Source of the DNA: a virus
Lineage: Duplodnaviria; Caudoviricetes
IMG/VR virus record: IMGVR_UViG_3300011678_000001
Location: 64,001-128,000 of that record
DNA: 64,000 nucleotides
Direction: 5' to 3' (one strand)
The position numbers and the translations under genes were made by a program. This document shows positions 1 through 64,000 of this stretch, piece after piece. The notes beneath the pieces are model-generated. The model did not search any database and had not been told where the DNA came from. It saw only the letters and a list, made by a program, of their open reading frames with translations. Within the stretch, counting starts at the first letter, position 1; each line of letters begins with the position of its first letter.

Positions 1-986
1 AGTTCCAGTTCACGAGCCAGACCCTGCGGGCCCTTGATGAAGGCAGCGCGCGGCAGAGTTTCGACGTCGAAGCGAAGAACGTCGGCGTCGCCCTGACGGA
101 CGTACAGGCTCTTCAGGCCAACAGCGCGATCGAGTGCGTCAGTCTGGTTGGCTTGACCGGCGATCTTGACCAGAGTGTTCTGAGCCAGACCAACGAGGTT
201 GACACGCTTGCCAACTTGCAGCGGAGCAGTGGTAACCTGGCGGTTGCCGAGGTCAACAGTGCGCGGAGCAACGACAGCTTCAGCAACGAAGAGGTCCTTG
301 TTGCCACTGTGAACTTCAGGAACCAGAGCGGTCGACTGGTCAGCCAGGATCTGGTAGTTGATCGCAGCTTCGAGCAGACGGCGCTGTTTGAAGTCAGCGT
401 GGTCGCCACGGGTGTTGTGCAGGAAGTGGTTCAGAACCAGGTGGCTACGGATGGTGACGTCGGCACCGCCCTGCTCCGGGGTCAGAATCACAGTGCGGTA
501 GAACGCTTCAGCGAACTCGCCCTGCTTGGCAGCTTTCTGGTTGTACACCATCGACAGGCCGATGAAGTCAGTCAGGTTGCTGTTGTCGAAAGCTTCCATC
601 GAAGGAGCAGCTTTCTCTTGGAAGTCGAAGTCGCTCAGCGATTCAACGGATACAACGGTACCAACAGCCGGGTTGGACATGTTGGACTGGCCCAGAGCGC
701 GGCGAGCGTAAGCAGCCGGATCAGCGGAAGCCATTGCAACAACGCCCATGGCGTCTTTCTGAGCCGAGCTCAGGTTGCCCATGCCTTCGATGTTGTTCTC
801 GATACCGATGACGGCCGATTCCATCGAAGCGACCATGTTTTCGCGTTCCAGAGAGGACAGCGATTCCATGGATGCCACGCCAGCTACGCCAACGATGGCG
901 CCTTGGCTGAAACGATCTTGAAGCATGCTTGCTTGTTCAGCCAGAATCTGCTGGCTGGTAGGAGCCTTTTTACCGATGATACTCAT
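1..986 (-). CDS. Major capsid protein precursor, phiKZ gp120-like (5' part; runs off left edge)
   Basis: Manual translation from ATG at 986 (GGAG RBS): MSIIGKKAPTSQQILAEQ...AAPSME/AFDNSNLTDFIGLSMVYNQKAAKQGEFAEAFYRTVILTPEQGG. The EFAEAFYRTVILTPEQGG segment and the S-x-E-rich propeptide are typical of phiKZ-like capsids. Strong codon bias; lies near the DnaB gene as in phiKZ. Confidence 0.9.
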   Translation of the reverse strand, partial: MSIIGKKAPTSQQILAEQASMLQDRFSQGAIVGVAGVASMESLSSLERENMVASMESAVIGIENNIEGMGNLSSAQKDAMGVVAMASADPAAYARRALGQSNMSNPAVGTVVSVESLSDFDFQEKAAPSMEAFDNSNLTDFIGLSMVYNQKAAKQGEFAEAFYRTVILTPEQGGADVTIRSHLVLNHFLHNTRGDHADFKQRRLLEAAINYQILADQSTALVPEVHSGNKDLFVAEAVVAPRTVDLGNRQVTTAPLQVGKRVNLVGLAQNTLVKIAGQANQTDALDRAVGLKSLYVRQGDADVLRFDVETLPRAAFIKGPQGLARELE

Positions 987-1136
987 TTACTGTTTCTCCG
1001 CGGGGATTTGCTGCGCGCGCAGCGGTTTAACTGCGTAGTGCTGAGATCTCATTACCGTCCTTCAGCACTTTCGCAAGTCTTTCATACCATTGCAGAAAAC
1101 AACTGCAATGTCACTCAATAAAATACTGGGTAAAAC

Positions 1137-1682
1137 TCAGTAGAAATTCGTGTTTATTTGAATTTCGTTTACATACCGTTTGAAGGCATTGAGTTTTGCC
1201 ACTTGTTCCAAGGGCACTCGACCGTGCATGACACGGACAATTTTCTGAGCGAGTGTTGCAGTATCGCTCTTCAAACTATCTGCAGCTTGTGGGGTTGGAA
1301 TCAGCCGAATGGCCAGGACTTCAGTGTCCGTCAACTCGACCGCTACCGACAACCCTTGGTTGATCATCCGTTCGGATGCTGCTCCATAGATAAGGGTGTC
1401 AACAGACGGGTTACCAGCCAATGCACGCTCTTCCAGAGTGGGTACTGGAACCGCCTGCCAGAAGTTCGAAACGATCTCACGGGCCTCATTGGCGTTCTCG
1501 CCGAGGACCTTACCCACGATCTCATCCGTCCGGAAATTGGCGATCTTGTAAATCAAAAGATCTCTGGGCGATAGTATGCCAGATAACTTTTCATAGTTAG
1601 CAAGATCATCGTTCGTGATACCCAGCTCCTTCACAATGAGGTTGAGCCATGCGGGTACAATGATCAGTTTGATGTTGCTCAT
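1137..1682 (-). CDS. Conserved phiKZ-like protein between capsid and helicase (gp119 position)
   Basis: ORF track 1137..1721; likely start MSNIK at 1682 after a GAGGG RBS; synteny. Confidence 0.65.
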   Translation of the reverse strand: MSNIKLIIVPAWLNLIVKELGITNDDLANYEKLSGILSPRDLLIYKIANFRTDEIVGKVLGENANEAREIVSNFWQAVPVPTLEERALAGNPSVDTLIYGAASERMINQGLSVAVELTDTEVLAIRLIPTPQAADSLKSDTATLAQKIVRVMHGRVPLEQVAKLNAFKRYVNEIQINTNFY

Positions 1683-1723
1683 CGGATTAACACCCTCTTT
1701 TAGAGCAGGTTTGGGACACAAGA

Positions 1724-3286
1724 ATGGACATCAAGTTATTTCTCGTAAAGTCCGTCTCGCTTTTGTATCTCGAAAGCCAGATCGAAGGCTACAAGTCAGG
1801 TAATGCCTCCCTGATTCGTGAGCTTCTAGCCGATATCAAGATGCCGGAAAATATCGGCGAGCTTGGCGACGGGCGTAACACCCTGTCGAACTTACGCACC
1901 ACTGTGCTGTGGATGCTGAATGACGGTGATTCACAAAGATATGAACCCGATTCGCTTCTGCAACGCTTAAGGCTCAACACACAGAACGACGACAACACCT
2001 ATAAAGCCTTTGAGAAAACCATCCGTCGCTACCCCGATGAATCGGTGATTCGTAAGAACATCAATGACATATCGCGGGAGATGCGGCGGTACAAGAACCA
2101 CGAGAAGCTGCAGGACATCATCAAGAAGGCCTCCTACGCCATCAACTTCAAAGAAGCTGAGATCGAGGACTGGGATACCTTTATTCTGCAGACCGCTCAG
2201 GATCTTCTGTCAGTGGACATGGAGACGGAAGAGCGTACAGACCCGGCCTTTATCACCAGTGTGAACTTCAACGACCCTGAGTCTGTCAAGGCCGCGTTTG
2301 AGGACATGCACAAGTCGCTCAGTACCGACGGGATCATCAAGTTCCCCTTCAAGGGCCTGAATCGCATGATGGGCGTCCAAGGCGGTGGGCGTCGGGGTGA
2401 GTTCGGTTTGGTGAATGCCTTGCCGCACAACAACAAGTCAGGCACACTGCTGGATCTGTTCATTGGCACTTGCATCTTTAACGACCCGTTCCTGTTCAAC
2501 AAGGACAAGAAACCGTTGGCGCTGTTCTACAGTACCGAAGATGACGTGCCTGTAATCATCCAGAAGATCTATGTGGTCCTGAAGCAGTTGGAACTGGGTA
2601 TTGCGGTGTCGGTTAAAGGCATTGACATTGTCGAAGCCTCGACGTACGTGATGGAGAAGTTGCAAGCTCGCGGCTGGTATGTGGAACTGCACCGGATCAA
2701 AGGCTCGGCGTTTACCTACGCTAAGTACATCAAACACCTGGAGCAATACAAAGCCAAGGGGTTCGAAGTCTGCGCCTCCTACATCGACTACCTGGCGATG
2801 TACAGCAAAGACGGTTGTATCCAAGGTTCTACCGGGGATGATTTGCAAGACCTGTACAAACGGGTCCGTGAATACACCTCGGCGGAGAAGATCCTGCAAG
2901 TGACAGCACATCAACTCTCGACCCAAGCCAAGGAAGAGAAGCGGATGAACCCGACCAAGTTCATCAGGGACATGCCAGGCGGCGGCTACTACCAAGGTTG
3001 CAAGAAGTTGGACACCGAAGTGGACTGGGAGTTCTACGTCAACAAGCAGACGATCAACGATGGCGCGTATCTGGAGTACCTGTGGGGTAAACACCGCGGC
3101 GTAGTGGAACCGACTCCAGAAGCCCACAAGTACTTTGTGATGAAGTTTCTTGAACACCCTCAATACGGTTTGCCGTATGACTTCCATCTGGATGAGGATT
3201 TGAGCTACAAGATCATCGGTGGCCGGCCTAGCTCGCAAGGCGGAGGAGCGGCCTGGAATGACATCGATGAGATGAACGCGGCGTAA
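1724..3286 (+). CDS. dnaB: DnaB-like replicative helicase (phiKZ gp118-like)
   Basis: GGRRGEF..VNALPHNNKSG (phage-type degenerate Walker A), YIDYLA (Walker B), VTAHQLS, GKHRG. Confidence 0.85.
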   Translation: MDIKLFLVKSVSLLYLESQIEGYKSGNASLIRELLADIKMPENIGELGDGRNTLSNLRTTVLWMLNDGDSQRYEPDSLLQRLRLNTQNDDNTYKAFEKTIRRYPDESVIRKNINDISREMRRYKNHEKLQDIIKKASYAINFKEAEIEDWDTFILQTAQDLLSVDMETEERTDPAFITSVNFNDPESVKAAFEDMHKSLSTDGIIKFPFKGLNRMMGVQGGGRRGEFGLVNALPHNNKSGTLLDLFIGTCIFNDPFLFNKDKKPLALFYSTEDDVPVIIQKIYVVLKQLELGIAVSVKGIDIVEASTYVMEKLQARGWYVELHRIKGSAFTYAKYIKHLEQYKAKGFEVCASYIDYLAMYSKDGCIQGSTGDDLQDLYKRVREYTSAEKILQVTAHQLSTQAKEEKRMNPTKFIRDMPGGGYYQGCKKLDTEVDWEFYVNKQTINDGAYLEYLWGKHRGVVEPTPEAHKYFVMKFLEHPQYGLPYDFHLDEDLSYKIIGGRPSSQGGGAAWNDIDEMNAA

Positions 3287-3289
3287 CGA

Positions 3290-3321
3290 CATAGAGAGCA
3301 GCCTGATGGCTGCTCTCTATG
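3290..3321. terminator. Bidirectional hairpin between convergent genes
   Basis: catagagagcagcc-tgat-ggctgctctctatg perfect inverted repeat. Confidence 0.8.
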
Positions 3322-3324
3322 CTG

Positions 3325-3954
3325 TCAGCTCGGGGTGGCTGTCTGGTTTTCTACTAGGGCTTCGATGATAGCCTCCTGCTCGCCATTAATCAGCCTCAGG
3401 CGTGCGATCTCTTCACTCAGGCGGATGATGGTAGCCGTATCAGTTTCGTTCGTTGTTACACTCGCCTGACGGCTTGCAGTGAGCTGAACGTGTTGCGCTT
3501 CAGAGACATGTGTGCTGGTGGCAGCCCGTGTCAGGAAGATGGTGGGTTCGACACCGATCTTAGCCTTGACCGATTCCTTGATTGCCTGTTCGACATCATC
3601 AAGGTCACGGTAATCTGGCCACAGTCCAAGCGACACACCCGCGATCAAACGGCTGTAGGGCACGCTACCCATGTTAGGGTATTGGTCGATGAATGTGTCA
3701 GGGACATAGAGTAGATTGCCCAAGTTGTCTCGCAAACAGATGACCAGTGCTTTCTCCAGCTGGTCTTCGGCGTAGACGGTGGTACCTAAGCCCACAGGCT
3801 CATAAACCAGTTTCAGCGGGTCTTGCCCACGGGCGATCATTTCGCCAAAGGTACGCTGTGCAACAACGGTGTAGCTTTTAGTAGGGTCTGCAACAAAGGG
3901 TGCGCGAAGCAGGAAAGCGCCCGAGATACCCATCGGAGGTGTTTGGCGAGCCAT
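3325..3954 (-). CDS. Conserved jumbo-phage hypothetical protein
   Basis: 209 aa ORF with GAGG RBS and C-terminal coiled coil. Confidence 0.7.
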   Translation of the reverse strand: MARQTPPMGISGAFLLRAPFVADPTKSYTVVAQRTFGEMIARGQDPLKLVYEPVGLGTTVYAEDQLEKALVICLRDNLGNLLYVPDTFIDQYPNMGSVPYSRLIAGVSLGLWPDYRDLDDVEQAIKESVKAKIGVEPTIFLTRAATSTHVSEAQHVQLTASRQASVTTNETDTATIIRLSEEIARLRLINGEQEAIIEALVENQTATPS

Positions 3955-4029
3955 AGTGTCCTCGAACCAAAAAAGAAAGAAGAGATTTCGTCACAGGATA
4001 CCTTGAAACAAAAAAAGAAATAAGGTCAA

Positions 4030-4056
4030 TCGAGTGGGACCCGAAGGTCCCACTCG
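4030..4056 (-). terminator. Intrinsic terminator of the small early operon
   Basis: cgagtgggacc-cgaa-ggtcccactcg (UUCG loop on the minus strand), with a T-rich tract shortly downstream on the minus strand. Confidence 0.75.
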
Positions 4057-4064
4057 TCGATGAC

Positions 4065-4181
4065 TTAGACGCGGTTGCGGCGCAGGAAGCTGATATGGGC
4101 ATCCATATCTGCCATGGATTTGCGATGACCAAGGTAAGCCAGTGCACCACCGATTGCTGCGTAGACGAGAAACTTGTTCAT
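4065..4181 (-). CDS. Small membrane-anchored peptide, 38 aa (not in ORF track)
   Basis: AAGGA RBS, then MNKFLVYAAIGGALAYLGHRKSMADMDAHISFLRRNRV*; terminator immediately after. Confidence 0.7.
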   Translation of the reverse strand: MNKFLVYAAIGGALAYLGHRKSMADMDAHISFLRRNRV

Positions 4182-4224
4182 GTGAATTCCTTTATTTCAA
4201 ATAGGGGAGGGGGCTGCTTCAGGA

Positions 4225-4332
4225 TTAGAAGAACCCTGATTCGCGCATCAGTTCGTTGACCTTTGCCGTGCGGGCGCTGGTGGTCAGGATGCTGACAACG
4301 AGAACGCCAGTGATAAATCCGAGTGTACGCAT
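4225..4332 (-). CDS. Small hydrophobic peptide, 35 aa (not in ORF track)
   Basis: TAAGGAG RBS, then MRTLGFITGVLVVSILTTSARTAKVNELMRESGFF*; first gene after a TACAT motif. Confidence 0.75.
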   Translation of the reverse strand: MRTLGFITGVLVVSILTTSARTAKVNELMRESGFF

Positions 4333-4380
4333 GATAGTCTCCTTAAGACTGGGATAGTCAGGAAGATCGTTCTTCCTATT

Positions 4381-4420
4381 CACTGTTACTATGTATGGTT
4401 GAAATAATCTTCAATCGAAA
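4381..4420 (-). promoter_or_regulatory. Putative phage early promoter (TACAT-n7-GTGA motif)
   Basis: Minus strand gattgaagattatttcaaccaTACATAGTaacaGTGA; the same motif recurs at 11419, 32297 and 36326, always on the minus strand. Confidence 0.6.
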
Positions 4421-4454
4421 AATAAAGGAGGGCCGAAGCCCTCCGTTTATGCTG

Positions 4455-5237
4455 TCACAGTGACATCCCCACGACCTTACCTTCAGGCCCGTAGCAGATG
4501 GAGTTTTCACACTTACCGCCAATCTGCACCACAATAGACGGTTCCACAATTGGCAGGTAGTGGTTCAGGTCCTTACGTTCGACGGGAGTACGGTTGACGG
4601 TGCATTCCCCATCGGGTGTACACATCGCTTGCGTCACCACCACTTTGGGCCCGGTTGCAAACCCCATATCCAGTTTGAACTGGTGAGCACCTCCTTCATA
4701 CACCTTATCGAAGAGGGCGTCGTGTTTGTCCTGATCGATCCCATACTGCTTGTAGAAGGCCCAGACCAGCAATCCGGCTTCCGTGTAGCTGACACCTTCT
4801 GCTCCATTGAGTGGACCTACATCCATGCGGTAAGCCACCGGACGATTGTCGGTACTTCTTCCTAAGTAATAACCCAACGACACCACGAACTTACCAGACG
4901 TTGTCCAGCTGCCGTAATAGTGACCGTTAAGGTTACAGCTGCCCATGACGCAGGTGCCTTCAAAGTGGTTGGAGAAGTCGACCTGTTTCTGCTTGATCTT
5001 GTCATAACGCGACATGTGTCGCGCCTGCGGATGCCATACACACCGAACCGTAGCAATGCCGCCCTTAGCCTCTGTGCAAGGGATGGCATAGGGCATGACA
5101 TCGAAGTTGCTTTCGTCCGGGAAATCAGCTCCTGAAGCCTTGTAGGGGTCTTCGCCCACTAAGGCTGCGTGACTGTCTGTCAGCAGGGTGATACCTAGCA
5201 GGAAGATCAGTAGAAAAGTCATGTTGCGGATCATCAC
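4455..5237 (-). CDS. Secreted or periplasmic Cys-rich protein
   Basis: AAGGAG RBS then GTG ATG; signal peptide MIRNMTFLLIFLLGITLLTDSHA; paired Cys motifs; terminator at 4427-4444. Confidence 0.7.
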   Translation of the reverse strand: MMIRNMTFLLIFLLGITLLTDSHAALVGEDPYKASGADFPDESNFDVMPYAIPCTEAKGGIATVRCVWHPQARHMSRYDKIKQKQVDFSNHFEGTCVMGSCNLNGHYYGSWTTSGKFVVSLGYYLGRSTDNRPVAYRMDVGPLNGAEGVSYTEAGLLVWAFYKQYGIDQDKHDALFDKVYEGGAHQFKLDMGFATGPKVVVTQAMCTPDGECTVNRTPVERKDLNHYLPIVEPSIVVQIGGKCENSICYGPEGKVVGMSL

Positions 5238-5328
5238 GATAACTCCTTGTTTATCGGGGGAGGGGAATGGTAGTCGTAAGCTACGCCAACGAATACTATG
5301 AGATACTTGTCCAAATCCGAGGGACACC

Positions 5329-6078
5329 ATGATTCAACTTATAACGTTAATGAACGGCATCAACCGGTATTTGGGTGAGGTGAAAGCTCGACTCAACACG
5401 ATCATGGACCGTTCCACGCACACCGGCGTACAACCCATCAGCAGCATCACCGATCTTGAGAACCGCTTGACGGGGCTCAAGGATCGTGCAGTCCATACAG
5501 GTGTTCAGCCGATCAGCAGCATCACGGGCTTGGAAGCAAAGCTCAATGCGGTCAACGACCTCAGTACACACACGGGTGATCTGCCCATGTCGCGGATTAC
5601 GGGCCTGGTTGAAGAACTTAAAGTTCACGGTCACGTCTTCTCACTGTCGGCTAACCAAATCATTCCGCAAGGGGTACTCAGTAAAGTCAACTTTAACACG
5701 GACTATGCCAATCCCAGTCACTGGCTTAACATCACAAACAGTCGAATCACAGTTGATCGGGCAGGGCTGTACGAAGTAGCAGTGACCATCAACTACGCTT
5801 TGAACTTCGTTTCCGGCGGTGCCAAGGCGAACATCCATGCATATGCCGCTCACATTCGGCGCAATGGGACTGAAATCCTGAAGAAGGGATTTGCCAGTGG
5901 CTATTTCGACACCCACAACACAGTGATCATCAGCTACGTGGCGTTGCTTAACGGCACCACAGACTTTCTGGAGCTGTTTACCCAGGTGGATGCACCCGAT
6001 GCCAACACAGTTACTTTGTTGTCCAGTCGGTATGAGACCACCTTCTCCATTCGCCGTCTCGGGGATTACACACCATGA
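5329..6078 (+). CDS. Short fibre protein with HTGxQPISSITGL repeats and a C1q/TNF-like beta head
   Basis: Three HTG..P.S.ITxL repeats; RITVDRAGLYEVAVTI...FLELF is a C1q-like pattern; TATG upstream at 5297. Confidence 0.65.
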   Translation: MIQLITLMNGINRYLGEVKARLNTIMDRSTHTGVQPISSITDLENRLTGLKDRAVHTGVQPISSITGLEAKLNAVNDLSTHTGDLPMSRITGLVEELKVHGHVFSLSANQIIPQGVLSKVNFNTDYANPSHWLNITNSRITVDRAGLYEVAVTINYALNFVSGGAKANIHAYAAHIRRNGTEILKKGFASGYFDTHNTVIISYVALLNGTTDFLELFTQVDAPDANTVTLLSSRYETTFSIRRLGDYTP

Positions 6079-6590
6079 CCGCCAGTGTAAAAGTGTCACC
6101 GTACTATAACCTGCTGGTGATTGCACAATCGGCTGGGGTCACAGACTTCAGCACCCTGCTGTATGACAATGGAACGCTGTATATCGAAGGCATCGAACAA
6201 AGTGCGTTAGATGCAGCCATGGTCAGTTACTCGCAAGAGAGCTACGTCAAAGAACTTCAGATGGCTGACATCGCCGCTACTCGTTTCGAACATGAGACGG
6301 GAGGCATTGTCGTCAATGGACTACGAATCAACACCAGTCGCGACAGCCAAGGCTTGATTTTGGGCGCTACGGTGCAGGTGATCATCGACCCAACGTACAC
6401 GTTGCGCTGGAAGACACCGCTGGGCTGGGTGCAGTTTGAAGGCGACCAAGTTACCATGATCGCCTCTATTGTTCGGCAACATGTGCAAGATTGCTTTGAT
6501 CGCGAAGAAACATTAGTTGATGCGGTAAATGATGGAACATTCGAAGAAAGTATGCTCGAACAGGGCTGGCCTGATCCGGTTAAGTCCTAG
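6075..6590 (+). CDS. DUF4376-like tail-fibre-associated protein
   Basis: RFEHETGGIVVNGLRINTSRDSQ...WKT..GWV...HVQDCFDRE pattern; ATGA-coupled to the fibre gene. Confidence 0.7.
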   Translation: MTASVKVSPYYNLLVIAQSAGVTDFSTLLYDNGTLYIEGIEQSALDAAMVSYSQESYVKELQMADIAATRFEHETGGIVVNGLRINTSRDSQGLILGATVQVIIDPTYTLRWKTPLGWVQFEGDQVTMIASIVRQHVQDCFDREETLVDAVNDGTFEESMLEQGWPDPVKS

Positions 6591-6644
6591 TAAAGAAAGA
6601 ATATCAACATAGTGGGAGGGCTCCGGCCCTCCCACGTATGCCGC

Positions 6645-7058
6645 TTAGCTGGAAGTGCTGACACCCAGCTTACTGAAGACCTCGAAACACGCTGCGGTCA
6701 TCTCTTCGGTCAAGCTGACCCGAGTCGCAAACTCAGGTAACTCGCCGCTGTGAGCCTTCCAGAACCCAGGCCCCGGTAGGCCACGGTCTTTACCGGATTT
6801 ACGCACCACCAGTACGGTGAGGTGAGGCAATCCGTTTGCTTTGCAGAAGTCGAAGACGTCGTACAGAACCGGCGACAGTGCACTGCCTAAAGCACTACCT
6901 CGTGACGGGAGACCCAGCATGATTGCCAGGGTTTCGTAATTGACCGTCTGTCGTTGTATTGCCATCAGTTGCAGGGTATTGAGACAGTAGAGGGCTCTGA
7001 TCTGACGATCGCTCATACCGTTAGTGACGACTGCTTCTTTACAGATGTTAGCTTCCAT
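6645..7058 (-). CDS. Small HTH-like protein
   Basis: AGGAG RBS before MEANIC; TVNYETLA..LG...CKANGLPHLTVLVVRK..LPGPGFW. Confidence 0.6.
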   Translation of the reverse strand: MEANICKEAVVTNGMSDRQIRALYCLNTLQLMAIQRQTVNYETLAIMLGLPSRGSALGSALSPVLYDVFDFCKANGLPHLTVLVVRKSGKDRGLPGPGFWKAHSGELPEFATRVSLTEEMTAACFEVFSKLGVSTSS

Positions 7059-7117
7059 GGGAAGTCTCCTGGCTACGTTGGTAGCCTCAGTAGGGTGGGT
7101 TACAGCAGGTGTTACAG

Positions 7118-7702
7118 TTAAACTGCCTTGTCGTGGGACACGGCAGGAGGACAAGCTTTGGCCAGTAACTGGTTAAGCTTGATATTGAGGAACGGGTAGA
7201 ACACCGATTGCGATTCAACCGTATTCAGCCGCACCGCAATAGCGAGTGCGAGGTAATCGTCATCACCCGGACAGTGTTGACGAAACAACCGCACATAGAG
7301 GTTCAGCACGATTGTGCAAAGGTTAATGGCGTGAGTGTGTAGGTCGCGCTGCGTCAGGCAGCCAGCCCGTTCTCCAAGCTGGTAGAGGGCGTTGCTCTCG
7401 ATGACCAGCAAGTGTAGGTCCATCTCATCGGCGGTTCCATGTGCCATAAATACTGCTTCAGCGGTTTGCCTGCACAGGCTGAGGATTGCCAACATGTCAA
7501 TGATACCGTCCAACAGCAACGGGGTCATGGATTCATGTCCGTCTCGCTCAGCACGCATCACGGCAAGTGCGCTGTATTTTTGTTTTAGCAAGAGCTCCTG
7601 TATCCGCTCTTCGCTAGATTTATGGGCATAATCGTCGCTTCGATAGAACCTGTCGTGCAGTTCCACCCGATATTGCAGTCGGGCGATTGACAGGGTGTCC
7701 AT
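7118..7702 (-). CDS. Hypothetical protein
   Basis: ORF with GGAGG RBS in a tight operon. Confidence 0.65.
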   Translation of the reverse strand: MDTLSIARLQYRVELHDRFYRSDDYAHKSSEERIQELLLKQKYSALAVMRAERDGHESMTPLLLDGIIDMLAILSLCRQTAEAVFMAHGTADEMDLHLLVIESNALYQLGERAGCLTQRDLHTHAINLCTIVLNLYVRLFRQHCPGDDDYLALAIAVRLNTVESQSVFYPFLNIKLNQLLAKACPPAVSHDKAV

Positions 7703-7710
7703 GATACCTC

Positions 7711-8004
7711 CTAATGTGAATGGATGAAGCGGTGAATCTGCTCCGTGTTATGCAGTGTCCCGATGAACACCACGGTGTAAAGAATCAGCAGCACGAGCAC
7801 ATGGATGACATGGCTCATGTACGGCGCAAAGAGATAGACTATCCCAACCGCCCCTAGGAAGAAGAGCGTTATGCATAGTCCTGCCGATGTCCCCGGTCGC
7901 TCATCCCTCGCCCACGGAAGGAGCAGGCAGAGGTTCAACAGGTAGAGGCTTACGCTGATTAGAATCAGCAAGGCGACCACCAGTCCCATGACCCAAACTT
8001 CCAT
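7711..8004 (-). CDS. Small membrane protein (3 TM)
   Basis: Hydrophobic helices; abuts neighbours. Confidence 0.6.
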   Translation of the reverse strand: MEVWVMGLVVALLILISVSLYLLNLCLLLPWARDERPGTSAGLCITLFFLGAVGIVYLFAPYMSHVIHVLVLLILYTVVFIGTLHNTEQIHRFIHSH

Positions 8005-8247
8005 TTACACCACTCCTATCCAAGTTAAGAACCGCGATACTACCAGGTACAGCAACCAGACCATGCACGCTGAGAACAGGGTCTGGAAGAGGATGTGCCA
8101 GACGTTCTGACGCAGGTGACGGCTCAGCGTAGTTGCCAGACATTGATCCACAAGAAACCGATAGGTCTCCCAGTGACGATACACCACTACAGCGAACGTG
8201 CTCATCAGGATAACGATCAGCGCAGTGAGTTCAGTGTCTATTCGCAT
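8005..8247 (-). CDS. Small membrane protein (2 TM)
   Basis: Two hydrophobic helices; abuts neighbours. Confidence 0.6.
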   Translation of the reverse strand: MRIDTELTALIVILMSTFAVVVYRHWETYRFLVDQCLATTLSRHLRQNVWHILFQTLFSACMVWLLYLVVSRFLTWIGVV

Positions 8248-8618
8248 TTCTTGGCTGCCCTCTCCCGGAAGAAGTCTTCCAGCTTGGTGGGGTGATGCAC
8301 TTCTGGCAGGCGCGCCTCATTGATCTGCTGCTGCCACTGATTCAAGAAGTCCCGGATGGGCGATTCGCCAGATTCCATGAACTCGACCGTGAACCCGGTG
8401 CCGGTTTGCACGTTACCCAGGTTGTCAGGTTGAGGCTGACCCAGTGCATGCAGCATCCGCTTTGCACGCATCCCAAGGCCATTGCTGAACGTCGGAGCGC
8501 ACATGCCACCGCCCTGAGGGGCGAGGATAGTGAGGTGGTTAAGCAGCTCGATCAACTCAGGTGCATGCTCGACCAGTTTAGTTTTGAGTTCTTCGGTGAC
8601 TTCAACTTGGTTGTCCAT
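8238..8618 (-). CDS. Hypothetical protein
   Basis: AAGGAG RBS; operon context. Confidence 0.65.
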   Translation of the reverse strand: MDNQVEVTEELKTKLVEHAPELIELLNHLTILAPQGGGMCAPTFSNGLGMRAKRMLHALGQPQPDNLGNVQTGTGFTVEFMESGESPIRDFLNQWQQQINEARLPEVHHPTKLEDFFRERAAKKCE

Positions 8619-8627
8619 GACAACTCC

Positions 8628-9008
8628 TTAGAAATGAGTCAGATCAAAGGTGACGATCTGAGGTTCTTGACCAATACCGCTCAGGGCCCGTACACCGAAC
8701 TGAAGACGCTCAGTGTCGCCCCTGTTCATCAACTGCTTGAGGATCTTGGACTTCGGTCCTAACGGCATGACAGTACCGTAGACATTGCCATCCGCTCCAC
8801 GAAACACCTCAGTGATCTTGGCGCAGACATTGGTTTTGTCGATGTGGCTGTAACGCGCCATGCGGCTCTGTGGGCCGGCAGTGTCTGGAACCTTAGGGTA
8901 GCCAAACTCCACCAGCATATCGCCGTTGTCAGCCTTGTCCTGGAGCTTCTTGAGGGCATCTTCTCCGATGCGGACGTCACCGGTACCCAAACGAAAGATC
9001 TTTTCCAT
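8628..9008 (-). CDS. Prohead-protease (T4 gp21/phiKZ gp175 fold) paralog lacking catalytic residues
   Basis: VEFGYP, IDKTNVCAKI, YGTVMPLGPK, FGVRA and IVTFD line up with the family motifs GExGHP, IDxxxVSHxI, GxxxPxGPxG, FSxRS and IVTWD. Confidence 0.55.
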   Translation of the reverse strand: MEKIFRLGTGDVRIGEDALKKLQDKADNGDMLVEFGYPKVPDTAGPQSRMARYSHIDKTNVCAKITEVFRGADGNVYGTVMPLGPKSKILKQLMNRGDTERLQFGVRALSGIGQEPQIVTFDLTHF

Positions 9009-9010
9009 GG

Positions 9011-9214
9011 TTAGTTCTGCCCTGGCCAGTACAGTGCATCCGCCCGACCTTTGAAGACATCAAAGGCCATCTTGACGCGTTTCGAAAACCGAGTGAACGT
9101 CAGCGGACGGGCTCTCACCCAAGCGGTTCGACCATTGTGCGGAATGGCCACGGTGGTGTCAGCTACCGTTTCGTCGAGGTCATACGCGATGACCGCAGCA
9201 GGATGACGTTTCAT
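9011..9214 (-). CDS. Conserved small phage protein
   Basis: AGGAG RBS before MKRHP; WVRARPL...AFDVFKGRADALYWP motif. Confidence 0.65.
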   Translation of the reverse strand: MKRHPAAVIAYDLDETVADTTVAIPHNGRTAWVRARPLTFTRFSKRVKMAFDVFKGRADALYWPGQN

Positions 9215-9222
9215 GATGACTC

Positions 9223-9447
9223 CTAGCGATAGTGAAATTGATACGCGACCAACAAGACGCACGATAAGAACGACCCGACGATAAAGACATCCGTCGAGAA
9301 CACGATGAACCGACGAGGGATGTACCAGACCTGTCGTGTCCCTGGAACGATACTGCTGGTTTGGATATAACCCATCACTCGCATCAGCAACACCACCGCC
9401 ACCGCGATGCTGTAGCTGAACAGTGCGATAAACTCCTTATCGTTCAT
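9223..9447 (-). CDS. Small membrane protein
   Basis: AAGGAG RBS; two hydrophobic segments. Confidence 0.6.
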   Translation of the reverse strand: MNDKEFIALFSYSIAVAVVLLMRVMGYIQTSSIVPGTRQVWYIPRRFIVFSTDVFIVGSFLSCVLLVAYQFHYR

Positions 9448-9469
9448 TGTTGCTCCTTACAGTAGACTG

Positions 9470-9838
9470 TCAGTGAAGGACCTTGTCGTTGGCGATGTTA
9501 GCTGAGGCATCGAAGACCGACCCTTGCACAAAGTCGATCTCCAGCACGCCACGGATCTTACCAAGTGTCGCCATGTCTTCATTTACCTCGATCAGGTAAT
9601 AGACCCCGACATCGTACGGTCCCTTGCCAGGCTCGGGCGCCAGCCCCATCTTGGAAAGATCGGTGCCGAATATGGTCACCACACGCTCATGGCCGAGTTC
9701 CTCGAACAATTTAGGAATCATGTTCGTCAAGGCCACCGCTACTGCAACTTCTAGGTCAGGGTCACGGGCGCGTATGTAGTCCATGGTGGCTGTGGGATCT
9801 TGATTAATGAATACCGCCAGTTCAAGTTGCTTTTTCAT
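9470..9838 (-). CDS. Hypothetical protein
   Basis: ORF directly downstream of dcd. Confidence 0.6.
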   Translation of the reverse strand: MKKQLELAVFINQDPTATMDYIRARDPDLEVAVAVALTNMIPKLFEELGHERVVTIFGTDLSKMGLAPEPGKGPYDVGVYYLIEVNEDMATLGKIRGVLEIDFVQGSVFDASANIANDKVLH

Positions 9839-9850
9839 ATCGATTCCCTG

Positions 9851-10675
9851 TTAGACTTTAGCGAGGGTGAGGCCGCGTTGGCCCATGTACTTGCCCATCT
9901 TGTCCTTGTACGACCGCAGACATTCGTCATCGCCTTGGAAGAAGACAAATTGTGCAATGCCTTCTTCGAGGTAGCAGCGTACTGGGCTGTTCGTGACGTT
10001 GGCCACTTCGATGACTACTTCGCCTTCGAACTCAGGCTCGATGGGGGTGACGTTACAGATCAGCGCCGAGCGTGCATAGGTCGACTTGCCCAGCACAATC
10101 ACCAGCACGTCACGGGGAATGCGGAAGAACTCCATCGTCGGGGCTTGGATGTAGCTGTGAGCAGGAATCAGGACATAGCGCGCACCGTCACTATCCACGC
10201 GGATCTGCGGGGCTGCAAAGTTCTCAGCCAGCATGCGCTTCGGATCGATCTCCGGCACGAACACGTTGGTGAAGACCTTGATCTGCTCTGGGTCGCCTTT
10301 AAGGCGTACGTCGTAGCCATAGGACGACGTTCCGTACGAGATCACCTTACGGGCAGTCTCAGGCGGTTCCTCGCCGTACGCGACGTCTACGGGCGCTCCA
10401 GAGACACGGTCGACATAACGCACAGGGCGATCGACAGCCCCTTCGATCATGGGTGTCCAGGTGGCCAGTTCTTCAGGAGAGATTGGTCGGCAGTACTCTT
10501 TGCGCATGAGCTTCTCACGACCGTTCTCCAAGCACCAGTTGTTGATCACCTGTTGCTGGTACGGCGTGTACGGCGGGCCAATCAGACGCACGTGGTCCGG
10601 GTTGGCATGTTCGATAAAGCGGTGCGTTGGTTGGGTGCACTGCTCGATGATCCACTTGTCACTTTTCAAACCCAT
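9851..10675 (-). CDS. dcd: dCTP deaminase with N-terminal insertions
   Basis: ISYGTSSYGYDVRL, LGKSTYAR, NVTPIEPEFEG, EGIAQFVFF, SYKDKMGKYMGQRGLTL. Confidence 0.93.
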   Translation of the reverse strand: MGLKSDKWIIEQCTQPTHRFIEHANPDHVRLIGPPYTPYQQQVINNWCLENGREKLMRKEYCRPISPEELATWTPMIEGAVDRPVRYVDRVSGAPVDVAYGEEPPETARKVISYGTSSYGYDVRLKGDPEQIKVFTNVFVPEIDPKRMLAENFAAPQIRVDSDGARYVLIPAHSYIQAPTMEFFRIPRDVLVIVLGKSTYARSALICNVTPIEPEFEGEVVIEVANVTNSPVRCYLEEGIAQFVFFQGDDECLRSYKDKMGKYMGQRGLTLAKV

Positions 10676-10685
10676 GTCAGTTTAC

Positions 10686-10985
10686 TCACTTGGAGGTTAT
10701 GATGTAGTTGCGAACTTCGGTACTTCGACCCATTAACACCTTGGCTTGCTTACGCACGACATCGCCGTACCAGATCCATTCGAACCAGTTCATCCTGTCG
10801 ACATGATCACGGTAATATTCGCCTTCAGTCAGGAAGTCCCGATAATAGCGCAGGGTCGTGTCGGAATCGAACAGCACCATGCCTGTCCGCTTAGCGTGCA
10901 AGACTTCATCCGAAGCCTTAAGGCACTTCTGGTACAGTTCGTTGCGCTGCTTGTGACGCTCTTTCACGTAGGCGAAGTAACTCAT
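10686..10985 (-). CDS. Hypothetical protein
   Basis: RBS; operon context. Confidence 0.6.
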   Translation of the reverse strand: MSYFAYVKERHKQRNELYQKCLKASDEVLHAKRTGMVLFDSDTTLRYYRDFLTEGEYYRDHVDRMNWFEWIWYGDVVRKQAKVLMGRSTEVRNYIITSK

Positions 10986-10997
10986 GGGTAGTCCCTT

Positions 10998-11345
10998 TTA
11001 GTGTACGATGGTGCGTACGGTCGGCTCAGGGCGCTCACACGGCTTAAAGCGTGCTGCTTTCTCTCGGAGGGCGACTGTAAGGTTAAAGCGGGTCGTAGCC
11101 ACGCCTAGTTTGTGTTTGACGGCATAATTCAGTGCCAGCTTCAAGACCGCCTTGCGGATCGGCTCGAAGTTCTGAGTGTCCTCAGGTTCACGGAACAACT
11201 CCCCTACGTAGTAGATGTCGACCATGCCTGACTTGTTGCCTTTCTCGTCTCTGACGACACAGGTACCCATCTTACGGAACCCCGGTAGGGCTGTAAGACT
11301 GACGGTTACCTTATCGTTCAGGTTATGTACTGAAACTGAACTCAT
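10998..11345 (-). CDS. Hypothetical basic protein, first gene of early operon
   Basis: Likely start MSSVSVH at 11345, downstream of the TACAT motif at 11419-11459. Confidence 0.55.
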   Translation of the reverse strand: MSSVSVHNLNDKVTVSLTALPGFRKMGTCVVRDEKGNKSGMVDIYYVGELFREPEDTQNFEPIRKAVLKLALNYAVKHKLGVATTRFNLTVALREKAARFKPCERPEPTVRTIVH

Positions 11346-11418
11346 TGCCCCTACCCCATGTTGACAGCATAGAAAAGTGCGACAGTTTTTTATTTTACCC
11401 CTGTTATTGATCAGGGTA

Positions 11419-11459
11419 TCACGTGGATAATGTATCGCTATATAACCGTTCATTTTACA
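11419..11459 (-). promoter_or_regulatory. Putative phage early promoter
   Basis: Minus strand ggttatatagcgaTACATTATccacGTGA. Confidence 0.55.
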
Positions 11460-11545
11460 AAAAACTTCTCCCCCGGTACATTATGCAGAGAGGACCAACC
11501 CATCATCATTTGGTCTCAGAAATCATTAGCTAGGGCTATTACCCC

Positions 11546-14023
11546 ATGATCAAAGAATTCATCAAACGTGACGGACACATCGAACCCTTCAAAGCCGACA
11601 AGGCCCTGGGTTGGGCGAAATGGAGTGCGCGTGGGTTCTCGAAATACATCGATTGGAACAAGATCGTTGTTCAGACCGTCTCGCAAATGCCCGAGCGTTG
11701 CACCGCCCAACAGTTCAACGACGGCTTGATCCGTAATGCGTTGAATGAAGACACCTGGGCAGGCCAGCTAATGGCCGGTCGTATCTACGCCGCGGACATC
11801 CACAAGGAAGTCTTCGGTGGTAAGAAGAAGATGACCATCCGTGAAGTTCACACCGTCATGCAAGCCGCTGGCGTCATGGTCACGCTGAACTACTCCAATG
11901 AGGAATACGCCCAGATCGAGTCGATGATCGACCATGAGCGTGACTTCCATTGCGCGCACTACCAGCTCAAGCAAGGTCGTGACAAGTACTCGCTGCGCAA
12001 CCGCATCACCGGGCGTATCTACGAGTCCCGTCAGCATGCCTTGATGCGTGTGGCAATGGCCATCTGTGAGCCAGAAGACCCGATCCTGCGGATGGCCCGT
12101 CTGGAATCGCTCTTCTCGGACCTGTCCTTCGAGCGCCTGTCGGCTCCGACCCCGAACCACAACAACATGGCCACCGGTCACAACGGCTTCTTCAGTTGCT
12201 GCCTGTTCACCTGTGACGACTCCAAAGAGTCCATCGCAGCGTCCAGTCACATTGCAGAAGTGATGACCTACATGTCCGCCGGTCTCGGCGAGAACATGCA
12301 AGTGCGTTCCTTGGGCGATGGTATCCGTAACGGCTCGATTGTCCACAGTGGCAAGATCCCGTACTACGGCAAGCAGACGGGCATCGTCAAGTCCAACAAG
12401 CAAGGCTCGCGTGGCGGTAGCCTGAACGAGTACTTCAGTGCTTTTGATCCTGAAGTCAAAGAACTGATGGTGCTGAAGAACCCACGCACACCAATCAACA
12501 AGCGTAACCGCAGCATCGACTACACGATGATGCTCAACCGCTTCTTGCTGCACAAGTCGTCGATCGAAGAGAACGTCTTCCTGTTTAACTGCTACAACGC
12601 CCCGGATCTGTACGCGGCGATGTATGGCAAGGACCAGGACCTGTTCTTCTCGCTGTACGAGAAGTACGAGAAAGACCCGACGTTCAAGAAGACCTACGTC
12701 TCGGCGCGTGAGCTGGTGGTCAACGCCCGTTCCGAAGGCTTTGAGACCGGACGCTTCTACCTGGCACTGATCGATGAGATCAACTACCACACCCCGCACC
12801 GCGATCCGATCTACTCGTCCAACTTGTGCGTGGAAATCACGCAACCGACCTACTGGTACAAGCACCTGACCGAGTTGTACTCGACCAAGTTCTTGGGCTT
12901 CATTCGGTTTGAGACCACCAAAGGCCAGGACAAGCTGCTTGACAGCAACATCCCGGTCGAGATCAAAGGCTATCCGGGCAAGGTCGCGGCACTGGAACTC
13001 AAACCCGGTGTCCTGTACCGTAAAGCCGGTGATCCGGAATGGACCACGGTCAGCAAGGTGATTGAGAAGCGTCAAGAGCCTGAGGTTTCCCTCTGTGCCC
13101 TGGCTGCCATCATCATCAGCAACATCCACAGTGAAGAGCAGTACGCGGAAACCGCGTACAACGCGCTGTACATGATCGACTACTGCATCGACTATAACGA
13201 CTACGCCCTGCCGCACATGAAGCTCACCGCTCAGGCTCGTCGTAACGCCGGTGTCGGGATCATGGACCTGGCCCATTACATGGCCCGCAAGAAGCTGCCG
13301 TACCACACCGAGGAAGGGTACAAGGAATTGCACCGTGTGGCTGAGCGTCATGCTTACCACCTGATCAATGCCTCCATCCGCCTGGGTCAAGAACGCGGTA
13401 ACGCTGAGTGGATTCACAAGACCGATTGGCCGCGTGGTTGGACGCCGATGGCGACCTACAACCGCAACGTCGACAAGCTGGCTGACTTCGAATACCAGTA
13501 CAACTGGGATGCGGTGTCGCTGAACCTCATCGCCTCTGGCGGTGGTCGCTTCAGCTCCCTGATTGCGCACATGCCGGGCGAGTCGTCGTCTAAGTACAGT
13601 GCGGCAACCAACAGCCTGATGGAACTGCGTGAACTGTCGATCATCAAGACCGACGGCGACAACAGCATGTACTGGGTAGCCCCTGAAGCGGATACGCTCA
13701 AGGAGTACTACGGCATTGTCTGGAACTCGACACGCTACCAGCAGACCAACCTGTACGCCATCTTCCAGAAGTGGGCCGACCAGTCAATCAGTGCTGACCT
13801 TTACGCCACCTTCAAAGGTGACGAGAAGATCAACAGCTCGGATCTGATCAAGGAAACCAACTACATCGCTGAGATGGGTCAAAAGACCGTGTACTACACC
13901 AACTCTGACACCTCGGACAAGGAGGCGCTCAAGTCGGTATTCGAACGCGTCCGTCGCGAAGTGCTAGATGATGGTCTGGACATGTCTGGACCTGTGTGCA
14001 CCAGCGGTGGTTGCTCGGTATAA
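11546..14023 (+). CDS. nrdA: Ribonucleotide reductase class Ia alpha subunit
   Basis: N-terminal ATP-cone-like KRDG, SAPTP, FFSCC, SSNLCVEI, HMPGESSS, KTVYY, C-terminal CTSGGC. Confidence 0.95.
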   Translation: MIKEFIKRDGHIEPFKADKALGWAKWSARGFSKYIDWNKIVVQTVSQMPERCTAQQFNDGLIRNALNEDTWAGQLMAGRIYAADIHKEVFGGKKKMTIREVHTVMQAAGVMVTLNYSNEEYAQIESMIDHERDFHCAHYQLKQGRDKYSLRNRITGRIYESRQHALMRVAMAICEPEDPILRMARLESLFSDLSFERLSAPTPNHNNMATGHNGFFSCCLFTCDDSKESIAASSHIAEVMTYMSAGLGENMQVRSLGDGIRNGSIVHSGKIPYYGKQTGIVKSNKQGSRGGSLNEYFSAFDPEVKELMVLKNPRTPINKRNRSIDYTMMLNRFLLHKSSIEENVFLFNCYNAPDLYAAMYGKDQDLFFSLYEKYEKDPTFKKTYVSARELVVNARSEGFETGRFYLALIDEINYHTPHRDPIYSSNLCVEITQPTYWYKHLTELYSTKFLGFIRFETTKGQDKLLDSNIPVEIKGYPGKVAALELKPGVLYRKAGDPEWTTVSKVIEKRQEPEVSLCALAAIIISNIHSEEQYAETAYNALYMIDYCIDYNDYALPHMKLTAQARRNAGVGIMDLAHYMARKKLPYHTEEGYKELHRVAERHAYHLINASIRLGQERGNAEWIHKTDWPRGWTPMATYNRNVDKLADFEYQYNWDAVSLNLIASGGGRFSSLIAHMPGESSSKYSAATNSLMELRELSIIKTDGDNSMYWVAPEADTLKEYYGIVWNSTRYQQTNLYAIFQKWADQSISADLYATFKGDEKINSSDLIKETNYIAEMGQKTVYYTNSDTSDKEALKSVFERVRREVLDDGLDMSGPVCTSGGCSV

Positions 14024-14087
14024 CAGATCGTGAACGGCCGGGGTCACAACCGGCCTTCCCCTCTCCCTTCTTTCGGACAGACTCTTC

Positions 14088-15239
14088 ATGTTTGACAACA
14101 AAATCTTCAACGCTGACAAGAGCGATTATCACAGTTCTTCATTGTTCCTGGGGGAACCAAATGGACTTATCGACACGGTTAACAGCCATCATACTCGCCT
14201 GTGGGATCTTTACCGCTCCTTGCGCGGCCTGGACTGGGACACTCACGAGTTCGACTTCACTCCCTGCTTACTTGAGTTCAAGACTAAGCCCAAGGGAATA
14301 TCCCAAGCCATGATCCAGAACCTGGGTTGGCAGTGGGAAGCCGACTCAGTAGCCGCCAACTCCATCATGGCGGTGATGAACCACTTCGTGACCGACTCCG
14401 GTCTTAAGACGGTGTGGGATCAGATCGTGGCGAACGAGAACCTGCATGGTACGACCTACTCGGAAATCGTGCGTTACAGCTTCGATGCGCCGAACAAGGT
14501 ACTCGAAGAAGTACTGGGCGTCAAAGATGCCCTGCAGCGGCTGGCGATCGTGGGCAAGGTCATGGGTAACGCGTTCCGCGTCGGCCTGGATGTGTCCCGT
14601 GGGGTGATCAACCGTAACAGCGACGAAGCCTACAGTGCAGCGTTCCTGTTCACTTGCGCCCTGTTTGGCCTGGAACGTGTGAACTTCATGGGCTCTTTCG
14701 CCGTGACCGGTGCTATTGCTCAGACGGGCGACTTCATGCCGATCTGTAAGGCCGTTCAGCGTATCGCACAGGACGAAGCGGAGATTCACGTCAACGTCGG
14801 TAAGTACGTCCTGCAGACTGAACTGGCTACCGCTCGTGGCCGTGCATGCTGGAAAGCCAACCGCGACCTGATCAATGACATGTTCATGGAGATCATGGCC
14901 AGTGAGATGCGCTGGATCAACTTCCAGGTACAATCTGGTTCTGAACTGCCGCAGGACATCACCAGCTGGGATCAGGTTAAGCAGTACGTCCGCTTCAACG
15001 TAGCAGACGCGCTCGATACCCTGGAACTGCCGGTGGACTTCAAAGCCCCGCTCGAGATTCCGCTGCCTTACATGGTCAAGTGGCTCGATGTGGCTGCTAC
15101 TCAAGCCTCTCCGCAAGAGCAGGACAATGGTCAGTATCGTGTTAACGTCGTTCGTCATGACGACCACGGTATCGTCTTCCCGTTCGAACTCAAGCGCGAG
15201 CGCAAACTCTGGCTGCCGAGTGCCGCTGTAGCTGCGTAA
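14088..15239 (+). CDS. nrdB: Ribonucleotide reductase class Ia beta subunit
   Basis: WEADS, ENLHGTTYSEI, LERVNFMGSF, QDEAEIH, SPQEQDNGQY. Confidence 0.95.
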   Translation: MFDNKIFNADKSDYHSSSLFLGEPNGLIDTVNSHHTRLWDLYRSLRGLDWDTHEFDFTPCLLEFKTKPKGISQAMIQNLGWQWEADSVAANSIMAVMNHFVTDSGLKTVWDQIVANENLHGTTYSEIVRYSFDAPNKVLEEVLGVKDALQRLAIVGKVMGNAFRVGLDVSRGVINRNSDEAYSAAFLFTCALFGLERVNFMGSFAVTGAIAQTGDFMPICKAVQRIAQDEAEIHVNVGKYVLQTELATARGRACWKANRDLINDMFMEIMASEMRWINFQVQSGSELPQDITSWDQVKQYVRFNVADALDTLELPVDFKAPLEIPLPYMVKWLDVAATQASPQEQDNGQYRVNVVRHDDHGIVFPFELKRERKLWLPSAAVAA

Positions 15240-15346
15240 ATGACATGGCCCCACGGTGCTACGGTGCCGTGGGGCTTATGCCGGCTCATCCTATGTACAG
15301 GTGTTCTTTTAAACTGTACTTCCATCGTTTAACTGAGGGAAACCGC

Positions 15347-15874
15347 ATGAATAGCAACAAATCAGGCCAGGCCCTGCTGCTTGCCGCACTCAACCGTGCT
15401 GCTGCTCCACAAGGCTACAGCTTCAGCGCATCGGACCTGACTTTCAGTGCCGTTGCTGCTTCTGAAAACCCCAACCGCGAAGTGCAGGTGTCGTGCACCG
15501 CTGTTGCAGAAAGCCAGTTCGAAGGCAGCAAGGTTGTCTTCTTCAACCGCATCGACCTTGGCCCGCTGTTCTCTGCAGCTGGTTACGAAGCGATCGAGAT
15601 GATCAAAGGCGCCACCACTGTTGGTGAAGTCGTTGATGCCATCAACAGCCGTTTCGACATGGGCTTCACTGCCGAAGACTTCGACCTGTCCATCGCTGTT
15701 AGCTCCGAAGACGACACCGTTGTCCTCGAGGCTCTGCCGGGTTCTTACGCATTCAAAGGCCAGCTGTTGATCAGCATGGTCGTTGAAAAGACCCAGATGG
15801 ATGACGCCGTTGTGAACCCGGAACTGGCCGGCATGGAATCTGACGCCCAGCCGCAAGAAGTAGCGCCTGAGTAA
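15347..15874 (+). CDS. Putative virion structural protein
   Basis: GAGG RBS before MNSNKSG; GSKVVFFNRIDL...SYAFKG motif shared with 23804..24364; TATG at 15292. Confidence 0.65.
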   Translation: MNSNKSGQALLLAALNRAAAPQGYSFSASDLTFSAVAASENPNREVQVSCTAVAESQFEGSKVVFFNRIDLGPLFSAAGYEAIEMIKGATTVGEVVDAINSRFDMGFTAEDFDLSIAVSSEDDTVVLEALPGSYAFKGQLLISMVVEKTQMDDAVVNPELAGMESDAQPQEVAPE

Positions 15875-15904
15875 TTGGGTAAACGGATAGAGTGAGGATA
15901 CCCC

Positions 15905-16384
15905 ATGGGTGATCAAAGCTTAACCGTCTCGATTGCCCAGCTTCCTCCACTTGAACCGCAGCTGCTCTCGGGAGAGGACAGCGTTGAGATCACCATCAGC
16001 ACTCGTGTTGATGGTGGTCACGGCTTTGCCAAGAAGACCTACCGGACTTCCCTCAACGCCATCCTGAAAATGTACGCCGGAAGGCGCGACAACCCCAACC
16101 AGGTGACTGCCGAACAAGTTGGCGCCTACACGGTCGATCAAGTCCGTGCGCTGCTTGCGGAGAAGCTTGGCGTTAATGATGTAGCCGTTAACGCTCTGAA
16201 GCTGGACGGTAAGACTCGGCAAGAGATTGTCGAAGAAGCGCGCGCAGGAACTGTAAATGACGCGCTCAACCTAGGAGGTCGTCCCGCTGAGGACTATCTG
16301 CTGGTTGACAGTTTCCAATCGGTCATGACCAATGTGACCCAAAGCATCGATGAGCTCGCTGACTCTCTCAGCAATACCAACTGA
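15905..16384 (+). CDS. Fibre-family virion protein (paralog 1)
   Basis: RRDNPNQVTAEQVG and ALKLDGKT motifs. Confidence 0.7.
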   Translation: MGDQSLTVSIAQLPPLEPQLLSGEDSVEITISTRVDGGHGFAKKTYRTSLNAILKMYAGRRDNPNQVTAEQVGAYTVDQVRALLAEKLGVNDVAVNALKLDGKTRQEIVEEARAGTVNDALNLGGRPAEDYLLVDSFQSVMTNVTQSIDELADSLSNTN

Positions 16385-16396
16385 AGGTGAATATTC

Positions 16397-17362
16397 ATGT
16401 CCCTTGATGTACAGAAGTTGACGGCCCTGCTGACTTCGATCAGCCAGTTCAACGTCACCCTGCGTAACCGTCTGGAAACCAAACTCGACGCGAACGGCAC
16501 TGCTGCTGATGCAGCCAAGTTGGGCGGTCAGACCCTCGATCAGATCCTTGCTGATCTGGATGCGGCTAGCCAAACTCAACTGCAAGCCCTGAGCGACGAA
16601 CTGACTGCCTTTATGGCCCGTCAGGACAACCCGCACAACGTTACCCAAGCCCAAGTTGGCCTGAGTGATGTACCGAACTTCGGTGCAGCCTCTGACGCTG
16701 AAGCGGTTGCGGGGGCTGTTGCCAACAAGCTCTTGACTCCGGCTAACCTTGCTGCCTTCTGGGCAGACAAAGTGGGTTCGGCTCCTGAGACCATGGACAC
16801 CATCGCGGAACTGTCTGCTGCCCTGCAGAACAACCCCGATGCCATCAGCGCGCTCCAGTCGCTGGTTCAGGAAAACGCTGACGACCTGGCTGCCATGCAG
16901 CTGCTGGTTGATAGCAAACTCGGCCTCACTGGTCTGGACCTCGTTACCGAAGGCGCTGACAAGACCCGTTTCGTAGTCGGTACTCCGGCCGCTATCGGCA
17001 ATGTCACCCTGATCACCGGTGTGGCTGCTGCTGCCGACCTCGGTATCGTCGAAGCTGGTTTCGAAGCCGCTGTAGGCGTTCTGACCATCACTTCCGGCGT
17101 TGTTGCTGGTGTGACCACTGTTAGCCGTAAGTTCGTTGCCACTGTTGGCGGTGCTTCGGTTTCCTTCGACCAGGTGGGTAACTCCACTGACGGTTGGGCA
17201 TCCTGGTCGCGCGTCATGCGCACCACTGATCAGTCCAGCGACGCTGCTACCCTCGGTGGCCACAGCGCTGAGTACTTCGCCTCCCTGACCCAACTGGAAG
17301 CCGTGTACACGGATCTCTCGGCGGCGATTCAGGAAGTTGCTGATCAGCACGCTGCTCAGTAA
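16397..17362 (+). CDS. Fibre-family virion protein (paralog 2)
   Basis: RQDNPHNVTQAQVGL and APETMDTIAELSAALQNNPD motifs. Confidence 0.75.
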   Translation: MSLDVQKLTALLTSISQFNVTLRNRLETKLDANGTAADAAKLGGQTLDQILADLDAASQTQLQALSDELTAFMARQDNPHNVTQAQVGLSDVPNFGAASDAEAVAGAVANKLLTPANLAAFWADKVGSAPETMDTIAELSAALQNNPDAISALQSLVQENADDLAAMQLLVDSKLGLTGLDLVTEGADKTRFVVGTPAAIGNVTLITGVAAAADLGIVEAGFEAAVGVLTITSGVVAGVTTVSRKFVATVGGASVSFDQVGNSTDGWASWSRVMRTTDQSSDAATLGGHSAEYFASLTQLEAVYTDLSAAIQEVADQHAAQ

Positions 17363-17392
17363 TCCTGACTAACGTCTTCCTAGGAGATCCTC

Positions 17393-18109
17393 ATGGACCA
17401 CGCAGTATTGGTACAGAACCTTAAGGGTTCATTGCAGAACCTGGCCACTAACCTGGCCAACAAAGACGCCCTCAACTCCCTGAAGTTGGAAGGCAAAACG
17501 CTGGCGGAAGTCACCGCGCTGATCCTTCAAGGTACCGCGGCGAACGCTTCGAAACTTGAAGGTAAGACGTACCAGGAAATCGTCGACGCCCTGACCGGCG
17601 AAGGCTCCCTGGTTTCCGACGTACAGGCTCAGCTCGATGCGTTCATCGCCCGTCGCGATAACCCGCATGCCGTCACCAAGGACCAGGTTGGTCTGGGTGA
17701 CGTTCAGAACTTTGCCGTGGCAACGTCTGAAGAAGCCGCTGCTGGTGCCGTCGACAAGTACGTGACACCTGCCCTGGCCAAGGAATTGGTTCAGGCTGGT
17801 ATTGATGCACTGGTCGGTGCTGCCCCCGATGCCCTGAATACCCTTCAGGAACTCGCTGCCGCGCTGAACAATGACCCCGACATCATCAACAGCCTGCAGA
17901 CACAGATCGACGGTAAGGAAACGCCAGCAGGCGCACAGGCCAAGGCCGATGCAGCCCTGACGTCCGCCAACACCTACACCGACACCAAGGCAACCGATAC
18001 ACTGGCTGCTGCAGAAGCCTACAACGATGACGCCATCCAGGCCATCATCGATGAGTGCAATCTGCTGTCGGCTGATATCGAAGCCCTGTCGGCTCCGACT
18101 GGCGTTTAA
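17393..18109 (+). CDS. Fibre-family virion protein (paralog 3)
   Basis: LKLEGKT, RRDNPHAVTKDQVGL, APDALNTLQELAAALNNDPD. Confidence 0.75.
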   Translation: MDHAVLVQNLKGSLQNLATNLANKDALNSLKLEGKTLAEVTALILQGTAANASKLEGKTYQEIVDALTGEGSLVSDVQAQLDAFIARRDNPHAVTKDQVGLGDVQNFAVATSEEAAAGAVDKYVTPALAKELVQAGIDALVGAAPDALNTLQELAAALNNDPDIINSLQTQIDGKETPAGAQAKADAALTSANTYTDTKATDTLAAAEAYNDDAIQAIIDECNLLSADIEALSAPTGV

Positions 18110-18177
18110 TCAGCGCCCATTGAGTGCAGGGGTGACCCTGCACTCTTTGTCTGACAGCCTTTATTTTGGAGAACTCC

Positions 18178-20007
18178 ATGGCTGATTTGGAACAAACGGT
18201 AGCCGGTCTTAAAACCGCTATCCAGAACTTGGCGACTAACCTCAGTCAGTTGACCAAGCAGAATGGTCTGAAGCTTGAAGGTTTGGACCTCAATGCCCTG
18301 TCGACTCAGATCCTGCTAGGCACAGTAGCTGATGCCAACCTGCTGGACAGCAAGACGTACGCTGACCTGCAAACGGCCGTAGTCACCGAAGGCAATTCCA
18401 CTCAAGCACAGTTGACTGCGTTTATTGCACGCCGGGACAATCCGCATGCAGTGACCGCTGAACAAGTCGACCTCGGTAACCTCATCGACCAAGGCTTTGC
18501 CACGGCTGAAGAAGGTCAACTGGGCGTCAGCAACAAGTACGTCGATCCGGCAGTGGTTAAAGCTGTTGTCGATCAGGCCGTAGCTGACTTCACCACCGGT
18601 TCGCCGGAGGACATGAATACGCTCGACGAGATCGCGGCGATTCTCAAGGACGACCCCCAGACCATCAACAACCTGATCTCTCAGGTCGGTGGACTGATCA
18701 GCATTGCTGATGCCCAAGCCAAGATGGACGCCATCATGGTGCCCGCCACTGCAAAAGCGGACACAGACTTCGCTAACGTACTGGCCAGTGCTAAAGTCCA
18801 CTCAGACAGCAACGTAGGCACCTTGGCGGACTTCCTGGCAAACTTGGCTGATACATTGAAGACCGGCTTTGAAATCCTAGTGCCGTTTGAAGCGCTGATG
18901 GTTACTGGTAGTGGTACATTGTCCACCGGTGCGTTGGCATACGGCTGGCGCGCGTCCACGGTGGAGACGCCGTTTGGTCGAATCAGTGACACGGTGTTTG
19001 GTAAGAATCAGACGGTCAACATGATCTACTGGCTTGCCGCAACCAAGCAGTTCATTGTTCGTGTCCAGGGTCTGGTAGCCCCGTCCATGCAAATGGCTGG
19101 ATTGGTTGTTAACGGCGTGGTCATGCCGTATTCACAGACCATAGCGACTGATACCCAGACGTCGTTCTACTTCGATGGCGCAGGTCTCACTGTACCGACT
19201 GCGGTTGGCTTCCCGCTGGCTGTGAAGATGATCGCTGTGGTGCCTAAGGTGATTGCACTGCCGGTCTATGAAGCAGACCTGACCATCGGCGTGACTTCGG
19301 CAATTGTTGCCGGACAGCCGACCTACGGTTACCGTCCAGCTTCCGGGACTTTCCCAATCGGTGCGGTCAGCAATCCCAACTGGGCTAACGGTGCGGTCAT
19401 CCGGGCATTCAACTGGTTCTCGCATGTTCGTGAACTGCGTGTCAGTATCGACGGTGATCTGACAAATGACGGTACCCCGACAGCCATGATTGGGGATGTG
19501 GTCCTCACGTGCACATGGCGCTATTACAGCGCGGTGACCGGCCAGACGACATTCGTCTTTGCCTGGAAGGAAACCCTGCCAACTTCGGGCACAGTGCCGA
19601 TCCGCATGTTCATGAAGCAGGGGGCTGTAGTGCCGCTGTTCCGTCATGAGACCGCCATTGTGGTCGGTAACAAGTCGCTGAACAACATGAACTTCCTGGG
19701 TTACCGTGACCCGGTCAGTGAAGGCATGGGCAGCATCGGGGCACCTAACTACAAAGGCCTCACTGCCCACAAGATCCTGTTTGCACAGTGGAACACCACT
19801 TCTCGTCAGGTGAGTGTGTACGTCATGGGTGACGTCAGGGCAGACAACATCAGCGAGATTGAGTTCGACGGCATCCGCTTGAATAACCGTATCTTGTTTG
19901 ATCTCCAGACCACCACAGGCATCGGTACTTACACCCGTCACATGTTTGATTCCACCGGGCTGACGCAACCACTGGTCAACGGGGAATCTGTTTACCTGCG
20001 GTTCTAA
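18178..20007 (+). CDS. Fibre-family protein with three C-terminal beta modules (paralog 4)
   Basis: Shared N-terminal ~230 aa, then three ~120-aa G(Y/W)R..G.(I/V)S modules. Confidence 0.75.
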   Translation: MADLEQTVAGLKTAIQNLATNLSQLTKQNGLKLEGLDLNALSTQILLGTVADANLLDSKTYADLQTAVVTEGNSTQAQLTAFIARRDNPHAVTAEQVDLGNLIDQGFATAEEGQLGVSNKYVDPAVVKAVVDQAVADFTTGSPEDMNTLDEIAAILKDDPQTINNLISQVGGLISIADAQAKMDAIMVPATAKADTDFANVLASAKVHSDSNVGTLADFLANLADTLKTGFEILVPFEALMVTGSGTLSTGALAYGWRASTVETPFGRISDTVFGKNQTVNMIYWLAATKQFIVRVQGLVAPSMQMAGLVVNGVVMPYSQTIATDTQTSFYFDGAGLTVPTAVGFPLAVKMIAVVPKVIALPVYEADLTIGVTSAIVAGQPTYGYRPASGTFPIGAVSNPNWANGAVIRAFNWFSHVRELRVSIDGDLTNDGTPTAMIGDVVLTCTWRYYSAVTGQTTFVFAWKETLPTSGTVPIRMFMKQGAVVPLFRHETAIVVGNKSLNNMNFLGYRDPVSEGMGSIGAPNYKGLTAHKILFAQWNTTSRQVSVYVMGDVRADNISEIEFDGIRLNNRILFDLQTTTGIGTYTRHMFDSTGLTQPLVNGESVYLRF

Positions 20008-20054
20008 TGACATAGAGGGCGGGATGCCCCGCCCTTCCCAAGAGGTGAGCTTCA

Positions 20055-21521
20055 ATGGAACAACTTGCATTACAGGTGAAGTCTGCCTTCCAGTCATTGG
20101 CCACGAACCTGGCTAACCTGACCAAGCAGAACGGCTTGAAGTTGGAAGGTCAAGACCTCAATGCCCTGACCCTTCAGATTCTAGCACAGACTCTGGCCAA
20201 CACCGACAAGCTTGAAGGCTACAGCTATGCTGACCTGCAAGCCATGGTGGGCGGCGCTGAATCCAGTGTGGCTGACATCCAAGCACAGCTTGATGCGCAC
20301 ATCGCACGTACTGACAACCCCCACCAGGTCACGGCTGAACAGGCCGGTCTGGGCAATGTGACCAATCAGGGCTTTGCGACGGCTGAAGAAGCAGATCTCG
20401 CGGTGACAAACAAGTACATTGACCCGGCGCTGGTAAAGGTTGCGGTTGATCGTGCGATTGCCGCACTGAGTGAAGGCGCTCCTGAGACCATAGATACCCT
20501 GCAAGAAATTGCAGCCATCTTCAACAACGACCCGCAGGTTGTCAACAACTTGATCACGGCCGTTGCCGGTCTGATCTCGGTTGCTGATTCGCAGGCGTTG
20601 ATGGATTCGACCCTGGTCACAGTCAACACCCGGACAGACTCTGCGTTCAGTACGGTCTTCACCCAAGCTAAACTGCATTCGGACAGCAACATCGGTTCGT
20701 TGGCAGATTGGCTCAGTGAACTGGCAGCATCGTTCAGTCCGCTTAAAGTGTTGTATGAACTGGTCATGTCTATTGGCGGTCCTAACAACATGGGTAACCG
20801 TGGTTACTCCACATCGAAAGGTGCCAGCCTAGGTACCGGTGGAGCGATCGGTAGTATCAGCCGCACCGTCCTCACCGGAAGCGCTAACATTGCGGCAATC
20901 GTTAACCGATATGAAGACAACCAAATTCGGATGGAGTTCTATCCGATGAGTGCAGGTGCCGGCATCGGCGTGGTTGATTCGGTTGAAATCGGTGGGGTGT
21001 CGTATAAGTTCGCCAGTCGTGGTGGCAACCCTTACAGCGACAGCTACAGTATGCACTTCACAGGCGAAGCAGGCAAGTTCCCGCCAAACGGCGATAACGT
21101 TCCTGTGAAATTCATGATGAAGGCCCCTGTCCTGAAACTGATCCATGACACCAATATCACCGTGGGCCGTGCAGCCGGTATTCAGCCAAGTGGTTGGAGT
21201 TACGGTTATCGGGTCTACGGTAACTACCAGTACGGTTCGATCGTCGACAACACCATCGAAGATGCACTGAACATTCAGATCGTCTCATGGCATGATTACA
21301 ACCGGTTGTTCCAGTTCGTCCTTCTGGGTGATCGTCGGACCAGCTTCCGTTTGGATAAGGTCATGTTGGGTACGACCGAACTAGATATGTCGGCCGCTGT
21401 ACCGACGTACAACAGCAGCCAGAACTTGACCGGCTGGGCGGTTGCCTTGCCTGCTGAGTTTGTCATTGGTGCGTTGCTTGGTCAGTCAGTGCCACTTAAG
21501 GTCTACGGCGAGCGTCTGTAA
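20055..21521 (+). CDS. Fibre-family protein with two C-terminal beta modules (paralog 5)
   Basis: N-terminus closely similar to the 18178 protein; divergent C-terminal modules. Confidence 0.75.
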   Translation: MEQLALQVKSAFQSLATNLANLTKQNGLKLEGQDLNALTLQILAQTLANTDKLEGYSYADLQAMVGGAESSVADIQAQLDAHIARTDNPHQVTAEQAGLGNVTNQGFATAEEADLAVTNKYIDPALVKVAVDRAIAALSEGAPETIDTLQEIAAIFNNDPQVVNNLITAVAGLISVADSQALMDSTLVTVNTRTDSAFSTVFTQAKLHSDSNIGSLADWLSELAASFSPLKVLYELVMSIGGPNNMGNRGYSTSKGASLGTGGAIGSISRTVLTGSANIAAIVNRYEDNQIRMEFYPMSAGAGIGVVDSVEIGGVSYKFASRGGNPYSDSYSMHFTGEAGKFPPNGDNVPVKFMMKAPVLKLIHDTNITVGRAAGIQPSGWSYGYRVYGNYQYGSIVDNTIEDALNIQIVSWHDYNRLFQFVLLGDRRTSFRLDKVMLGTTELDMSAAVPTYNSSQNLTGWAVALPAEFVIGALLGQSVPLKVYGERL

Positions 21522-21663
21522 TAAATCTCCCGCATTTATCGTGAGATACTATGAGAGAGCGCTTTCTACGCTGTAGTCAGTGCTTTATCCGAGAATCGCT
21601 CAGGCTCGCTAATTACACGGTCTGGGTGGTTCTTGTTTTCCATTTTGTCGAGGACAATTGAAC

Positions 21664-23757
21664 ATGGCAATGACAAACGTGGCTCTTGAAACTGCTTTGA
21701 AAGCAGCTCTTCAACGCCTGGTCACCGCGCTGGCTAACAAGACCGCGCCTGACTCCCTTAAACTCGAAGGCCTGACCCTTGTTCAGGTGACTGAGCAGAT
21801 TCTGGCTGGTAAAGCCGCGACTGCCGGCACTGCCGACAACTCGCTGGCCCTCGGCGGTAAAGACCTCGCCACCATCGAAGCTGAACGCGCTGCTGCGCTG
21901 ACCGCTGCGATCGACGCCCTGCGTACCGAACTGGAAGGTTCTGTTGCTGGTGTGACCAAAGAAAGCATTGGTCTGGGTGATGTCGTTAACTACGGTGTTG
22001 CCACCGAAGAACAAGCCCTGGCTGGCGCTGCTGACAAATACGTCACTGCCTTCCTGGCCGACAAAATCGCTCAGGCCAAGATCGACGAACTGGTCGGTGC
22101 TTCCCCGGAAACACTCAACACCATTCAAGAGATCGCAGCGGCGCTGAACAACGACCCAGACGTCATCAACACGATGATGACTGCGATCGGCACCAAGGAG
22201 ACTCCGGAAGGTGCTCAGGCGAAGGCCGACGCGGCTGAAGCTGCTGCTATCACTGCAGCGGCCACTGACGCTCAGACCAAAGCTGACGCCGCTCAGGCGG
22301 CTGCCATTGCAGCTGCTGCAACTGATGCCACCACCAAAGCGGATGCTGCCCAGCAAGCTGCTATCGAAGCCGCTGCCCTGGACGCCACGTCCAAAGTAGA
22401 CGCTGCTGCCGCAGACCTGCAAGTTGCCATCGACGGCAAACTGGGTAAAGGCGAGCAGGCTGCTGACTCGGCGTTGCTCGGTGGTCAGACTGCTGCACAG
22501 ATCATCTCCGCTGCGCAAGCTGGCGTGGACATGTCCAACGTCGTTGTCAAAGGCAGCAACGTTGACACCAACACCATCACTCAAGGCGAAGGCGAGACTG
22601 CCACTCAGGTTGCCCTCAGCACCCTGATCGCTCAGCTGCAGGCGGGTATTGCTGCTGCTGGTGATAGTGCTGACCTGGAAGCCCTCCAGACCAGCTTCAA
22701 CGCCTTCGTAGCCGCTAAGGCCACCAGCGAAGACGTGATCGCCGGTACTGACGACGTCAAGTACGTCACCTCCCTGTCGGCCAAAGCTGCGATTGACGCC
22801 GCTGTAGCTGAACTGGTTGGTACCGCGCCTGAAGCGCTCGACACCATCAACGAGTTGGCTGCTGCGCTCAACAACGATCCGGACATCATCAACACCCTGA
22901 TGACCCAGATCGGCGAGAAGCAGACCGCTGCTCAGGTTCAGTCGGCCATCGACGCTTCCTTGGTTGCCGTTAACACTGCCATCAATGCTGCTCAGGAAAC
23001 AGCTGACAGCAAACTCGGTGCCACTGCCCAGGCGGCTGACTCCGCGCTGTTGGAAGGTAGCACCAAAGCCCAAGTCGTCGCTGAAGCGGCTGCTGCTGCC
23101 AAGACCGCTGCAGATGCTGCCTACGTTGCCCAAGGCGGTAACATCGGCACCAACACCCTGACCGTCGGTGCTGACGAAGTCGCTCTGGCTACCATCATCA
23201 CTGACCTCCAGGCTGCCATCGCTGATGCTGGTGATGCGACTGCCCTGCAGGCTGTCAGCGACAAGCTGGATGCGTTCATCGCCGCTAAGGCCACCTCGGC
23301 TGAAGTGATCGAAGGCCTGGATGACAGCAAGTACGTTACCGCTGTTGGCGTAAAAGCCAGCGTCGATGGCGCCATTGCTGCTCTGGTTGACGGTGCTCCG
23401 ACTGCACTCGACACCTTGAAGGAACTGGCTGATGCGCTGGCTAACAGCGAAGACGCCGTTGCTGCACTGACCGTCGCCATCGACGGTAAGCTGGGCAAAA
23501 CCGAACAAGCTGCAGACTCCCTGAAGCTTAACGGTAAAACCCAAGCTGAACTGACCTCGGCTGCTGCTGACCTCGACGACGCCACTGGCGCCGCTGGTGC
23601 TGGCAAGTTCGCTGATGCCGGTCAGGTGGCTGTCAAGCTGGCTGCAGTCAACACTGCAACCGCTACCGTTGCAAGCGATCTGGAAGCGCTGGTCATTGAA
23701 CTGACCAATGCCTTCGATACCGCTGCTGCGGACCTGGAAGGTACTCCGGCCGTCTAA
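21664..23757 (+). CDS. Long Ala-rich fibre protein (paralog 6)
   Basis: Three (A/S)PxxL(D/N)TxxE(L/I)AxAL units; 19-aa KADAA repeats; strong codon bias; TATG at 21550; terminator 23769-23801. Confidence 0.8.
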   Translation: MAMTNVALETALKAALQRLVTALANKTAPDSLKLEGLTLVQVTEQILAGKAATAGTADNSLALGGKDLATIEAERAAALTAAIDALRTELEGSVAGVTKESIGLGDVVNYGVATEEQALAGAADKYVTAFLADKIAQAKIDELVGASPETLNTIQEIAAALNNDPDVINTMMTAIGTKETPEGAQAKADAAEAAAITAAATDAQTKADAAQAAAIAAAATDATTKADAAQQAAIEAAALDATSKVDAAAADLQVAIDGKLGKGEQAADSALLGGQTAAQIISAAQAGVDMSNVVVKGSNVDTNTITQGEGETATQVALSTLIAQLQAGIAAAGDSADLEALQTSFNAFVAAKATSEDVIAGTDDVKYVTSLSAKAAIDAAVAELVGTAPEALDTINELAAALNNDPDIINTLMTQIGEKQTAAQVQSAIDASLVAVNTAINAAQETADSKLGATAQAADSALLEGSTKAQVVAEAAAAAKTAADAAYVAQGGNIGTNTLTVGADEVALATIITDLQAAIADAGDATALQAVSDKLDAFIAAKATSAEVIEGLDDSKYVTAVGVKASVDGAIAALVDGAPTALDTLKELADALANSEDAVAALTVAIDGKLGKTEQAADSLKLNGKTQAELTSAAADLDDATGAAGAGKFADAGQVAVKLAAVNTATATVASDLEALVIELTNAFDTAAADLEGTPAV

Positions 23758-23768
23758 CGGCGATTCGG

Positions 23769-23801
23769 CATAGAGGGAGGGCTTCGGCCCTCCCTCTATG
23801 T
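23769..23801. terminator. Bidirectional terminator
   Basis: catagagggagggc-ttcg-gccctccctctatg. Confidence 0.85.
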
Positions 23802-23803
23802 TG

Positions 23804-24364
23804 TCAGTCCAATGTCTCGTCATCAATCGTTCGTACGATGCCTTCATCCGTGACCCGTATGCGTCCTTCATCATCCACCCGGCGCAACCCTGCTGACCAG
23901 AAGATGTGAATCGTTTTACGGCCCACGTAGATGTAGGATTCTTCTTTAGCGAAGATGTCAATGCTGGTGAACTGTGCCAGTGAATCGAACGTCCCGTCCA
24001 CATCAACGTCAAACTCACCATCGACCAAGTTGAACTTCCCGTCAAGGTACGCAATCAAGGCGTCCTTGTCGTTGATGCCGTATGTCTCTTTGGCATCAAT
24101 GGTAAAGGTCGGGTAGTGGCTGTCAATGTTGGCACGGGCGTAGTACATGTCCTGCTGGCCCTTGAACGGCCCACCGGCTTTTGCCTTGACCAAAATGATG
24201 GTGTTGTCACCGTGTTCATCCGTGGCATCCATTGGACGCGGGGTTTCCACCTCCACCGCATTAGGATCAAGCTTCGCCCGGTTGGTTCGATACACCAAGG
24301 CAAAGAGGTTCTCTAGTGCGGTCTTGTCTGGGTCAAACTTGAAGTTATCTGTCTTACATGCCAT
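23804..24364 (-). CDS. Putative virion structural protein
   Basis: FKGQQDMYYARANI...SYIYVG; same family pattern as the 15347 protein. Confidence 0.65.
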   Translation of the reverse strand: MACKTDNFKFDPDKTALENLFALVYRTNRAKLDPNAVEVETPRPMDATDEHGDNTIILVKAKAGGPFKGQQDMYYARANIDSHYPTFTIDAKETYGINDKDALIAYLDGKFNLVDGEFDVDVDGTFDSLAQFTSIDIFAKEESYIYVGRKTIHIFWSAGLRRVDDEGRIRVTDEGIVRTIDDETLD

Positions 24365-24392
24365 AGCGGTCTCGGTTGAAATAGAGCAAGGG

Positions 24393-24758
24393 TCATACTA
24401 TTTCCCCGAGGTAGTAGATGGTGTAGCCGTTATCGTCAGCCACCTCCCGGATAAAGTCTACAAACAGATGCCGGTGACAGAACTTACCCGCTTTACAGTA
24501 ACAGGCCACCGCCAATGGACCAGGTCTTTCTAGGAAGCCCTGAAAGTCCTCAGGAACGGCCCTGAGACGCTCTGTAAGCTTCGTTAAGTAGATCTCCGTA
24601 TATTGGTCGTCTGTGACTTCGCCGCGCTTGTAGGCGTACAGTACGTCTTTATACGGGGCAAAGGGTTCGAAGCCTGATTTGACGGTGATGTCAAACAACT
24701 CAATCCCTTCGGCCTTTGCTTTACGCCATTGAGGAATGGCGATGGTATATAGGTTCAT
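24393..24758 (-). CDS. DUF488-like protein
   Basis: AAGGAGG RBS before MNLYT; DITVKS..FAP..Y...ACYCKAGKFCHRHL. Confidence 0.6.
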   Translation of the reverse strand: MNLYTIAIPQWRKAKAEGIELFDITVKSGFEPFAPYKDVLYAYKRGEVTDDQYTEIYLTKLTERLRAVPEDFQGFLERPGPLAVACYCKAGKFCHRHLFVDFIREVADDNGYTIYYLGEIV

Positions 24759-24812
24759 CCCCACCTCCTTAGGCAGTCTATACACTAGGTCGACTTATTT
24801 CCAAATCACGGC

Positions 24813-25253
24813 AAAACAAAAAAGAAAATAATGTACATCCCCCAGTGATCAAACCCATGATAGAGTTGAATCACTGGAGGCTGCACATTGCGACGGGTTC
24901 AGCGAGGAGTGGCACCTAGACCGTCGAACGTCTTCTCGGGATAGCCGGCCCTTGACGACGTTGTTTCCGTGCTGCGATGCGGAGCAAGAGCATCGACACA
25001 TCATCGTTTACTGGCACGCACTGCTAGGTAGCGGTGGAAGCAGGGCGCCAGAACAAGCAACAACCTTGATTATCACGACGAGTTCATCAAGGGCAACGAA
25101 GAAGACCCAGGAGGCCGAAGCCTCCGTGGGTAGTGGGCGGTAACTACGTCATTGGGGGTGACTACCGCGCCGGCTGCGGAGGACAATCCGCGCTATCTAC
25201 GCAGTTAAGCGCATTCGGTTTCAGGCACCATGTTGTGAAAGAACAGGTCCTAC
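24813..25253 (-). ncRNA. Putative ~440-nt structured non-coding RNA
   Basis: TATG at 25256-25253; consecutive stems with G-U pairs on the minus strand; a cUUCGg hairpin; 25-bp terminal stem plus U-tract; no credible ORF. Confidence 0.65.
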
Positions 25254-25319
25254 ATACTATACTGGTTTTTACTGCTAAAAATTGCAGGAGCAGGTGGGGA
25301 CCGAAATCCCCACGTCTCG

Positions 25320-26828
25320 TCAGATGTCTAGCAGCGCACCCATTGCACGCAGGTTGGCATCGCCATCACGTACCGAGGCAGTCACCCAGGTCTGGTAATG
25401 ACGGGCCAGTACTTCACTAGCCTGTGGAGATACCATGGAGCTGTCGAAGGCGAAGTCATCGCTCAGACCAGCAGACAGCGCACTCTGACCGATGTCAGTC
25501 AACATGTCATGCTCACCGAGGAAGGTCATCAGGCTGTTGAGAATGTCTTTGACTTTCTCTTGGTCTTCACTGCGAACGGCCAGCGACTCGAACACAACAG
25601 GTTGATCCATCGATTCGGTCGAAGCTTTCTTGTCTTCGTCCTCTTCTTCGTCATCACTGCTGTCGGTATCGTTGTCAGTGGTTTCACTCGCATCGGCTGC
25701 ATCGACTTCAGCGGCGTCTACTTCGGCATCGCCGGAGTCATGCGCTGCATCAACCGCGGCAGCATCCGGTACGTCGTTAGCCGCGTCATCGACAGTGCCT
25801 TCGTCAGCTGTTTCACCAGCCTCGTCAGTCACCGCATCCAGATCATCAGCCGCTTCTACAACGTCCGCTTCTGCATCAACCAGAGCAGGTTCGCCACCTT
25901 CGGCTTCAACACCGGCATCATCCGCTACGGCATCAACCGTTGCATCGGTAGCTGCGTCGAGGTCGGTCTCATCCAGGTCGTCAGTGACGCCTTCATCGGT
26001 ACCGGACACTTCGACATCGGCATTGTCATCGGAGGTGATCGCATCAGCCACTTCATGTTGGATACTGGTCACGGTGGTTTCCGCATCCAATACAGCACCC
26101 GAAGCGTTTTCGCTGCGATGACGTTCGATAGCATCGCCCATCGGATCACTGCCGTCAGAACCCACGCTCTCGGCTTCGCTGCGTGCCGCTTCGGCTTGCT
26201 CGATTGCCGATTCGTGAGCCTTGTTCACCAGGGCTTCGATTCGCTCAACGGCGTCGGACATCTCGCCCAGCACTTGGGTTTCTTCCAAGGCTTCCATGGA
26301 GATACCAAGCGCTTCGAGGTTGCCTTCGACCCGCTTAGCCACCTGGATGACCATCGGACGGACCTGATCGACAGACAAGGCTTCCATAGAGAGGATTTGG
26401 CGAACCAGTTCGACGTTTTCACGATACAGGCCAACCACTTCGGCGGTGTACAGGGATTCTTGAGAAGCGGTTTCCGAATCACGGGTGGTGAACGGGACCG
26501 GCTCTTCCGATTCGGCCTTCTCCATCAATGATTGTTCGATGGCTTCGACTTCCGTCAGACGAGGCGTCAGAACGTCCTGCATGATCAGTTCGATCCGTGC
26601 CTGAGGCTCTTCAACGCCTTCGACCACTTGCAAATCGCCTTGGTGATCGGCTTCTTCCAACACGTTCTCAGTGAGCAGTTGGAAAGCAGTGGCCGTGTTG
26701 TCTTCGAGCGACGGATTAGCCAGCATAGCCTGACCGACAGCCATCAGCGATTCCAGACCGGTGCGGTAGTTCTGTGCTTCATGCAACAGGTCTGCAGCGC
26801 TGAGTTGCCCGGTAGATTTATGCGTCAT
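25320..26828 (-). CDS. Acidic internal head protein with multiple prohead-protease sites
   Basis: Many S/A/G-x-E motifs (SLE, SQE, SME x2, ALE); D/E/A-rich low-complexity tract. Confidence 0.7.
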   Translation of the reverse strand: MTHKSTGQLSAADLLHEAQNYRTGLESLMAVGQAMLANPSLEDNTATAFQLLTENVLEEADHQGDLQVVEGVEEPQARIELIMQDVLTPRLTEVEAIEQSLMEKAESEEPVPFTTRDSETASQESLYTAEVVGLYRENVELVRQILSMEALSVDQVRPMVIQVAKRVEGNLEALGISMEALEETQVLGEMSDAVERIEALVNKAHESAIEQAEAARSEAESVGSDGSDPMGDAIERHRSENASGAVLDAETTVTSIQHEVADAITSDDNADVEVSGTDEGVTDDLDETDLDAATDATVDAVADDAGVEAEGGEPALVDAEADVVEAADDLDAVTDEAGETADEGTVDDAANDVPDAAAVDAAHDSGDAEVDAAEVDAADASETTDNDTDSSDDEEEDEDKKASTESMDQPVVFESLAVRSEDQEKVKDILNSLMTFLGEHDMLTDIGQSALSAGLSDDFAFDSSMVSPQASEVLARHYQTWVTASVRDGDANLRAMGALLDI

Positions 26829-26877
26829 CTTATGACCCTCTTAGTTTCATACTCCCGTTTTACAAGGAATATAGGAA

Positions 26878-28935
26878 ATGTACGCCAGTTTCTCGCGCAT
26901 TCTGGGATTGGTCTCTGCCAAAGAGACTGGTTCTCACATTATACTGAACGGAATTCCCGGTCTGCGTTTCTCCAGAGACATCTATAACTTCTGGAAAACA
27001 AGCAAGATCAGCAATAACCTGTTCACAGCAGTTTCGAAAAGCTCGGTGAAATTCCCCAAGTTTTACGCCATCGAGGTGCTCTACATTATCGAGCAACTCA
27101 TCGAATCGCGCAGGACGTACGTCGGTCGACGCATCCTGATCAAAGCTGCTGAGGAATTGAGACGTTCCACTTGGCTGCGTAATATAGGCGTGACCGGCTT
27201 CACTCCTCGCCTCAATTACAAAGCATTGAACGATCTCAATGTCACACCATTTCCCCATCAACTTAAATTTTTACAGGTATATGATCGGACAACGTTCGAG
27301 TATTCCCTGCAAGGCATGCTGATGGACGTCGCGGCCGGTGGTGGTAAGACCATCACCAACTATGCCCTCGGTCATTGTCTGGGTGCCGATACCAACGTCA
27401 TGGTCGTGCCGAAGAACGCGGTGCTTGATGTCTGGGTCAAGACGGTCAACATGCTGTTCAAGCAGACGCCAACCTACTGGCACAGCTTAAGTGGCACCGA
27501 TCCCGTATTAGGCCAGAAATACTACATCGTGCACTTTGACTACCTGGAGAAATTCCTGACTTTTGTCAAGGCGAACCAGGGCAGCTTCGGTCAAGTCTTC
27601 ATGGCCATTGACGAATCGCACAACTTCAACGAACAGTCAGCTCGGACGAACTACCTGATCGACCTGGCCAGCAGCCTGAATGCCCGTGACGTGGTCCATG
27701 CTTCCGGTACCCCGTTCAAGGCGATGGGATCTGAGGCGATCACTCTGCTGAAGACCATCTGCCGGGACTTCACACCGGATGCTGAAGTGGCGTTCCGTAA
27801 GATCTTCGGTAAAGAAGCCAAGCGCGCCTTGGAGATTCTGGCCAACCGGATCGGGATCGTCTCCTTTAAGGTCCTCAAACAAGACATCGAAACCCCCGGC
27901 GTGGATTACCACGAAGAAAAGGTTACGATGAAGAACGGCAACGAGTACACCCTGCCTAACGTCCGTGAGAAGATGACCAAGTTCATCGAAGAGCGCCTGG
28001 AGTTCTACCGCAAAGGCATGAAGGAGTACGAAGCCCTCTATGCCCAGTGCATGGAGTTGCACGGTGCAGCAATCGGCAGTAACAATGCGGCCAAGGCTGA
28101 GTTTGCCGAGTACAAGAAGTACATCGCCATCATCCGCAAGGGGTACGATCCGGTCACCATGAAGGACCTGGTGATGTTCTGCAACCGGTACGAACTGAAG
28201 AAGATCGTTCCAAGTTTGCCAGACCGCCTGCGTAAGCCGTTCCTGAACGTACGAGCCATCATCAAGTACGTAGACCTTAAGGTCATGGGTGAAGCCCTGT
28301 CCCAGGTGCTGGGTAGGATGCGCATCCAGTGCCATTTGGACATGCTGCCGCACATGCCGCTTGACACCATCATTGACAACGCCACCAGCAAGACGGTGAT
28401 CTTTACCAGCTACGTGGAAGTGGTCAAGGAATTGGACAAACTACTGACCGATGCCGGTTACAAGCCGCTACTGGTCTACGGGGAAACCAACAAGGACCTG
28501 ACCAACATCGTTAAGAAGTTCGATCAGGACCCGGATGCCAACCCCTTGGTGGCCACCTTCAAGAGCTTGTCGACAGCGGTGCCCTTGACCATGGCTAACA
28601 CCGAAATCTTCACCAATGCCCCGTTCCGTGACTACGAGCGGACGCAGACCATTGCCCGTGTGGACCGCATTGGTCAGAAGCACCGTTGCCATGTCTGGGA
28701 AATCTTCTTGGACACCGGGATGGAAGGCAATATCTCCACCCGCTCTAAGGACATCATGGCGTGGAGCAAGGCTCAGGTCGAGGCGATATTAGGGGTGCAA
28801 GCCCCAGACGATCTGGAAGCCTCGCTGGAGAGCATGATCGAAAACCCCAACGCGACCTTGGCCGATGCCGAACAGTACATGAGCAGTCTCAAGCAGATGC
28901 TGCCGATCGACGTCGTCGAAGAGGCGGTTGTTTAA
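26878..28935 (+). CDS. SF2 (SNF2/DEXH-like) helicase
   Basis: DVAAGGGKT, IDESH, ASGTP, QTIARVDRIGQ. Confidence 0.85.
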   Translation: MYASFSRILGLVSAKETGSHIILNGIPGLRFSRDIYNFWKTSKISNNLFTAVSKSSVKFPKFYAIEVLYIIEQLIESRRTYVGRRILIKAAEELRRSTWLRNIGVTGFTPRLNYKALNDLNVTPFPHQLKFLQVYDRTTFEYSLQGMLMDVAAGGGKTITNYALGHCLGADTNVMVVPKNAVLDVWVKTVNMLFKQTPTYWHSLSGTDPVLGQKYYIVHFDYLEKFLTFVKANQGSFGQVFMAIDESHNFNEQSARTNYLIDLASSLNARDVVHASGTPFKAMGSEAITLLKTICRDFTPDAEVAFRKIFGKEAKRALEILANRIGIVSFKVLKQDIETPGVDYHEEKVTMKNGNEYTLPNVREKMTKFIEERLEFYRKGMKEYEALYAQCMELHGAAIGSNNAAKAEFAEYKKYIAIIRKGYDPVTMKDLVMFCNRYELKKIVPSLPDRLRKPFLNVRAIIKYVDLKVMGEALSQVLGRMRIQCHLDMLPHMPLDTIIDNATSKTVIFTSYVEVVKELDKLLTDAGYKPLLVYGETNKDLTNIVKKFDQDPDANPLVATFKSLSTAVPLTMANTEIFTNAPFRDYERTQTIARVDRIGQKHRCHVWEIFLDTGMEGNISTRSKDIMAWSKAQVEAILGVQAPDDLEASLESMIENPNATLADAEQYMSSLKQMLPIDVVEEAVV

Positions 28936-28977
28936 CCAGAGGGGGTACGCCCCCCTCGTTCTTTTAGGAATGATGAA

Positions 28978-30102
28978 ATGCGAAACGCGGTGTTTACACG
29001 GGCCATGGACTTTACGGTCCATCCCGCTATTGCAAGTATGGAGTGCTTTAAACTTGTCACTTCGATGGAAGACCTCATGGAACAGGAGCGGCAAGCAGAA
29101 GCCACCGCTAACCTACTTGAAGGCATTTCGAAGCTGTCTGACAGCGAACAGGCCTCGGAACTCCTGGGGCATGTCGCTGCTCTGCAAGGGGTTGAGCCTG
29201 AGGCTATCTCCCTAGAATCCCTCGGAGCCATCATCCCGGTAGTGCGTTCGCTGTTTGGCTGGGGCAAGAAGCGTGAAGCCGATGTCGACAAAGAGCCTAA
29301 GAAGCTTAAAGAGTTGATGGAGTTTCTGAACAAGTATTACCTGAACCAGACGTGGCTATCCAAGCAGACGTTTGTGACCGGCAATGTGTCCGGAACTGAA
29401 TTGGCTGAAGCGTTGACCCGTAATAACAAGTTCTCACCCCAAACGTTTGTGGCGGACTTGACCAAGTACGCGAGCGAACTGAACGCGTTTGCCACCAAGC
29501 ACATGGCGGCGGTCAATAAGCATTCTGATGAGATCGAAGCCATTGACGATAAGTTAGTGGCGGATGTCAAGGCACTAGACAAGGAACAGCCTGATTACGA
29601 AGACCGCGTTATGGAGTTGTTCCGTGCTGCGGTCAAGAAGATGAAGGCGGTATCTGACCCGGTGAAGCTAGCCGGCGTGCATTTCAAGCTAATGGCCAAC
29701 GCTCAAACTGGGATTAAGCAGTGGCGCTACCCGAACAACCCTGGTGCTAATTGCGATGGGGTGATCAGCACACTCATTAAACCTGTCGATCCAGTGGCTG
29801 AGGTCCCGGCTATTGCCCTCGATCAAGTCAAACCGTTGGTCACTGCGATCATCTCGCTCTATGAAACCACGCACATGATCAATAAGGCCATGCCAATGTG
29901 GTGTGACCATTCTGATGGCGAGCATGGCTTCATGAGAATCCCGGAGGGGAAGGATGGTAAACTCTGGGAGGAGTACGGTGGTCTAATGTACTGGCAGGCT
30001 CAATCCAATCGTCTCGTCTGGGACATGGGGCTGGAGAAGAACACCTCCAAGGCTGTCATCGCAGTGCTGAAGTGGATCGACCGGTCCATCAAGACCCAAT
30101 AA
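28978..30102 (+). CDS. Internal head (ejection) protein, phiKZ paralog-family type
   Basis: N-terminal ASME, TSME and ISLE motifs followed by a helical domain ending in WIDRSIK. Confidence 0.65.
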   Translation: MRNAVFTRAMDFTVHPAIASMECFKLVTSMEDLMEQERQAEATANLLEGISKLSDSEQASELLGHVAALQGVEPEAISLESLGAIIPVVRSLFGWGKKREADVDKEPKKLKELMEFLNKYYLNQTWLSKQTFVTGNVSGTELAEALTRNNKFSPQTFVADLTKYASELNAFATKHMAAVNKHSDEIEAIDDKLVADVKALDKEQPDYEDRVMELFRAAVKKMKAVSDPVKLAGVHFKLMANAQTGIKQWRYPNNPGANCDGVISTLIKPVDPVAEVPAIALDQVKPLVTAIISLYETTHMINKAMPMWCDHSDGEHGFMRIPEGKDGKLWEEYGGLMYWQAQSNRLVWDMGLEKNTSKAVIAVLKWIDRSIKTQ

Positions 30103-30152
30103 AGAAAAAAAGAAACAGCACGAGAGGGAGCCTAGGCTCCCTCTCTATGCCG

Positions 30153-30443
30153 TCAGTGAATGGGTTGCAACCCTTGTTCTTCCAGTAGACGACGCATGCG
30201 ACTCACCCAGGTTTCGTTAGGCGGACGCTTAGACAACCGGGAGGCCACCTTACGACGCACCGTACGCTCTTCAAAGAGCAAGGTCACCGGATAGTAGCCA
30301 CATTTTTTATCCGGCGTACCATGGCGCACCAGTAGGCCTGAAGCGTCATCGATAGTTTCCGGTTCGACGCTCAGGTACGAGATCCCACTGTCAGCTTGGA
30401 TCTTTTGAAACACCAAGCCTTGCTTTTCGTGATAAATGTTCAT
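30153..30443 (-). CDS. Hypothetical protein
   Basis: AAGGAG RBS; terminator at 30121-30152. Confidence 0.6.
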   Translation of the reverse strand: MNIYHEKQGLVFQKIQADSGISYLSVEPETIDDASGLLVRHGTPDKKCGYYPVTLLFEERTVRRKVASRLSKRPPNETWVSRMRRLLEEQGLQPIH

Positions 30444-30454
30444 GAGGCGACTCC

Positions 30455-31114
30455 TTAGAAACTATTCAGGCCATCGAGATAGTCATTGATCTCTGCTGTT
30501 TTCTCCGCCCACTGAGCGACTTTGATTGCAGGGCAGAGGGCTTTAGAGACCAGTGGATCATGGAAGCAGTAACCGACCGGGGTGTAGACGAATTTGTCAC
30601 CCACCTCGAAGCGAACCAGATGAGCAGGGCTGATAAACGGCCCCAAGTTCAAACGACGCAGTTCTTGCATCTTCAACAGTGCATTAGGATCGTCGATCTG
30701 ACGGTAGACGTTCCCGCAGCGCTCGTAGAACAACCCGCCCAGTTCATGCCGGATCACTTGCCCGTCTTCAGAACGTTCGTTAGCGTACATGCCAGCAGGC
30801 TGGTTGACATAGACTTCTACGTCATAGATCCGGTCACAGATCTGCAGCTTGTCGATACGGTGGATTTCCAACACTGCTCCAAAGATTGGTGGCAGGAAGG
30901 AACCCATCTCCTTGAGGCGCTTTTCCGAGTCCAGCACGATGCGGTCATCTTCGTTCTGCTCGTACTTCATGATGATGACATCGCCTTTGATCTCATAACC
31001 CACTTCCGCCTCCATAGAAGGTTGGCGAGCAATAAAGAGGTTGGCAAAGACCTCTTTAGTGTGGGCTTTGATTTCTTCGATGTCAGCGTGGTCAACTACA
31101 AATGAGTAAATCAA
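30455..31114 (-). CDS. Hypothetical protein
   Basis: 219 aa; TTG start after GGAG. Confidence 0.6.
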   Translation of the reverse strand: MIYSFVVDHADIEEIKAHTKEVFANLFIARQPSMEAEVGYEIKGDVIIMKYEQNEDDRIVLDSEKRLKEMGSFLPPIFGAVLEIHRIDKLQICDRIYDVEVYVNQPAGMYANERSEDGQVIRHELGGLFYERCGNVYRQIDDPNALLKMQELRRLNLGPFISPAHLVRFEVGDKFVYTPVGYCFHDPLVSKALCPAIKVAQWAEKTAEINDYLDGLNSF

Positions 31115-31144
31115 GGTGTCTGCTCCAAAGCAGTAGGGTAGGTG

Positions 31145-31717
31145 TTATCTGACTTTCTTGCGGACCGACCACTCGTCGCGGTAGCCGCTTACAGTCACAT
31201 GGTGTTTATTCAAGCTGTGCGTCATGACCGGGATGTCAACGAACTGCTCGACCAACAGCTGCTCGAACTCATCGTTCCCGGTGCAGCCATAATGCTCACC
31301 TTGGTAGATCAGGTATTGACCGACCTGCATGTTCTTGATGATGTCGGTGGCAAACGGCTTGCTGACAGGGGGCCAGGTCATGACCACCGCATCGTACGGC
31401 CGAAGGTCAAGTTGACGGGCATCGTGATAGATGACACCGTAGTTGATATCGCTGCTGGCATAGTGACTGGAGCGGTCGTCGTATGCATCGTATTGCGTCA
31501 CGCCCAACTGTCGCAAATGCGCCGCCAGAAACCCTGTACCAGCTCCCACCTCAATGGTCTTTCGACTCTTGAGGAAACCGGCCAACCGTTCAGTCGTTTC
31601 TTTGGACAGCAGAAAGTAACACTGGGTACGAGTCAGCGCATACAGCTCATCAACCGAAGGGTCGCGGAACACCAATTCACGTAGTTGTACTTCTGTCATC
31701 AGGTCTGGCAATTGCAT
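31145..31717 (-). CDS. SAM-dependent methyltransferase-like protein
   Basis: IEVGAGTGFLA (motif I), VVMTWPP, LIYQGEHYGCTG. Confidence 0.7.
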   Translation of the reverse strand: MQLPDLMTEVQLRELVFRDPSVDELYALTRTQCYFLLSKETTERLAGFLKSRKTIEVGAGTGFLAAHLRQLGVTQYDAYDDRSSHYASSDINYGVIYHDARQLDLRPYDAVVMTWPPVSKPFATDIIKNMQVGQYLIYQGEHYGCTGNDEFEQLLVEQFVDIPVMTHSLNKHHVTVSGYRDEWSVRKKVR

Positions 31718-31724
31718 GATTGTC

Positions 31725-32081
31725 TCAGTGCATGTTCGGTTGGGTTGCATTTTCAATTACCCCGATGCTCAGGCGGATACGATCGGCCAGCTGTTCGACT
31801 TCGGCTTTAAATCGCGGCGACTTCTCAATGTCACTGACCCACATCGGCAACCCGTCAATGACACTGACGTAGGTCTGAATGCGGGCGTATGAAAAGTCAA
31901 CCAAGCGGCTGTACAGCACGATATCGTCCTTGTCGAGGATATTGATCTCCACGCCATAGGGGCGATCAATGATCTCGACGGCACAGGCTGGCTGTCCAGC
32001 AGGGACATAGTCCCCCATGAACACTTCATCGTCCAGACAGATTCGGAGCATGTTACGGATTGCGATTACGTTGAGTTCCAT
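31725..32081 (-). CDS. Hypothetical protein
   Basis: GGAG RBS before MELNVIAIRN; the track's N-terminal extension overlaps the small ORF upstream. Confidence 0.6.
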   Translation of the reverse strand: MELNVIAIRNMLRICLDDEVFMGDYVPAGQPACAVEIIDRPYGVEINILDKDDIVLYSRLVDFSYARIQTYVSVIDGLPMWVSDIEKSPRFKAEVEQLADRIRLSIGVIENATQPNMH

Positions 32082-32106
32082 GATTGATCTCCAGAAGACC
32101 AGGTTA

Positions 32107-32262
32107 TTAACGACGTGCGTAACGGAACTCAGGCACGTCCGCAAGTAATTGGCTAAGTTTTTCTCTAAGAACCCGTTTCTTTTCCAGGTGCTTATAACCT
32201 GCCACGCTAGCCGCAACACAAACAGCCACACACACCAAAGTAACGCCAGTACGTACAGTCAT
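32107..32262 (-). CDS. Small membrane-anchored protein, 51 aa (not in ORF track)
   Basis: AGGAG RBS, then MTVRTGVTLVCVAVCVAASVAGYKHLEKKRVLREKLSQLLADVPEFRYARR*; first gene after a TACAT motif. Confidence 0.7.
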   Translation of the reverse strand: MTVRTGVTLVCVAVCVAASVAGYKHLEKKRVLREKLSQLLADVPEFRYARR

Positions 32263-32296
32263 GATAAGCTCCTAAAGCTTAGAGGGTAGGATGATT

Positions 32297-32332
32297 CACT
32301 GCTATCATGTACTGTCGTAATAAATTGGAATC
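32297..32332 (-). promoter_or_regulatory. Putative phage early promoter
   Basis: Minus strand gattccaatttattacgacagTACATGATagcaGTGA, near-identical to 36326-36361. Confidence 0.65.
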
Positions 32333-32370
32333 AAGTCGGCATAAACGGAGGGCCGAAGCCCTCCGCTATG

Positions 32371-32664
32371 TTAGTTGATGGTCCTGGCCTTGTTACGGGC
32401 GTTGATCGCACGGATGTTGTTGTTGCACCGGGTGACCGACTTGACCTGATGGATGTAGGCATTGGACATGACGACCAAGCGTTCATCAGGATTGGCGTTG
32501 AGGTACTCTTCAGTCTTAGGCGGCTTAGCCACCGTGCATTCAGGGACTTCCTGATACGACCGTGCACTGCAACCACCCAATGCCACCAACATAATCAACA
32601 GCATGACGATGAACCCCAATGGCATGGGCCAACGGGGCTTACCGGTCAACGGAAAGGTACACAT
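32371..32664 (-). CDS. o-spanin-like lipoprotein
   Basis: Hydrophobic signal plus LGGC lipobox; overlaps the end of the i-spanin-like gene; true start may be MPLG. Confidence 0.65.
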   Translation of the reverse strand: MCTFPLTGKPRWPMPLGFIVMLLIMLVALGGCSARSYQEVPECTVAKPPKTEEYLNANPDERLVVMSNAYIHQVKSVTRCNNNIRAINARNKARTIN

Positions 32665-33164
32665 ACTTCATCCTCATTGTTGGTGGCCGTGCAATAGGCA
32701 CGCCAACTGTTGTTGATCACCTGAGCGGCAATCTCATCATTGACTGGACGTAGGGTGCTCTTGGCAGGGTCGAACACTTCAGCCTTGGTCGGATCACTGG
32801 TCGGACACTGGCTGTAGCGATCACGGTATTTGACCACCTCAACGATTTGCGGTGCGGCGTCAGGAATGACGGGAGCGGGGGCATCGTAACGAGCCGAACA
32901 CAGTAGGTTGACTTGCGATTGCTCGATGTCGTCAAAATTAAGCTTGATCTTCTTCTTGACACTGGTGTAGTCGTCAATGGAATCTTTAAGCTTGTTGACC
33001 TCAGCGTTCAGGTCGCCGATGGTGTCAGCTTGGGTCTTGGTCAGGGCATGGGTGTCTAGGGACCAATTGATCCAGAAACCCAAAGCGACCAGCAGCACAG
33101 CGCCACCGATCAGTTTTAAGATCAGACCATTGAGGCCTGTCAGTGCGACTAATTTGCTAAACAT
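32646..33164 (-). CDS. i-spanin-like membrane protein
   Basis: N-terminal TM, coiled coil, C-terminal Cys; paired with the lipoprotein gene. Confidence 0.6.
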   Translation of the reverse strand: MFSKLVALTGLNGLILKLIGGAVLLVALGFWINWSLDTHALTKTQADTIGDLNAEVNKLKDSIDDYTSVKKKIKLNFDDIEQSQVNLLCSARYDAPAPVIPDAAPQIVEVVKYRDRYSQCPTSDPTKAEVFDPAKSTLRPVNDEIAAQVINNSWRAYCTATNNEDEVCVPFR

Positions 33165-33246
33165 CAGAAAGGCCTCATAGGGACGTGACTCATATTAGTA
33201 GTGAGTCGGTATAAGGAGCCGCCCAACCGGACGGCTCCCTTGAGGC

Positions 33247-33612
33247 TTACAGCTGCGCGATGAACGCGGCGAGGATGGCAGCGGACAGGGCTGTGATGGT
33301 CACTTTGCGGCGCTTGGCTTCTTCGGCCAACTTAGCGCGGTGCTCGGGACTCAACTTGCCGCCGACCAGGCTCGCGAAGAACACGGACAGATCGACCTGT
33401 TCTTTCTGAGGCTTCTTTGCAGCTGCGCGCTTAGCTACAGGCTTCGCAGTTGCCTTTACAGGCGCCTTGGGCGTGGCTTTGGCCGCAGGCTTAGCCTTGG
33501 GTGCAGCAACAGGCTTCTTGGCTGCTACAGGCGTTACAGGGGCTTTGACGGGCTTCTTAGCCGCAGGCTTCTTCACTACCTTGTCTTCAGACGCTTTCTT
33601 GGCAGATGCCAT
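33247..33612 (-). CDS. Histone H1/AlgP-like K/A/P-rich DNA-binding protein
   Basis: KKPAAKKPVKAP repeats over ~70 aa plus a short helical C-terminal domain. Confidence 0.7.
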   Translation of the reverse strand: MASAKKASEDKVVKKPAAKKPVKAPVTPVAAKKPVAAPKAKPAAKATPKAPVKATAKPVAKRAAAKKPQKEQVDLSVFFASLVGGKLSPEHRAKLAEEAKRRKVTITALSAAILAAFIAQL

Positions 33613-33678
33613 GGTGCATTCCTTGTTCAGTGTGTGGGCAGATGGGTCATCATCGTTGGATTTCCCATATGATGGCCA

Positions 33679-34233
33679 CTAGCTATCACTTTTCAAGGAG
33701 AAGATGTTTACCAGGCGATTTCCATCGGCAAACACCAAGGGCTTGCTGTCTGGGTCACACTTACGACCAATAAGGTCAAAGAGACTGTTGCTCACTTCGA
33801 GCCGTAAGACTGGATGTGCCTCAAGCTTACTGACCACCCCATCGCCGACCAAGAAGAACATCCGCTTGGCCTTAGGTCCCGAAGGATGATGGAAGACGAA
33901 CTTCTCACGGCCGGGTGTTTTGCTGGGTAACGGGTACGCACCCAATAGCACCAGTTCGCTGACCCACCGGTCAATGATCTGAGGGTACCCTTCGGCGTAA
34001 TACATGCACCCCAGTTGCTTCTTATCCAGGATCTCTCGAACGATGTCAGTTACCGATTGCTTGAGCATCATCCGAGCAAAGTCAGGACCAAGACCACCCT
34101 TGAGGTCTAAGAAGACGTAGAAGGTGTCTTGTTGGATCACGGTTTCAAGGATTTGCTTCTTGATCAGTCTTAACAGCTTCTTTTTCCTTGAGCGATGCAT
34201 GCACAGGTCCAAGAGCATCGACAGGTATCGCAT
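33679..34233 (-). CDS. Hypothetical protein
   Basis: ORF; start uncertain because it overlaps the upstream gene. Confidence 0.5.
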   Translation of the reverse strand: MRYLSMLLDLCMHRSRKKKLLRLIKKQILETVIQQDTFYVFLDLKGGLGPDFARMMLKQSVTDIVREILDKKQLGCMYYAEGYPQIIDRWVSELVLLGAYPLPSKTPGREKFVFHHPSGPKAKRMFFLVGDGVVSKLEAHPVLRLEVSNSLFDLIGRKCDPDSKPLVFADGNRLVNIFSLKSDS

Positions 34234-34663
34234 AATGGTAAATTCCGTCTTGGAGGCTATCGATCAATTGCGGGAGATGTAACGCCACCAATGTGGACAG
34301 AGCCTTATGGAGTCGGTAGATCGTGGTCATGGTGTTGGCCTTGTGGATCACTGCTTGCAACATGCAGTACTCACCCCTGAAGGGCAGCAACAACCCATTG
34401 ACCGCTTTAAAGCTGGGTTCATCGAAAGCATATCCTTCTGTCCCAACTGCGACCAAGTGCCAGAAGTCGTACTTGTCGTTGTCCTTAAAGACAATCTCCC
34501 AGGTGGAGTCGTAGATACCGAGCTTACCCGAGTACTGCCTGGATTCTGCTTCAGGATTCATGTCGACAAAGTCCTGCCTGATCACTTCGCTATTGTATAG
34601 ATAATCTTCTACCTCGTGAGGTTCAGGACATGACCCTTCACGGAAAACGAGCAGCTTTTTCAT
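34145..34663 (-). CDS. Hypothetical protein
   Basis: 172 aa ORF. Confidence 0.55.
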   Translation of the reverse strand: MKKLLVFREGSCPEPHEVEDYLYNSEVIRQDFVDMNPEAESRQYSGKLGIYDSTWEIVFKDNDKYDFWHLVAVGTEGYAFDEPSFKAVNGLLLPFRGEYCMLQAVIHKANTMTTIYRLHKALSTLVALHLPQLIDSLQDGIYHYAIPVDALGPVHASLKEKEAVKTDQEANP

Positions 34664-34724
34664 CAGTGTAGCCCTTCACAATTCTACACTATCGGCCTAA
34701 GTTTTATTTATTAACGAGGACACC

Positions 34725-35192
34725 ATGCGCCATCTCTATCACGGCTCAGGCTATCAGCAGAACGAACTCAAACCGGGCATTCACTACACCGGTGAGAAGG
34801 TCGAATGGGACAAGACCGAATCCAATGAGTGGTTGTACGCGACCACCTCCATGGAAGAAGCCATTGCTCAAGGGTTTGCCTCCACTGTTGAGAAACACTA
34901 CGCCCTCGCGCGGTTCATGTCCCACGGTCGAGACCTGACCTTGGTGTTCGACAAGCAGGTGCCAACGCTCCAACAACTGACCGACCTTAAGGTGTACCTC
35001 TACAAGATCGATTGGGACATTGCACAGTGGGTCAAGGTCAACAACCTGCACAATGGCATGGAGACTGAATACAAGACCCAAGCCACCCTCAAGGGCGATG
35101 TGATCGACAGTTGTACCCAGGTGGACCTTAAGCAGTGGCTGAGTCGCAAGACGGTCAAACTGCTGAGTAAGAAAGCGGCCCTGAACTGGTGA
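34725..35192 (+). CDS. Possible ADP-ribosyltransferase-fold protein (Arr-like)
   Basis: GAGGA RBS; LYHGS..LKPG..SNEWLYATTSMEEAI..VYLY..E pattern. Confidence 0.5.
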   Translation: MRHLYHGSGYQQNELKPGIHYTGEKVEWDKTESNEWLYATTSMEEAIAQGFASTVEKHYALARFMSHGRDLTLVFDKQVPTLQQLTDLKVYLYKIDWDIAQWVKVNNLHNGMETEYKTQATLKGDVIDSCTQVDLKQWLSRKTVKLLSKKAALNW

Positions 35193-35248
35193 TTTAGAAT
35201 GAAGCCTGTCTATGGTGTGGTTCTATTCCATCCCCCTAGGATCTCACC

Positions 35249-35605
35249 ATGGACATTCAGATCAACGCAGGCGCTCTCATCGATGAAAACTGGCTTAAGG
35301 ACGAATACACTAAGTTGTTCTTGGGATTAGACCACAGCGGTAACTACATCCATCCGCAGAAGGCCATCACGTTAGAGTGCTGGCGGTGTCTCCCAGACTG
35401 CGTACGTGAAACAGGTCCAGCCTTCAAAGAAACCCCTGAGGCCTTGGTGCTGGCTGTCTTGCGTAAAGGGGGTCAGTTCTACTCGCTATATACCAATGTC
35501 CAAGCCAAGACCAACGGTGAGGTCTTAGCCTGGTTGACGACGATACATCGCTACCCTGAAGGCGACCTGAACCAAGTCACGATTGAGCAGCTTGAAACCG
35601 CCTGA
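35249..35605 (+). CDS. Hypothetical protein
   Basis: AGGA RBS; converges on the terminator at ~35620-35640. Confidence 0.6.
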   Translation: MDIQINAGALIDENWLKDEYTKLFLGLDHSGNYIHPQKAITLECWRCLPDCVRETGPAFKETPEALVLAVLRKGGQFYSLYTNVQAKTNGEVLAWLTTIHRYPEGDLNQVTIEQLETA

Positions 35606-35656
35606 CAAAGAAAAAAGAAAGAGGGGCGTTGGCCCCTCGATCTATTTTGACTCACC

Positions 35657-36274
35657 TCAACGACCGTTGAGGAAGTCTTTGGCTTGCTTGGCAGTGAGGT
35701 TCTGAATCCCCTTGCCACCGAACCGTGAAGCACTGCTGCTGATGCCCATGAACTCACCTTGAGCACTATCACTTTCAAGGCTCTCGTACGAGGCCACAAA
35801 GGAGATATGGCCTTTGGTCACATGCAGTACACCGGACTGCCCGTCCAACATGGCACGGTGATAACCCCTTGCCAGATGTTGAGGGCGCGTGTTGAAGTCG
35901 TCCCAGCTCAGTTCGATCACGTCGGGACGACGGATGTTACTGACGAAGTTGCTCCAAAATAGCGGGGTAGCAATGACCTTCTCAGGCTTGGGTTCAGCCA
36001 CCCGCATGCGCGATACAGAAACCATGCCGATAGCCGGATCATGCTTGACTATATCTTCAGGGACTTTAGCAACCGGTGCTTGTTCTTCAGCAACAGGCTC
36101 AGGTGTGGGCGTCGGTTCAACGACCGGTTCGGTGGGTTCGGGTTGCTTGTACTGAGTGGCCACTGGTGTGGTCATGGTCAGTTGGACTTTACGGCCGGCT
36201 ACCAACTTGGCACCCAGACCACCGAGTGCAGCAGCACCCACGACACCCGCAGCGATGATAGCAGATTTAGACAT
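35657..36274 (-). CDS. Membrane-anchored early protein with Pro/Glu-rich linker
   Basis: TAAGGAG RBS before MSKSAIIAAGVVGAAALGGLG; EPTEPVVEPTPTPEP linker. Confidence 0.7.
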   Translation of the reverse strand: MSKSAIIAAGVVGAAALGGLGAKLVAGRKVQLTMTTPVATQYKQPEPTEPVVEPTPTPEPVAEEQAPVAKVPEDIVKHDPAIGMVSVSRMRVAEPKPEKVIATPLFWSNFVSNIRRPDVIELSWDDFNTRPQHLARGYHRAMLDGQSGVLHVTKGHISFVASYESLESDSAQGEFMGISSSASRFGGKGIQNLTAKQAKDFLNGR

Positions 36275-36325
36275 GATGTTCTCCTTAAGAACAGGGTAGT
36301 CAGAGGGAAGAAGGTTCTTCCTTAT

Positions 36326-36361
36326 CACTGCTATCATGTATTGCCATAAAAAATTGGAATC
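36326..36361 (-). promoter_or_regulatory. Putative phage early promoter
   Basis: Minus strand gattccaattttttatggcaaTACATGATagcaGTGA. Confidence 0.65.
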
Positions 36362-36397
36362 GGCATAAAGGAGGGCGCAGGCCCTCCCCTATGTTTG

Positions 36398-36691
36398 TCA
36401 CGACTTGGCGACACACATCTGATAAAACTCAGTGTGGACCTCAAGGATTTCATGAAGTGTGGTCACCGTCTGGATGCGGTCAATGAACACCCCGCACGAA
36501 GCCATCACATGGATGAGCAGTTCACGGGCGGCTTCAAACTCATCGCCTTTCAATAGACTGGCGGGACAATCTCGATACATCTCCAAGAAGACCCGTAGGT
36601 GACTAGCGGTGATGCGTGCTGCTACCCAACGCTCACGGTTATCGAGAAACCCAGGTGATGTACGGTTGGCAGGGGAAATGGAAACATGCAT
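36398..36691 (-). CDS. Hypothetical protein
   Basis: AAGGA RBS; terminator 36361-36395 follows. Confidence 0.55.
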   Translation of the reverse strand: MHVSISPANRTSPGFLDNRERWVAARITASHLRVFLEMYRDCPASLLKGDEFEAARELLIHVMASCGVFIDRIQTVTTLHEILEVHTEFYQMCVAKS

Positions 36692-36704
36692 GCTGAATCA
36701 ATCC

Positions 36705-37352
36705 TTAAGCGGTGGTGGCACTGTCCATGGACATGTCAGGTGGTGGGACCAGGTAGAAGCTCCATGTCACTGCCTCAAGTGCTGCTCGGTCATTGGCGGT
36801 ATACGCTGCCACGAGGCGCTTCTCTGCAGCATGGCGTTCTGCTGTGAATAATGCCATCGCCGGCGAGAACTGAGAGTCGTTGTGCAGTACCCGGTTGGTC
36901 AGGTCCAGAAGATCACTCTCCAGTCCTTTAGCAATGCGGCTCATGGCCAGGTCATACAGGAACGGTGCTAGTTCACGAGGAAAATCAGCCACAACGCGCG
37001 ACTGGTCTTCTGCTAACCACGATTTAACCATACGTGCATCGACCACCTGAACGGGCCAGGTGATGGTCTCAGCCAAGGGATAGCCTGACTTGATGTAGTC
37101 GACAGCAAAGTCATAATCTTCGTTGAGCTTCTGGACTCGAAGGTCGAAGACAGTCTTAAGTGGAACAATGACCGGTTCGGCAATCGGCGGCTCAATGGTG
37201 ATGGGATTACCTGACTCATCACTCGTCAAGATACGTCCTGCTTGAAGCTCGCTCAGGATACGCTGATAATCTTCCTCTGGGACAGCGACGACGTCAGCCC
37301 AGATGGTCCCGTCGTTGATAAAGGCATTCCGGCTAGGGGAATAGTACATCAT
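36705..37352 (-). CDS. Tail fibre assembly chaperone-like protein
   Basis: YYSPSRNAF...VAVPEEDY..L...GRIL.SDESGNP, GYPLAETITWPVQ..A, LEAVTW. Confidence 0.7.
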   Translation of the reverse strand: MMYYSPSRNAFINDGTIWADVVAVPEEDYQRILSELQAGRILTSDESGNPITIEPPIAEPVIVPLKTVFDLRVQKLNEDYDFAVDYIKSGYPLAETITWPVQVVDARMVKSWLAEDQSRVVADFPRELAPFLYDLAMSRIAKGLESDLLDLTNRVLHNDSQFSPAMALFTAERHAAEKRLVAAYTANDRAALEAVTWSFYLVPPPDMSMDSATTA

Positions 37353-37415
37353 GATAAAGGGCCTATTAAACAGTGAAGCGAAAAAGTCTCATAGGATGAC
37401 GCTCTGTTTACGGCC

Positions 37416-38278
37416 AAACAAAAAAAATAAAGGAAGAAAGTCTTGGGGAAGCTTGGATGTCCACAATTGCCGGAACGCTCAGGTTCCACTCAGGGGCGAC
37501 CTGAGCTGTGTACAAGTGCCATCTTCCCCGTAACCTTTGTTGCCATGCGCCTACGGTTTGGTAGGACTTAGATGACCTGTGGTCATCAGATAACCGAACT
37601 CAATCGGTGCGAGAGATTAGGTGGTAACCCAATGTTGTTACCCGACCTATGAAATGCTGACGGAGCCCACAGCCACCGTGCAATTCGACAGATCGAGCCG
37701 CTTTAAGTACCTGCCCGCTTACCTGTTCGCTTGGAGCTTCACCGCGATCAATTCCAATGTACAGCGATTCTCCGTTGTGACGTGGTAACGTCACCTTTGA
37801 CAGCACAATGGCCGGGATGTCGAGAAAGGCTGGATTGTTTGATGCACTAAAGTGTTGCTCGCTGGAGAACCAACCGGCTTGTGTCTTGCCGTGATGCCCC
37901 ATCAAGAGTCCGAGTAAGAAGACCAATACCAAAGCTGGTCCGCGTGTGACGATAATGTTCTCCGTTTCATGATAGGTTTAGAGGGCAGGTTAGACGCGCC
38001 CTGTTGCCGTCTCAGTTAAGTTCATAGTCACGTTCGGTCGCCACCGTACCATGCGCCTTATGCATGAGGCGGGACCGACTCCCGATTAAGTTCGTGCGAC
38101 GCTTACTGTGCCTGACCTCACGGTGCCGTGCAGGACGAAGGCGATAGAAGGGAGTCCAGTGGACCACCAACACCTTCTTTCTAATCCAGCACGACTGATG
38201 CCATGAGGTCGAGCGCAGGGCTTCGCTAAGCCAGCAAAAGTGCATGCAATTCCTTAGCCAATGTCACAGTGCTACTAC
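37416..38278 (-). ncRNA. Putative ~860-nt structured non-coding RNA
   Basis: TATG at 38281-38278; many hairpins; GGGGAAG/CUUCCCC-closed 3' domain followed by a U-tract; only weak ORFs. Confidence 0.55.
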
Positions 38279-38307
38279 ATAGATATAGCACTGATCGTAA
38301 AAACAAA

Positions 38308-38595
38308 CTACCCTACGGTAGTGGGCGTAATACCTCGCTGTTGAAAGTCTTCGGTGTGTTCCAAGAATACGAGGGTGATGTCCCCCGTCTCGATGTCGAT
38401 CAAGATCCGAGACCCCGGTTGAATGCTGGTGGGACGATTGCCCTCGAACTCGACAGTCATCTCGATGGTCCGCCCCATGGCAAACGACAGATGATTGTCG
38501 GTGCTGATCTCATTGATGATAACCACCAATTCGTTCATGTACCCGGCAATCAGGTTCAACAACGGATGATGGTGTTTGATGTTCTTAATACGCAT
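38308..38595 (-). CDS. Hypothetical protein
   Basis: Overlap-coupled to the upstream gene. Confidence 0.55.
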   Translation of the reverse strand: MRIKNIKHHHPLLNLIAGYMNELVVIINEISTDNHLSFAMGRTIEMTVEFEGNRPTSIQPGSRILIDIETGDITLVFLEHTEDFQQRGITPTTVG

Positions 38596-39022
38596 CTGGA
38601 AATCCTGGTAAGCATTGTTGGGCGAGAATGTCGATCAGAATGTCACTCGCTTCAGTCTCGACCTTGGCCGGTATGTTGTCCGACCCCCAGAGGAACACGT
38701 GACCGTGATCTTTGGCATACAGCGGTACCAGGGTCAGGAAACGATTGACTCCGTCGGGGTTGGCATCGTAGTTCTGAAGCAAGGCCAGGTGGAACGAACC
38801 TAGCTTCACATAGATCGTTTCATTACATCCCATCATGCTGGACTCGTACTTGACTATTTCAGGTTTCCCCAATAGCCCCCAGATTGCCAGTAATCGCCGA
38901 ATCGATTCGGCATCCGGAAAAGCCGGATGGTCTTTTGGTGCCGGTTTACTGTTTCGGGCCGCTTCGGTACTGACCTTAACCAACAACTTGCTCAAGATTA
39001 AGCAGACGTTTTGAATGTTCAT
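38585..39022 (-). CDS. Hypothetical protein
   Basis: AAGGAG RBS. Confidence 0.6.
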   Translation of the reverse strand: MNIQNVCLILSKLLVKVSTEAARNSKPAPKDHPAFPDAESIRRLLAIWGLLGKPEIVKYESSMMGCNETIYVKLGSFHLALLQNYDANPDGVNRFLTLVPLYAKDHGHVFLWGSDNIPAKVETEASDILIDILAQQCLPGFPDAY

Positions 39023-39038
39023 CTGTTAGCTCCTTTGA

Positions 39039-40199
39039 TTAACCAGTTATCATGGAGTTGCGACCGCGCCCGAGTGGACTATTCTGATAGTAGCTGGGCA
39101 TGCCCATGCCCATTGGACGTTCGATGTTTTTCACCGTCCTAACAAAGTTTGTCGGATAACCGTACTGCAATGTCACCGTCATACTGGTAACCTTACCCTC
39201 TATTCGGATCAGGTGTTTGTCGGTTTTGGACAGGGTTTCGGTATTTAACGCCACAGTAGTGGACAGGTTGGTCACCGACTCGTCTTCCTCCTTCCTCTGT
39301 TCGGTCAGGGACAAATCACCATCCAGAAGTGTCACATGGTAGCCGTAACCTGGATTGTCAATGATGGAGGCGTCGTCGAACTCGAGGTTCTCGATTTGCC
39401 ATTCAGTGACAGGGAACTTTGGCACGTTGAGAATCTCCAAGCGTGCGGCCAGTTCGTTCGCATCGGTCAGCCCGGCTGATTCACGAATCGCACACAACAG
39501 CGAGTCGTAATTGAGGTGCCCACGGCAGGAACGAGCATAGTACTTAAACGCCGCATGAAGCGATTCTGGGATGGACATGGTTTTAAGGATGTCCGCCAAG
39601 GTTTCCTGATCCACGCCGCCTTCGTACGAAATGGCGTAGCGGAAGCGCTGAGGACGACAGAACAGATACTCGGAGAACTCTTCGCTGTCGTTGCCGGTGA
39701 TGGCAAACATGACCCCGGTGAACGAGGTATCGCTGAACAGGGTCAGCATGCGCTGACGATCTTCTTTATCGCTGTAGACCTTACCGAATTCATCGATGTA
39801 GATCATGCAGGGTCCGATAGCCCGGATGATGATACGGATCTCTTCAGCAGACATGGGCGCATCAATCATGACCACAGGCAGGTCCTGTTTGATCATCCAG
39901 TTGCCGATCTCTTCAGCCATCAGGGATTTACCCGAGCCTTTCTGGCCATATAGCAGGACGCCGGTGCTGTTGCCCTCTTTGCTGTAATTGGAGGTGATCT
40001 GGTTGAAGTAGCGCTTATGACGCCCGAAACGCAGTTGTGGCAAGGTGAAGGACGGACGATCCTTGATCAGAATGATCTTGTCGCGCAGGACGGCTTTATA
40101 CACCATCGCAGGCACATGGTCGATGGTGTTTGATTGATCGGTGACCGAGATGGTCAGGACGTTGTCGTAGTTGTTGATGGTGATAGATGATTTAGCCAC
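39039..40199 (-). CDS. AAA+ ATPase
   Basis: GVLLYGQKGSGKS, MIYIDEFGK, RPQRFRY. Confidence 0.85.
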   Translation of the reverse strand: MAKSSITINNYDNVLTISVTDQSNTIDHVPAMVYKAVLRDKIILIKDRPSFTLPQLRFGRHKRYFNQITSNYSKEGNSTGVLLYGQKGSGKSLMAEEIGNWMIKQDLPVVMIDAPMSAEEIRIIIRAIGPCMIYIDEFGKVYSDKEDRQRMLTLFSDTSFTGVMFAITGNDSEEFSEYLFCRPQRFRYAISYEGGVDQETLADILKTMSIPESLHAAFKYYARSCRGHLNYDSLLCAIRESAGLTDANELAARLEILNVPKFPVTEWQIENLEFDDASIIDNPGYGYHVTLLDGDLSLTEQRKEEDESVTNLSTTVALNTETLSKTDKHLIRIEGKVTSMTVTLQYGYPTNFVRTVKNIERPMGMGMPSYYQNSPLGRGRNSMITG

Positions 40200-40285
40200 G
40201 GTAGGCTCCTTGATGAGTGAGATAGTGATTATAGGGGTTAAGTCGGCATAGCGGTGATGGACCGAAGTCCATCACCGTGTATCAC

Positions 40286-41356
40286 TTAGCCTTCGAGAAC
40301 GGCAGGTTCTTCAGGACGAGCATCGACGCGGCATTCGGTGCGCAGGATGTGTTCCATGGCATCGATGTGCTCGAGCAGGTACTGGGTCCAGGGCTCGCAA
40401 CGCGGGCGCAGTTCCAGCAGCTCTTCCTTGGTCTTCCAGCCGACGGTGGTGTACTTCTCCTCCAGAACTTTGAAGTCGATGTCACTCTTCACGCGCAGCA
40501 TGGCCAGCACGCCCAGGTGGGTATTGCCCACGAAACCAGGCTTGTCCATGTCGCGATCCGAAACGAACCCGAATGGTACAACGTTGCCGTTGACGTCCGC
40601 AGGATCGACCGTATGAACTGGTTGACGCTGAGCGAGCATGGCGTAGATCTCTTCCAAGCTCGGGCCGTTTTCCAGTCCATAGAGAATGGCGCTACCATCT
40701 TCGTCGCTGCGCTGCAGAATGGCGGCTGGGGTGTTTATCAACGCACCTTCAGTGATTGCCGGAGTGAAAGACTGCACCTGGACGAATTCCATGCTGCCAG
40801 GGAAGCCAAACCCACGTGCCAGATCGGCCAGCATTTCTTCGACGGTCATCGGACGTTCAACGTCGCCCTTGTTGAACAGCAGCACTTCTTCAGCCAGTTC
40901 ACGCATGCCCGAGTTCAGGGTCGAGTAGAAGCTCGACGGCACGTCTGGGATCTCGACGTACTGACCTTCTTCATTGTGGGCGTAATGACCATGTAGGTCT
41001 TCGCGCTCAACATGACCACCAAAGCCGATGGAGAACCCGTCCTTCAACCGTGCTTCAGAACCGGCCGCACGCTGGTACACCGCAAACCGCACGGTGTCGT
41101 TTTCGTCGATAGTGCCGATCGGCGTATACAGGATCAGCTGACGCATGTTTTCCAGCTTGTCGACCAGCGAGCGACGCATGCCCACGAAGCCTTCATCCAT
41201 CTGCATCATCAGGTCATGGACTTCCAGGGACGAGTAGATGCGGGCATCGCCTTTCATGTTACCCACCAGATCGGTAGGAACGAATTCCGGCAGGATACCG
41301 AAGGTCATTTCATCGCGCTTGGTGCGGGTATACAGCTTAGGTTGTTGCTGGCTCAT
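40286..41356 (-). CDS. NUDIX-family phosphoesterase with a large insertion
   Basis: RQLILY, YQR..GSEARL...SIGFGGHVE, MRELAEEV, VGNTHLG, EPWTQ. Confidence 0.7.
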   Translation of the reverse strand: MSQQQPKLYTRTKRDEMTFGILPEFVPTDLVGNMKGDARIYSSLEVHDLMMQMDEGFVGMRRSLVDKLENMRQLILYTPIGTIDENDTVRFAVYQRAAGSEARLKDGFSIGFGGHVEREDLHGHYAHNEEGQYVEIPDVPSSFYSTLNSGMRELAEEVLLFNKGDVERPMTVEEMLADLARGFGFPGSMEFVQVQSFTPAITEGALINTPAAILQRSDEDGSAILYGLENGPSLEEIYAMLAQRQPVHTVDPADVNGNVVPFGFVSDRDMDKPGFVGNTHLGVLAMLRVKSDIDFKVLEEKYTTVGWKTKEELLELRPRCEPWTQYLLEHIDAMEHILRTECRVDARPEEPAVLEG

Positions 41357-41399
41357 TGGAGCACTCCTTGGTGTTAAACTGAATTGAAGAGGGTTGAAT

Positions 41400-41630
41400 T
41401 TAGTGACGAACAGATTCGATGATTTTGTCAACGGTGCCATGGACATCAAAGGTGTTTGGCGTTCCACGGGTCATGAGGACCTCTACCGTACGACGTTTGA
41501 TCTTCGCCCAGTAGGCATCATTACGCTCAACACCCGGTCCGTTACGATGGTCGTGACTGACGATCAGGTTGTACGCCTGGTTGCGCAGTTCTTCTTCCGT
41601 TTGGGCAGGTGCTTTAATCGACAGCGGCAT
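41400..41630 (-). CDS. Hypothetical protein
   Basis: Operon context; RBS. Confidence 0.55.
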   Translation of the reverse strand: MPLSIKAPAQTEEELRNQAYNLIVSHDHRNGPGVERNDAYWAKIKRRTVEVLMTRGTPNTFDVHGTVDKIIESVRH

Positions 41631-41644
41631 GGATACCCCTTTTT

Positions 41645-41917
41645 TTATCGGCCGTTACCGGCCCGGTCGTAATAACGCTCAAGCTTGTTGTGGAACTTAC
41701 GCTTGGCTGGCGTGTTCCGCTTGAGGATTCCCAGCTTGTTGCAGTTCTGCGGACACCAGAACTTATCACGCAGGTTGGTGTGCGTGAGCAGGATCTGGAC
41801 CTTGTAGGTATCCCACAGGCTACGCTTGGGGTTCCAGTGAGACTTGTCCTGCTTGAGACGTTCCAAGCCTTCGGTCCCGACGTACTGAAAGTGCTTTTTG
41901 CCCAGTCTACGGCTCAT
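41645..41917 (-). CDS. Small basic hypothetical protein
   Basis: AAGGA RBS; K/R-rich. Confidence 0.55.
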   Translation of the reverse strand: MSRRLGKKHFQYVGTEGLERLKQDKSHWNPKRSLWDTYKVQILLTHTNLRDKFWCPQNCNKLGILKRNTPAKRKFHNKLERYYDRAGNGR

Positions 41918-41919
41918 GG

Positions 41920-42255
41920 CTATTCCTTAGGTGCGTTATCCAGCGGAATCATGATGGCGGTTAACCGCTGCCCATCGGTGAGTGATTCAGCCAGGACTTC
42001 AATGTGATCCAAGTCGGGATCGAGACATTCGAAACCTTTTGCCGGACGGGCCGGAATGGTCTCAGCCAGATGGCGTTGGAGCTTAAGATGCATGTCAAGA
42101 CGCTCTGCGGCTCCTTGGAACTTATGGGCTCCCGTCCTGGCGGTAATCAGACTGAATTCGCCTGGCTTATTCCCGGCAAGATATTGCCTGTTCTGGTTCT
42201 TACGCCAGAAGGAAATAATGGATTCATCTTGTTCTGCATTAACATCGTTGTTCAT
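41920..42255 (-). CDS. Hypothetical protein
   Basis: ATGA-coupled. Confidence 0.6.
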   Translation of the reverse strand: MNNDVNAEQDESIISFWRKNQNRQYLAGNKPGEFSLITARTGAHKFQGAAERLDMHLKLQRHLAETIPARPAKGFECLDPDLDHIEVLAESLTDGQRLTAIMIPLDNAPKE

Positions 42256-42722
42256 TTGCCACCCTCGATAACTTTGAAGTTTGCCCGGTTGGTCTCAGCC
42301 AGGACCCTTTCTAAACAAGGCGCTGCACCCAACAACACACTGCAGACGATGCCGTCTTCCAGCGCCGACTCGATGTCACCAAGGGTTTCAGGAAAGTCGA
42401 TCTCCGCCCGGATCTCTTTGATCACCTCAAGGATCAACGCAACACGGTTGTTCACCTCGGTGCCGTTGATGGTAGGACCGAGTTCCAGCGCCCCTGGAAA
42501 GACCACGGCCACGTTAGGGGATTCAATGTCAGGTTCCAAGACTCGGAAGATTCGAATCACCGCCCCTTCGACCTTGGTGAACACTTCGTACTGCGTGATC
42601 TGACCCCAGAGGCATTTCCCTGAGGTCGCCCGATCGAATCCTGCGTACTTCAATAGGTCTTCGGTGTCATCGGACGGTGCTTTGCCTTCGAACCCTACCG
42701 CAATGATGTTGAACGCCATCAC
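42252..42722 (-). CDS. Hypothetical protein
   Basis: Abuts the upstream gene. Confidence 0.6.
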   Translation of the reverse strand: MMAFNIIAVGFEGKAPSDDTEDLLKYAGFDRATSGKCLWGQITQYEVFTKVEGAVIRIFRVLEPDIESPNVAVVFPGALELGPTINGTEVNNRVALILEVIKEIRAEIDFPETLGDIESALEDGIVCSVLLGAAPCLERVLAETNRANFKVIEGGK

Positions 42723-43934
42723 TCACCCCTGCTGTTCGAGTTTATACCGCTCTACCCCGTCTTCGATGTCAATCTCGATCCACGGTGCAAAGCCTGCTTT
42801 CACGCCCAACCGGGCTTTATGGCTGTCAATGCGGTACAGCTTGTCTTCACCCTTGGTGACTCGGGCACTGACTTCCACCGCTTGCTTCTTGAAGTACAGA
42901 CGCCAGTCTTCCGGCAGTTGATGACGGTTGATCTGAATGTCCAACACCTCGGCCTTATTGGAGAGGATGTTGGTTTCATACGCCCAACCAAAGCACAGCT
43001 CTTTGGTACTGTTGGTGTCACGCAAGGTGATCCACAGCCGCTGTTCGCCGGGGCGGGGTTGCTTAGAGGCCTTGGCGAAGTGCTTCTCTTCTGGAGCAGG
43101 TGGAGTGACAGCGGCTTGGACCGTCAGGTGATACGCCAGCGCCGCACGAGCGGCTTTGGTCAGATGACCTTCGTACGTCCTGAACCACTCAGGCAGATGA
43201 CGCTGGGTCCAACCGCGTTTACAGATCAGTTCACGGATGTACGCTGCATCGTGAGTGCTGAAGCTGTCAGTGTACAGCAACAGACTGCGCGAAGCATCAA
43301 TCATGTCCTCAGTCATGTGTCCAGGGGCTGGCACCACGACATGTGTCTGACCGATGTCCTTAAGGTCCTTCAAGCAATCCGGCAGACCATCCAACATGGC
43401 CAGTGCTTGCGAGTTCTTCTCATTGATGATGAGGTCACGCAGCTTGCGAAACCATTCGACACCAGTGAGATTGGAGTTATCCTGTACATCTGGAAACGCG
43501 TCGTCCTCAGTCACCGCCTCGGGCGCATCGAGGCCCGACAGGATATTGCGCATTCTTTCTATACCGGCGTTCATCCTGCCTTCTTGTGTTGAGAATTCGG
43601 ACTCGCCGTATATGCGAACAGGGCTCTGACGGGTAGGGGCTTCTTCGTTCCCTGAGACCTGAGACAATACTCGCGGACGGAGTTCAACCACCAGTGCGTC
43701 GAAACGCGCAGTGTCTTCGTCTGAGATGGCATTGAACCCACGACCCCAGCCACGCCAGCTCAGGTTATTGCCGTCACCATCGTCGCTTTCCATCCAGGAC
43801 TCGATGTTACGCTCAACGCCTTCACGCCATTCTTCGAACCGCGCCACCACGTCTGCCGGAATTGGACACTGCACCGCAAAGACTTCTTCTTTGAGCCAGT
43901 CCTCTAAGGTGGCGGCTCCGTAGTAATCTGACAT
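42723..43934 (-). CDS. Multi-domain hypothetical protein
   Basis: AAGGAG RBS before MSDYYG. Confidence 0.65.
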   Translation of the reverse strand: MSDYYGAATLEDWLKEEVFAVQCPIPADVVARFEEWREGVERNIESWMESDDGDGNNLSWRGWGRGFNAISDEDTARFDALVVELRPRVLSQVSGNEEAPTRQSPVRIYGESEFSTQEGRMNAGIERMRNILSGLDAPEAVTEDDAFPDVQDNSNLTGVEWFRKLRDLIINEKNSQALAMLDGLPDCLKDLKDIGQTHVVVPAPGHMTEDMIDASRSLLLYTDSFSTHDAAYIRELICKRGWTQRHLPEWFRTYEGHLTKAARAALAYHLTVQAAVTPPAPEEKHFAKASKQPRPGEQRLWITLRDTNSTKELCFGWAYETNILSNKAEVLDIQINRHQLPEDWRLYFKKQAVEVSARVTKGEDKLYRIDSHKARLGVKAGFAPWIEIDIEDGVERYKLEQQG

Positions 43935-44024
43935 GACACTCTCCTTGACTGAACATAATTGATGAGGCATTCGTTTTCTTTGACAGGCGGCATAGACGGC
44001 GCCCCGCAGGACGCCGTCCAGTGA

Positions 44025-44507
44025 TCAGCGGTAAGCCGCAAACTTTGGGTGTGCGTTACTTACGCGGAGTTGATTGATCGCCCCAAGCAATTCAACCTTC
44101 TCCGATCGCTCCAGCAGGTTGATGGCAAAGCGAGCCATCTTCAGCGAGGTGATGTCACCGGGCCGTTCGAAGATGTACCAGTTCTGCATCTCCGGCGCTT
44201 TAAAAGCCCCTGGCAGGAGGTTCATGATGTAACCGTGAACAAGAGTCGCCTCTTGTGCGCTCACTTCATGGATGTTCTCTGGTGTGATAAGATTGAGCTC
44301 TTTCACACGGGTGGGTCGTGTCTGAGCACTACCGCTCTTTTCGAGCAACTTATCCAGAGCCTTTGTGTCTTTAGGGGTCAAAGCACGGATGCTTGTGAGC
44401 CTAACTAGAACCATGGATTGACCGCGTGGAATTTCCCCTTTCACGAGAAACAGCTCACTTCCCGGTTGCCCCATGATCACCGGTATAACATACTTACCCT
44501 TTGACAT
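44025..44507 (-). CDS. Hypothetical protein
   Basis: AAGGA RBS before MSKGKY; TACATTAT motif upstream at ~44592-44599. Confidence 0.6.
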   Translation of the reverse strand: MSKGKYVIPVIMGQPGSELFLVKGEIPRGQSMVLVRLTSIRALTPKDTKALDKLLEKSGSAQTRPTRVKELNLITPENIHEVSAQEATLVHGYIMNLLPGAFKAPEMQNWYIFERPGDITSLKMARFAINLLERSEKVELLGAINQLRVSNAHPKFAAYR

Positions 44508-44712
44508 GGTGAGTAATTCCTTGAGGTGTCGTGTAGAAACCCCCTCATCATCCACCAGGCTTTAATTTGAATTAATGGTTTGCACGGCTGAATAATGTAG
44601 GGTTTTGTTTTAGTCGAGTCGTATGCTCGCTTCATAAAATGACACTAAAACACCACCACGGATTAATCCCATGAAAAAAGAAAAATAAAGAGAGGGGCCG
44701 AAGCCCCTCGTC

Positions 44713-45234
44713 TTATTCTGCCTCGATGGCTTGGTACGTTTCGAACAGCAGCGACTCGTCTATCAAGGCGCTGGAAGTTTGCTCGTAACGACCCCAGTAT
44801 GGCGGCCTGAGACCTGGTTGTTCCACTAGAGCAGGACGACCTTTGATCTCGTGTTCATCCAGGACGACGGTGCGGTAGACGGTGTCGGCAATCTTAATGC
44901 CTTCATCGATCAGCCCTGCGCCTCCAATGATGAACACTTCATCACCGTGATTACCGGCCCACGTGATCGCCTCTTCCAGCGAGTTGACAAACTGCACCCG
45001 ATCCATTGGACCAAGACGCGCCAACCCTTTACTGCCCGTCACCACCAGATGGTAACGACCCGGCAACAGGTTCGGCAGACTATCAAAGGTATTGCTGCCC
45101 ATGATGATCGGTTTATCCTGGGTCAGCACTTTGAACCGCTTCAGATCAATAGGATAGTGCCACGGTAATGGATGAGGGCCCAACGCACCGATAGCACCGC
45201 CTTTGGTCTGGGCGAAGATCACCGAGACTTTCAT
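44713..45234 (-). CDS. folA: Dihydrofolate reductase
   Basis: AIG...LPWHYPIDLKRFK, IIMGSNTFDSL..LPGR, VFIIGGA. Confidence 0.92.
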   Translation of the reverse strand: MKVSVIFAQTKGGAIGALGPHPLPWHYPIDLKRFKVLTQDKPIIMGSNTFDSLPNLLPGRYHLVVTGSKGLARLGPMDRVQFVNSLEEAITWAGNHGDEVFIIGGAGLIDEGIKIADTVYRTVVLDEHEIKGRPALVEQPGLRPPYWGRYEQTSSALIDESLLFETYQAIEAE

Positions 45235-45800
45235 TCTGCCACCGTTTCCTTAGGCTTGTTCACGATCGCCTGCAGTTGCTTCATCATCAACTGCGATTGC
45301 GTCAGGCGGTAGAAGTTGAGCGACATTTCCAGAACCGCGAACTGTTCGCCCTCTTCCAGCACCAGGATCAGCTCGCAGCCTACGCCTTTGCTGGAGGCCT
45401 TCCACTGACGCAGGTAAGCGTTGGTACGGCTGTAACCTTGCAACGCCGTGAACACGCTCTGAGCGACCTCAAAGGACTCGTCCAAGTACTCTTCCGGCTT
45501 GAGCTGGAAGACCATCGGGATGGCCGGCAGTTCGAAGTCGGCAGGCAGCACCGTCCATGGGAATTGCTTATCCCCTTCGATGGCCTCGCGGTACTGACTC
45601 ATGGCTTCTGAGGCAGCACCCAGTTTAACCAGATCGTGACGCAGGGTCACTTTGGAGATCAGGTTATCCTGCGCGTACCGCACACGGAAGAATTGGTTGC
45701 CAAACCCAGCACGACCGTGGGCCGAAATCTCGACGCGGTCTTTGAGTGGGTTGACAGCTGCCATGGCAGCGGCGTAAGGATGGACGGTGGCTTGAGTCAT
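45231..45800 (-). CDS. Hypothetical protein
   Basis: Starts right after the upstream stop; ATGA-coupled to DHFR. Confidence 0.6.
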   Translation of the reverse strand: MTQATVHPYAAAMAAVNPLKDRVEISAHGRAGFGNQFFRVRYAQDNLISKVTLRHDLVKLGAASEAMSQYREAIEGDKQFPWTVLPADFELPAIPMVFQLKPEEYLDESFEVAQSVFTALQGYSRTNAYLRQWKASSKGVGCELILVLEEGEQFAVLEMSLNFYRLTQSQLMMKQLQAIVNKPKETVAE

Positions 45801-45801
45801 G

Positions 45802-46254
45802 TTAGTTCTTCTTTGGCAGAATGTTGTTGATGACCACGTGATCGGAGTACTCACGCAGACGGGTCAGGATGTAGCTGTCGACCAGGTGATTGTCGTCGAG
45901 GACCAGGAGCATCATGCCCTGATCTTCTTCGGCGGAGGACTCCTGAATGACGTGCACCTCGTAGCTGTCGAAGTGGCCAATCAAGGTTCCTTGCTGGTTG
46001 CAGCGAATGAATGCATCACGGGCCGTGGTGGCCCCTTCTGGCATGTCGTACAACAGTTGGGCGATACCTTCAGTCAAGGCCAGTGCATACCGGTAATGCT
46101 CCGACCGTGAGGAGGCCAGCAACACCATCGCACGGACGGTGTCACGGACCATGGACTGAACACCCCAACCCAGTGCCAGTTGCATGTCAGGCAATTTAGC
46201 AATCGCCTCAGCAATCGGCAGTGGTTGAGGAAACTTGATCAGTTCCGTGCTCAT
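45802..46254 (-). CDS. Hypothetical protein
   Basis: Follows the ligase; GGAG RBS. Confidence 0.6.
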   Translation of the reverse strand: MSTELIKFPQPLPIAEAIAKLPDMQLALGWGVQSMVRDTVRAMVLLASSRSEHYRYALALTEGIAQLLYDMPEGATTARDAFIRCNQQGTLIGHFDSYEVHVIQESSAEEDQGMMLLVLDDNHLVDSYILTRLREYSDHVVINNILPKKN

Positions 46255-46260
46255 TGAAAC

Positions 46261-55433: not shown

Positions 55434-56417
55434 TTAGACAATAGTGGTTGTGACGTTACCGATGGGTAACAAGGCGTCTTCAGTGGCGTAACTTGCCACT
55501 TGAATTCGAGCTACAGCTTCGTGTAACACGCCATCCATACCACCTACGCTTAATGGCTGGTCGAGGGTGTCGTAACCGACCACGTTGATTCGGAAGATCG
55601 ACTGACTATGGTCGTAAGAGACATCGCCCACATTCAGAAGGAGCGGAGACATCGAATCGAGTTGAATGCCGCCGGCGTTGAAGGCAAACAAGTCGTTTGG
55701 AATCAATTCCAAGACTGGACGCCAGCCGTAACTGCCGGTCGCAGTCGCACTGGAGGTGTTGGTGAGAATCCCTGCCAGGCTGCTGTGGGTGCTCGCAATA
55801 CGCCAAACGCGCATGCCGCCGGCGGTCTTGACCTCACTGGCTGGTTTTTCCTGCACCCAACTGTATTGACCATTGCCTGAAAAGCCCAGTTGGACAGCCG
55901 TTTGACGAGTCCAGTACTCGCCCGAGGGATCGTTATCCCACAGCTTGAACAGCAGGTCGTCGACTTCACCGCCAATGGCGGTAGCCGGGTTGGCGTTACC
56001 GCCCTTCATCAACCGAACGATGTAGGCGTTATTATTGATGACCAGAATCTTCTTCTGATCGACTGGACCGTTATTGCCAGTGAACGGACCTGAACCTTCG
56101 AGCCCATAGACCGCACCAGCTTCGTAAATCTTGTCCCAAGACATGTCGTAGCGGTACGTCATCTTAGGGATGAACAAGGTCTTCTTACCGTGCATGAACT
56201 TCAGCCAAGGGGCTGTCGTGTTTGCAGCAGTGCCCGTTGTTAACCCGACCAAAGATGCCAGTGCAGCACCGTCGATCAGGTCAGCAGTCGGAACCTCGCC
56301 AAAGTAACCCTTATCGATATTGCCTGCGATGAGGGCTTTAGCACCGGGTCCCGTATACCTGAACGGGTTGAAGCCCTTGCGTTGTCTCGCCGCAGCGACC
56401 ATCAGCGCATGGAGCAT
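55434..56417 (-). CDS. Jumbo-phage virion structural paralog
   Basis: TGPGA, GYFGE, WLKF, GWRPVLE; no FN3-like N-terminus; C-terminal extension. Confidence 0.7.
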   Translation of the reverse strand: MLHALMVAAARQRKGFNPFRYTGPGAKALIAGNIDKGYFGEVPTADLIDGAALASLVGLTTGTAANTTAPWLKFMHGKKTLFIPKMTYRYDMSWDKIYEAGAVYGLEGSGPFTGNNGPVDQKKILVINNNAYIVRLMKGGNANPATAIGGEVDDLLFKLWDNDPSGEYWTRQTAVQLGFSGNGQYSWVQEKPASEVKTAGGMRVWRIASTHSSLAGILTNTSSATATGSYGWRPVLELIPNDLFAFNAGGIQLDSMSPLLLNVGDVSYDHSQSIFRINVVGYDTLDQPLSVGGMDGVLHEAVARIQVASYATEDALLPIGNVTTTIV

Positions 56418-56523
56418 GTTTGTGTACCTTCGTGAGTTCAAGCCAGCATAGCAACGATTGCAGGTGCAATCCCCCATGGCACAAATCATCCATGAGATCA
56501 CTGCACCTGCAATCTGCTAGTTC

Positions 56524-57036
56524 TTACGGAACCAGTACCATGCCCTTACCGAGCAAGTAACCGTCCCACGTTGCACCACCGTCGACAGTGCTGAAGGCCA
56601 GGGTGTCACGACCGTTAGCGCTCAGTTCAGGCTTCGCACCGTCCGACCAATGGATGTTGTTCCACCAGGTGATCGGGAAGGCAGCGCCGTTGGTCAGGCG
56701 CAGCGTGAAGGTGTAGGCCCGACCAGCGGCTGGTACACGCGACAGAGTGAAGGTGGTCGCAGCCGTGATGGTCTTGCCGAAGTGGTTGGCCACCCAGCAA
56801 TCGATCGCAGCGCCAGCGCCCAGGGCTTCGTAACGCTCAGTGATAGCGACGCCGATGTCACCGCCACTGAACATGCCCATCTCGATGTTTTCAGCGTCGT
56901 AGGACTGACGCAGCTCTTCGATCAGGCGGTCTACTTCAGCGATAGAGGCAGCATCGCCTGCATCGATAGCCGTTTTGACTTTGCCAGAATAGTTCTGGAG
57001 GGAAGCCAACAGGGCTTGTATTTTAGTTGCGTCCAT
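56524..57036 (-). CDS. Tail-fibre-type beta-domain protein
   Basis: FTLRLTNG...ITW...W..G..P.LS..G.D...F.T.DGG.TW.G. Confidence 0.65.
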   Translation of the reverse strand: MDATKIQALLASLQNYSGKVKTAIDAGDAASIAEVDRLIEELRQSYDAENIEMGMFSGGDIGVAITERYEALGAGAAIDCWVANHFGKTITAATTFTLSRVPAAGRAYTFTLRLTNGAAFPITWWNNIHWSDGAKPELSANGRDTLAFSTVDGGATWDGYLLGKGMVLVP

Positions 57037-57067
57037 TGTGGTCTCTCAATGTGTGGAGTGTTGGCTA

Positions 57068-57505
57068 TCAGCCCTTGAAGTGGCTTTCCCCACCGATGCG
57101 GACACCGGCATAGAAGATCGCCGCGCGCCAGCGAGCAATTCCTTCATCTCGCAGAGCACGGTACAGCACCTCGTCGGCTTCCTTACGCGTCAGGGCACGA
57201 GTCGTGCCATCGGGCAGGGTTACCGGGTTGCCGCTGTACAACCAATCGTGAATCGTTGCAGCCTTATCCCCATAGTCCGCCAACAGGGCGTAGAGGGGGA
57301 ACAGGAACAGGTTACGCAACGCATCCAAACTGGCGTAGTTGGTCTCAAATCCTTTCTTGACCGTGATGGGTCCGAAGACTTCATCGTTGTAGGTGAAATC
57401 ATTGAGCATCAAGTACAAACGACGTCTGAGTTCACGGGTGTCGAAATTGGAGAACTTCCCAATGCCCAATGTATCGGTGTATTGAGGTAGTGCCAGATCG
57501 TACAT
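57068..57505 (-). CDS. DUF1353 family protein
   Basis: ITVKKGFETNYAS, AATIHDWLY, RKEAD.V, YAGVRIGG. Confidence 0.8.
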   Translation of the reverse strand: MYDLALPQYTDTLGIGKFSNFDTRELRRRLYLMLNDFTYNDEVFGPITVKKGFETNYASLDALRNLFLFPLYALLADYGDKAATIHDWLYSGNPVTLPDGTTRALTRKEADEVLYRALRDEGIARWRAAIFYAGVRIGGESHFKG

Positions 57506-57599
57506 GATCAAATCCTCGAAGAAGGCGGGAAAATCCAGTCTCATAGGATTTGTCGATTCGGCATAGAAAGCGGGCAGAACGCCCGCTGACTAGGGTGTT

Positions 57600-58523
57600 T
57601 CAGGCAAAAGCTTCGAGAATGTCCTCGATCACCGTTGCCTTGTTCGGGATGGCTTGATTGAGCGCAATACGCAACCGATGCCGTCCATTCATGGACACTG
57701 CTTGGACTCGCCCCATCTGATTCTTCTTAAGCATCTGGAAGATCGCAGGGGTTTCGTAGTTGGTCCGGCCTATGGGAGAGGACCCCACAAAACAGTTACC
57801 ATTGGTCTCACTTTGCCCATGGGCAATCATCAACCGCGTGAAGTTCTCATGACTGCAGTCTAATGAAAAGACATCGTCCTTCACCGAGCCTGAACCGTAC
57901 AGTGAGTAGTGTCCGTAACAGTGTTCAAAGCCCTCTAGGATCTTGCTGGTGATGATGTTCGGATTACCCAGTGCGTTGCATGCCGCTTGTGCTAGGAAGT
58001 CTTGTACGCGCATCCCAGCGGCCTTAGCGCGCCTTAAGTAATCGTCACTGATAAAGACCGTAGTCGTCTCAGCTTCACCTTCAATGCCCTCGAAGTTGTA
58101 CAGCCTCGGGTTGAATACCTGGTTGGGTATGATCTTGCCGATGGTGGTTGGAGATTCGTAATGCATGAGCATCCCGCCGGCTGCTACCCGAAAAAGTTCA
58201 TGGGTCAAACGACTGTAACTCCAGCCATCTAAGAACTCGTGAGTGAACGACAGCCAGTACCCTTCTTCACACTCGGCCACCTTAAAGCAGCTGGGATGAT
58301 CTAAGTGGTCGCGAGGATGGGTCGACAGTAACGTCAACCGATCCGCGATCTTGACCTGATCCCCATGCCAGTATGCACGCATCGCAGGGATGTGTTGAGC
58401 AATCTCATTGGCCGCCTCAATGAGGACATGGCCTGGGCAGTCGAAGTCCGGTACAAACAAGGCACCGTAAGTCATCTGCTTACCGTGGCCCGAGAAGGCC
58501 CGCTGCATGGGGTTCAGTCTCAT
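57600..58523 (-). CDS. Condensation-domain/CoA-dependent acyltransferase-like protein
   Basis: ATGA-coupled start MRLNPMQ; HIPAMRAYW; FTHEFLDGWS...L.HEL (HxxxDG motif). Confidence 0.65.
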   Translation of the reverse strand: MRLNPMQRAFSGHGKQMTYGALFVPDFDCPGHVLIEAANEIAQHIPAMRAYWHGDQVKIADRLTLLSTHPRDHLDHPSCFKVAECEEGYWLSFTHEFLDGWSYSRLTHELFRVAAGGMLMHYESPTTIGKIIPNQVFNPRLYNFEGIEGEAETTTVFISDDYLRRAKAAGMRVQDFLAQAACNALGNPNIITSKILEGFEHCYGHYSLYGSGSVKDDVFSLDCSHENFTRLMIAHGQSETNGNCFVGSSPIGRTNYETPAIFQMLKKNQMGRVQAVSMNGRHRLRIALNQAIPNKATVIEDILEAFA

Positions 58524-59263
58524 TTCTTGATCATCCTTACAAACCAGGAGGTGGGGTCGACTTCCCACTTCTTAATGGCAAAGTTCCACCGGTTCGGAAA
58601 CTTGTGGTGGTTGTTGTGCAACCCTTCGCCGCCAAAGAGCCAACCCAAGAGCTTGGAGTTCCGCGAGCCTTCACCGGTGTCGTAGGACACATAGCCAAAC
58701 TCGTGAATCCATTTGATCGTCACATACTTGCGAGCAAACTGCATCGCCACCACTGGAATGGCCCAGAGGTAAATCAGGGCTTCAAGGGAGATCAAAGACA
58801 GTAAGGCAATCGCCACGAACGAATACGCAAAGTAGTAGCGGTAAGTGCGCATCATGATCGGATCAGAGACAAACCTGCGCTTCATGCCAGGGGTCATCTT
58901 GACGTTGATGTTCTTGAACGACACCATGCCGCTTTGGGCGTAGTAGTGATGCGGGTCTTCAGGCGTATCGGACTTCAGGTGGTGTTCCAGATGAATGATT
59001 GCGTAGAGGCCCGGATGACCGGAGAGACTCGTGCACGTCGCCCAGATCATAAACTCACGCCAGAACGGCGTGGTCTCAAAGGAATGGTGAGTGAAGTAGC
59101 GATGGTTCCCAGCTGAGAGTCCTGCAATCCAGTAGACCTGGAACATACAGAACGAGCCCAAGAGCCACCATCCGTTCGGCATAAAAAGCGCCCCGACAGA
59201 GATGACCATCGCGAAGATGGTCATCGCCGCAGCCTGTCGGTGATCAGACTGAAGGAACCGCAT
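58520..59263 (-). CDS. Delta-9-type membrane fatty-acid desaturase 2
   Basis: His boxes HRYFTH, HLEHH(LKSDTPEDPH), GEGLHNNHH; TM helices. Confidence 0.9.
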   Translation of the reverse strand: MRFLQSDHRQAAAMTIFAMVISVGALFMPNGWWLLGSFCMFQVYWIAGLSAGNHRYFTHHSFETTPFWREFMIWATCTSLSGHPGLYAIIHLEHHLKSDTPEDPHHYYAQSGMVSFKNINVKMTPGMKRRFVSDPIMMRTYRYYFAYSFVAIALLSLISLEALIYLWAIPVVAMQFARKYVTIKWIHEFGYVSYDTGEGSRNSKLLGWLFGGEGLHNNHHKFPNRWNFAIKKWEVDPTSWFVRMIKK

Positions 59264-60060
59264 TATGCAGCCTCAGGCTTCTTGGTGCGGATCAGGCGGA
59301 TGAATTGATAGCCAATATCAAACTCCCACCATTTCTCACCCAACTCAGCACGCTTGGGGCGTTTGTGATGGTTATTGTGCCAACCTTCACCACCGGCAAT
59401 CAGTGCTGCAAACCACCAGTTGTTACTGTAGTCGCCGTTGTCGTACGTCTGATAGCCCAACCCTTTCACGTGGCCTGTCCAGAGGACGAAGCGCAGCGTC
59501 AGTTGAGACATCCCCGCCGGGACCATCCACAGCCAGAATACCGCTTCAAGGGCATTCAAACCCACCGCTACACCGATCAACGCCGCCATCAGGATGTACG
59601 ACGCTACGTAGAGCCAGTAGTACTTGATGGTCAGTTGATGCAGGGTATCTCGGGCCACCATGGTCAATAGGAAGCGCTTGCTGACCTTCGTCTTGTGATC
59701 GAAGGGCGATTCACCGGTCAACTGTAACTTGACGTAAGGATCTTCTGGTGTATCGGCTTTACGGTGGTGCGTCATGTGCGTATCGGCCCAGATGCACGGC
59801 GGTCCCACCAGGGAGACCATTGCACAATAGGACATCACCCATTGCCAGAAGCGGTTGGTTTCGAACGCGTTGTGTGAATAGTACCGATGCACCCCCACAC
59901 TGATGCCCACCACGTTCAGGATCTGCCACAGCACCAAGGCTGCGATGATCAGAACGGGATTGAACTGCAAGAACGCGACGATCGGGGCGAGTGCCACCGA
60001 TGTCATGATGATCCGGTTACCCCAGACCATGTTGGTGTTGGTTGGTTTGAACATGTTCAT
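59263..60060 (-). CDS. Delta-9-type membrane fatty-acid desaturase 1
   Basis: His boxes HRYYSH, HMTHH(RKADTPEDP), GEGWHNNHH; WWEFD. Confidence 0.9.
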   Translation of the reverse strand: MNMFKPTNTNMVWGNRIIMTSVALAPIVAFLQFNPVLIIAALVLWQILNVVGISVGVHRYYSHNAFETNRFWQWVMSYCAMVSLVGPPCIWADTHMTHHRKADTPEDPYVKLQLTGESPFDHKTKVSKRFLLTMVARDTLHQLTIKYYWLYVASYILMAALIGVAVGLNALEAVFWLWMVPAGMSQLTLRFVLWTGHVKGLGYQTYDNGDYSNNWWFAALIAGGEGWHNNHHKRPKRAELGEKWWEFDIGYQFIRLIRTKKPEAA

Positions 60061-60068
60061 GCTACCCC

Positions 60069-60698
60069 TTACCCCTGTAGGATTTTCACGGTCGCCAAGG
60101 CGTCTGGTTCGACTTCCGGATACAGCGCCTTGATGTCTTCTTTGGTCACTTCATACATATACACCACAAAGGCGTTTTCAGTACTGGTGTTGGTCAAGGT
60201 GTAGGCTTGGGGCTTGGTCAACTTGAGGTGTTTGAATGCATTGTGCTCGCCAGTACCAATGGTGACGCTGCCTTCGACAATGAACAGGTTGCGCTCAAGG
60301 TCAGAGGCCTCGATGGTCACCGATTCGCCCGGTGCGAGTGGATAGTTCGCTGACCGATACAGCTTAGCACTGATGTCGTTGGCCATGATGCAGACAAACT
60401 TGCTGTCATCTTCACCACCCTGAACCCGGTACTCGCCCTTAACGCTCAAACGTGCATCCAAGGTAGCATCGCCCCGGTGACGTTCGAAATCAGGCATGGT
60501 TGCCGAGACGAACTGAATCGTGCCTTTGACAATGGCATTGGCCCGATAAGTGTTGACCCCAATGGTGGAGTCGTTGAAGGCTGTTTCACGAGGGACGTCC
60601 ACCGCAAGCACCACGTACTGGCCTTTGTTCAGACTCAGCTCATAGACCTTGAAGTTAGGCAGTACCCGTACGTTCCAGCCAGCTGGTAGGAATTCCAT
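60069..60698 (-). CDS. Double cupin-like beta protein
   Basis: AIVKGTIQF and LFIVEGSVTIG strands; GGAG RBS. Confidence 0.5.
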   Translation of the reverse strand: MEFLPAGWNVRVLPNFKVYELSLNKGQYVVLAVDVPRETAFNDSTIGVNTYRANAIVKGTIQFVSATMPDFERHRGDATLDARLSVKGEYRVQGGEDDSKFVCIMANDISAKLYRSANYPLAPGESVTIEASDLERNLFIVEGSVTIGTGEHNAFKHLKLTKPQAYTLTNTSTENAFVVYMYEVTKEDIKALYPEVEPDALATVKILQG

Positions 60699-60700
60699 GG

Positions 60701-60928
60701 TCAGATCTCCTCAGAGTCAGGATGTCGATCAATGGCAGTGGTGGTGGGTGACGGAATATCCGCCGGAGGTAAACCGCTGTTCTCGATCAGGGCGTATGCC
60801 ATGCCCAGAACAAAAGCTTCCTTAACCGACAGACCTCCGAGGTCAAGTGGGGCGAAGTTGATTTTCGACTCCCCGAGGTCACCGCGCACCGTGGCGCTGG
60901 TGGATTGGATCGAAACTACTTTAAGCAT
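60701..60928 (-). CDS. Small hypothetical protein
   Basis: 75 aa, tightly packed in the operon. Confidence 0.55.
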   Translation of the reverse strand: MLKVVSIQSTSATVRGDLGESKINFAPLDLGGLSVKEAFVLGMAYALIENSGLPPADIPSPTTTAIDRHPDSEEI

Positions 60929-60948
60929 GACAATGTACCTTTAACAAA

Positions 60949-61533
60949 TTAGACCAAGACAACCGTGGTGGTCTGGTTGACAATGGCGTTATAGATGGCC
61001 TGCCACTGCGCGGAGCTTAAAGTCACACCTCCCACCCAACCGGCAGCAGTAGTGGGCTTGAAGCTACAGGTGTTGAGGTTAGCGCCTTTGAGGTCCTGAT
61101 CTCGGGTCATGTATCCAGCTATCGTGATACCGCCGATATTGATGCCTCGCACGCTTGCGGTCTGGGTGTTGCCTGGCGTGTTAAGCTGGAAGTAGATTGA
61201 GTAGCTATATGTTCCGTTATAGAGCGACCGGTTAATACGGATCTGCACGATGCCAGCACCCATGATAGAACCTGGGCTGACTGACCCGTAAGAACCTGGC
61301 ATGGAGCCAGTGTCTAAGAAATCGGCCGATGTCTGTGAGTTTACGGCGTATAAACTAAACGAACCCAGGCCTACCACAGCCGACTTACCACGAAGTTGAG
61401 TCAGTGAGATAGGACCGCTACCGACACCAGCCAAGCCTCGAACGTTAGAGGCACCTAGACTTATCGCACCACCGACGCCCAATTCGGCTCGCACTTGCGC
61501 CAATGAAATAGGACCACTTGAAGGTAAAGCCAT
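60949..61533 (-). CDS. Fibre-tip adhesin / receptor-binding protein
   Basis: MALPSSGPISL.QV..ELG...ISL...VR.LAGV.SGPISL..LRGKS attachment-like N-terminus; variable beta C-terminus; follows the S74 fibre. Confidence 0.65.
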   Translation of the reverse strand: MALPSSGPISLAQVRAELGVGGAISLGASNVRGLAGVGSGPISLTQLRGKSAVVGLGSFSLYAVNSQTSADFLDTGSMPGSYGSVSPGSIMGAGIVQIRINRSLYNGTYSYSIYFQLNTPGNTQTASVRGINIGGITIAGYMTRDQDLKGANLNTCSFKPTTAAGWVGGVTLSSAQWQAIYNAIVNQTTTVVLV

Positions 61534-61597
61534 GATGGGCTCTCCTGTTCAATAAGGTGGAGTCATAGAGGAGAGGCTAGGCCTCTCCTCTATTTCG

Positions 61598-62047
61598 TTA
61601 GACCGCCGGTGTCTCGGTTCCTGTGTCGTCGACAGGTTCCTCAGCGTTAGCGGCTTCTTCTGCCGCGGCAGCTTCTGCATCACGCTCGGCTTGTTCCATC
61701 TCCAGCAGACGCAGGTAGTCTGCATCACGCTTGTCGGCAAAGTGCACGTAAGCAGAGGTCAACAGGGCTGCCAGCGTGGCCACGTTCGCTTGCTGACCCG
61801 AGGGCGTACCATCAGGGTTGAGTACCTCGAACGTTTCACCGATGTTAGCCGCATCAATGGCCATCATCAGTTCACCAGCAGGACGCCGGAAGACCGTGCC
61901 GTCCATTTCGACGACTTGCTCTTCAGCGAACATCACCCGAGGAATCTGACCGTAGTCGTTGTAGATGGTGATCGAGGACGCCCGCTTCCAGGTGTCACCT
62001 GTAGCAGTCTGGATGTTGTATTTGAAATCCATCGTTGGGATTGTCAT
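61598..62047 (-). CDS. Tail-fibre-associated protein
   Basis: Lies between fibre and adhesin; acidic tail. Confidence 0.55.
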   Translation of the reverse strand: MTIPTMDFKYNIQTATGDTWKRASSITIYNDYGQIPRVMFAEEQVVEMDGTVFRRPAGELMMAIDAANIGETFEVLNPDGTPSGQQANVATLAALLTSAYVHFADKRDADYLRLLEMEQAERDAEAAAAEEAANAEEPVDDTGTETPAV

Positions 62048-62071
62048 GAACGCATTGCCTTATGGATGGGG

Positions 62072-63556
62072 TTACTGACCTGCAGGTGACTGAGCCACTT
62101 GCGTCTGGAGTTCTTGGAACAGGGCTGTCAGGATGTCGACACGCTGACTCAGTGCATCGATCTGATTACCTTGATCGACGACAATGCCGTGCAGCTCCTT
62201 GATGCCTTCAGCCAGCAGGGCTGTGACGTTACCGTAGGAGATACCCATGTAGCCGTCTGGTTCGCCCTTGGAGACGACTTCCGGCAGCACCTTGTACATC
62301 TCTTGGGCAATGAAGCCTGCTTGAATCTGGCCACTGTCTTTACGACGGTAGATCACACCCCGCACACCATGAATGCGCTCAAGGGGATTGTCGATGACCC
62401 GGATATTATCCTTCAGTCGGATGTCCGAATACGCCGTGATGTTACCGGCGGCGTAAATGTCCAAGGCCACACCCAGACCACCGGAGATACGCACCGCGCC
62501 TGAAGTGGCCGACGTGGCGTTACTGGTGTTGCCGAACGTGGTGATCCCGGTAACCGTACCACCGCCAGTTGAGAACTTCGCATCCAGCGCAGCTTGCAGT
62601 CCCGATACGGTCGAGATGGCTTGTGTGCCGGTATGGTTAGCTCGGTTGATCAATACCGCATCAGAGGAGTTGACCGTTGCACCGGCTGCAACCCCATCCA
62701 GTTTGGACTTATCTGCTGCGGTCATGAGACCCGCCAGGGCTGTGGTCGCTGCCGCGATGGCCGCATTAGCCCCGGTGGAACTGGAGACTGTACCGGCAGT
62801 TGCAGAAGCCGACCATGACAGGTTTGTTGCGACGTTGACTTGTGCACCGGCTTGAATGCCGTCCAACTTGCTCTTGTCCGCTGAGGTCAGAAGACCTGCA
62901 GCGGCTGTAGTAGCTGCTGGAAGTGTGGCGTTAGTGCCTGTCGAACTGACCACTGTACCGGTGGTGGTGGCCGTGGTATAGCTGAGGTTGGTGGCCACGT
63001 TAACCTGAGCACCTGCCTCAATACCATCCAGCTTAGTTTTTTCTGAAGAACTGTTCCACCAGCTGGCGATGGCTTGACGTACCCGTTCTGCTGTCCACGC
63101 TCGGCGAGTGGTAGATGTACCCGCTTCCGCTTCCGCTTGTGTGATGGTGGAGGCGACCCATTCCCGACTGTTGGTCAGACGGACATCGGTGTTTTCCACC
63201 TTGGTAGCCAGCGAATCGCTTAAGCCTGTAATCTTACTGATCTCAAGGGCTGGGATATCCGCTGCAATCAACAGCTCGCCTTTGGTGACACGGCCTTTAC
63301 TGTCCACGGTGACTTTGGGGTAGATCCCCGGAGCCACTGCGGTGTTAGCCAGGGTCAAGGCAACCGATACAGCAGCATTACCAGGAACCGACTTGGTGCC
63401 AGTGGCATCGCCTGTGAACGACAGGGTAAACGGGTTGGTCAGCTTATCGGCGCTGACCGCGGCTGCCGTTTTGTCCAACTTCGTATCAATGGATGCAGAG
63501 ATCCCCGACATTAAGTTGGCAAACTTCAGCTTGAGTGCTTCAATTTGAGTTGACAT
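62072..63556 (-). CDS. Tail fibre with C-terminal intramolecular chaperone (peptidase S74)
   Basis: YPKVTVDSKGRV; repeated KLDGI.AGAQVNVATNLS units; SDIRLKDNI...GFIAQE..PEVV..ISYGNVTALLAEGIKEL. Confidence 0.88.
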   Translation of the reverse strand: MSTQIEALKLKFANLMSGISASIDTKLDKTAAAVSADKLTNPFTLSFTGDATGTKSVPGNAAVSVALTLANTAVAPGIYPKVTVDSKGRVTKGELLIAADIPALEISKITGLSDSLATKVENTDVRLTNSREWVASTITQAEAEAGTSTTRRAWTAERVRQAIASWWNSSSEKTKLDGIEAGAQVNVATNLSYTTATTTGTVVSSTGTNATLPAATTAAAGLLTSADKSKLDGIQAGAQVNVATNLSWSASATAGTVSSSTGANAAIAAATTALAGLMTAADKSKLDGVAAGATVNSSDAVLINRANHTGTQAISTVSGLQAALDAKFSTGGGTVTGITTFGNTSNATSATSGAVRISGGLGVALDIYAAGNITAYSDIRLKDNIRVIDNPLERIHGVRGVIYRRKDSGQIQAGFIAQEMYKVLPEVVSKGEPDGYMGISYGNVTALLAEGIKELHGIVVDQGNQIDALSQRVDILTALFQELQTQVAQSPAGQ

Positions 63557-63594
63557 CTTGGTTCAACCTTGTAAAGAGGGAGAGCCCACGACCC

Positions 63595-64000
63595 TCACCG
63601 CTTGAACAAGGTGCTTAGGGCACGCAAGTTACGCGGCAGAGACGGGGTGAATTCGACAGTGCTGTATTCAGGCAGGGCTTTGAGGTCTGCCATGGCTTTA
63701 CGCAAGCCTCTGACCGGGGTGGCTTGTCCGGCGTAGCTGTTGATCGTGTTCAGGGCATTGGGCACGTAGTTGGTATCCAGTACAGGCTGGAACCGCTTGA
63801 CCGTGAAGACGGCCGTCATGTTCAAGGGCGTTGACAGGATCACCTTAAAGGTGTCACCGTTGTTGACCAGGAACGAACCTGTGACACCTGAATCCCACGT
63901 CAGTTTAGACCCGCCAGCGGCGGTGTAACCCACGGTGCCCTTACGGACATCATTGACGTAGAGGATGCCTGCAACGGTTTCAGCTGGGGTTCCACTGATC
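63595..64000 (-). CDS. 3' end of a putative structural gene entering from the right edge
   Basis: Frame stays open from 63999 (ISGTPAETVAGILYVNDVRKGTVGY...) to the stop at 63595. Confidence 0.6.
   Translation of the reverse strand, partial: ISGTPAETVAGILYVNDVRKGTVGYTAAGGSKLTWDSGVTGSFLVNNGDTFKVILSTPLNMTAVFTVKRFQPVLDTNYVPNALNTINSYAGQATPVRGLRKAMADLKALPEYSTVEFTPSLPRNLRALSTLFKR

Follow-up and report, generated by a model that had tools for sequence, protein, structure and literature searches.

A conserved, structured RNA of about 440 nucleotides in an intergenic gap of phiKZ-like jumbo phages

We wondered what a giant phage might keep in a long stretch of DNA that lies between two genes of the same strand and carries no annotated gene itself. 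The DNA analyzed here (the window, 64,000 nucleotides) was taken from a virus record of 269,790 bp (IMG/VR record IMGVR_UViG_3300011678_000001, a 269.8-kb genome), of which it covers bases 64001-128000, and the stretch in question is a gap of 534 bp that separates two minus-strand genes (25320-26828 and 24393-24758; positions are those of the window unless indicated otherwise). An initial annotation, made from the letters of the window and its open reading frames, had proposed that the minus strand of this gap encodes a multi-domain RNA of about 440 nt that is itself under selection. We followed up this proposal by computational analysis.

Judged by its gene content, the genome is that of a phiKZ-like jumbo phage. 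The best matches of the divergent SNF2 helicase at 26878-28935 come from 205 phiKZ-like jumbo phages, the closest being the helicase of Pseudomonas phage pPa_SNUABM_DT01 (DT01; 77% amino acid identity), a phage that infects Pseudomonas aeruginosa and represents the closest cultured relative. An RNA polymerase beta-like subunit is encoded in the same genome (record positions 196442-196801), and kinship to the phiKZ-like phages suggests that the clade is probably nucleus-forming. Upstream of the gap, the minus-strand gene at 25320-26828 encodes a very acidic protein of 502 amino acids with a long central region rich in Asp/Glu. Downstream of it lies a gene for a DUF488-N3a protein (24393-24758, minus strand, start at 24758), which is followed by a gene of the DUF7941 virion-structural type, the pair spanning 23804-24758 on the minus strand.

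The minus strand of 24813-25256 folds with a minimum free energy of -171.4 kcal/mol (z -6.5), compared to a mean of -138.5 kcal/mol for shuffled sequences, and none of 100 shuffles folded equally well. The plus strand reached -158.3 kcal/mol (z -3.4), so the strand asymmetry that the initial annotation had read from G-U pairs was borne out. Open reading frames do not account for this stretch: stop-to-stop frames on both strands vary in position, frame and length among the homologs described below and none is conserved. This includes the frames 24952-25143 and 25133-25420, whose conservation would have spoken for proteins and which keep neither a common frame nor a common length. The Rfam 15 covariance models, which cover group I and II introns, RNase P, tmRNA, 6S, SRP, GOLLD, ROOL, OLE, HEARO, raiA and SSU rRNA among other families, gave no match at the gathering score in the whole window. 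When 24700-25400 was searched with E values up to 10, five chance-level matches of 11-16 bits to unrelated small families were obtained. ARAGORN found no tRNA or tmRNA gene in the window, and in the published literature we found no description of the RNA. It is a family outside all catalogued ones, within the known kind of the large structured phage RNA. Compensatory base pairs beyond the controls in the homologs, together with the lack of a conserved frame, identify it as a structured non-coding RNA, and we are highly confident that the window from 25253 to ~24815 on the minus strand is a stand-alone gene for such an RNA of ~440 nt.

Ten further copies of the RNA were found, giving a total of eleven members, some of which are nearly identical. 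DT01 displays an identical layout of helicase, acidic protein, a gap of 513 bp and DUF488, and its gap, in which the predicted RNA spans record positions ~262326-262760, can be aligned to the window and has a folding z of -6.9. Two homologs were reached in IMG/VR via the acidic protein, two in metagenome contigs via an invariant 5' block and five in viral contigs via motifs of invariant loops taken in pairs. Of these five, one came from scanning for a pair of motifs at the 3' side, which also gave seven chance matches in coding DNA. Seven of the ten further copies are located in viral genome records of 254-277 kb and the other three on shorter contigs. Seven whole genome records were searched with the covariance model, or with the RNA sequence itself in the case of its own genome, and each of them contains a single copy. 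A homolog of the acidic protein immediately precedes the RNA in every member, and this is the sole neighbour common to all of them. The gene downstream encodes DUF488 except in one member (L054), which has a different gene, and it lies on the same strand in at least nine members.

The acidic protein is confined to the clade of phages that carry the RNA, and the two genes may form a module. No Pfam, PHROG or Atlas relative of the protein was found, nor a recognisable RNA-binding domain, nor a similarity to the FLC9 protein that adjoins the helicase. Outside the clade, the model of the central domain of the RNA (R1, see below) gave weak and unconvincing matches only when the whole genomes of ten phiKZ-like phages were scanned (FLC9, LucasX, phiKZ, Eowyn, RP12, Noxifer, Phabio, Special G, SA002 and 201phi2-1). 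The match in Special G, located inside an annotated CDS, and that in RP12 aligned poorly to the model and were rejected, as were six chance matches in bacterial genomes that were scanned for the invariant loop and that were confined to a 21-mer. The RNA is kept, with numerous compensating changes of its base pairs, by a small group of giant phages, a cultured P. aeruginosa phage among them.

The architecture conserved in all members consists of eleven hairpins in series, two of which share a small closed central domain. In 5' to 3' order these are Ha, Hb, Hc, Hd, He, the central domain with Hf and Hg, Hh, Hi, Hj and Hk, all of them on the minus strand. The stems vary in sequence yet remain paired, while several large pyrimidine-rich loops are invariant; altogether, the sequence is frozen in six to eight large apical loops. 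As the MAFFT alignment was unreliable for the variable hairpins Hc, Hd and Hi, folds of the individual sequences were used for these instead.

The 5'-terminal hairpin Ha (25222-25252) carries a conserved pyrimidine-rich loop of ~14 nt whose motif is present in all members, while its closing stem varies with pairing retained. Hb (25198-25213), with 5 bp and a 6-nt loop, forms in all members, but its stem is nearly invariant and therefore yields no evidence from covariation. Hc (25173-25193) is the variable hairpin: each sub-clade forms a stem of 6-9 bp here despite unrelated sequences. Hd (25135-25171) has covarying stems in all members and a C5A loop; CCCCCA is found in eight of the ten aligned members and lost in two. 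He (25105-25131) is a hairpin of 10-11 bp with a loop of the UUCG type (cUUCGg in the window), the stem of which differs in sequence by sub-clade and is constant in pairing. The segment from Hc to He folds into exactly three hairpins in all ten members analyzed, with z between -4.1 and -7.4.

The central domain (25004-25099) is closed by a helix of 5 bp (25095-25099 with 25004-25008) around Hf (25064-25092), which exposes an invariant 15-nt loop, and Hg (25011-25051) with a conserved CGCUACC loop. When ten members were aligned with the model, 98.1% of the cells were paired and 10 of 21 pairs had changed on both sides. None of 500 shuffles matched these values, and pairing in slid controls was 20-60%.

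The 3' domain is 93% paired, with 9 of 23 pairs doubly changed and a covariation score reached by none of 500 shuffles. Hh (24976-25002) contains a conserved GCUCC motif and its outer pairs covary. Hi (24927-24962), a hairpin that the initial annotation had missed, forms in every member with differing stems and presents CCGGC in its apical loop, a motif found in nine of ten aligned members. The segment of Hh and Hi is thermodynamically weak (z near 0 to -1.4 in nine of ten members), and these two hairpins are less certain than the other helices. Hj (24891-24926) is built of an outer stem, a short inner stem and a loop of 8-9 nt that ends in CUCCU; four of four outer pairs have changed on both sides and the loop is invariant bar one or two bases. 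Hk (24830-24889) is the terminal hairpin of 25 bp directly before a U-tract. Its lower part of 15 bp, which contains a G.A mismatch and a G.U pair, hardly varies and its apical part is variable; 98.7% of cells are paired, and five compensatory pairs lie at its base and top.

These data support the core of the initial annotation and require a correction of the topology alone. The local stems that it had listed (Ha, Hd, He, Hf, Hg, Hh, Hj and Hk with the U-tract) are all present where it had placed them and were recovered on folding. Its argument that selection acts on a minus-strand RNA of ~440 nt and not on DNA palindromes or the plus-strand ORFs is upheld by the compensatory changes in ten homologs, and further by the better-folding RNA strand, the conserved promoter core with the terminator, and the lack of a conserved ORF on either strand. 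The topology changes at two sites. A long-range helix (25169-25175 with 24943-24949) had been thought to enclose five of the stems. Its complementarity is real in the window (-17.7 kcal/mol, equalled by 3% of shuffled loops), but the helix is absent or no better than shuffled in seven of the ten members tested and is confined to the sub-clade of the window; its 3' arm (24943-24949) is the conserved apical loop of Hi, and the helix lies outside the conserved structure. A possible H-type pseudoknot had been suggested near the 5' end. The complementary words are restricted to the window and the two relatives nearest to it, and the conserved fold at this site is that of the consecutive hairpins Hb and Hc.

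How might such an RNA be produced? Late promoters of phiKZ, which are read by its non-virion RNA polymerase, are centred on TATG. The DNA directly upstream of Ha contains the core GTATAG overlapping TATG (25253-25262, minus strand), in which 9 of 10 positions show little or no variation among the homologs while no conservation is seen further upstream. In this genome, the density of TATAG and TATG is approximately threefold higher in intergenic DNA than in ORFs, and these motifs probably form the core of the promoters that the phage RNA polymerase recognises, giving rise to transcripts that start with a 5' hairpin. The likeness to the phiKZ late promoters points to transcription by the phage polymerase from near 25253, and the G at this position is the predicted first base of the RNA. 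At the other end, Hk and the U-rich tract that follows directly (24809-24829), in which the RNA is predicted to end, form an intrinsic (Rho-independent) terminator. A U-rich tail 3' of Hk is present in all members. A simple terminator scanner missed Hk, whose loop and stem lengths exceed the limits of the scanner.

We also asked what the RNA might do. Because the stems evolve freely while the loops stay frozen, we regard the loops and the lower stem of Hk as the likely working parts, and we see roughly an even chance that the locus is a real RNA gene whose product acts in trans through its conserved loops. In such a scheme, the phage's own RNA polymerase would transcribe the RNA from the TATG/TATAG-type promoter, presumably alongside middle or late genes, and a stable transcript of ~440 nt ending at Hk and the U-tract would result. 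Its working surfaces would be the frozen, pyrimidine-rich and G-poor loops together with the invariant lower stem of Hk with its G.A mismatch. These surfaces would most likely hold one or more proteins, and we tentatively favour a scaffold or decoy for proteins as the mode of action. A more specific version, in which a new class of large RNA restricted to one phiKZ-like clade assembles with proteins of the phage or the host into a dedicated ribonucleoprotein, is conceivable but somewhat doubtful. It might do so as a module with the adjacent acidic protein or act as a decoy that captures an RNA-binding or defence factor of the host. If it proved correct, the RNA would have a role in infection unlike that of any known phage RNA.

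The main alternative is that the same surfaces pair with RNA rich in purines, for example with Shine-Dalgarno-like sequences. Staphylococcus aureus RNAIII is an RNA of ~500 nt that is organised as a series of hairpins and uses C-rich apical loops to pair with Shine-Dalgarno regions. The RNA described here resembles RNAIII in size, in its layout of serial hairpins and in C-rich apical loops, and it might by analogy block or tune the translation of host or phage mRNAs. CUCCU, GCUCC, CGCUACC and C5A are candidate loops for such a function, pyrimidines make up 61% of the unpaired positions and G 14%, and the loop of Hj is complementary to AGGAGU, which is among the commonest hexamers just upstream of the start codons in this phage. 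However, the RNA is phage-encoded, has no embedded ORF and bears no sequence relation to RNAIII. The phage genome contains no complement of the long invariant loops and no extended complementarity anywhere, and no target was found in it. The C5A loop is missing from two of ten members. Anti-Shine-Dalgarno-like words occur in several loops, but their number is not clearly above chance: CUCC is present in two loops, versus about one expected in ~160 unpaired bases by a rough estimate from loop composition. We consider action by pairing with purine-rich RNA, including regulation in the manner of RNAIII, to be rather unlikely.

Among the RNAs that hold proteins in trans, CsrB/RsmZ, CrcZ and 6S RNA share the proposed mode of the scaffold or decoy: they are stable and abundant, and CsrB/RsmZ have several hairpins. 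Such sponges repeat one motif (GGA or A-rich) in many loops, whereas the conserved loops of the phage RNA all differ from each other and share no repeated motif, which argues against a sponge for a protein that recognises a single motif. Neither the repeated loop motif of the CsrB/RsmZ/CrcZ type nor an Rfam match to these families was found. As for possible partner genes, the genome encodes neither a reverse transcriptase nor Ro60/TROVE. The pRNA of phi29 is a structural RNA that is likewise encoded by a phage and has a promoter of its own, and it works inside a protein machine. It is ~170 nt long and multimerises via two complementary loops, whereas the ~440-nt RNA has no conserved pair of complementary loops, only a 4-nt palindrome in one loop, that of Hi, and no Rfam match. 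GOLLD and ROOL, RNAs of phages and prophages, are also phage-encoded, several hundred nucleotides long, highly structured, strongly covarying and stand-alone, and their biochemical function is unknown as well. In contrast to these heavily branched and pseudoknotted RNAs, the RNA of the window has its hairpins lined up in a row, with a single small closed domain; it is smaller, has no tRNA genes nearby and gave no match to the covariance models of either family. In phiKZ and 201phi2-1, ONT-cappable-seq revealed small RNAs of <250 nt that mostly derive from 5' UTRs, one of which is conserved across genera (PMC11512511). Like the ~440-nt RNA, these are non-coding RNAs of phiKZ-like jumbo phages, but they are shorter, and the model of its central domain gave no convincing match in either phage.

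Could the RNA act in cis instead, as a riboswitch or attenuator that governs the operon of DUF488 and the virion protein through its terminator hairpin? The DUF488 gene does follow directly on the same strand in at least nine members, and a terminator at the RNA end could serve as an attenuator. Yet a second core of the TATAG type (24778-24783, minus strand) is located between the terminator and the start of DUF488, and the homologs carry a TATAG, TATAA or CTATG motif at the matching position. At the other boundary, a hairpin that immediately follows the stop codon ending the 502-aa gene (25293-25312, minus strand, read from the sequence) separates this gene from the RNA gene and has an equivalent in members L002, L003 and L053. 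Since the upstream gene is closed off by a hairpin and DUF488 has a promoter core of its own, the RNA appears to be an independent unit and not a leader. Moreover, the terminator stem of 25 bp hardly varies, a conserved antiterminator pairing was not found, the downstream gene is a different one in L054, and it is the upstream gene alone that all members keep as a neighbour. A leader function is therefore improbable.

A different idea arose from the comparison with ribosomal RNA, namely that the RNA derives from or mimics the central domain of 16S rRNA (~790-890) and serves as a decoy for a ribosome-binding factor. The family profile scored E. coli 16S rRNA above each of 500 dinucleotide shuffles, its positions 247-325 align to 16S positions 809-889 including an exact 10-mer, and DT01 matches 16S 811-839 at 22 of 28 bases. 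The score amounts to just 4.8 bits, however, in a comparison that was picked after the motif had been seen. The helices do not correspond, as a hairpin loop of the RNA aligns to a stem strand of 16S. Local alignments did not exceed those of shuffles in five of six members, the covariance model of the central domain found no match in 16S rRNA and the Rfam SSU model found none in the RNA. We treat this likeness (first of 501 sequences at 4.8 bits, and no correspondence of helices) as chance and regard such an origin or mimicry as very unlikely.

Introns occur in phiKZ-like phages (PMC11512511, PMC13282480), and size and multi-helix fold of the RNA are within the range of group I introns. It might accordingly be a ribozyme or the remnant of a self-splicing intron or another mobile RNA element. 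Against this, no Rfam match was found even with E up to 10, and the RNA is intergenic with its own promoter and terminator, lacks flanking exons and occupies the identical genomic place in all members. There is no adjoining gene for a homing endonuclease, and a search of the whole genome found no reverse transcriptase; a ribozyme or mobile element is highly improbable. Hardly any more credible is an element that acts as DNA (a replication origin, a packaging site or palindromes bound by proteins) or a pair of small protein genes, for which the long gene-free gap near the helicase gene and ORFs of 51-95 amino acids could be quoted, given that the two strands fold unequally well and G.U pairs are confined to one of them, that compensatory changes preserve RNA pairs including G.U, that a promoter core and terminator are present, that each genome has a single copy and that the ORFs vary in frame and length among the homologs.

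Large conserved non-coding RNAs are rare and mostly of unknown role, which makes each new family a candidate for new RNA biochemistry. PhiKZ-like jumbo phages serve as models for phage-encoded transcription, compartmentalised infection and the evasion of defence, and the annotation of those that carry the RNA misses at least one conserved gene. As the cultured P. aeruginosa phage pPa_SNUABM_DT01 carries the RNA, the family is directly testable with regard to expression, partners, localisation and loss of function; antisense oligomers have been used for knock-down in phiKZ (PMC12571901).

Copies of the RNA were also seen in wastewater. A library labelled RNA-Seq, which probably consists of DNA, contains a contig of 396 nt with a depth of ~15 that represents a copy similar to that of L053; neither expression nor ends can be read from contigs. 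A second wastewater library with the same label, again probably DNA, contains a contig of 206 nt that matches 24905-25109 with 19 differences. More diverse members of the RNA family exist in wastewater.

The window contains a second candidate for a non-coding RNA at 37420-38293 on the minus strand (~850 nt), which folds with a z of -5.7 versus -2.9 for the plus strand. It starts beside TATAT-C-TATGTAG (~38270-38285), resembling the promoter of the ~440-nt RNA, and ends in a hairpin followed by U8 (~37420-37431). Only a stretch of 46 nt matches DT01. Elsewhere in the genome, several intergenic copies of TATAG or TATG directly precede a stable hairpin. Finally, two very long ORFs overlap almost fully in a stretch of 59% G+C, 21613-24054 on the minus strand (813 aa) and 21658-23757 on the plus strand (699 aa). 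Neither has a Pfam family above the cut-off, and just one of the two can be a real gene.

Follow-up and report, generated by a model that had tools for sequence, protein, structure and literature searches.

The window analysed here is a stretch of 64,000 nucleotides, bases 64001-128000 of a complete 269,790-bp jumbo-phage record in IMG/VR. At positions 37416-38285 of the window, on the minus strand, lies a unit of ~870 nt (0.87 kb) whose limits were set from U-runs and a conserved 5' motif. All genes around the unit are also on the minus strand. Upstream, a gene for a 95-aa protein ends at 38308, inside a hairpin followed by a U-run (ACUACC-GUAG-GGUAGU, 38307-38322, minus strand) that terminates this gene and marks the 5' limit of the unit; downstream, a gene for a 215-aa protein starts at 37352. 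The flanking genes read normally in table 11, and an alternative genetic code was not needed. ARAGORN found no tRNA or tmRNA in the stretch. Within the unit are two open reading frames, ORF1 and ORF2, embedded in an RNA fold of many helices.

Relatives of the unit were gathered by searches with ORF2 and the flanking proteins, by DNA motif scans and, in Pseudomonas phage pPa_SNUABM_DT01 (hereafter DT01), by synteny. The unit was found in 14 sequences of three clades, from 250-277-kb jumbo phages of Pseudomonas type; the family is confined to this one small group, with one copy per genome. Clade A comprises the window, L012, L007/L008, L002, L005/L006, L009-L011 and L015, and clade B comprises 276-kb phages and fragments (L022-L025 and L031-L033). 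Among cultured phages the closest is DT01, a phage of P. aeruginosa, with identities of 64% in the ligase and 50% in the AAA ATPase. Its copy of the unit lies at 249862-250781 of MW735835, where ORF1 is annotated as PA10_00292 and the following 640 nt are left blank. Searched by blastn against GenBank phages, the region gave no match, the DT01 copy being too diverged. Short-motif matches in metagenome and genome contigs (L016-L019, L026-L030) showed no further similarity and were set aside as chance, and the literature, searched for earlier accounts of such an RNA in jumbo phages, returned nothing specific.

The gene preceding the unit encodes 95 aa in some phages and 356 aa in others, and in one relative (L003) a natural deletion extends from codon 38 of the ATPase gene so far into the unit that the terminator domain alone survives. 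Together, the upstream terminator, the variable upstream gene and this deletion indicate that the unit stands alone and is dispensable in the phage.

Near its 5' end the unit carries a 21-nt motif, TATGTAGTAGCACTGTGACAT (38261-38281, minus strand), which is near-invariant in alignments of the three clades. The motif occurs once in the 270-kb genome, and a scan of viral contigs matched it only in relatives of the unit. We presume it to be a promoter or the 5' end of the RNA. A search for a sigma-70 promoter at the 5' end of the unit gave no well-placed candidate. A gene for an RNA polymerase beta-like protein is present in the phage, no Sigma70_r2 domain was found there, and the motif, if a promoter, may serve the phage's own RNA polymerase. 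Other readings of this part of the sequence were dropped. The -35-like TTTAC upstream of the unit belongs to the U-run of the preceding gene's terminator, and TGTGAC is by eye a poor match to a Vfr/CRP site. A long-range helix of UGUGAC in the motif with GUCACA at the start of ORF2, proposed by RNAalifold, is broken without compensation in L007 and L015 and was rejected; DT01 and clade B have no partner for it.

A conserved, covarying RNA fold

Folded as RNA, positions 37416-38280 gave -315.5 kcal/mol; dinucleotide shuffles lay at -282 ± 7 (z = -4.7), and none of the 20 folded as well. The clade A consensus (7 sequences, 912 columns) has 211 pairs, with standard pairs in 92.1% of pair cells, and none of 500 shuffles reached its pairing and compensation values, which were counted on the same alignment from which the structure was predicted. 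In this clade 58 pairs changed on both sides, compared with 11-20 when the 3' partners were slid by 1-3 columns, and in the consensus of DT01 and clade B (4 sequences; 209 pairs, 91.3% paired) 52 pairs were compensated, compared with 3-12 in the slid controls; both counts again come from the alignments used for prediction, and recombination between haplotypes, which can mimic covariation, can inflate them relative to independent double changes. The lineages do recombine and form mosaics (L005 versus L009; L031). A conserved structured RNA with compensatory changes beyond the controls is strongly supported. Its covarying helices extend through both ORFs, in clade A as well as in clade B and DT01. 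Reading frame makes up about two thirds of the ~870-nt RNA, and ~300 nt of the window's unit are non-coding structured RNA, of which the 3' domain takes 180-290 nt.

The covariance models of Rfam 15 gave no match at the gathering threshold in the whole 64-kb window, and over 37000-38700 at E up to 10 gave just two chance-level matches (a snoRNA and a miRNA), both outside the unit. The models for GOLLD (RF01998) and ROOL (RF03087) left the unit without a match even at E up to 10, in agreement with the original prediction, which had been able to assign the region to no family. That prediction had also described a hairpin-dense region of ~860 nt bounded by a U-tract and by TATG, and this description was right: a terminator U-run lies upstream, and TATG (38281-38278) lies inside the 21-nt motif. 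Most of the stems it listed are present in the sequence, and relatives keep GUGACGU/ACGUCAC, GGUAAC/GUUACC, GAUGACC/GGUCAUC, CCUAC/GUAGG, GGGGAAG/CUUCCCC, UCGGUC/GACCGA and AGGGC/GCCCU with compensatory changes. Two of its details did not hold up. The pair GCUCAGGU/ACCUGAGC, placed within the GGGGAAG/CUUCCCC domain, is not conserved (the first arm changes wholly in relatives and the CUGAGC loop stays), and the short direct repeats of 7-9 nt occur at about the chance frequency in 880 nt and are not conserved either.

Inside the end of ORF1 lies a nested hairpin (UCGGUC/CGCC/CAUGC-loop-GCAUG/GGUG/GACCGA, followed by GGUGGCGACC; 38033-38079, minus strand), which forms helices 4-5 of the clade A consensus. 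Its apical stem exists in four versions (CAUGC/GCAUG, CACGG/CCGUG, CACGU/ACGUG and CACGC/GCGUG), and the hairpin is kept in DT01 and clade B as helices 10-11 of their consensus. In the gap that separates the ORF1 stop from the ribosome site of ORF2, an H-type pseudoknot (AGACG..AGGGC..CGUCU..GCCCU; 37982-38012, minus strand) can be read from the sequences in three versions with both stems: AGACG/CGUCU with AGGGC/GCCCU, AGGCA/UGCCU with GGGCC/GGCCC, and GACAG/CUGUC with GGGCA/UGCCC. The pseudoknot is confined to clade A, where stem 1 is not clear in L015, and none was seen in clade B or DT01. MAFFT misaligns this element, and its compensatory counts (helices 6-7 of clade A) are therefore understated.

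Out of the ORF2 coding sequence rises a long-range rod (37698-37938, minus strand) made of helices 9-19 of clade A, which are 82-100% paired and mostly >92%. The signal-peptide codons at 37912-37938 pair with 37698-37724, ~210 nt downstream, and the first codons past the ORF2 ribosome site are predicted to enter a 24-bp long-range helix. In the clade A alignment the rod contains a double swap of CU/AG to UC/GA (columns 378-379/610-611). Its nested helices reach the hairpin GUGACGU-UACC-ACGUCAC (37777-37794; hairpin 19), in which six of the seven pairs are compensated and which exists in five versions. A comparable rod is predicted in clade B and DT01 (helices 15-20). Next in the RNA is an irregular hairpin of 22 bp (37642-37696, minus strand; helix 20 of clade A, 97% paired) that spans the end of ORF2 in relatives; its column pair 639/647 is GC in 4 sequences and AU in 3.

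The first part of the 3' domain (37540-37641, minus strand; helices 21-24 of clade A) consists of the hairpins GGUAAC/GUUACC, CCGA-UUGAGU-UCGG, GAUGACC/GGUCAUC and CCUAC/GUAGG. The ORF2 stop of the window sits in the loop of the CCGA-UUGAGU-UCGG hairpin, and five of the six pairs of helix 23 are compensated. The CCGAUUGAGUUCGG hairpin of this domain is kept in clade B and appears in DT01 as CUGAUUCGAUUAAG. The putative terminator domain follows (37416-37539, minus strand; helices 25-28 of clade A). Two hairpins, one of them capped by a CUGAGC loop, meet here in a three-way junction that is closed by AAGGUU/GACUUU and GGGGAAG/CUUCCCC, ahead of a U-run at 37416-37437. The domain takes the same shape when each sequence is folded alone. 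A covariance model of the terminator domain trained on clade A only (R1) finds the DT01 and clade B copies at full length and in the expected place (E 4e-5 to 0.05), and finds one copy only in the whole genome. The closing stems and the U-run occur in all members, and the stems enclose a branched "loop" of ~80 nt, so that a simple terminator scanner makes no call; we infer that the closing stem and U-run act as a terminator. The invariance of the loops and of the motifs AAGGUUACGG and CCAAGACUU goes further than termination would require.

Two reading frames inside the fold

ORF1 (38012-38245, minus strand) has 77 codons in the window and begins with ATG (38243-38245), 5 nt from the SD AAGGA (38251-38255). 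It is open in 14 of 14 members, for 66-77 codons or, in L009-L011, where the stop is lost, for 123, and every member has its own SD and an ATG or GTG start. In shuffles, an ORF1-like open frame has a chance of 6-12% per lineage. Its peptide shows little conservation, and in L002 and in L005/L009 the C-terminal part is read in a shifted frame; these frame changes in two lineages and the stop loss in one make ORF1 a poor fit to a coupling of fixed geometry.

ORF2 (37600-37953, minus strand) has 117 codons in the window and 98-108 in relatives, with a predicted signal peptide and a mature part of 70-90 aa. No ATG, GTG or TTG lies near its 5' end. The putative ribosome site (37951-37963, minus strand) consists of GGAG (37960-37963), a spacer and AUC (37951-37953), and the same pattern recurs in 14 of 14 sequences: GGAG, 6-8 variable nucleotides and an invariant ATC, with a spacer and a second codon that vary. 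In the window, the frame is closed by a stop 9 codons before the ATC. Between the ORF1 stop and ORF2 is a gap of 40-67 nt that falls in all three phases, and ORF2 must therefore start on its own. A fusion of ORF1 and ORF2 by frameshift or bypass was rejected, as there is no constant phase, there are no conserved matched codons and a stop lies in frame before the AUC. AUC start codons are very rare. In E. coli, initiation at AUC amounts to 1-2% of that at AUG (10.1101/063800). The predicted unpaired probability of the ORF2 SD is 0.00-0.48, with a mean of ~0.26 versus a transcript mean of ~0.35, a modest occlusion. Because of the AUC start, gene callers miss or truncate ORF2, including in the GenBank record of the cultured phage, and a profile search of 1.84 billion representatives returned 3 proteins, each of them encoded by this unit and cut short in gene calling.

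The frame itself is kept. ORF2 is open in all 14 members, including clades in which it cannot be aligned at the DNA or protein level. An ORF2-like open frame has a chance of 1-8% per lineage in shuffles, and when the same substitutions were re-placed at random the frame survived in only 9-23% of cases per lineage. DT01 and clade B, aligned as nucleotides without regard to codons, show six indels in ORF2, all of them multiples of three. Of the indels in the 3' domain 4 of 19 have such a length, and of those between the ORFs 2 of 8 (together 6 of 27); clade A has zero indels within ORF2. Each of the 14 N-termini has a basic residue within positions 2-5, then a hydrophobic core, and then a small-x-small site, which in the window reads ..TQA|GWFSS; the core reaches Kyte-Doolittle values of 2.35-3.23 over 11 residues in the three clades. 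By inspection and hydropathy these are the features of a Sec-type signal peptide, and the product is predicted to be exported. The core is built from different codons, U-rich for Leu/Val/Phe in clade A and GC-rich for Ala/Leu in clade B.

Selection on the protein is far less apparent. The pN/pS of ORF2 is 0.4-0.9 in clade A and 0.6-1.0 in clade B and DT01, versus 0.1-0.4 in flanking genes, and other reading frames across the same stretch give similar ratios. Synonymous sites in ORF2 evolve 2-5 times more slowly than those of the flanking genes (pS 0.10-0.31 versus 0.66-0.73, and 0.23-0.56 versus 0.63-0.79). Variable sites are spread over the codon positions as 53/45/63, with no significant periodicity; dN/dS is near neutral, and there is no significant excess at third positions. 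Between clade A and clade B with DT01, blastp found no ORF2 homology and hhalign gave a probability of 0.1%. Searched against Pfam-A and PHROGs, ORF1 and ORF2 of clades A and B had no match, and an ESM Atlas search stayed at noise level (scores <=0.77). The mature part of ORF2 is hydrophilic and probably disordered; AF2 gave a mean pLDDT of 41 for the clade A protein and 57 for that of clade B, in which only the signal helix was modelled. Protein motifs such as GIDRGEAPSE and RTIQRVPKVH are kept within clades, and both overlap RNA helices.

Several of these results would suit an RNA whose two ORFs are not translated at all, the open frames being by-products of sequence constraint: ORF2 has no canonical start, a near-neutral dN/dS that other frames match, no protein family and no confident fold, and the strong covariation covers the whole length of an RNA that lies within the size range of GOLLD and ROOL. 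We consider this unlikely. The frames are open in 14 of 14 members, unalignable clades included; indels in ORF2 are in frame in six of six cases, against 6 of 27 in non-coding parts; the SD-AUC geometry is followed each time by a signal peptide made from different codons; and in every member ORF1 comes with an SD of its own and starts at ATG or GTG. The original prediction of a gene-free region and a giant ncRNA is thus upheld for the large, conserved and covarying fold with its own putative terminator and no Rfam family, but not for its non-coding status, since the two frames that it had itself named are those conserved here. As to conservation of the ORFs at the protein level, the open frames, the SD-AUC pattern, the signal peptide and the in-frame indels argue for it, and the near-neutral dN/dS argues against it.

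A second alternative accepts translation but not a selected protein. The fold would be the main product of a dual-function RNA, for example a scaffold, a decoy or a regulator, and the ORFs would be kept because translation serves the RNA, with selection acting only on where translation starts, on the signal peptide and on the frame staying open, not on the mature protein. Ribosomes might shield the RNA from Rho or nucleases or remodel it, and the signal-peptide frame started at AUC would tether the RNA to the inner membrane co-translationally or time a structural switch; such targeting of an RNA by a nascent signal peptide is conjecture. The unit would then be a large phage RNA of a new class, with a functional fold and with the act of translation as part of its mechanism. 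A pN/pS of 0.6-1.0 alongside an intact frame, start site and signal peptide is consistent with this idea, as are the slow synonymous sites, the helices that covary through both ORFs, the loops and motifs of the terminator domain that are invariant beyond its needs, and the lone signal helix that AF2 shows in clade B. Against it, the mature part of ORF2 keeps its within-clade motifs, even if RNA helices run through them; a dN/dS near 1 can also arise in secreted phage proteins that evolve fast; and no target, partner or catalytic motif is known. We therefore hold this explanation to be possible but doubtful.

A candidate structure-gated messenger and its known counterparts

The explanation that we favour, with a probability of about 0.6, is that the unit is a stand-alone, dispensable, structure-gated bicistronic mRNA with a structured 3' domain of 180-290 nt that ends in a putative terminator. 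Translation is suggested by the open frames in unalignable clades, the in-frame indels, the fixed SD-AUC geometry and the signal peptides made from different codons, and such evidence is not produced by RNA constraint alone. The evidence for selection at the RNA level is equally direct, and one RNA of ~870 nt would serve as both messenger and elaborate fold. This RNA of ~0.9 kb would start in TATGTAGTAGC and end at the U-run, carrying in order the 5' motif, ORF1 (~70-77 aa), the nested hairpin, the pseudoknot (in clade A only), the SD and AUC, ORF2 and the 3' domain. Output from ORF2 would be small and gated by its weak AUC start and an SD that tends to be paired, with the signal-peptide codons locked in the long-range helix with the distal part of ORF2. 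Ribosomes translating ORF1 and stopping beside the pseudoknot would open or remodel the region, leading to initiation or re-initiation at the AUC, and the 3' domain would stabilise and terminate the RNA. A pseudoknot upstream of a sequestered ribosome site is known to control translation of timP (PMC11228461). Going by size and by the predicted export signal, ORF2 most likely encodes an accessory protein that works in the periplasm, of the kind with which phages exclude superinfection or time lysis. Counted against the messenger reading are the near absence of protein-level purifying selection, the lack of a confident AF2 fold and of a known family, the rarity of AUC, the modest predicted occlusion of the SD and the restriction of the pseudoknot to clade A.

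A cassette for killing or for the timing of lysis, built like hok, is a further candidate. Here ORF2 would be membrane-active, the mRNA would be kept silent by its folding until processed, ORF1 would play the part of mok as a coupling frame and an antisense RNA would possibly act as a brake. The unit does have a folded mRNA with a reading frame upstream and a hydrophobic N-terminus, and in type I toxin mRNAs fold-back structures, leader-ORF coupling and pseudoknot-dependent initiation are established (PMC9841398; PMC11228461). The GUAGC of the 5' motif could also form a helix with GUUAC at the foot of the terminator domain (helix 1 of the clade B and DT01 consensus), but both sides are invariant, no covariation is seen, and L024 and L015 each break one pair. 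The predicted ORF2 protein has 98-117 aa, a cleavable-looking signal peptide and a hydrophilic mature part, whereas a transmembrane peptide of <60 aa would be expected of a hok-like toxin; ORF1 does not overlap ORF2 except in L009; and no conserved antisense promoter or terminator was seen at the unit. Such a cassette is, in our judgement, very improbable.

A messenger of this kind would be unusual for a DNA phage, its coding sequence being constrained at the RNA level like a ribozyme or an RNA-virus genome. The presence of the unit in DT01, which is cultured on P. aeruginosa, makes the messenger reading directly testable against the dual-function RNA. For genome scans it carries a warning, in that a gap with no ATG gene and many hairpins is insufficient for a non-coding RNA call.

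Compared with known systems, the unit is like GOLLD and ROOL in its size class of several hundred nucleotides, its many-helix covarying fold and its carriage by phages. It differs from them in matching neither model, in its two conserved ORFs with ribosome sites and in its limitation to one small jumbo-phage group. With mRNAs of the hok/Sok and timPR type it shares a fold that would control the ribosome site, an upstream ORF or pseudoknot near the start, a hydrophobic N-terminus and an mRNA structure supported by covariation. Unlike in those mRNAs, however, the predicted product is ~100 aa long with a signal peptide, the leader ORF stands apart, the RNA has two to three times their length, and a promoter and terminator scan found no antisense RNA candidate at the unit. 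S. aureus RNAIII (hld) and SgrS (sgrT) likewise have a long stable fold, their own promoter and terminator (both putative in the unit), and an encoded small protein; the unit is unlike them in being about two thirds reading frame, in having two ORFs and in having no known regulatory target.

T4 Spackle and RI are proteins of ~100 aa with an N-terminal export signal, non-essential to a large lytic phage. The ORF2 product resembles them in size and in its predicted export signal; it has no sequence or fold similarity to them, and the T4 genes do not lie within such an RNA fold. The closest likeness for the start site is infC, in which a conserved weak AUH start also stands behind a good SD, a likeness that implies initiation sensitive to IF3 or to context. 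The infC start is AUU and autoregulates IF3, whereas the start here is AUC, in a phage accessory ORF. Kept in 14 of 14 sequences across three clades, this AUC would be among the clearest natural obligatory AUH starts outside infC.

Recombination and stop loss within the unit

Two mosaic copies were identified by comparison with their relatives. The clade B sequence L031 (376-940) combines an ORF1 of the type found in L024 with an ORF2 of the type found in L023, and the clade A sequence L005 matches L009 except in the central part of ORF2, where it matches the window. The two mosaics show that recombination occurs within the unit. In three independent assemblies, all of clade A (L009, 3673-4044; L010; L011), the stop codon of ORF1 is removed by a 1-nt deletion. 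ORF1 without its stop is 123 codons long; it crosses the pseudoknot between the ORFs and enters ORF2 by 95 nt in a different frame.

Neighboring genes and a natural deletion

Downstream of the unit is a 215-aa gene (36705-37352, minus strand), the N-terminal 57 residues of which match phrog_188, tail fiber assembly proteins (E 1.4e-8). Its homologue in the cultured Pseudomonas phage pPa_SNUABM_DT01 is located 17 kb from that phage's copy of the unit. A 386-aa AAA-type ATPase (39039-40199, minus strand; PF00004, phrog_2376) is followed by orphan genes of 145 aa and then 95 aa. Some relatives have this three-gene block upstream of their unit, whereas L005 and L009-L011 lack it. In L003 (6080-6240), a 254-kb relative, a deletion has joined the ATPase gene, at about codon 38, directly to the unit's terminator domain. 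Everything between is lost: the ATPase gene beyond that codon, both orphan genes (145 aa and 95 aa), and ~770 nt belonging to the unit. Given this deletion, either all three genes and the unit are dispensable, or the L003 genome is defective.

Database annotation and motif matches

At MW735835 249926-250799 (L020:4427-5300) in the DT01 GenBank record, the sole annotated part of the unit is ORF1 (PA10_00292). The ATC-initiated ORF2 and the 3' domain are contained in a 640-nt unannotated gap. Metagenome gene calls started ORF2 only at an internal ATG or TTG, giving 43-100 aa. A Lachnospiraceae MAG contig (L029, 3212-3234) has 23 consecutive bases in common with the 5' motif, with TTGTTTTTG just before; beyond these the contig has no further similarity, and the match is probably due to chance.

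A probable transcription enzyme of the phage

The phage genome gave no match to a T7-type polymerase or to Sigma70_r2. An RNA polymerase Rpb2 domain 6 match (PF00562, 40.7 bits) was found outside the window at G000:C1 196442-196801, within a 742-aa open frame. The phage probably uses its own multisubunit enzyme for transcription.

Follow-up and report, generated by a model that had tools for sequence, protein, structure and literature searches.

Desaturases of tailed phages have been described previously, both in cyanophages (Delta9 desaturases; Roitman et al. 2017, PMC5776448) and in Arctic brine phages (FADs; Zhong et al. 2020, PMC7300359, and 2023, PMC10405475). As far as the available parts of these papers go, they present such enzymes, of which one genome may carry several, as membrane-fluidity genes and treat them alone. 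The desaturases described here share with them the compact SCD/Delta9 membrane type, the three His boxes, purifying selection and, in many cases, the presence of several copies per genome, but they form part of a fixed unit that opens with the gene of a fibre-tip adhesin and also includes a small protein, a bicupin and a condensation-type acyltransferase. The accessible portion of Roitman et al. 2017 (PMC5776448) contained no mention of a cupin, of tail genes or of the desaturase gene neighbourhood. In the literature as searched, partly in excerpt, neither the acyltransferase, the bicupin nor the adhesin linkage was found.

Polyyne and alkyne clusters (jamaicamide JamABC; the caryoynencin type, with an acyl-AMP ligase, an ACP, two or three desaturases and a thioesterase) likewise contain tandem, diverged membrane desaturases presumed to act sequentially on a single acyl chain. 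In contrast to these, our cassette has no ligase, ACP or ketosynthase, a condensation-type transferase replaces the thioesterase, and the setting is that of phage structural genes. Receptor-blocking genes are known to lie beside receptor-binding genes (llp next to the pb5 gene in T5; O-antigen modification genes near tailspike genes), and the likeness to our locus is that of an accessory function linked to an adhesin and exchanged jointly with it. However, those genes encode single lipoproteins or glycosyl/acetyl transferases with demonstrated exclusion, whereas here a multi-enzyme lipid cassette is predicted, known from its genes.

The window analysed comprises 64,000 nucleotides (positions 64,001 to 128,000) of IMG/VR virus record IMGVR_UViG_3300011678_000001. 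The features of interest, in order of transcription and in window coordinates, are:

62072-63556, minus strand, S74 tail fibre (PF13884, E 3e-14, and many tail-fibre PHROGs)
61598-62047, minus strand, 149-aa ORF, fibre-module protein with an acidic C-terminal tail
61566-61592, minus strand, upstream hairpin, perfect 12-bp stem read from the sequence, TATG at its 3' foot
60949-61533, minus strand, g194, gp38-like fibre-tip (adhesin-type) protein (phrog_26817)
60701-60928, minus strand, g75, small soluble protein of 75 aa, kept in four lineages
60069-60698, minus strand, bicupin, 209 aa (AF2 model, Foldseek and VIA)
59263-60060, minus strand, desA, compact SCD/Delta9-family membrane desaturase, 265 aa (PF00487, 76 bits)
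58520-59263, minus strand, desB, second desaturase, 247 aa (PF00487, 55 bits)
57600-58523, minus strand, g307, miniature stand-alone acyltransferase-like protein, 307 aa (condensation/CoA-dependent acyltransferase superfamily)
57564-57592, minus strand, terminal hairpin, GC-rich, then TATGCCG; downstream boundary of the unit

Since the upstream hairpin is located between the 149-aa ORF and g194, the bracketed unit comprises six tightly coupled genes, g194, g75, bicupin, desA, desB and g307. The tight gene run of the original prediction was confirmed from the sequence: gaps of 20 nt (g194-g75), 2 nt (g75-bicupin) and 8 nt (bicupin-desA) are followed by a TAATG overlap of 1 nt (desA/desB) and an ATGA overlap of 4 nt (desB/g307). 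The terminal hairpin, first noted at 57558-57590, also proved real (-16.3 kcal/mol, z = -2.2; 8 of 200 shuffles were equally good). In L018 its position is occupied by a different hairpin, flanked by CATAT...ATATG, and both L018 and L020 have hairpins at the equivalent upstream position, with different stem sequences. The TATG following the upstream hairpin is absent in L018, and a late promoter cannot be claimed. The enzyme genes lie in one hairpin-bracketed unit headed by a fibre-tip gene, so to judge from this arrangement they are probably expressed together with the tail fibre genes. The fibre upstream of the unit carries a C-terminal S74 intramolecular-chaperone domain and is co-transferred with the unit; in every related locus, too, the cassette is preceded by a homologous fibre. 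The 149-aa ORF, without a family match in Pfam and PHROG searches, is 77% identical in close relatives and 33% identical in a T5-like genome, where it adjoins the fibre.

Two diverged Delta9-family desaturases with three His boxes had been predicted, and both match Pfam above threshold and show the full SCD His pattern. Each contains the boxes HxxxxH, HxxHH and HxxHH and a further His, H197 of desA and H187 of desB, as well as a pair of long hydrophobic hairpins; desA has nine His in the SCD pattern, and its best PDB match is SCD1 (4ymk). In the tree, desA and desB form sister clades (100/98 support) with long stem branches, which identifies desB, on sequence grounds, as an old paralogue of desA. 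That the two have diverged and that each of the four cassette lineages has retained orthologues of both speaks for different activities and against a mere dosage effect. The dN/dS values of desA (0.05-0.06), desB (0.03; 95-96% identity in relatives), g307 (0.07-0.08) and the bicupin (0.11-0.13) indicate strong purifying selection throughout (0.03-0.13), with dS near saturation. The contigs L020 (223 kb) and L022 (131 kb) carry three desaturases each and are similar to the published brine phages in the size of the genome and the number of FAD copies, insofar as the available parts of those reports describe them.

The most likely start codon of g307 is the ATG at 58523, which gives a protein of 307 aa, rather than the GTG at 58568. 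The protein matched no Pfam (including PF00668), PHROG or NCBIfam model. Its predicted membership of the condensation/CoA-dependent acyltransferase (CAT) superfamily was upheld by several lines of comparison, partly model-based: a profile match to the NRPS motif 'FHHAILDGWS' (E 1.9e-5; 1.84e9 proteins searched), hhalign (E 7e-5 over 242 columns), Foldseek (the best 50 matches were all C/E/Cy/BAHD), VIA structural alignment (Z 9.8) and Atlas (0.97), the predicted structure being poor (pLDDT 55.5). As for the two motifs noted originally, HxxxDG(W) shows little or no variation among 14 diverged homologues (H95-x3-D99-G100 is invariant), while LxPMQ is only partly conserved. As in NRPS C domains, VibH, PapA5, WS/DGAT and BAHD enzymes, HxxxDG lies at the same place in the fold, and both lobes are covered by the alignments with the SrfA-C C domain (Z 9.7), PapA5 (Z 8.2) and VibH (Z 7.8). 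Unlike these proteins (approximately 400-480 aa), g307 has 307 aa, i.e. about 120 aa less than known two-lobed members; the first His of HHxxxDG is replaced in its family by T, S, R, N or D, and no carrier-protein partner is encoded. The family is small (8 representatives at E <= 1e-30 among 1.84 billion proteins, all on metagenomic or viral contigs), and a pattern scan of 185,579 species genomes found none.

The cupin fold of the next protein was likewise borne out, and refined to a bicupin. The AF2 model (pLDDT 89.5) matched DR1152, AerE, BacB, pirin and OxdC in Foldseek (E 3e-8 to 1e-5), and VIA aligned it with YhhW (Z 10.5 over 165 aa) and BacB (Z 10.4 over 169 aa). The likeness to BacB/AerE, the pirins YhhW/YhaK and YlbA/DR1152 (DUF861) is thus that of a two-barrel cupin of approximately 210 aa (VIA Z 9.4-10.5 over 165-169 residues), but the usual His/Glu metal site of these proteins is not conserved. 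No conserved set of metal-ligand His was found, the invariant residues being R, N, D, E, K, Y and C; judged by this pattern, the bicupin is metal-free. Its sequence relatives occur only within this phage cassette, and among predicted structures its nearest neighbours are uncharacterised phage proteins, some of them from Prochlorococcus phages P-HM1 and P-HM2.

Four lineages conserve the g75 motif EAFxxGMAYAxLxNxG. An acyl carrier role for g75 was ruled out: the serine of 'GGLS' is not conserved (L020 and L022 have another residue in place of Ser34 of 'LGGLS'), and a profile search of the whole phage genome with PF00550 gave no match. Both g75 and the bicupin could be fibre accessory proteins, not enzymes, and a chemistry cannot be assigned to either. 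In g194, the N-terminal part of about 55 aa is conserved (three GxISL-x3-R/L-x-ELG-like repeats) and the C-terminal part is variable. The N-terminal motif is common to tail-fibre-adjacent proteins of Vibrio and Pseudomonas phages, a profile-linked relative in L080 is PF05268 GP38 (E 1e-13), and Atlas gives Gp38_N as a lead.

The block from the fibre to g307 was found in four phage lineages. One of them is a complete 108-kb T5-like genome, which has only 11 proteins in common with this phage, 7 of them from this block (4 of 313 proteins otherwise). The predicted linkage to the fibre and adhesin genes therefore held: sequence comparison indicates that phages not otherwise related have exchanged the entire block, fibre and adhesin N-terminus included. 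The cassette is missing from the closest cultured relatives, Pseudomonas phages pPa_SNUABM_DT01 and Noxifer, and is by this absence an accessory trait. Bicupin, desA, desB and g307 are together in every locus with an orthologue of any of them (5 of 5 IMG/VR contigs), and g307 accompanies these desaturases exclusively, in each lineage that has desA/desB orthologues. The order adhesin-type gene, small ORF, cupin-like protein, desaturase recurs in at least three further lineages. In other lineages, however, this order is found without any g307 homologue, so the acyltransferase is an add-on and the desaturases can evidently function in its absence. Accessory genes commonly insert at the end of a tail-fibre operon, and the linkage of adhesin and cassette may therefore be positional.

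We infer, tentatively and with somewhat less than even confidence, a phage-borne acyl-chain tailoring cassette that draws on fatty acyl chains and electron donors of the host. The genome, rated 100% complete, encodes no ACP, acyl-AMP ligase or ketosynthase (KAS), and no PlsC-type acyltransferase, ferredoxin, cytochrome b5 or reductase. In such a putative single pathway, desA and desB, as sub-functionalised SCD-type enzymes, would each introduce one double bond into a fatty acyl chain of the host; the simplest substrate would be an acyl-CoA or another thioester, with a lipid-bound chain as a further possibility. The soluble g307, translationally coupled to desB, would then move the tailored acyl group from the thioester to a hydroxyl or amine acceptor, with the bicupin and g75 as accessory proteins (ligand binding, isomerisation or scaffolding). 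Acyl-CoA would be a natural shared currency, since SCD-type enzymes act on acyl-CoA or acyl-lipid, and CoA or carrier thioesters serve as donors for enzymes of the condensation superfamily. The product would most likely be a modified lipid of the host envelope; lipids of an infection compartment, also proposed originally, are disfavoured by the location of the cassette inside a tail-fibre block and by its presence in a T5-like phage with few common genes.

Alternatively, desA and desB might desaturate host membrane phospholipids directly and so maintain fluidity while infection lasts, a role proposed for the FADs of cyanophages and Arctic brine phages, with g307, the bicupin and g75 in an unrelated role such as fibre assembly. 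We regard this as unlikely. In its favour, viral Delta9 FADs are active enzymes (PMC5776448), and the available parts of the brine studies report 222-230 kb phages with predicted Pseudomonas hosts and FAD genes, and 12 FAD genes over four viral populations, read as cold/salt adaptation (PMC7300359, PMC10405475). Compact desaturases of the desA/desB type occur on 494 IMG/VR contigs, and the related modules mentioned above have desaturases without g307. The ATGA overlap of g307 with desB, its strict association with these desaturases and its low dN/dS argue against an unrelated role; no fibre-assembly role is known for a condensation-type acyltransferase, and two or three old, diverged paralogues side by side point to different positions or substrates, not dosage. 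The analogy with jamaicamide and caryoynencin, i.e. a polyyne/polyene pathway yielding a diffusible bioactive lipid, appealed to the tandem diverged desaturases beside a condensation-family enzyme, and other phage contigs do carry runs of 3-5 desaturases, accompanied in some cases by a ketosynthase. For this genome it is largely refuted and very improbable, given the missing ACP, ligase and ketosynthase, the exclusion of g75 as a carrier and the presence of just two desaturases.

The adhesin at the head of the unit, the recurrent gene order and the joint transfer of fibre, adhesin and enzymes would also suit the lipidation of the host-recognition apparatus, in which g307 acylates g194, g75 or another fibre-module protein to give a lipid-bearing tail tip. 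In L061 and L081, moreover, a FabF-like ketosynthase accompanies a desaturase array, which is fused to collinear homologues of the radical-SAM/2OG-oxygenase island of this phage and adjoins an S74 fibre, and a homologue of the Cys-His-tailed protein lies about 5 kb upstream. That protein is absent from the complete T5-like genome, which nevertheless has the cassette; we know of no condensation-superfamily enzyme that acylates a folded protein; the lineages without g307 have no acyltransferase for the job; and g194-type proteins occur without desaturases in many phages. The adhesin C-terminus, furthermore, is freely exchanged (46-72% identity) while the enzymes stay constant (81-96%), and overall we consider tail-tip lipidation improbable. 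The same figures weaken the allele-specific form of receptor masking, since they show no pairing of one receptor with one cassette. Masking, by which an altered surface lipid or LPS lipid moiety would stop infected cells or debris from binding or admitting the same or competing phages, fits an accessory trait that adjoins the adhesin and is transferred with it, and in Pelagibacter phage Mosig the gene immediately upstream of the desaturase encodes an LpxO-type Asp/Arg hydroxylase, within a sugar/LPS-type modification island. The unit proteins other than the desaturases, however, are soluble, with neither a signal peptide nor a TM segment, which would confine the chemistry to the cytoplasmic face; overall we consider masking improbable as well.

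Overall, the observation itself was confirmed and its interpretation partly supported. In this giant Pseudomonas-type phage the cassette lies directly behind the tail-fibre tip gene and moves jointly with it between unrelated phages. It resembles a small pathway for fat tailoring more than the lone 'membrane-fluidity' desaturase of known phages.

The two desaturase genes of this phage lie within a compact unit of six minus-strand genes, which follows a tail fibre gene and is bracketed by two hairpins. The IMG/VR record from which the window is taken (bases 64001-128000 of 269,790 bp) has a completeness rating of 100%, and its ribonucleotide reductase shares 79-80% identity with those of the Pseudomonas phages pPa_SNUABM_DT01 (hereafter DT01) and Noxifer; the host is probably a Pseudomonas. 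The features of the locus, in the order of transcription, are as follows:

62072-63556, minus strand: S74 tail fibre gene, the first in transcription order
61598-62047, minus strand: open reading frame of 149 aa
61566-61592, minus strand: perfect 12-bp hairpin
60949-61533, minus strand: g194, gene of a putative fibre-tip protein
60701-60928, minus strand: g75, gene of a 75-aa protein
60069-60698, minus strand: gene of a 209-aa double-cupin protein (bicupin)
59263-60060, minus strand: desA, first desaturase gene
58520-59263, minus strand: desB, second desaturase gene
57600-58523, minus strand: g307, gene of a 307-aa acyltransferase-like protein
57564-57592, minus strand: GC-rich hairpin
downstream of the latter hairpin: DUF1353 "tail assembly chaperone" gene and further fibre-like paralogues

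The original prediction had described this arrangement correctly overall, but it had most likely assigned a wrong start codon to the last gene and had missed the upstream hairpin. The successive junctions from g194 to g307 are three gaps (20, 2 and 8 nt) and two overlaps (TAATG, then ATGA), and the last four genes together occupy approximately 3.1 kb. The downstream hairpin has a predicted folding energy of -16.3 kcal/mol (z = -2.2; RNA fold). Since relatives carry hairpins with other stem sequences at both equivalent positions, the two bracketing hairpins are conserved as structural elements.

Two observations concern the surroundings of the unit. The tetranucleotide TATG occurs 3' of both hairpins (TATGA at the upstream one, 61564-61567, and TATGCCG at the downstream one, 57562-57565; minus strand), and the downstream hairpin of a related locus, L018 (positions 9930-9960), is flanked by CATAT...ATATG. 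We do not infer from this that the unit has a late promoter of the "TATG" type, as the upstream hairpin of L018 is followed by TTATT and no TATG. Further downstream of the unit (53569-56501, minus strand) lie three tandem paralogues of 294, 318 and 355 aa (phrog_1062, "virion structural protein"), which form a fast-evolving fibre-like array; their copy number varies among relatives, and locus L019 contains an extra 219-aa copy of this type between g307 and the DUF1353 gene.

Both desaturases are, judged by their sequences, bona fide members of PF00487, with scores of 76.2 (desA) and 54.8 bits (desB) against a cut-off of 29.7 bits, and a six-frame search gave the same result. Each contains three His boxes (HxxxxH, HxxHH and HxxHH) and an additional His in the fourth transmembrane helix, i.e. 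nine His residues, as in stearoyl-CoA desaturase 1 (SCD1, 4ymk), which is their closest relative in the PDB (E 5e-9). The residues concerned are H58/63, H95/98/99, H228/231/232 and H197 in desA, and H54/59, H91/94/95, H216/219/220 and H187 in desB. Two hydrophobic stretches of 22-42 aa were found in each protein (Kyte-Doolittle), and both are predicted to have the topology of SCD-type desaturases, with four transmembrane segments in two hairpins. In a phylogenetic tree, desA and desB formed sister clades (support 100/98), each on a long stem branch and with orthologues in all four lineages that carry the unit. The pair is, as read from these sequences, an old duplication that was followed by specialisation.

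The most unusual component of the unit is g307. Neither Pfam, NCBIfam nor PHROG yielded a match for this protein at E ≤ 0.1, PF00668 was unmatched anywhere in the phage genome, and no PADLOC defence-system protein matched any of the seven proteins compared, g307 included. The family is tiny (8 representatives at E ≤ 1e-30 among 1.84 billion proteins). In 14 homologues, with identities down to 24%, H95, D99 and G100 never vary and W101 is conserved to at least 90%; the first His of the (H)HxxxDG motif is variable. The family profile matches a non-ribosomal peptide synthetase (NRPS) exactly at the "FHHAILDGWS" site of its condensation domains (E 1.9e-5 library-wide), and hhalign against an NRPS C domain covered 242 columns (E 7e-5, probability 64%). 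The structural model of g307 is weak (pLDDT 55.5); the best 50 Foldseek matches to it, with E from 4e-9, were without exception of the C, E, Cy or BAHD type, and the top matches in VIA, an independent all-against-all aligner (Z 9.8-7.4, 195-261 residues across positions 1-307) all belonged to the condensation/CoA-dependent acyltransferase superfamily, with C domains at Z 9.8-9.4, PapA5 at 8.2 and VibH at 7.8. An ESM Atlas feature search linked the protein (0.97) to clusters annotated as "CoA-dependent acyltransferase", Condensation, PapA_C and WS_DGAT_C. These profile, Foldseek, VIA and Atlas results together place g307 in this superfamily, as had been predicted from its sequence motifs. It is approximately 120 aa shorter than usual members and is predicted to be soluble. 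Given that no Pfam, NCBIfam or PHROG model recognises it and that NRPS C domains come within reach only when the family profile is used, we conclude that g307 represents a new, unusually small family of the superfamily, outside the named ones.

Other searches with g307 were largely negative. Its alignment profile matched no PDB sequence, and the single sequence gave only a non-significant hit at the motif of a surfactin synthetase C domain (E 1.9). No relatives emerged when 185,579 species genomes were scanned by pattern, and the only match in a metagenome scan was a 108-kb contig that had already been found. A 2063-aa repeat protein matched by the profile (P0013) contains a YDG domain and repeated "HTWxDG" motifs and was treated as a low-complexity false positive.

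The model of the bicupin (pLDDT 89.5) contains two double-stranded beta-helix barrels, the C-terminal of which gave Z 11.0 at an rmsd of 2.2. Its matches to known bicupins extend over 165-175 residues (Foldseek, VIA) and include the pirin YhhW (Z 10.5 over 165 aa) and BacB (Z 10.4 over 169 aa) in VIA, as well as DR1152 and AerE in Foldseek (E 3e-8 to 2e-7). The His/Glu metal-binding motifs are not conserved in the family alignment, where H157 is the only near-invariant His; the invariant residues are R52, N54, R73, R75, G76, D77, R83, C103, Y114, N118, E135, N137, K156, Y166, N170, Y180 and Y182. The closest predicted structures in BFVD (TM 0.58-0.64) belong to uncharacterised phage proteins, from uncultured tailed phages and from the Prochlorococcus phages P-HM2 and P-HM1; metal-poor bicupins may form a family that extends across phages.

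The g194 protein itself has no Pfam match at E ≤ 0.1, PF05268 and PF21721 included. Its gene directly follows the distal fibre gene; the N-terminal approximately 55 aa are conserved and the remainder is variable. This N-terminus is common to tail-fibre-adjacent proteins of other phages, its profile recruits a PF05268 (Gp38) protein (L080:3028-3909; E 1e-13), and the Atlas provided a Gp38_N lead (16% of one cluster). For these reasons the most plausible interpretation of g194 is a gp38-like protein of the fibre tip whose C-terminal part is exchangeable. The small g75 protein was considered as an acyl or peptidyl carrier, since its "LGGLS" resembles the PCP serine motif. This candidate was rejected: the Ser is replaced by Pro in two relatives (L020 and L022), and a six-frame search with PF00550 was empty.

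Several lines of evidence indicate that the genes are genuine and linked. In comparison with two relatives (g307 approximately 81% identical), dN/dS was 0.03 for desB, 0.05-0.06 for desA, 0.07-0.08 for g307 and 0.11-0.13 for the bicupin gene, at dS values of 0.8-2.7. The order fibre, g194, g75, bicupin, desA, desB, g307 was found in five IMG/VR contigs, representing four lineages as defined by g307 identity (81%, 47%, 32% and the window's phage itself); in the 32% lineage the small ORF precedes the g194 homologue instead of following it, and in the 47% lineage a third desaturase gene follows g307. Among 79 viral loci, chosen solely for carrying a desaturase of the desA/desB type, the g307 and bicupin profiles matched exactly the same five.

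The 32% lineage is represented by L021, a genome of 108 kb that is complete and has terminal repeats, and whose neighbouring genes resemble those of T5-like Stenotrophomonas/Xanthomonas phages. Only 11 of the 313 predicted proteins of the window's phage have any match in this genome, and seven of these 11 form the contiguous fibre-to-g307 block. Unrelated phages have therefore exchanged this block together with its fibre genes. The unit is absent from the closest cultured relatives, and in DT01 the fibre genes directly abut the DUF1353 gene. A set of 50,697 phage records contained no desaturase or g307 match beyond one pelagiphage and one mislabelled record, no nucleotide similarity to the region, and no g307 match by tblastn.

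Desaturases of this kind are widespread among phages. Compact (approximately 250 aa) SCD-type "GEGWHNN" desaturases were found in 494 IMG/VR contigs, many in rows of 2-5 (e.g. L070 2397-6211, L081 5132-9045 and L078 5899-8152, among loci L025-L103). The paralogues within these rows are old and orthologous between contigs, so the rows are stable sets of specialised enzymes and not recent amplifications. At least three further lineages, which differ in GC content (L080/L044/L045/L048, L076 and, weakly, L061), carry a gp38-type gene no more than a few kb away from the desaturases. The order in the L080-type loci and in L076 is gp38-type gene, small ORF (90-107 aa), a gene for a 169-178-aa protein that is a distant relative of the bicupin (hhalign 91%, E 1e-6) and one or two desaturase genes, with additional intervening ORFs of 128 and 253 aa in L076; in L061 the fibre and gp38-N-like genes come after the desaturase array. 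Homology between g75 and the equivalently placed 90-107-aa ORFs was undetectable (hhalign probability 0.3%). As g307 was not found in these lineages, the ancient core comprises the adhesin, the cupin-like protein and the desaturase(s), with g307 added in Pseudomonas-type lineages.

Some of these loci are also of interest in themselves. L061 (IMGVR_UViG_3300034171_000062, 65-11619) and L081 (IMGVR_UViG_3300035034_001213, 22-9985) each contain one same-strand cluster that comprises, in this order, two radical-SAM-like genes, a gene for a 141-156-aa protein, two PF13759 2OG-Fe(II) oxygenase genes, a FabF-like ketosynthase gene and 4-5 tandem desaturase genes, followed by S74 fibre and gp38-N-like genes (L061) or a PKD/DUF285 protein gene (L081). 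The first five genes of the cluster are homologous to, and collinear with, those of the radical-SAM island of the window's phage (34.7-38.3 kb; G000:C1:28449-38308). A Cys-His-tailed 183-aa protein of this island has a homologue approximately 5 kb upstream in the L061/L081 lineage (42-50% identity) and is absent from the complete T5-like genome. In the cultured Pelagibacter phage Mosig (L104, MT647606.1, 4363-5639) a desaturase gene directly follows an Asp/Arg-hydroxylase (LpxO-type) gene, a further case in which a desaturase is paired with a beta-barrel protein of the oxygenase type, in an island that also encodes an ArnB-like aminotransferase, a taurine-dioxygenase-like protein, a methylase and an N-acetyltransferase. 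In the 254-kb record L105 (CAKLQH020000002.1, "Acinetobacter phage MD-2021a", 1-10615), btuB, baeSR, trpC, ugpQ and ydiU lie near the desaturase gene; this region resembles bacterial chromosome, so that the "phage" label of the record is doubtful.

What might the unit do? SCD-type enzymes act on acyl-CoA or acyl-lipid substrates, and enzymes of the condensation superfamily use CoA or carrier thioesters as donors. In the most economical reading, a fatty acyl thioester would be taken from the host, desA and desB would each introduce one double bond, and the soluble HxxxDG enzyme g307, translationally coupled to desB, would move the tailored acyl group to an acceptor with a hydroxyl or amine group, for which a lipid of the host envelope is the likeliest candidate. 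We infer this pathway, with its donor, acceptor and timing, from the established chemistry of both enzyme families together with the coupling, co-inheritance and selection of the genes, and we favour it tentatively, at somewhat less than an even chance. The genome, rated as 100% complete, encodes no acyl carrier protein (PF00550), acyl-AMP ligase (PF00501), ketosynthase, PlsC-type acyltransferase, 2Fe-2S ferredoxin (Fer2), cytochrome b5 or FNR-type reductase, and therefore both acyl chains and electrons must be supplied by the host. The same result removes the analogy with the jamaicamide and caryoynencin pathways drawn in the original prediction: polyyne and jamaicamide clusters possess a dedicated acyl-AMP ligase and acyl carrier protein, whereas this phage has neither, nor a ketosynthase. 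A polyyne-type pathway was thus rejected, and a metabolite of that type is extremely improbable. The suggestion that the product enters lipids of the infection compartment (EPI vesicle) is likewise disfavoured, because a T5-like genome carries the unit.

That the desaturases serve membrane fluidity alone, beside unrelated neighbours, is unlikely; this explanation has precedent in published work, but it leaves g307 unexplained. Single Delta9 desaturases of cyanophages were shown by experiment to be enzymatically active (PMC5776448). Two further reports describe genomes with several FAD genes each, among them those of 222-230-kb phages for which Pseudomonas is the predicted host, and interpret these genes as membrane adaptation to cold and salt (PMC7300359, PMC10405475). 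L020 and L022 may be close to these phages. It is quite unlikely that g307 attaches a doubly unsaturated acyl chain to a protein of the fibre-tip module (the adhesin, g75 or another), with the same principle extended in other lineages by a ketosynthase, by additional desaturases and by the radical-SAM/oxygenase set, which in the window's phage forms a separate island; if true, some tailed phages would bear a lipid-modified host-recognition tip. Masking of the receptor or the envelope by the product is likewise quite unlikely. A search of full-text literature on phage desaturases (jumbo phage, tail fiber, condensation domain, acyltransferase) revealed no description of such a cassette, and the acyltransferase, the bicupin and the link to the adhesin thus appear to be unpublished.

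To conclude, phage desaturases are currently seen as simple, host-derived helpers of membrane fluidity. According to our analysis, one widespread group of them, if not more, may instead belong to a fixed, phage-only multi-enzyme unit, which has its own predicted acyl-transferring enzyme and is co-inherited with the receptor-binding tail tip. This enzyme, g307, is the smallest predicted two-lobed condensation-type protein among those met in our searches, and its compactness makes it attractive for studies of structure and for enzyme engineering. If the product of the unit is an envelope lipid, it would represent a new route by which phages remodel the surface of the cell at a late stage of infection; if it is a virion lipid, it would constitute a new kind of virion modification.
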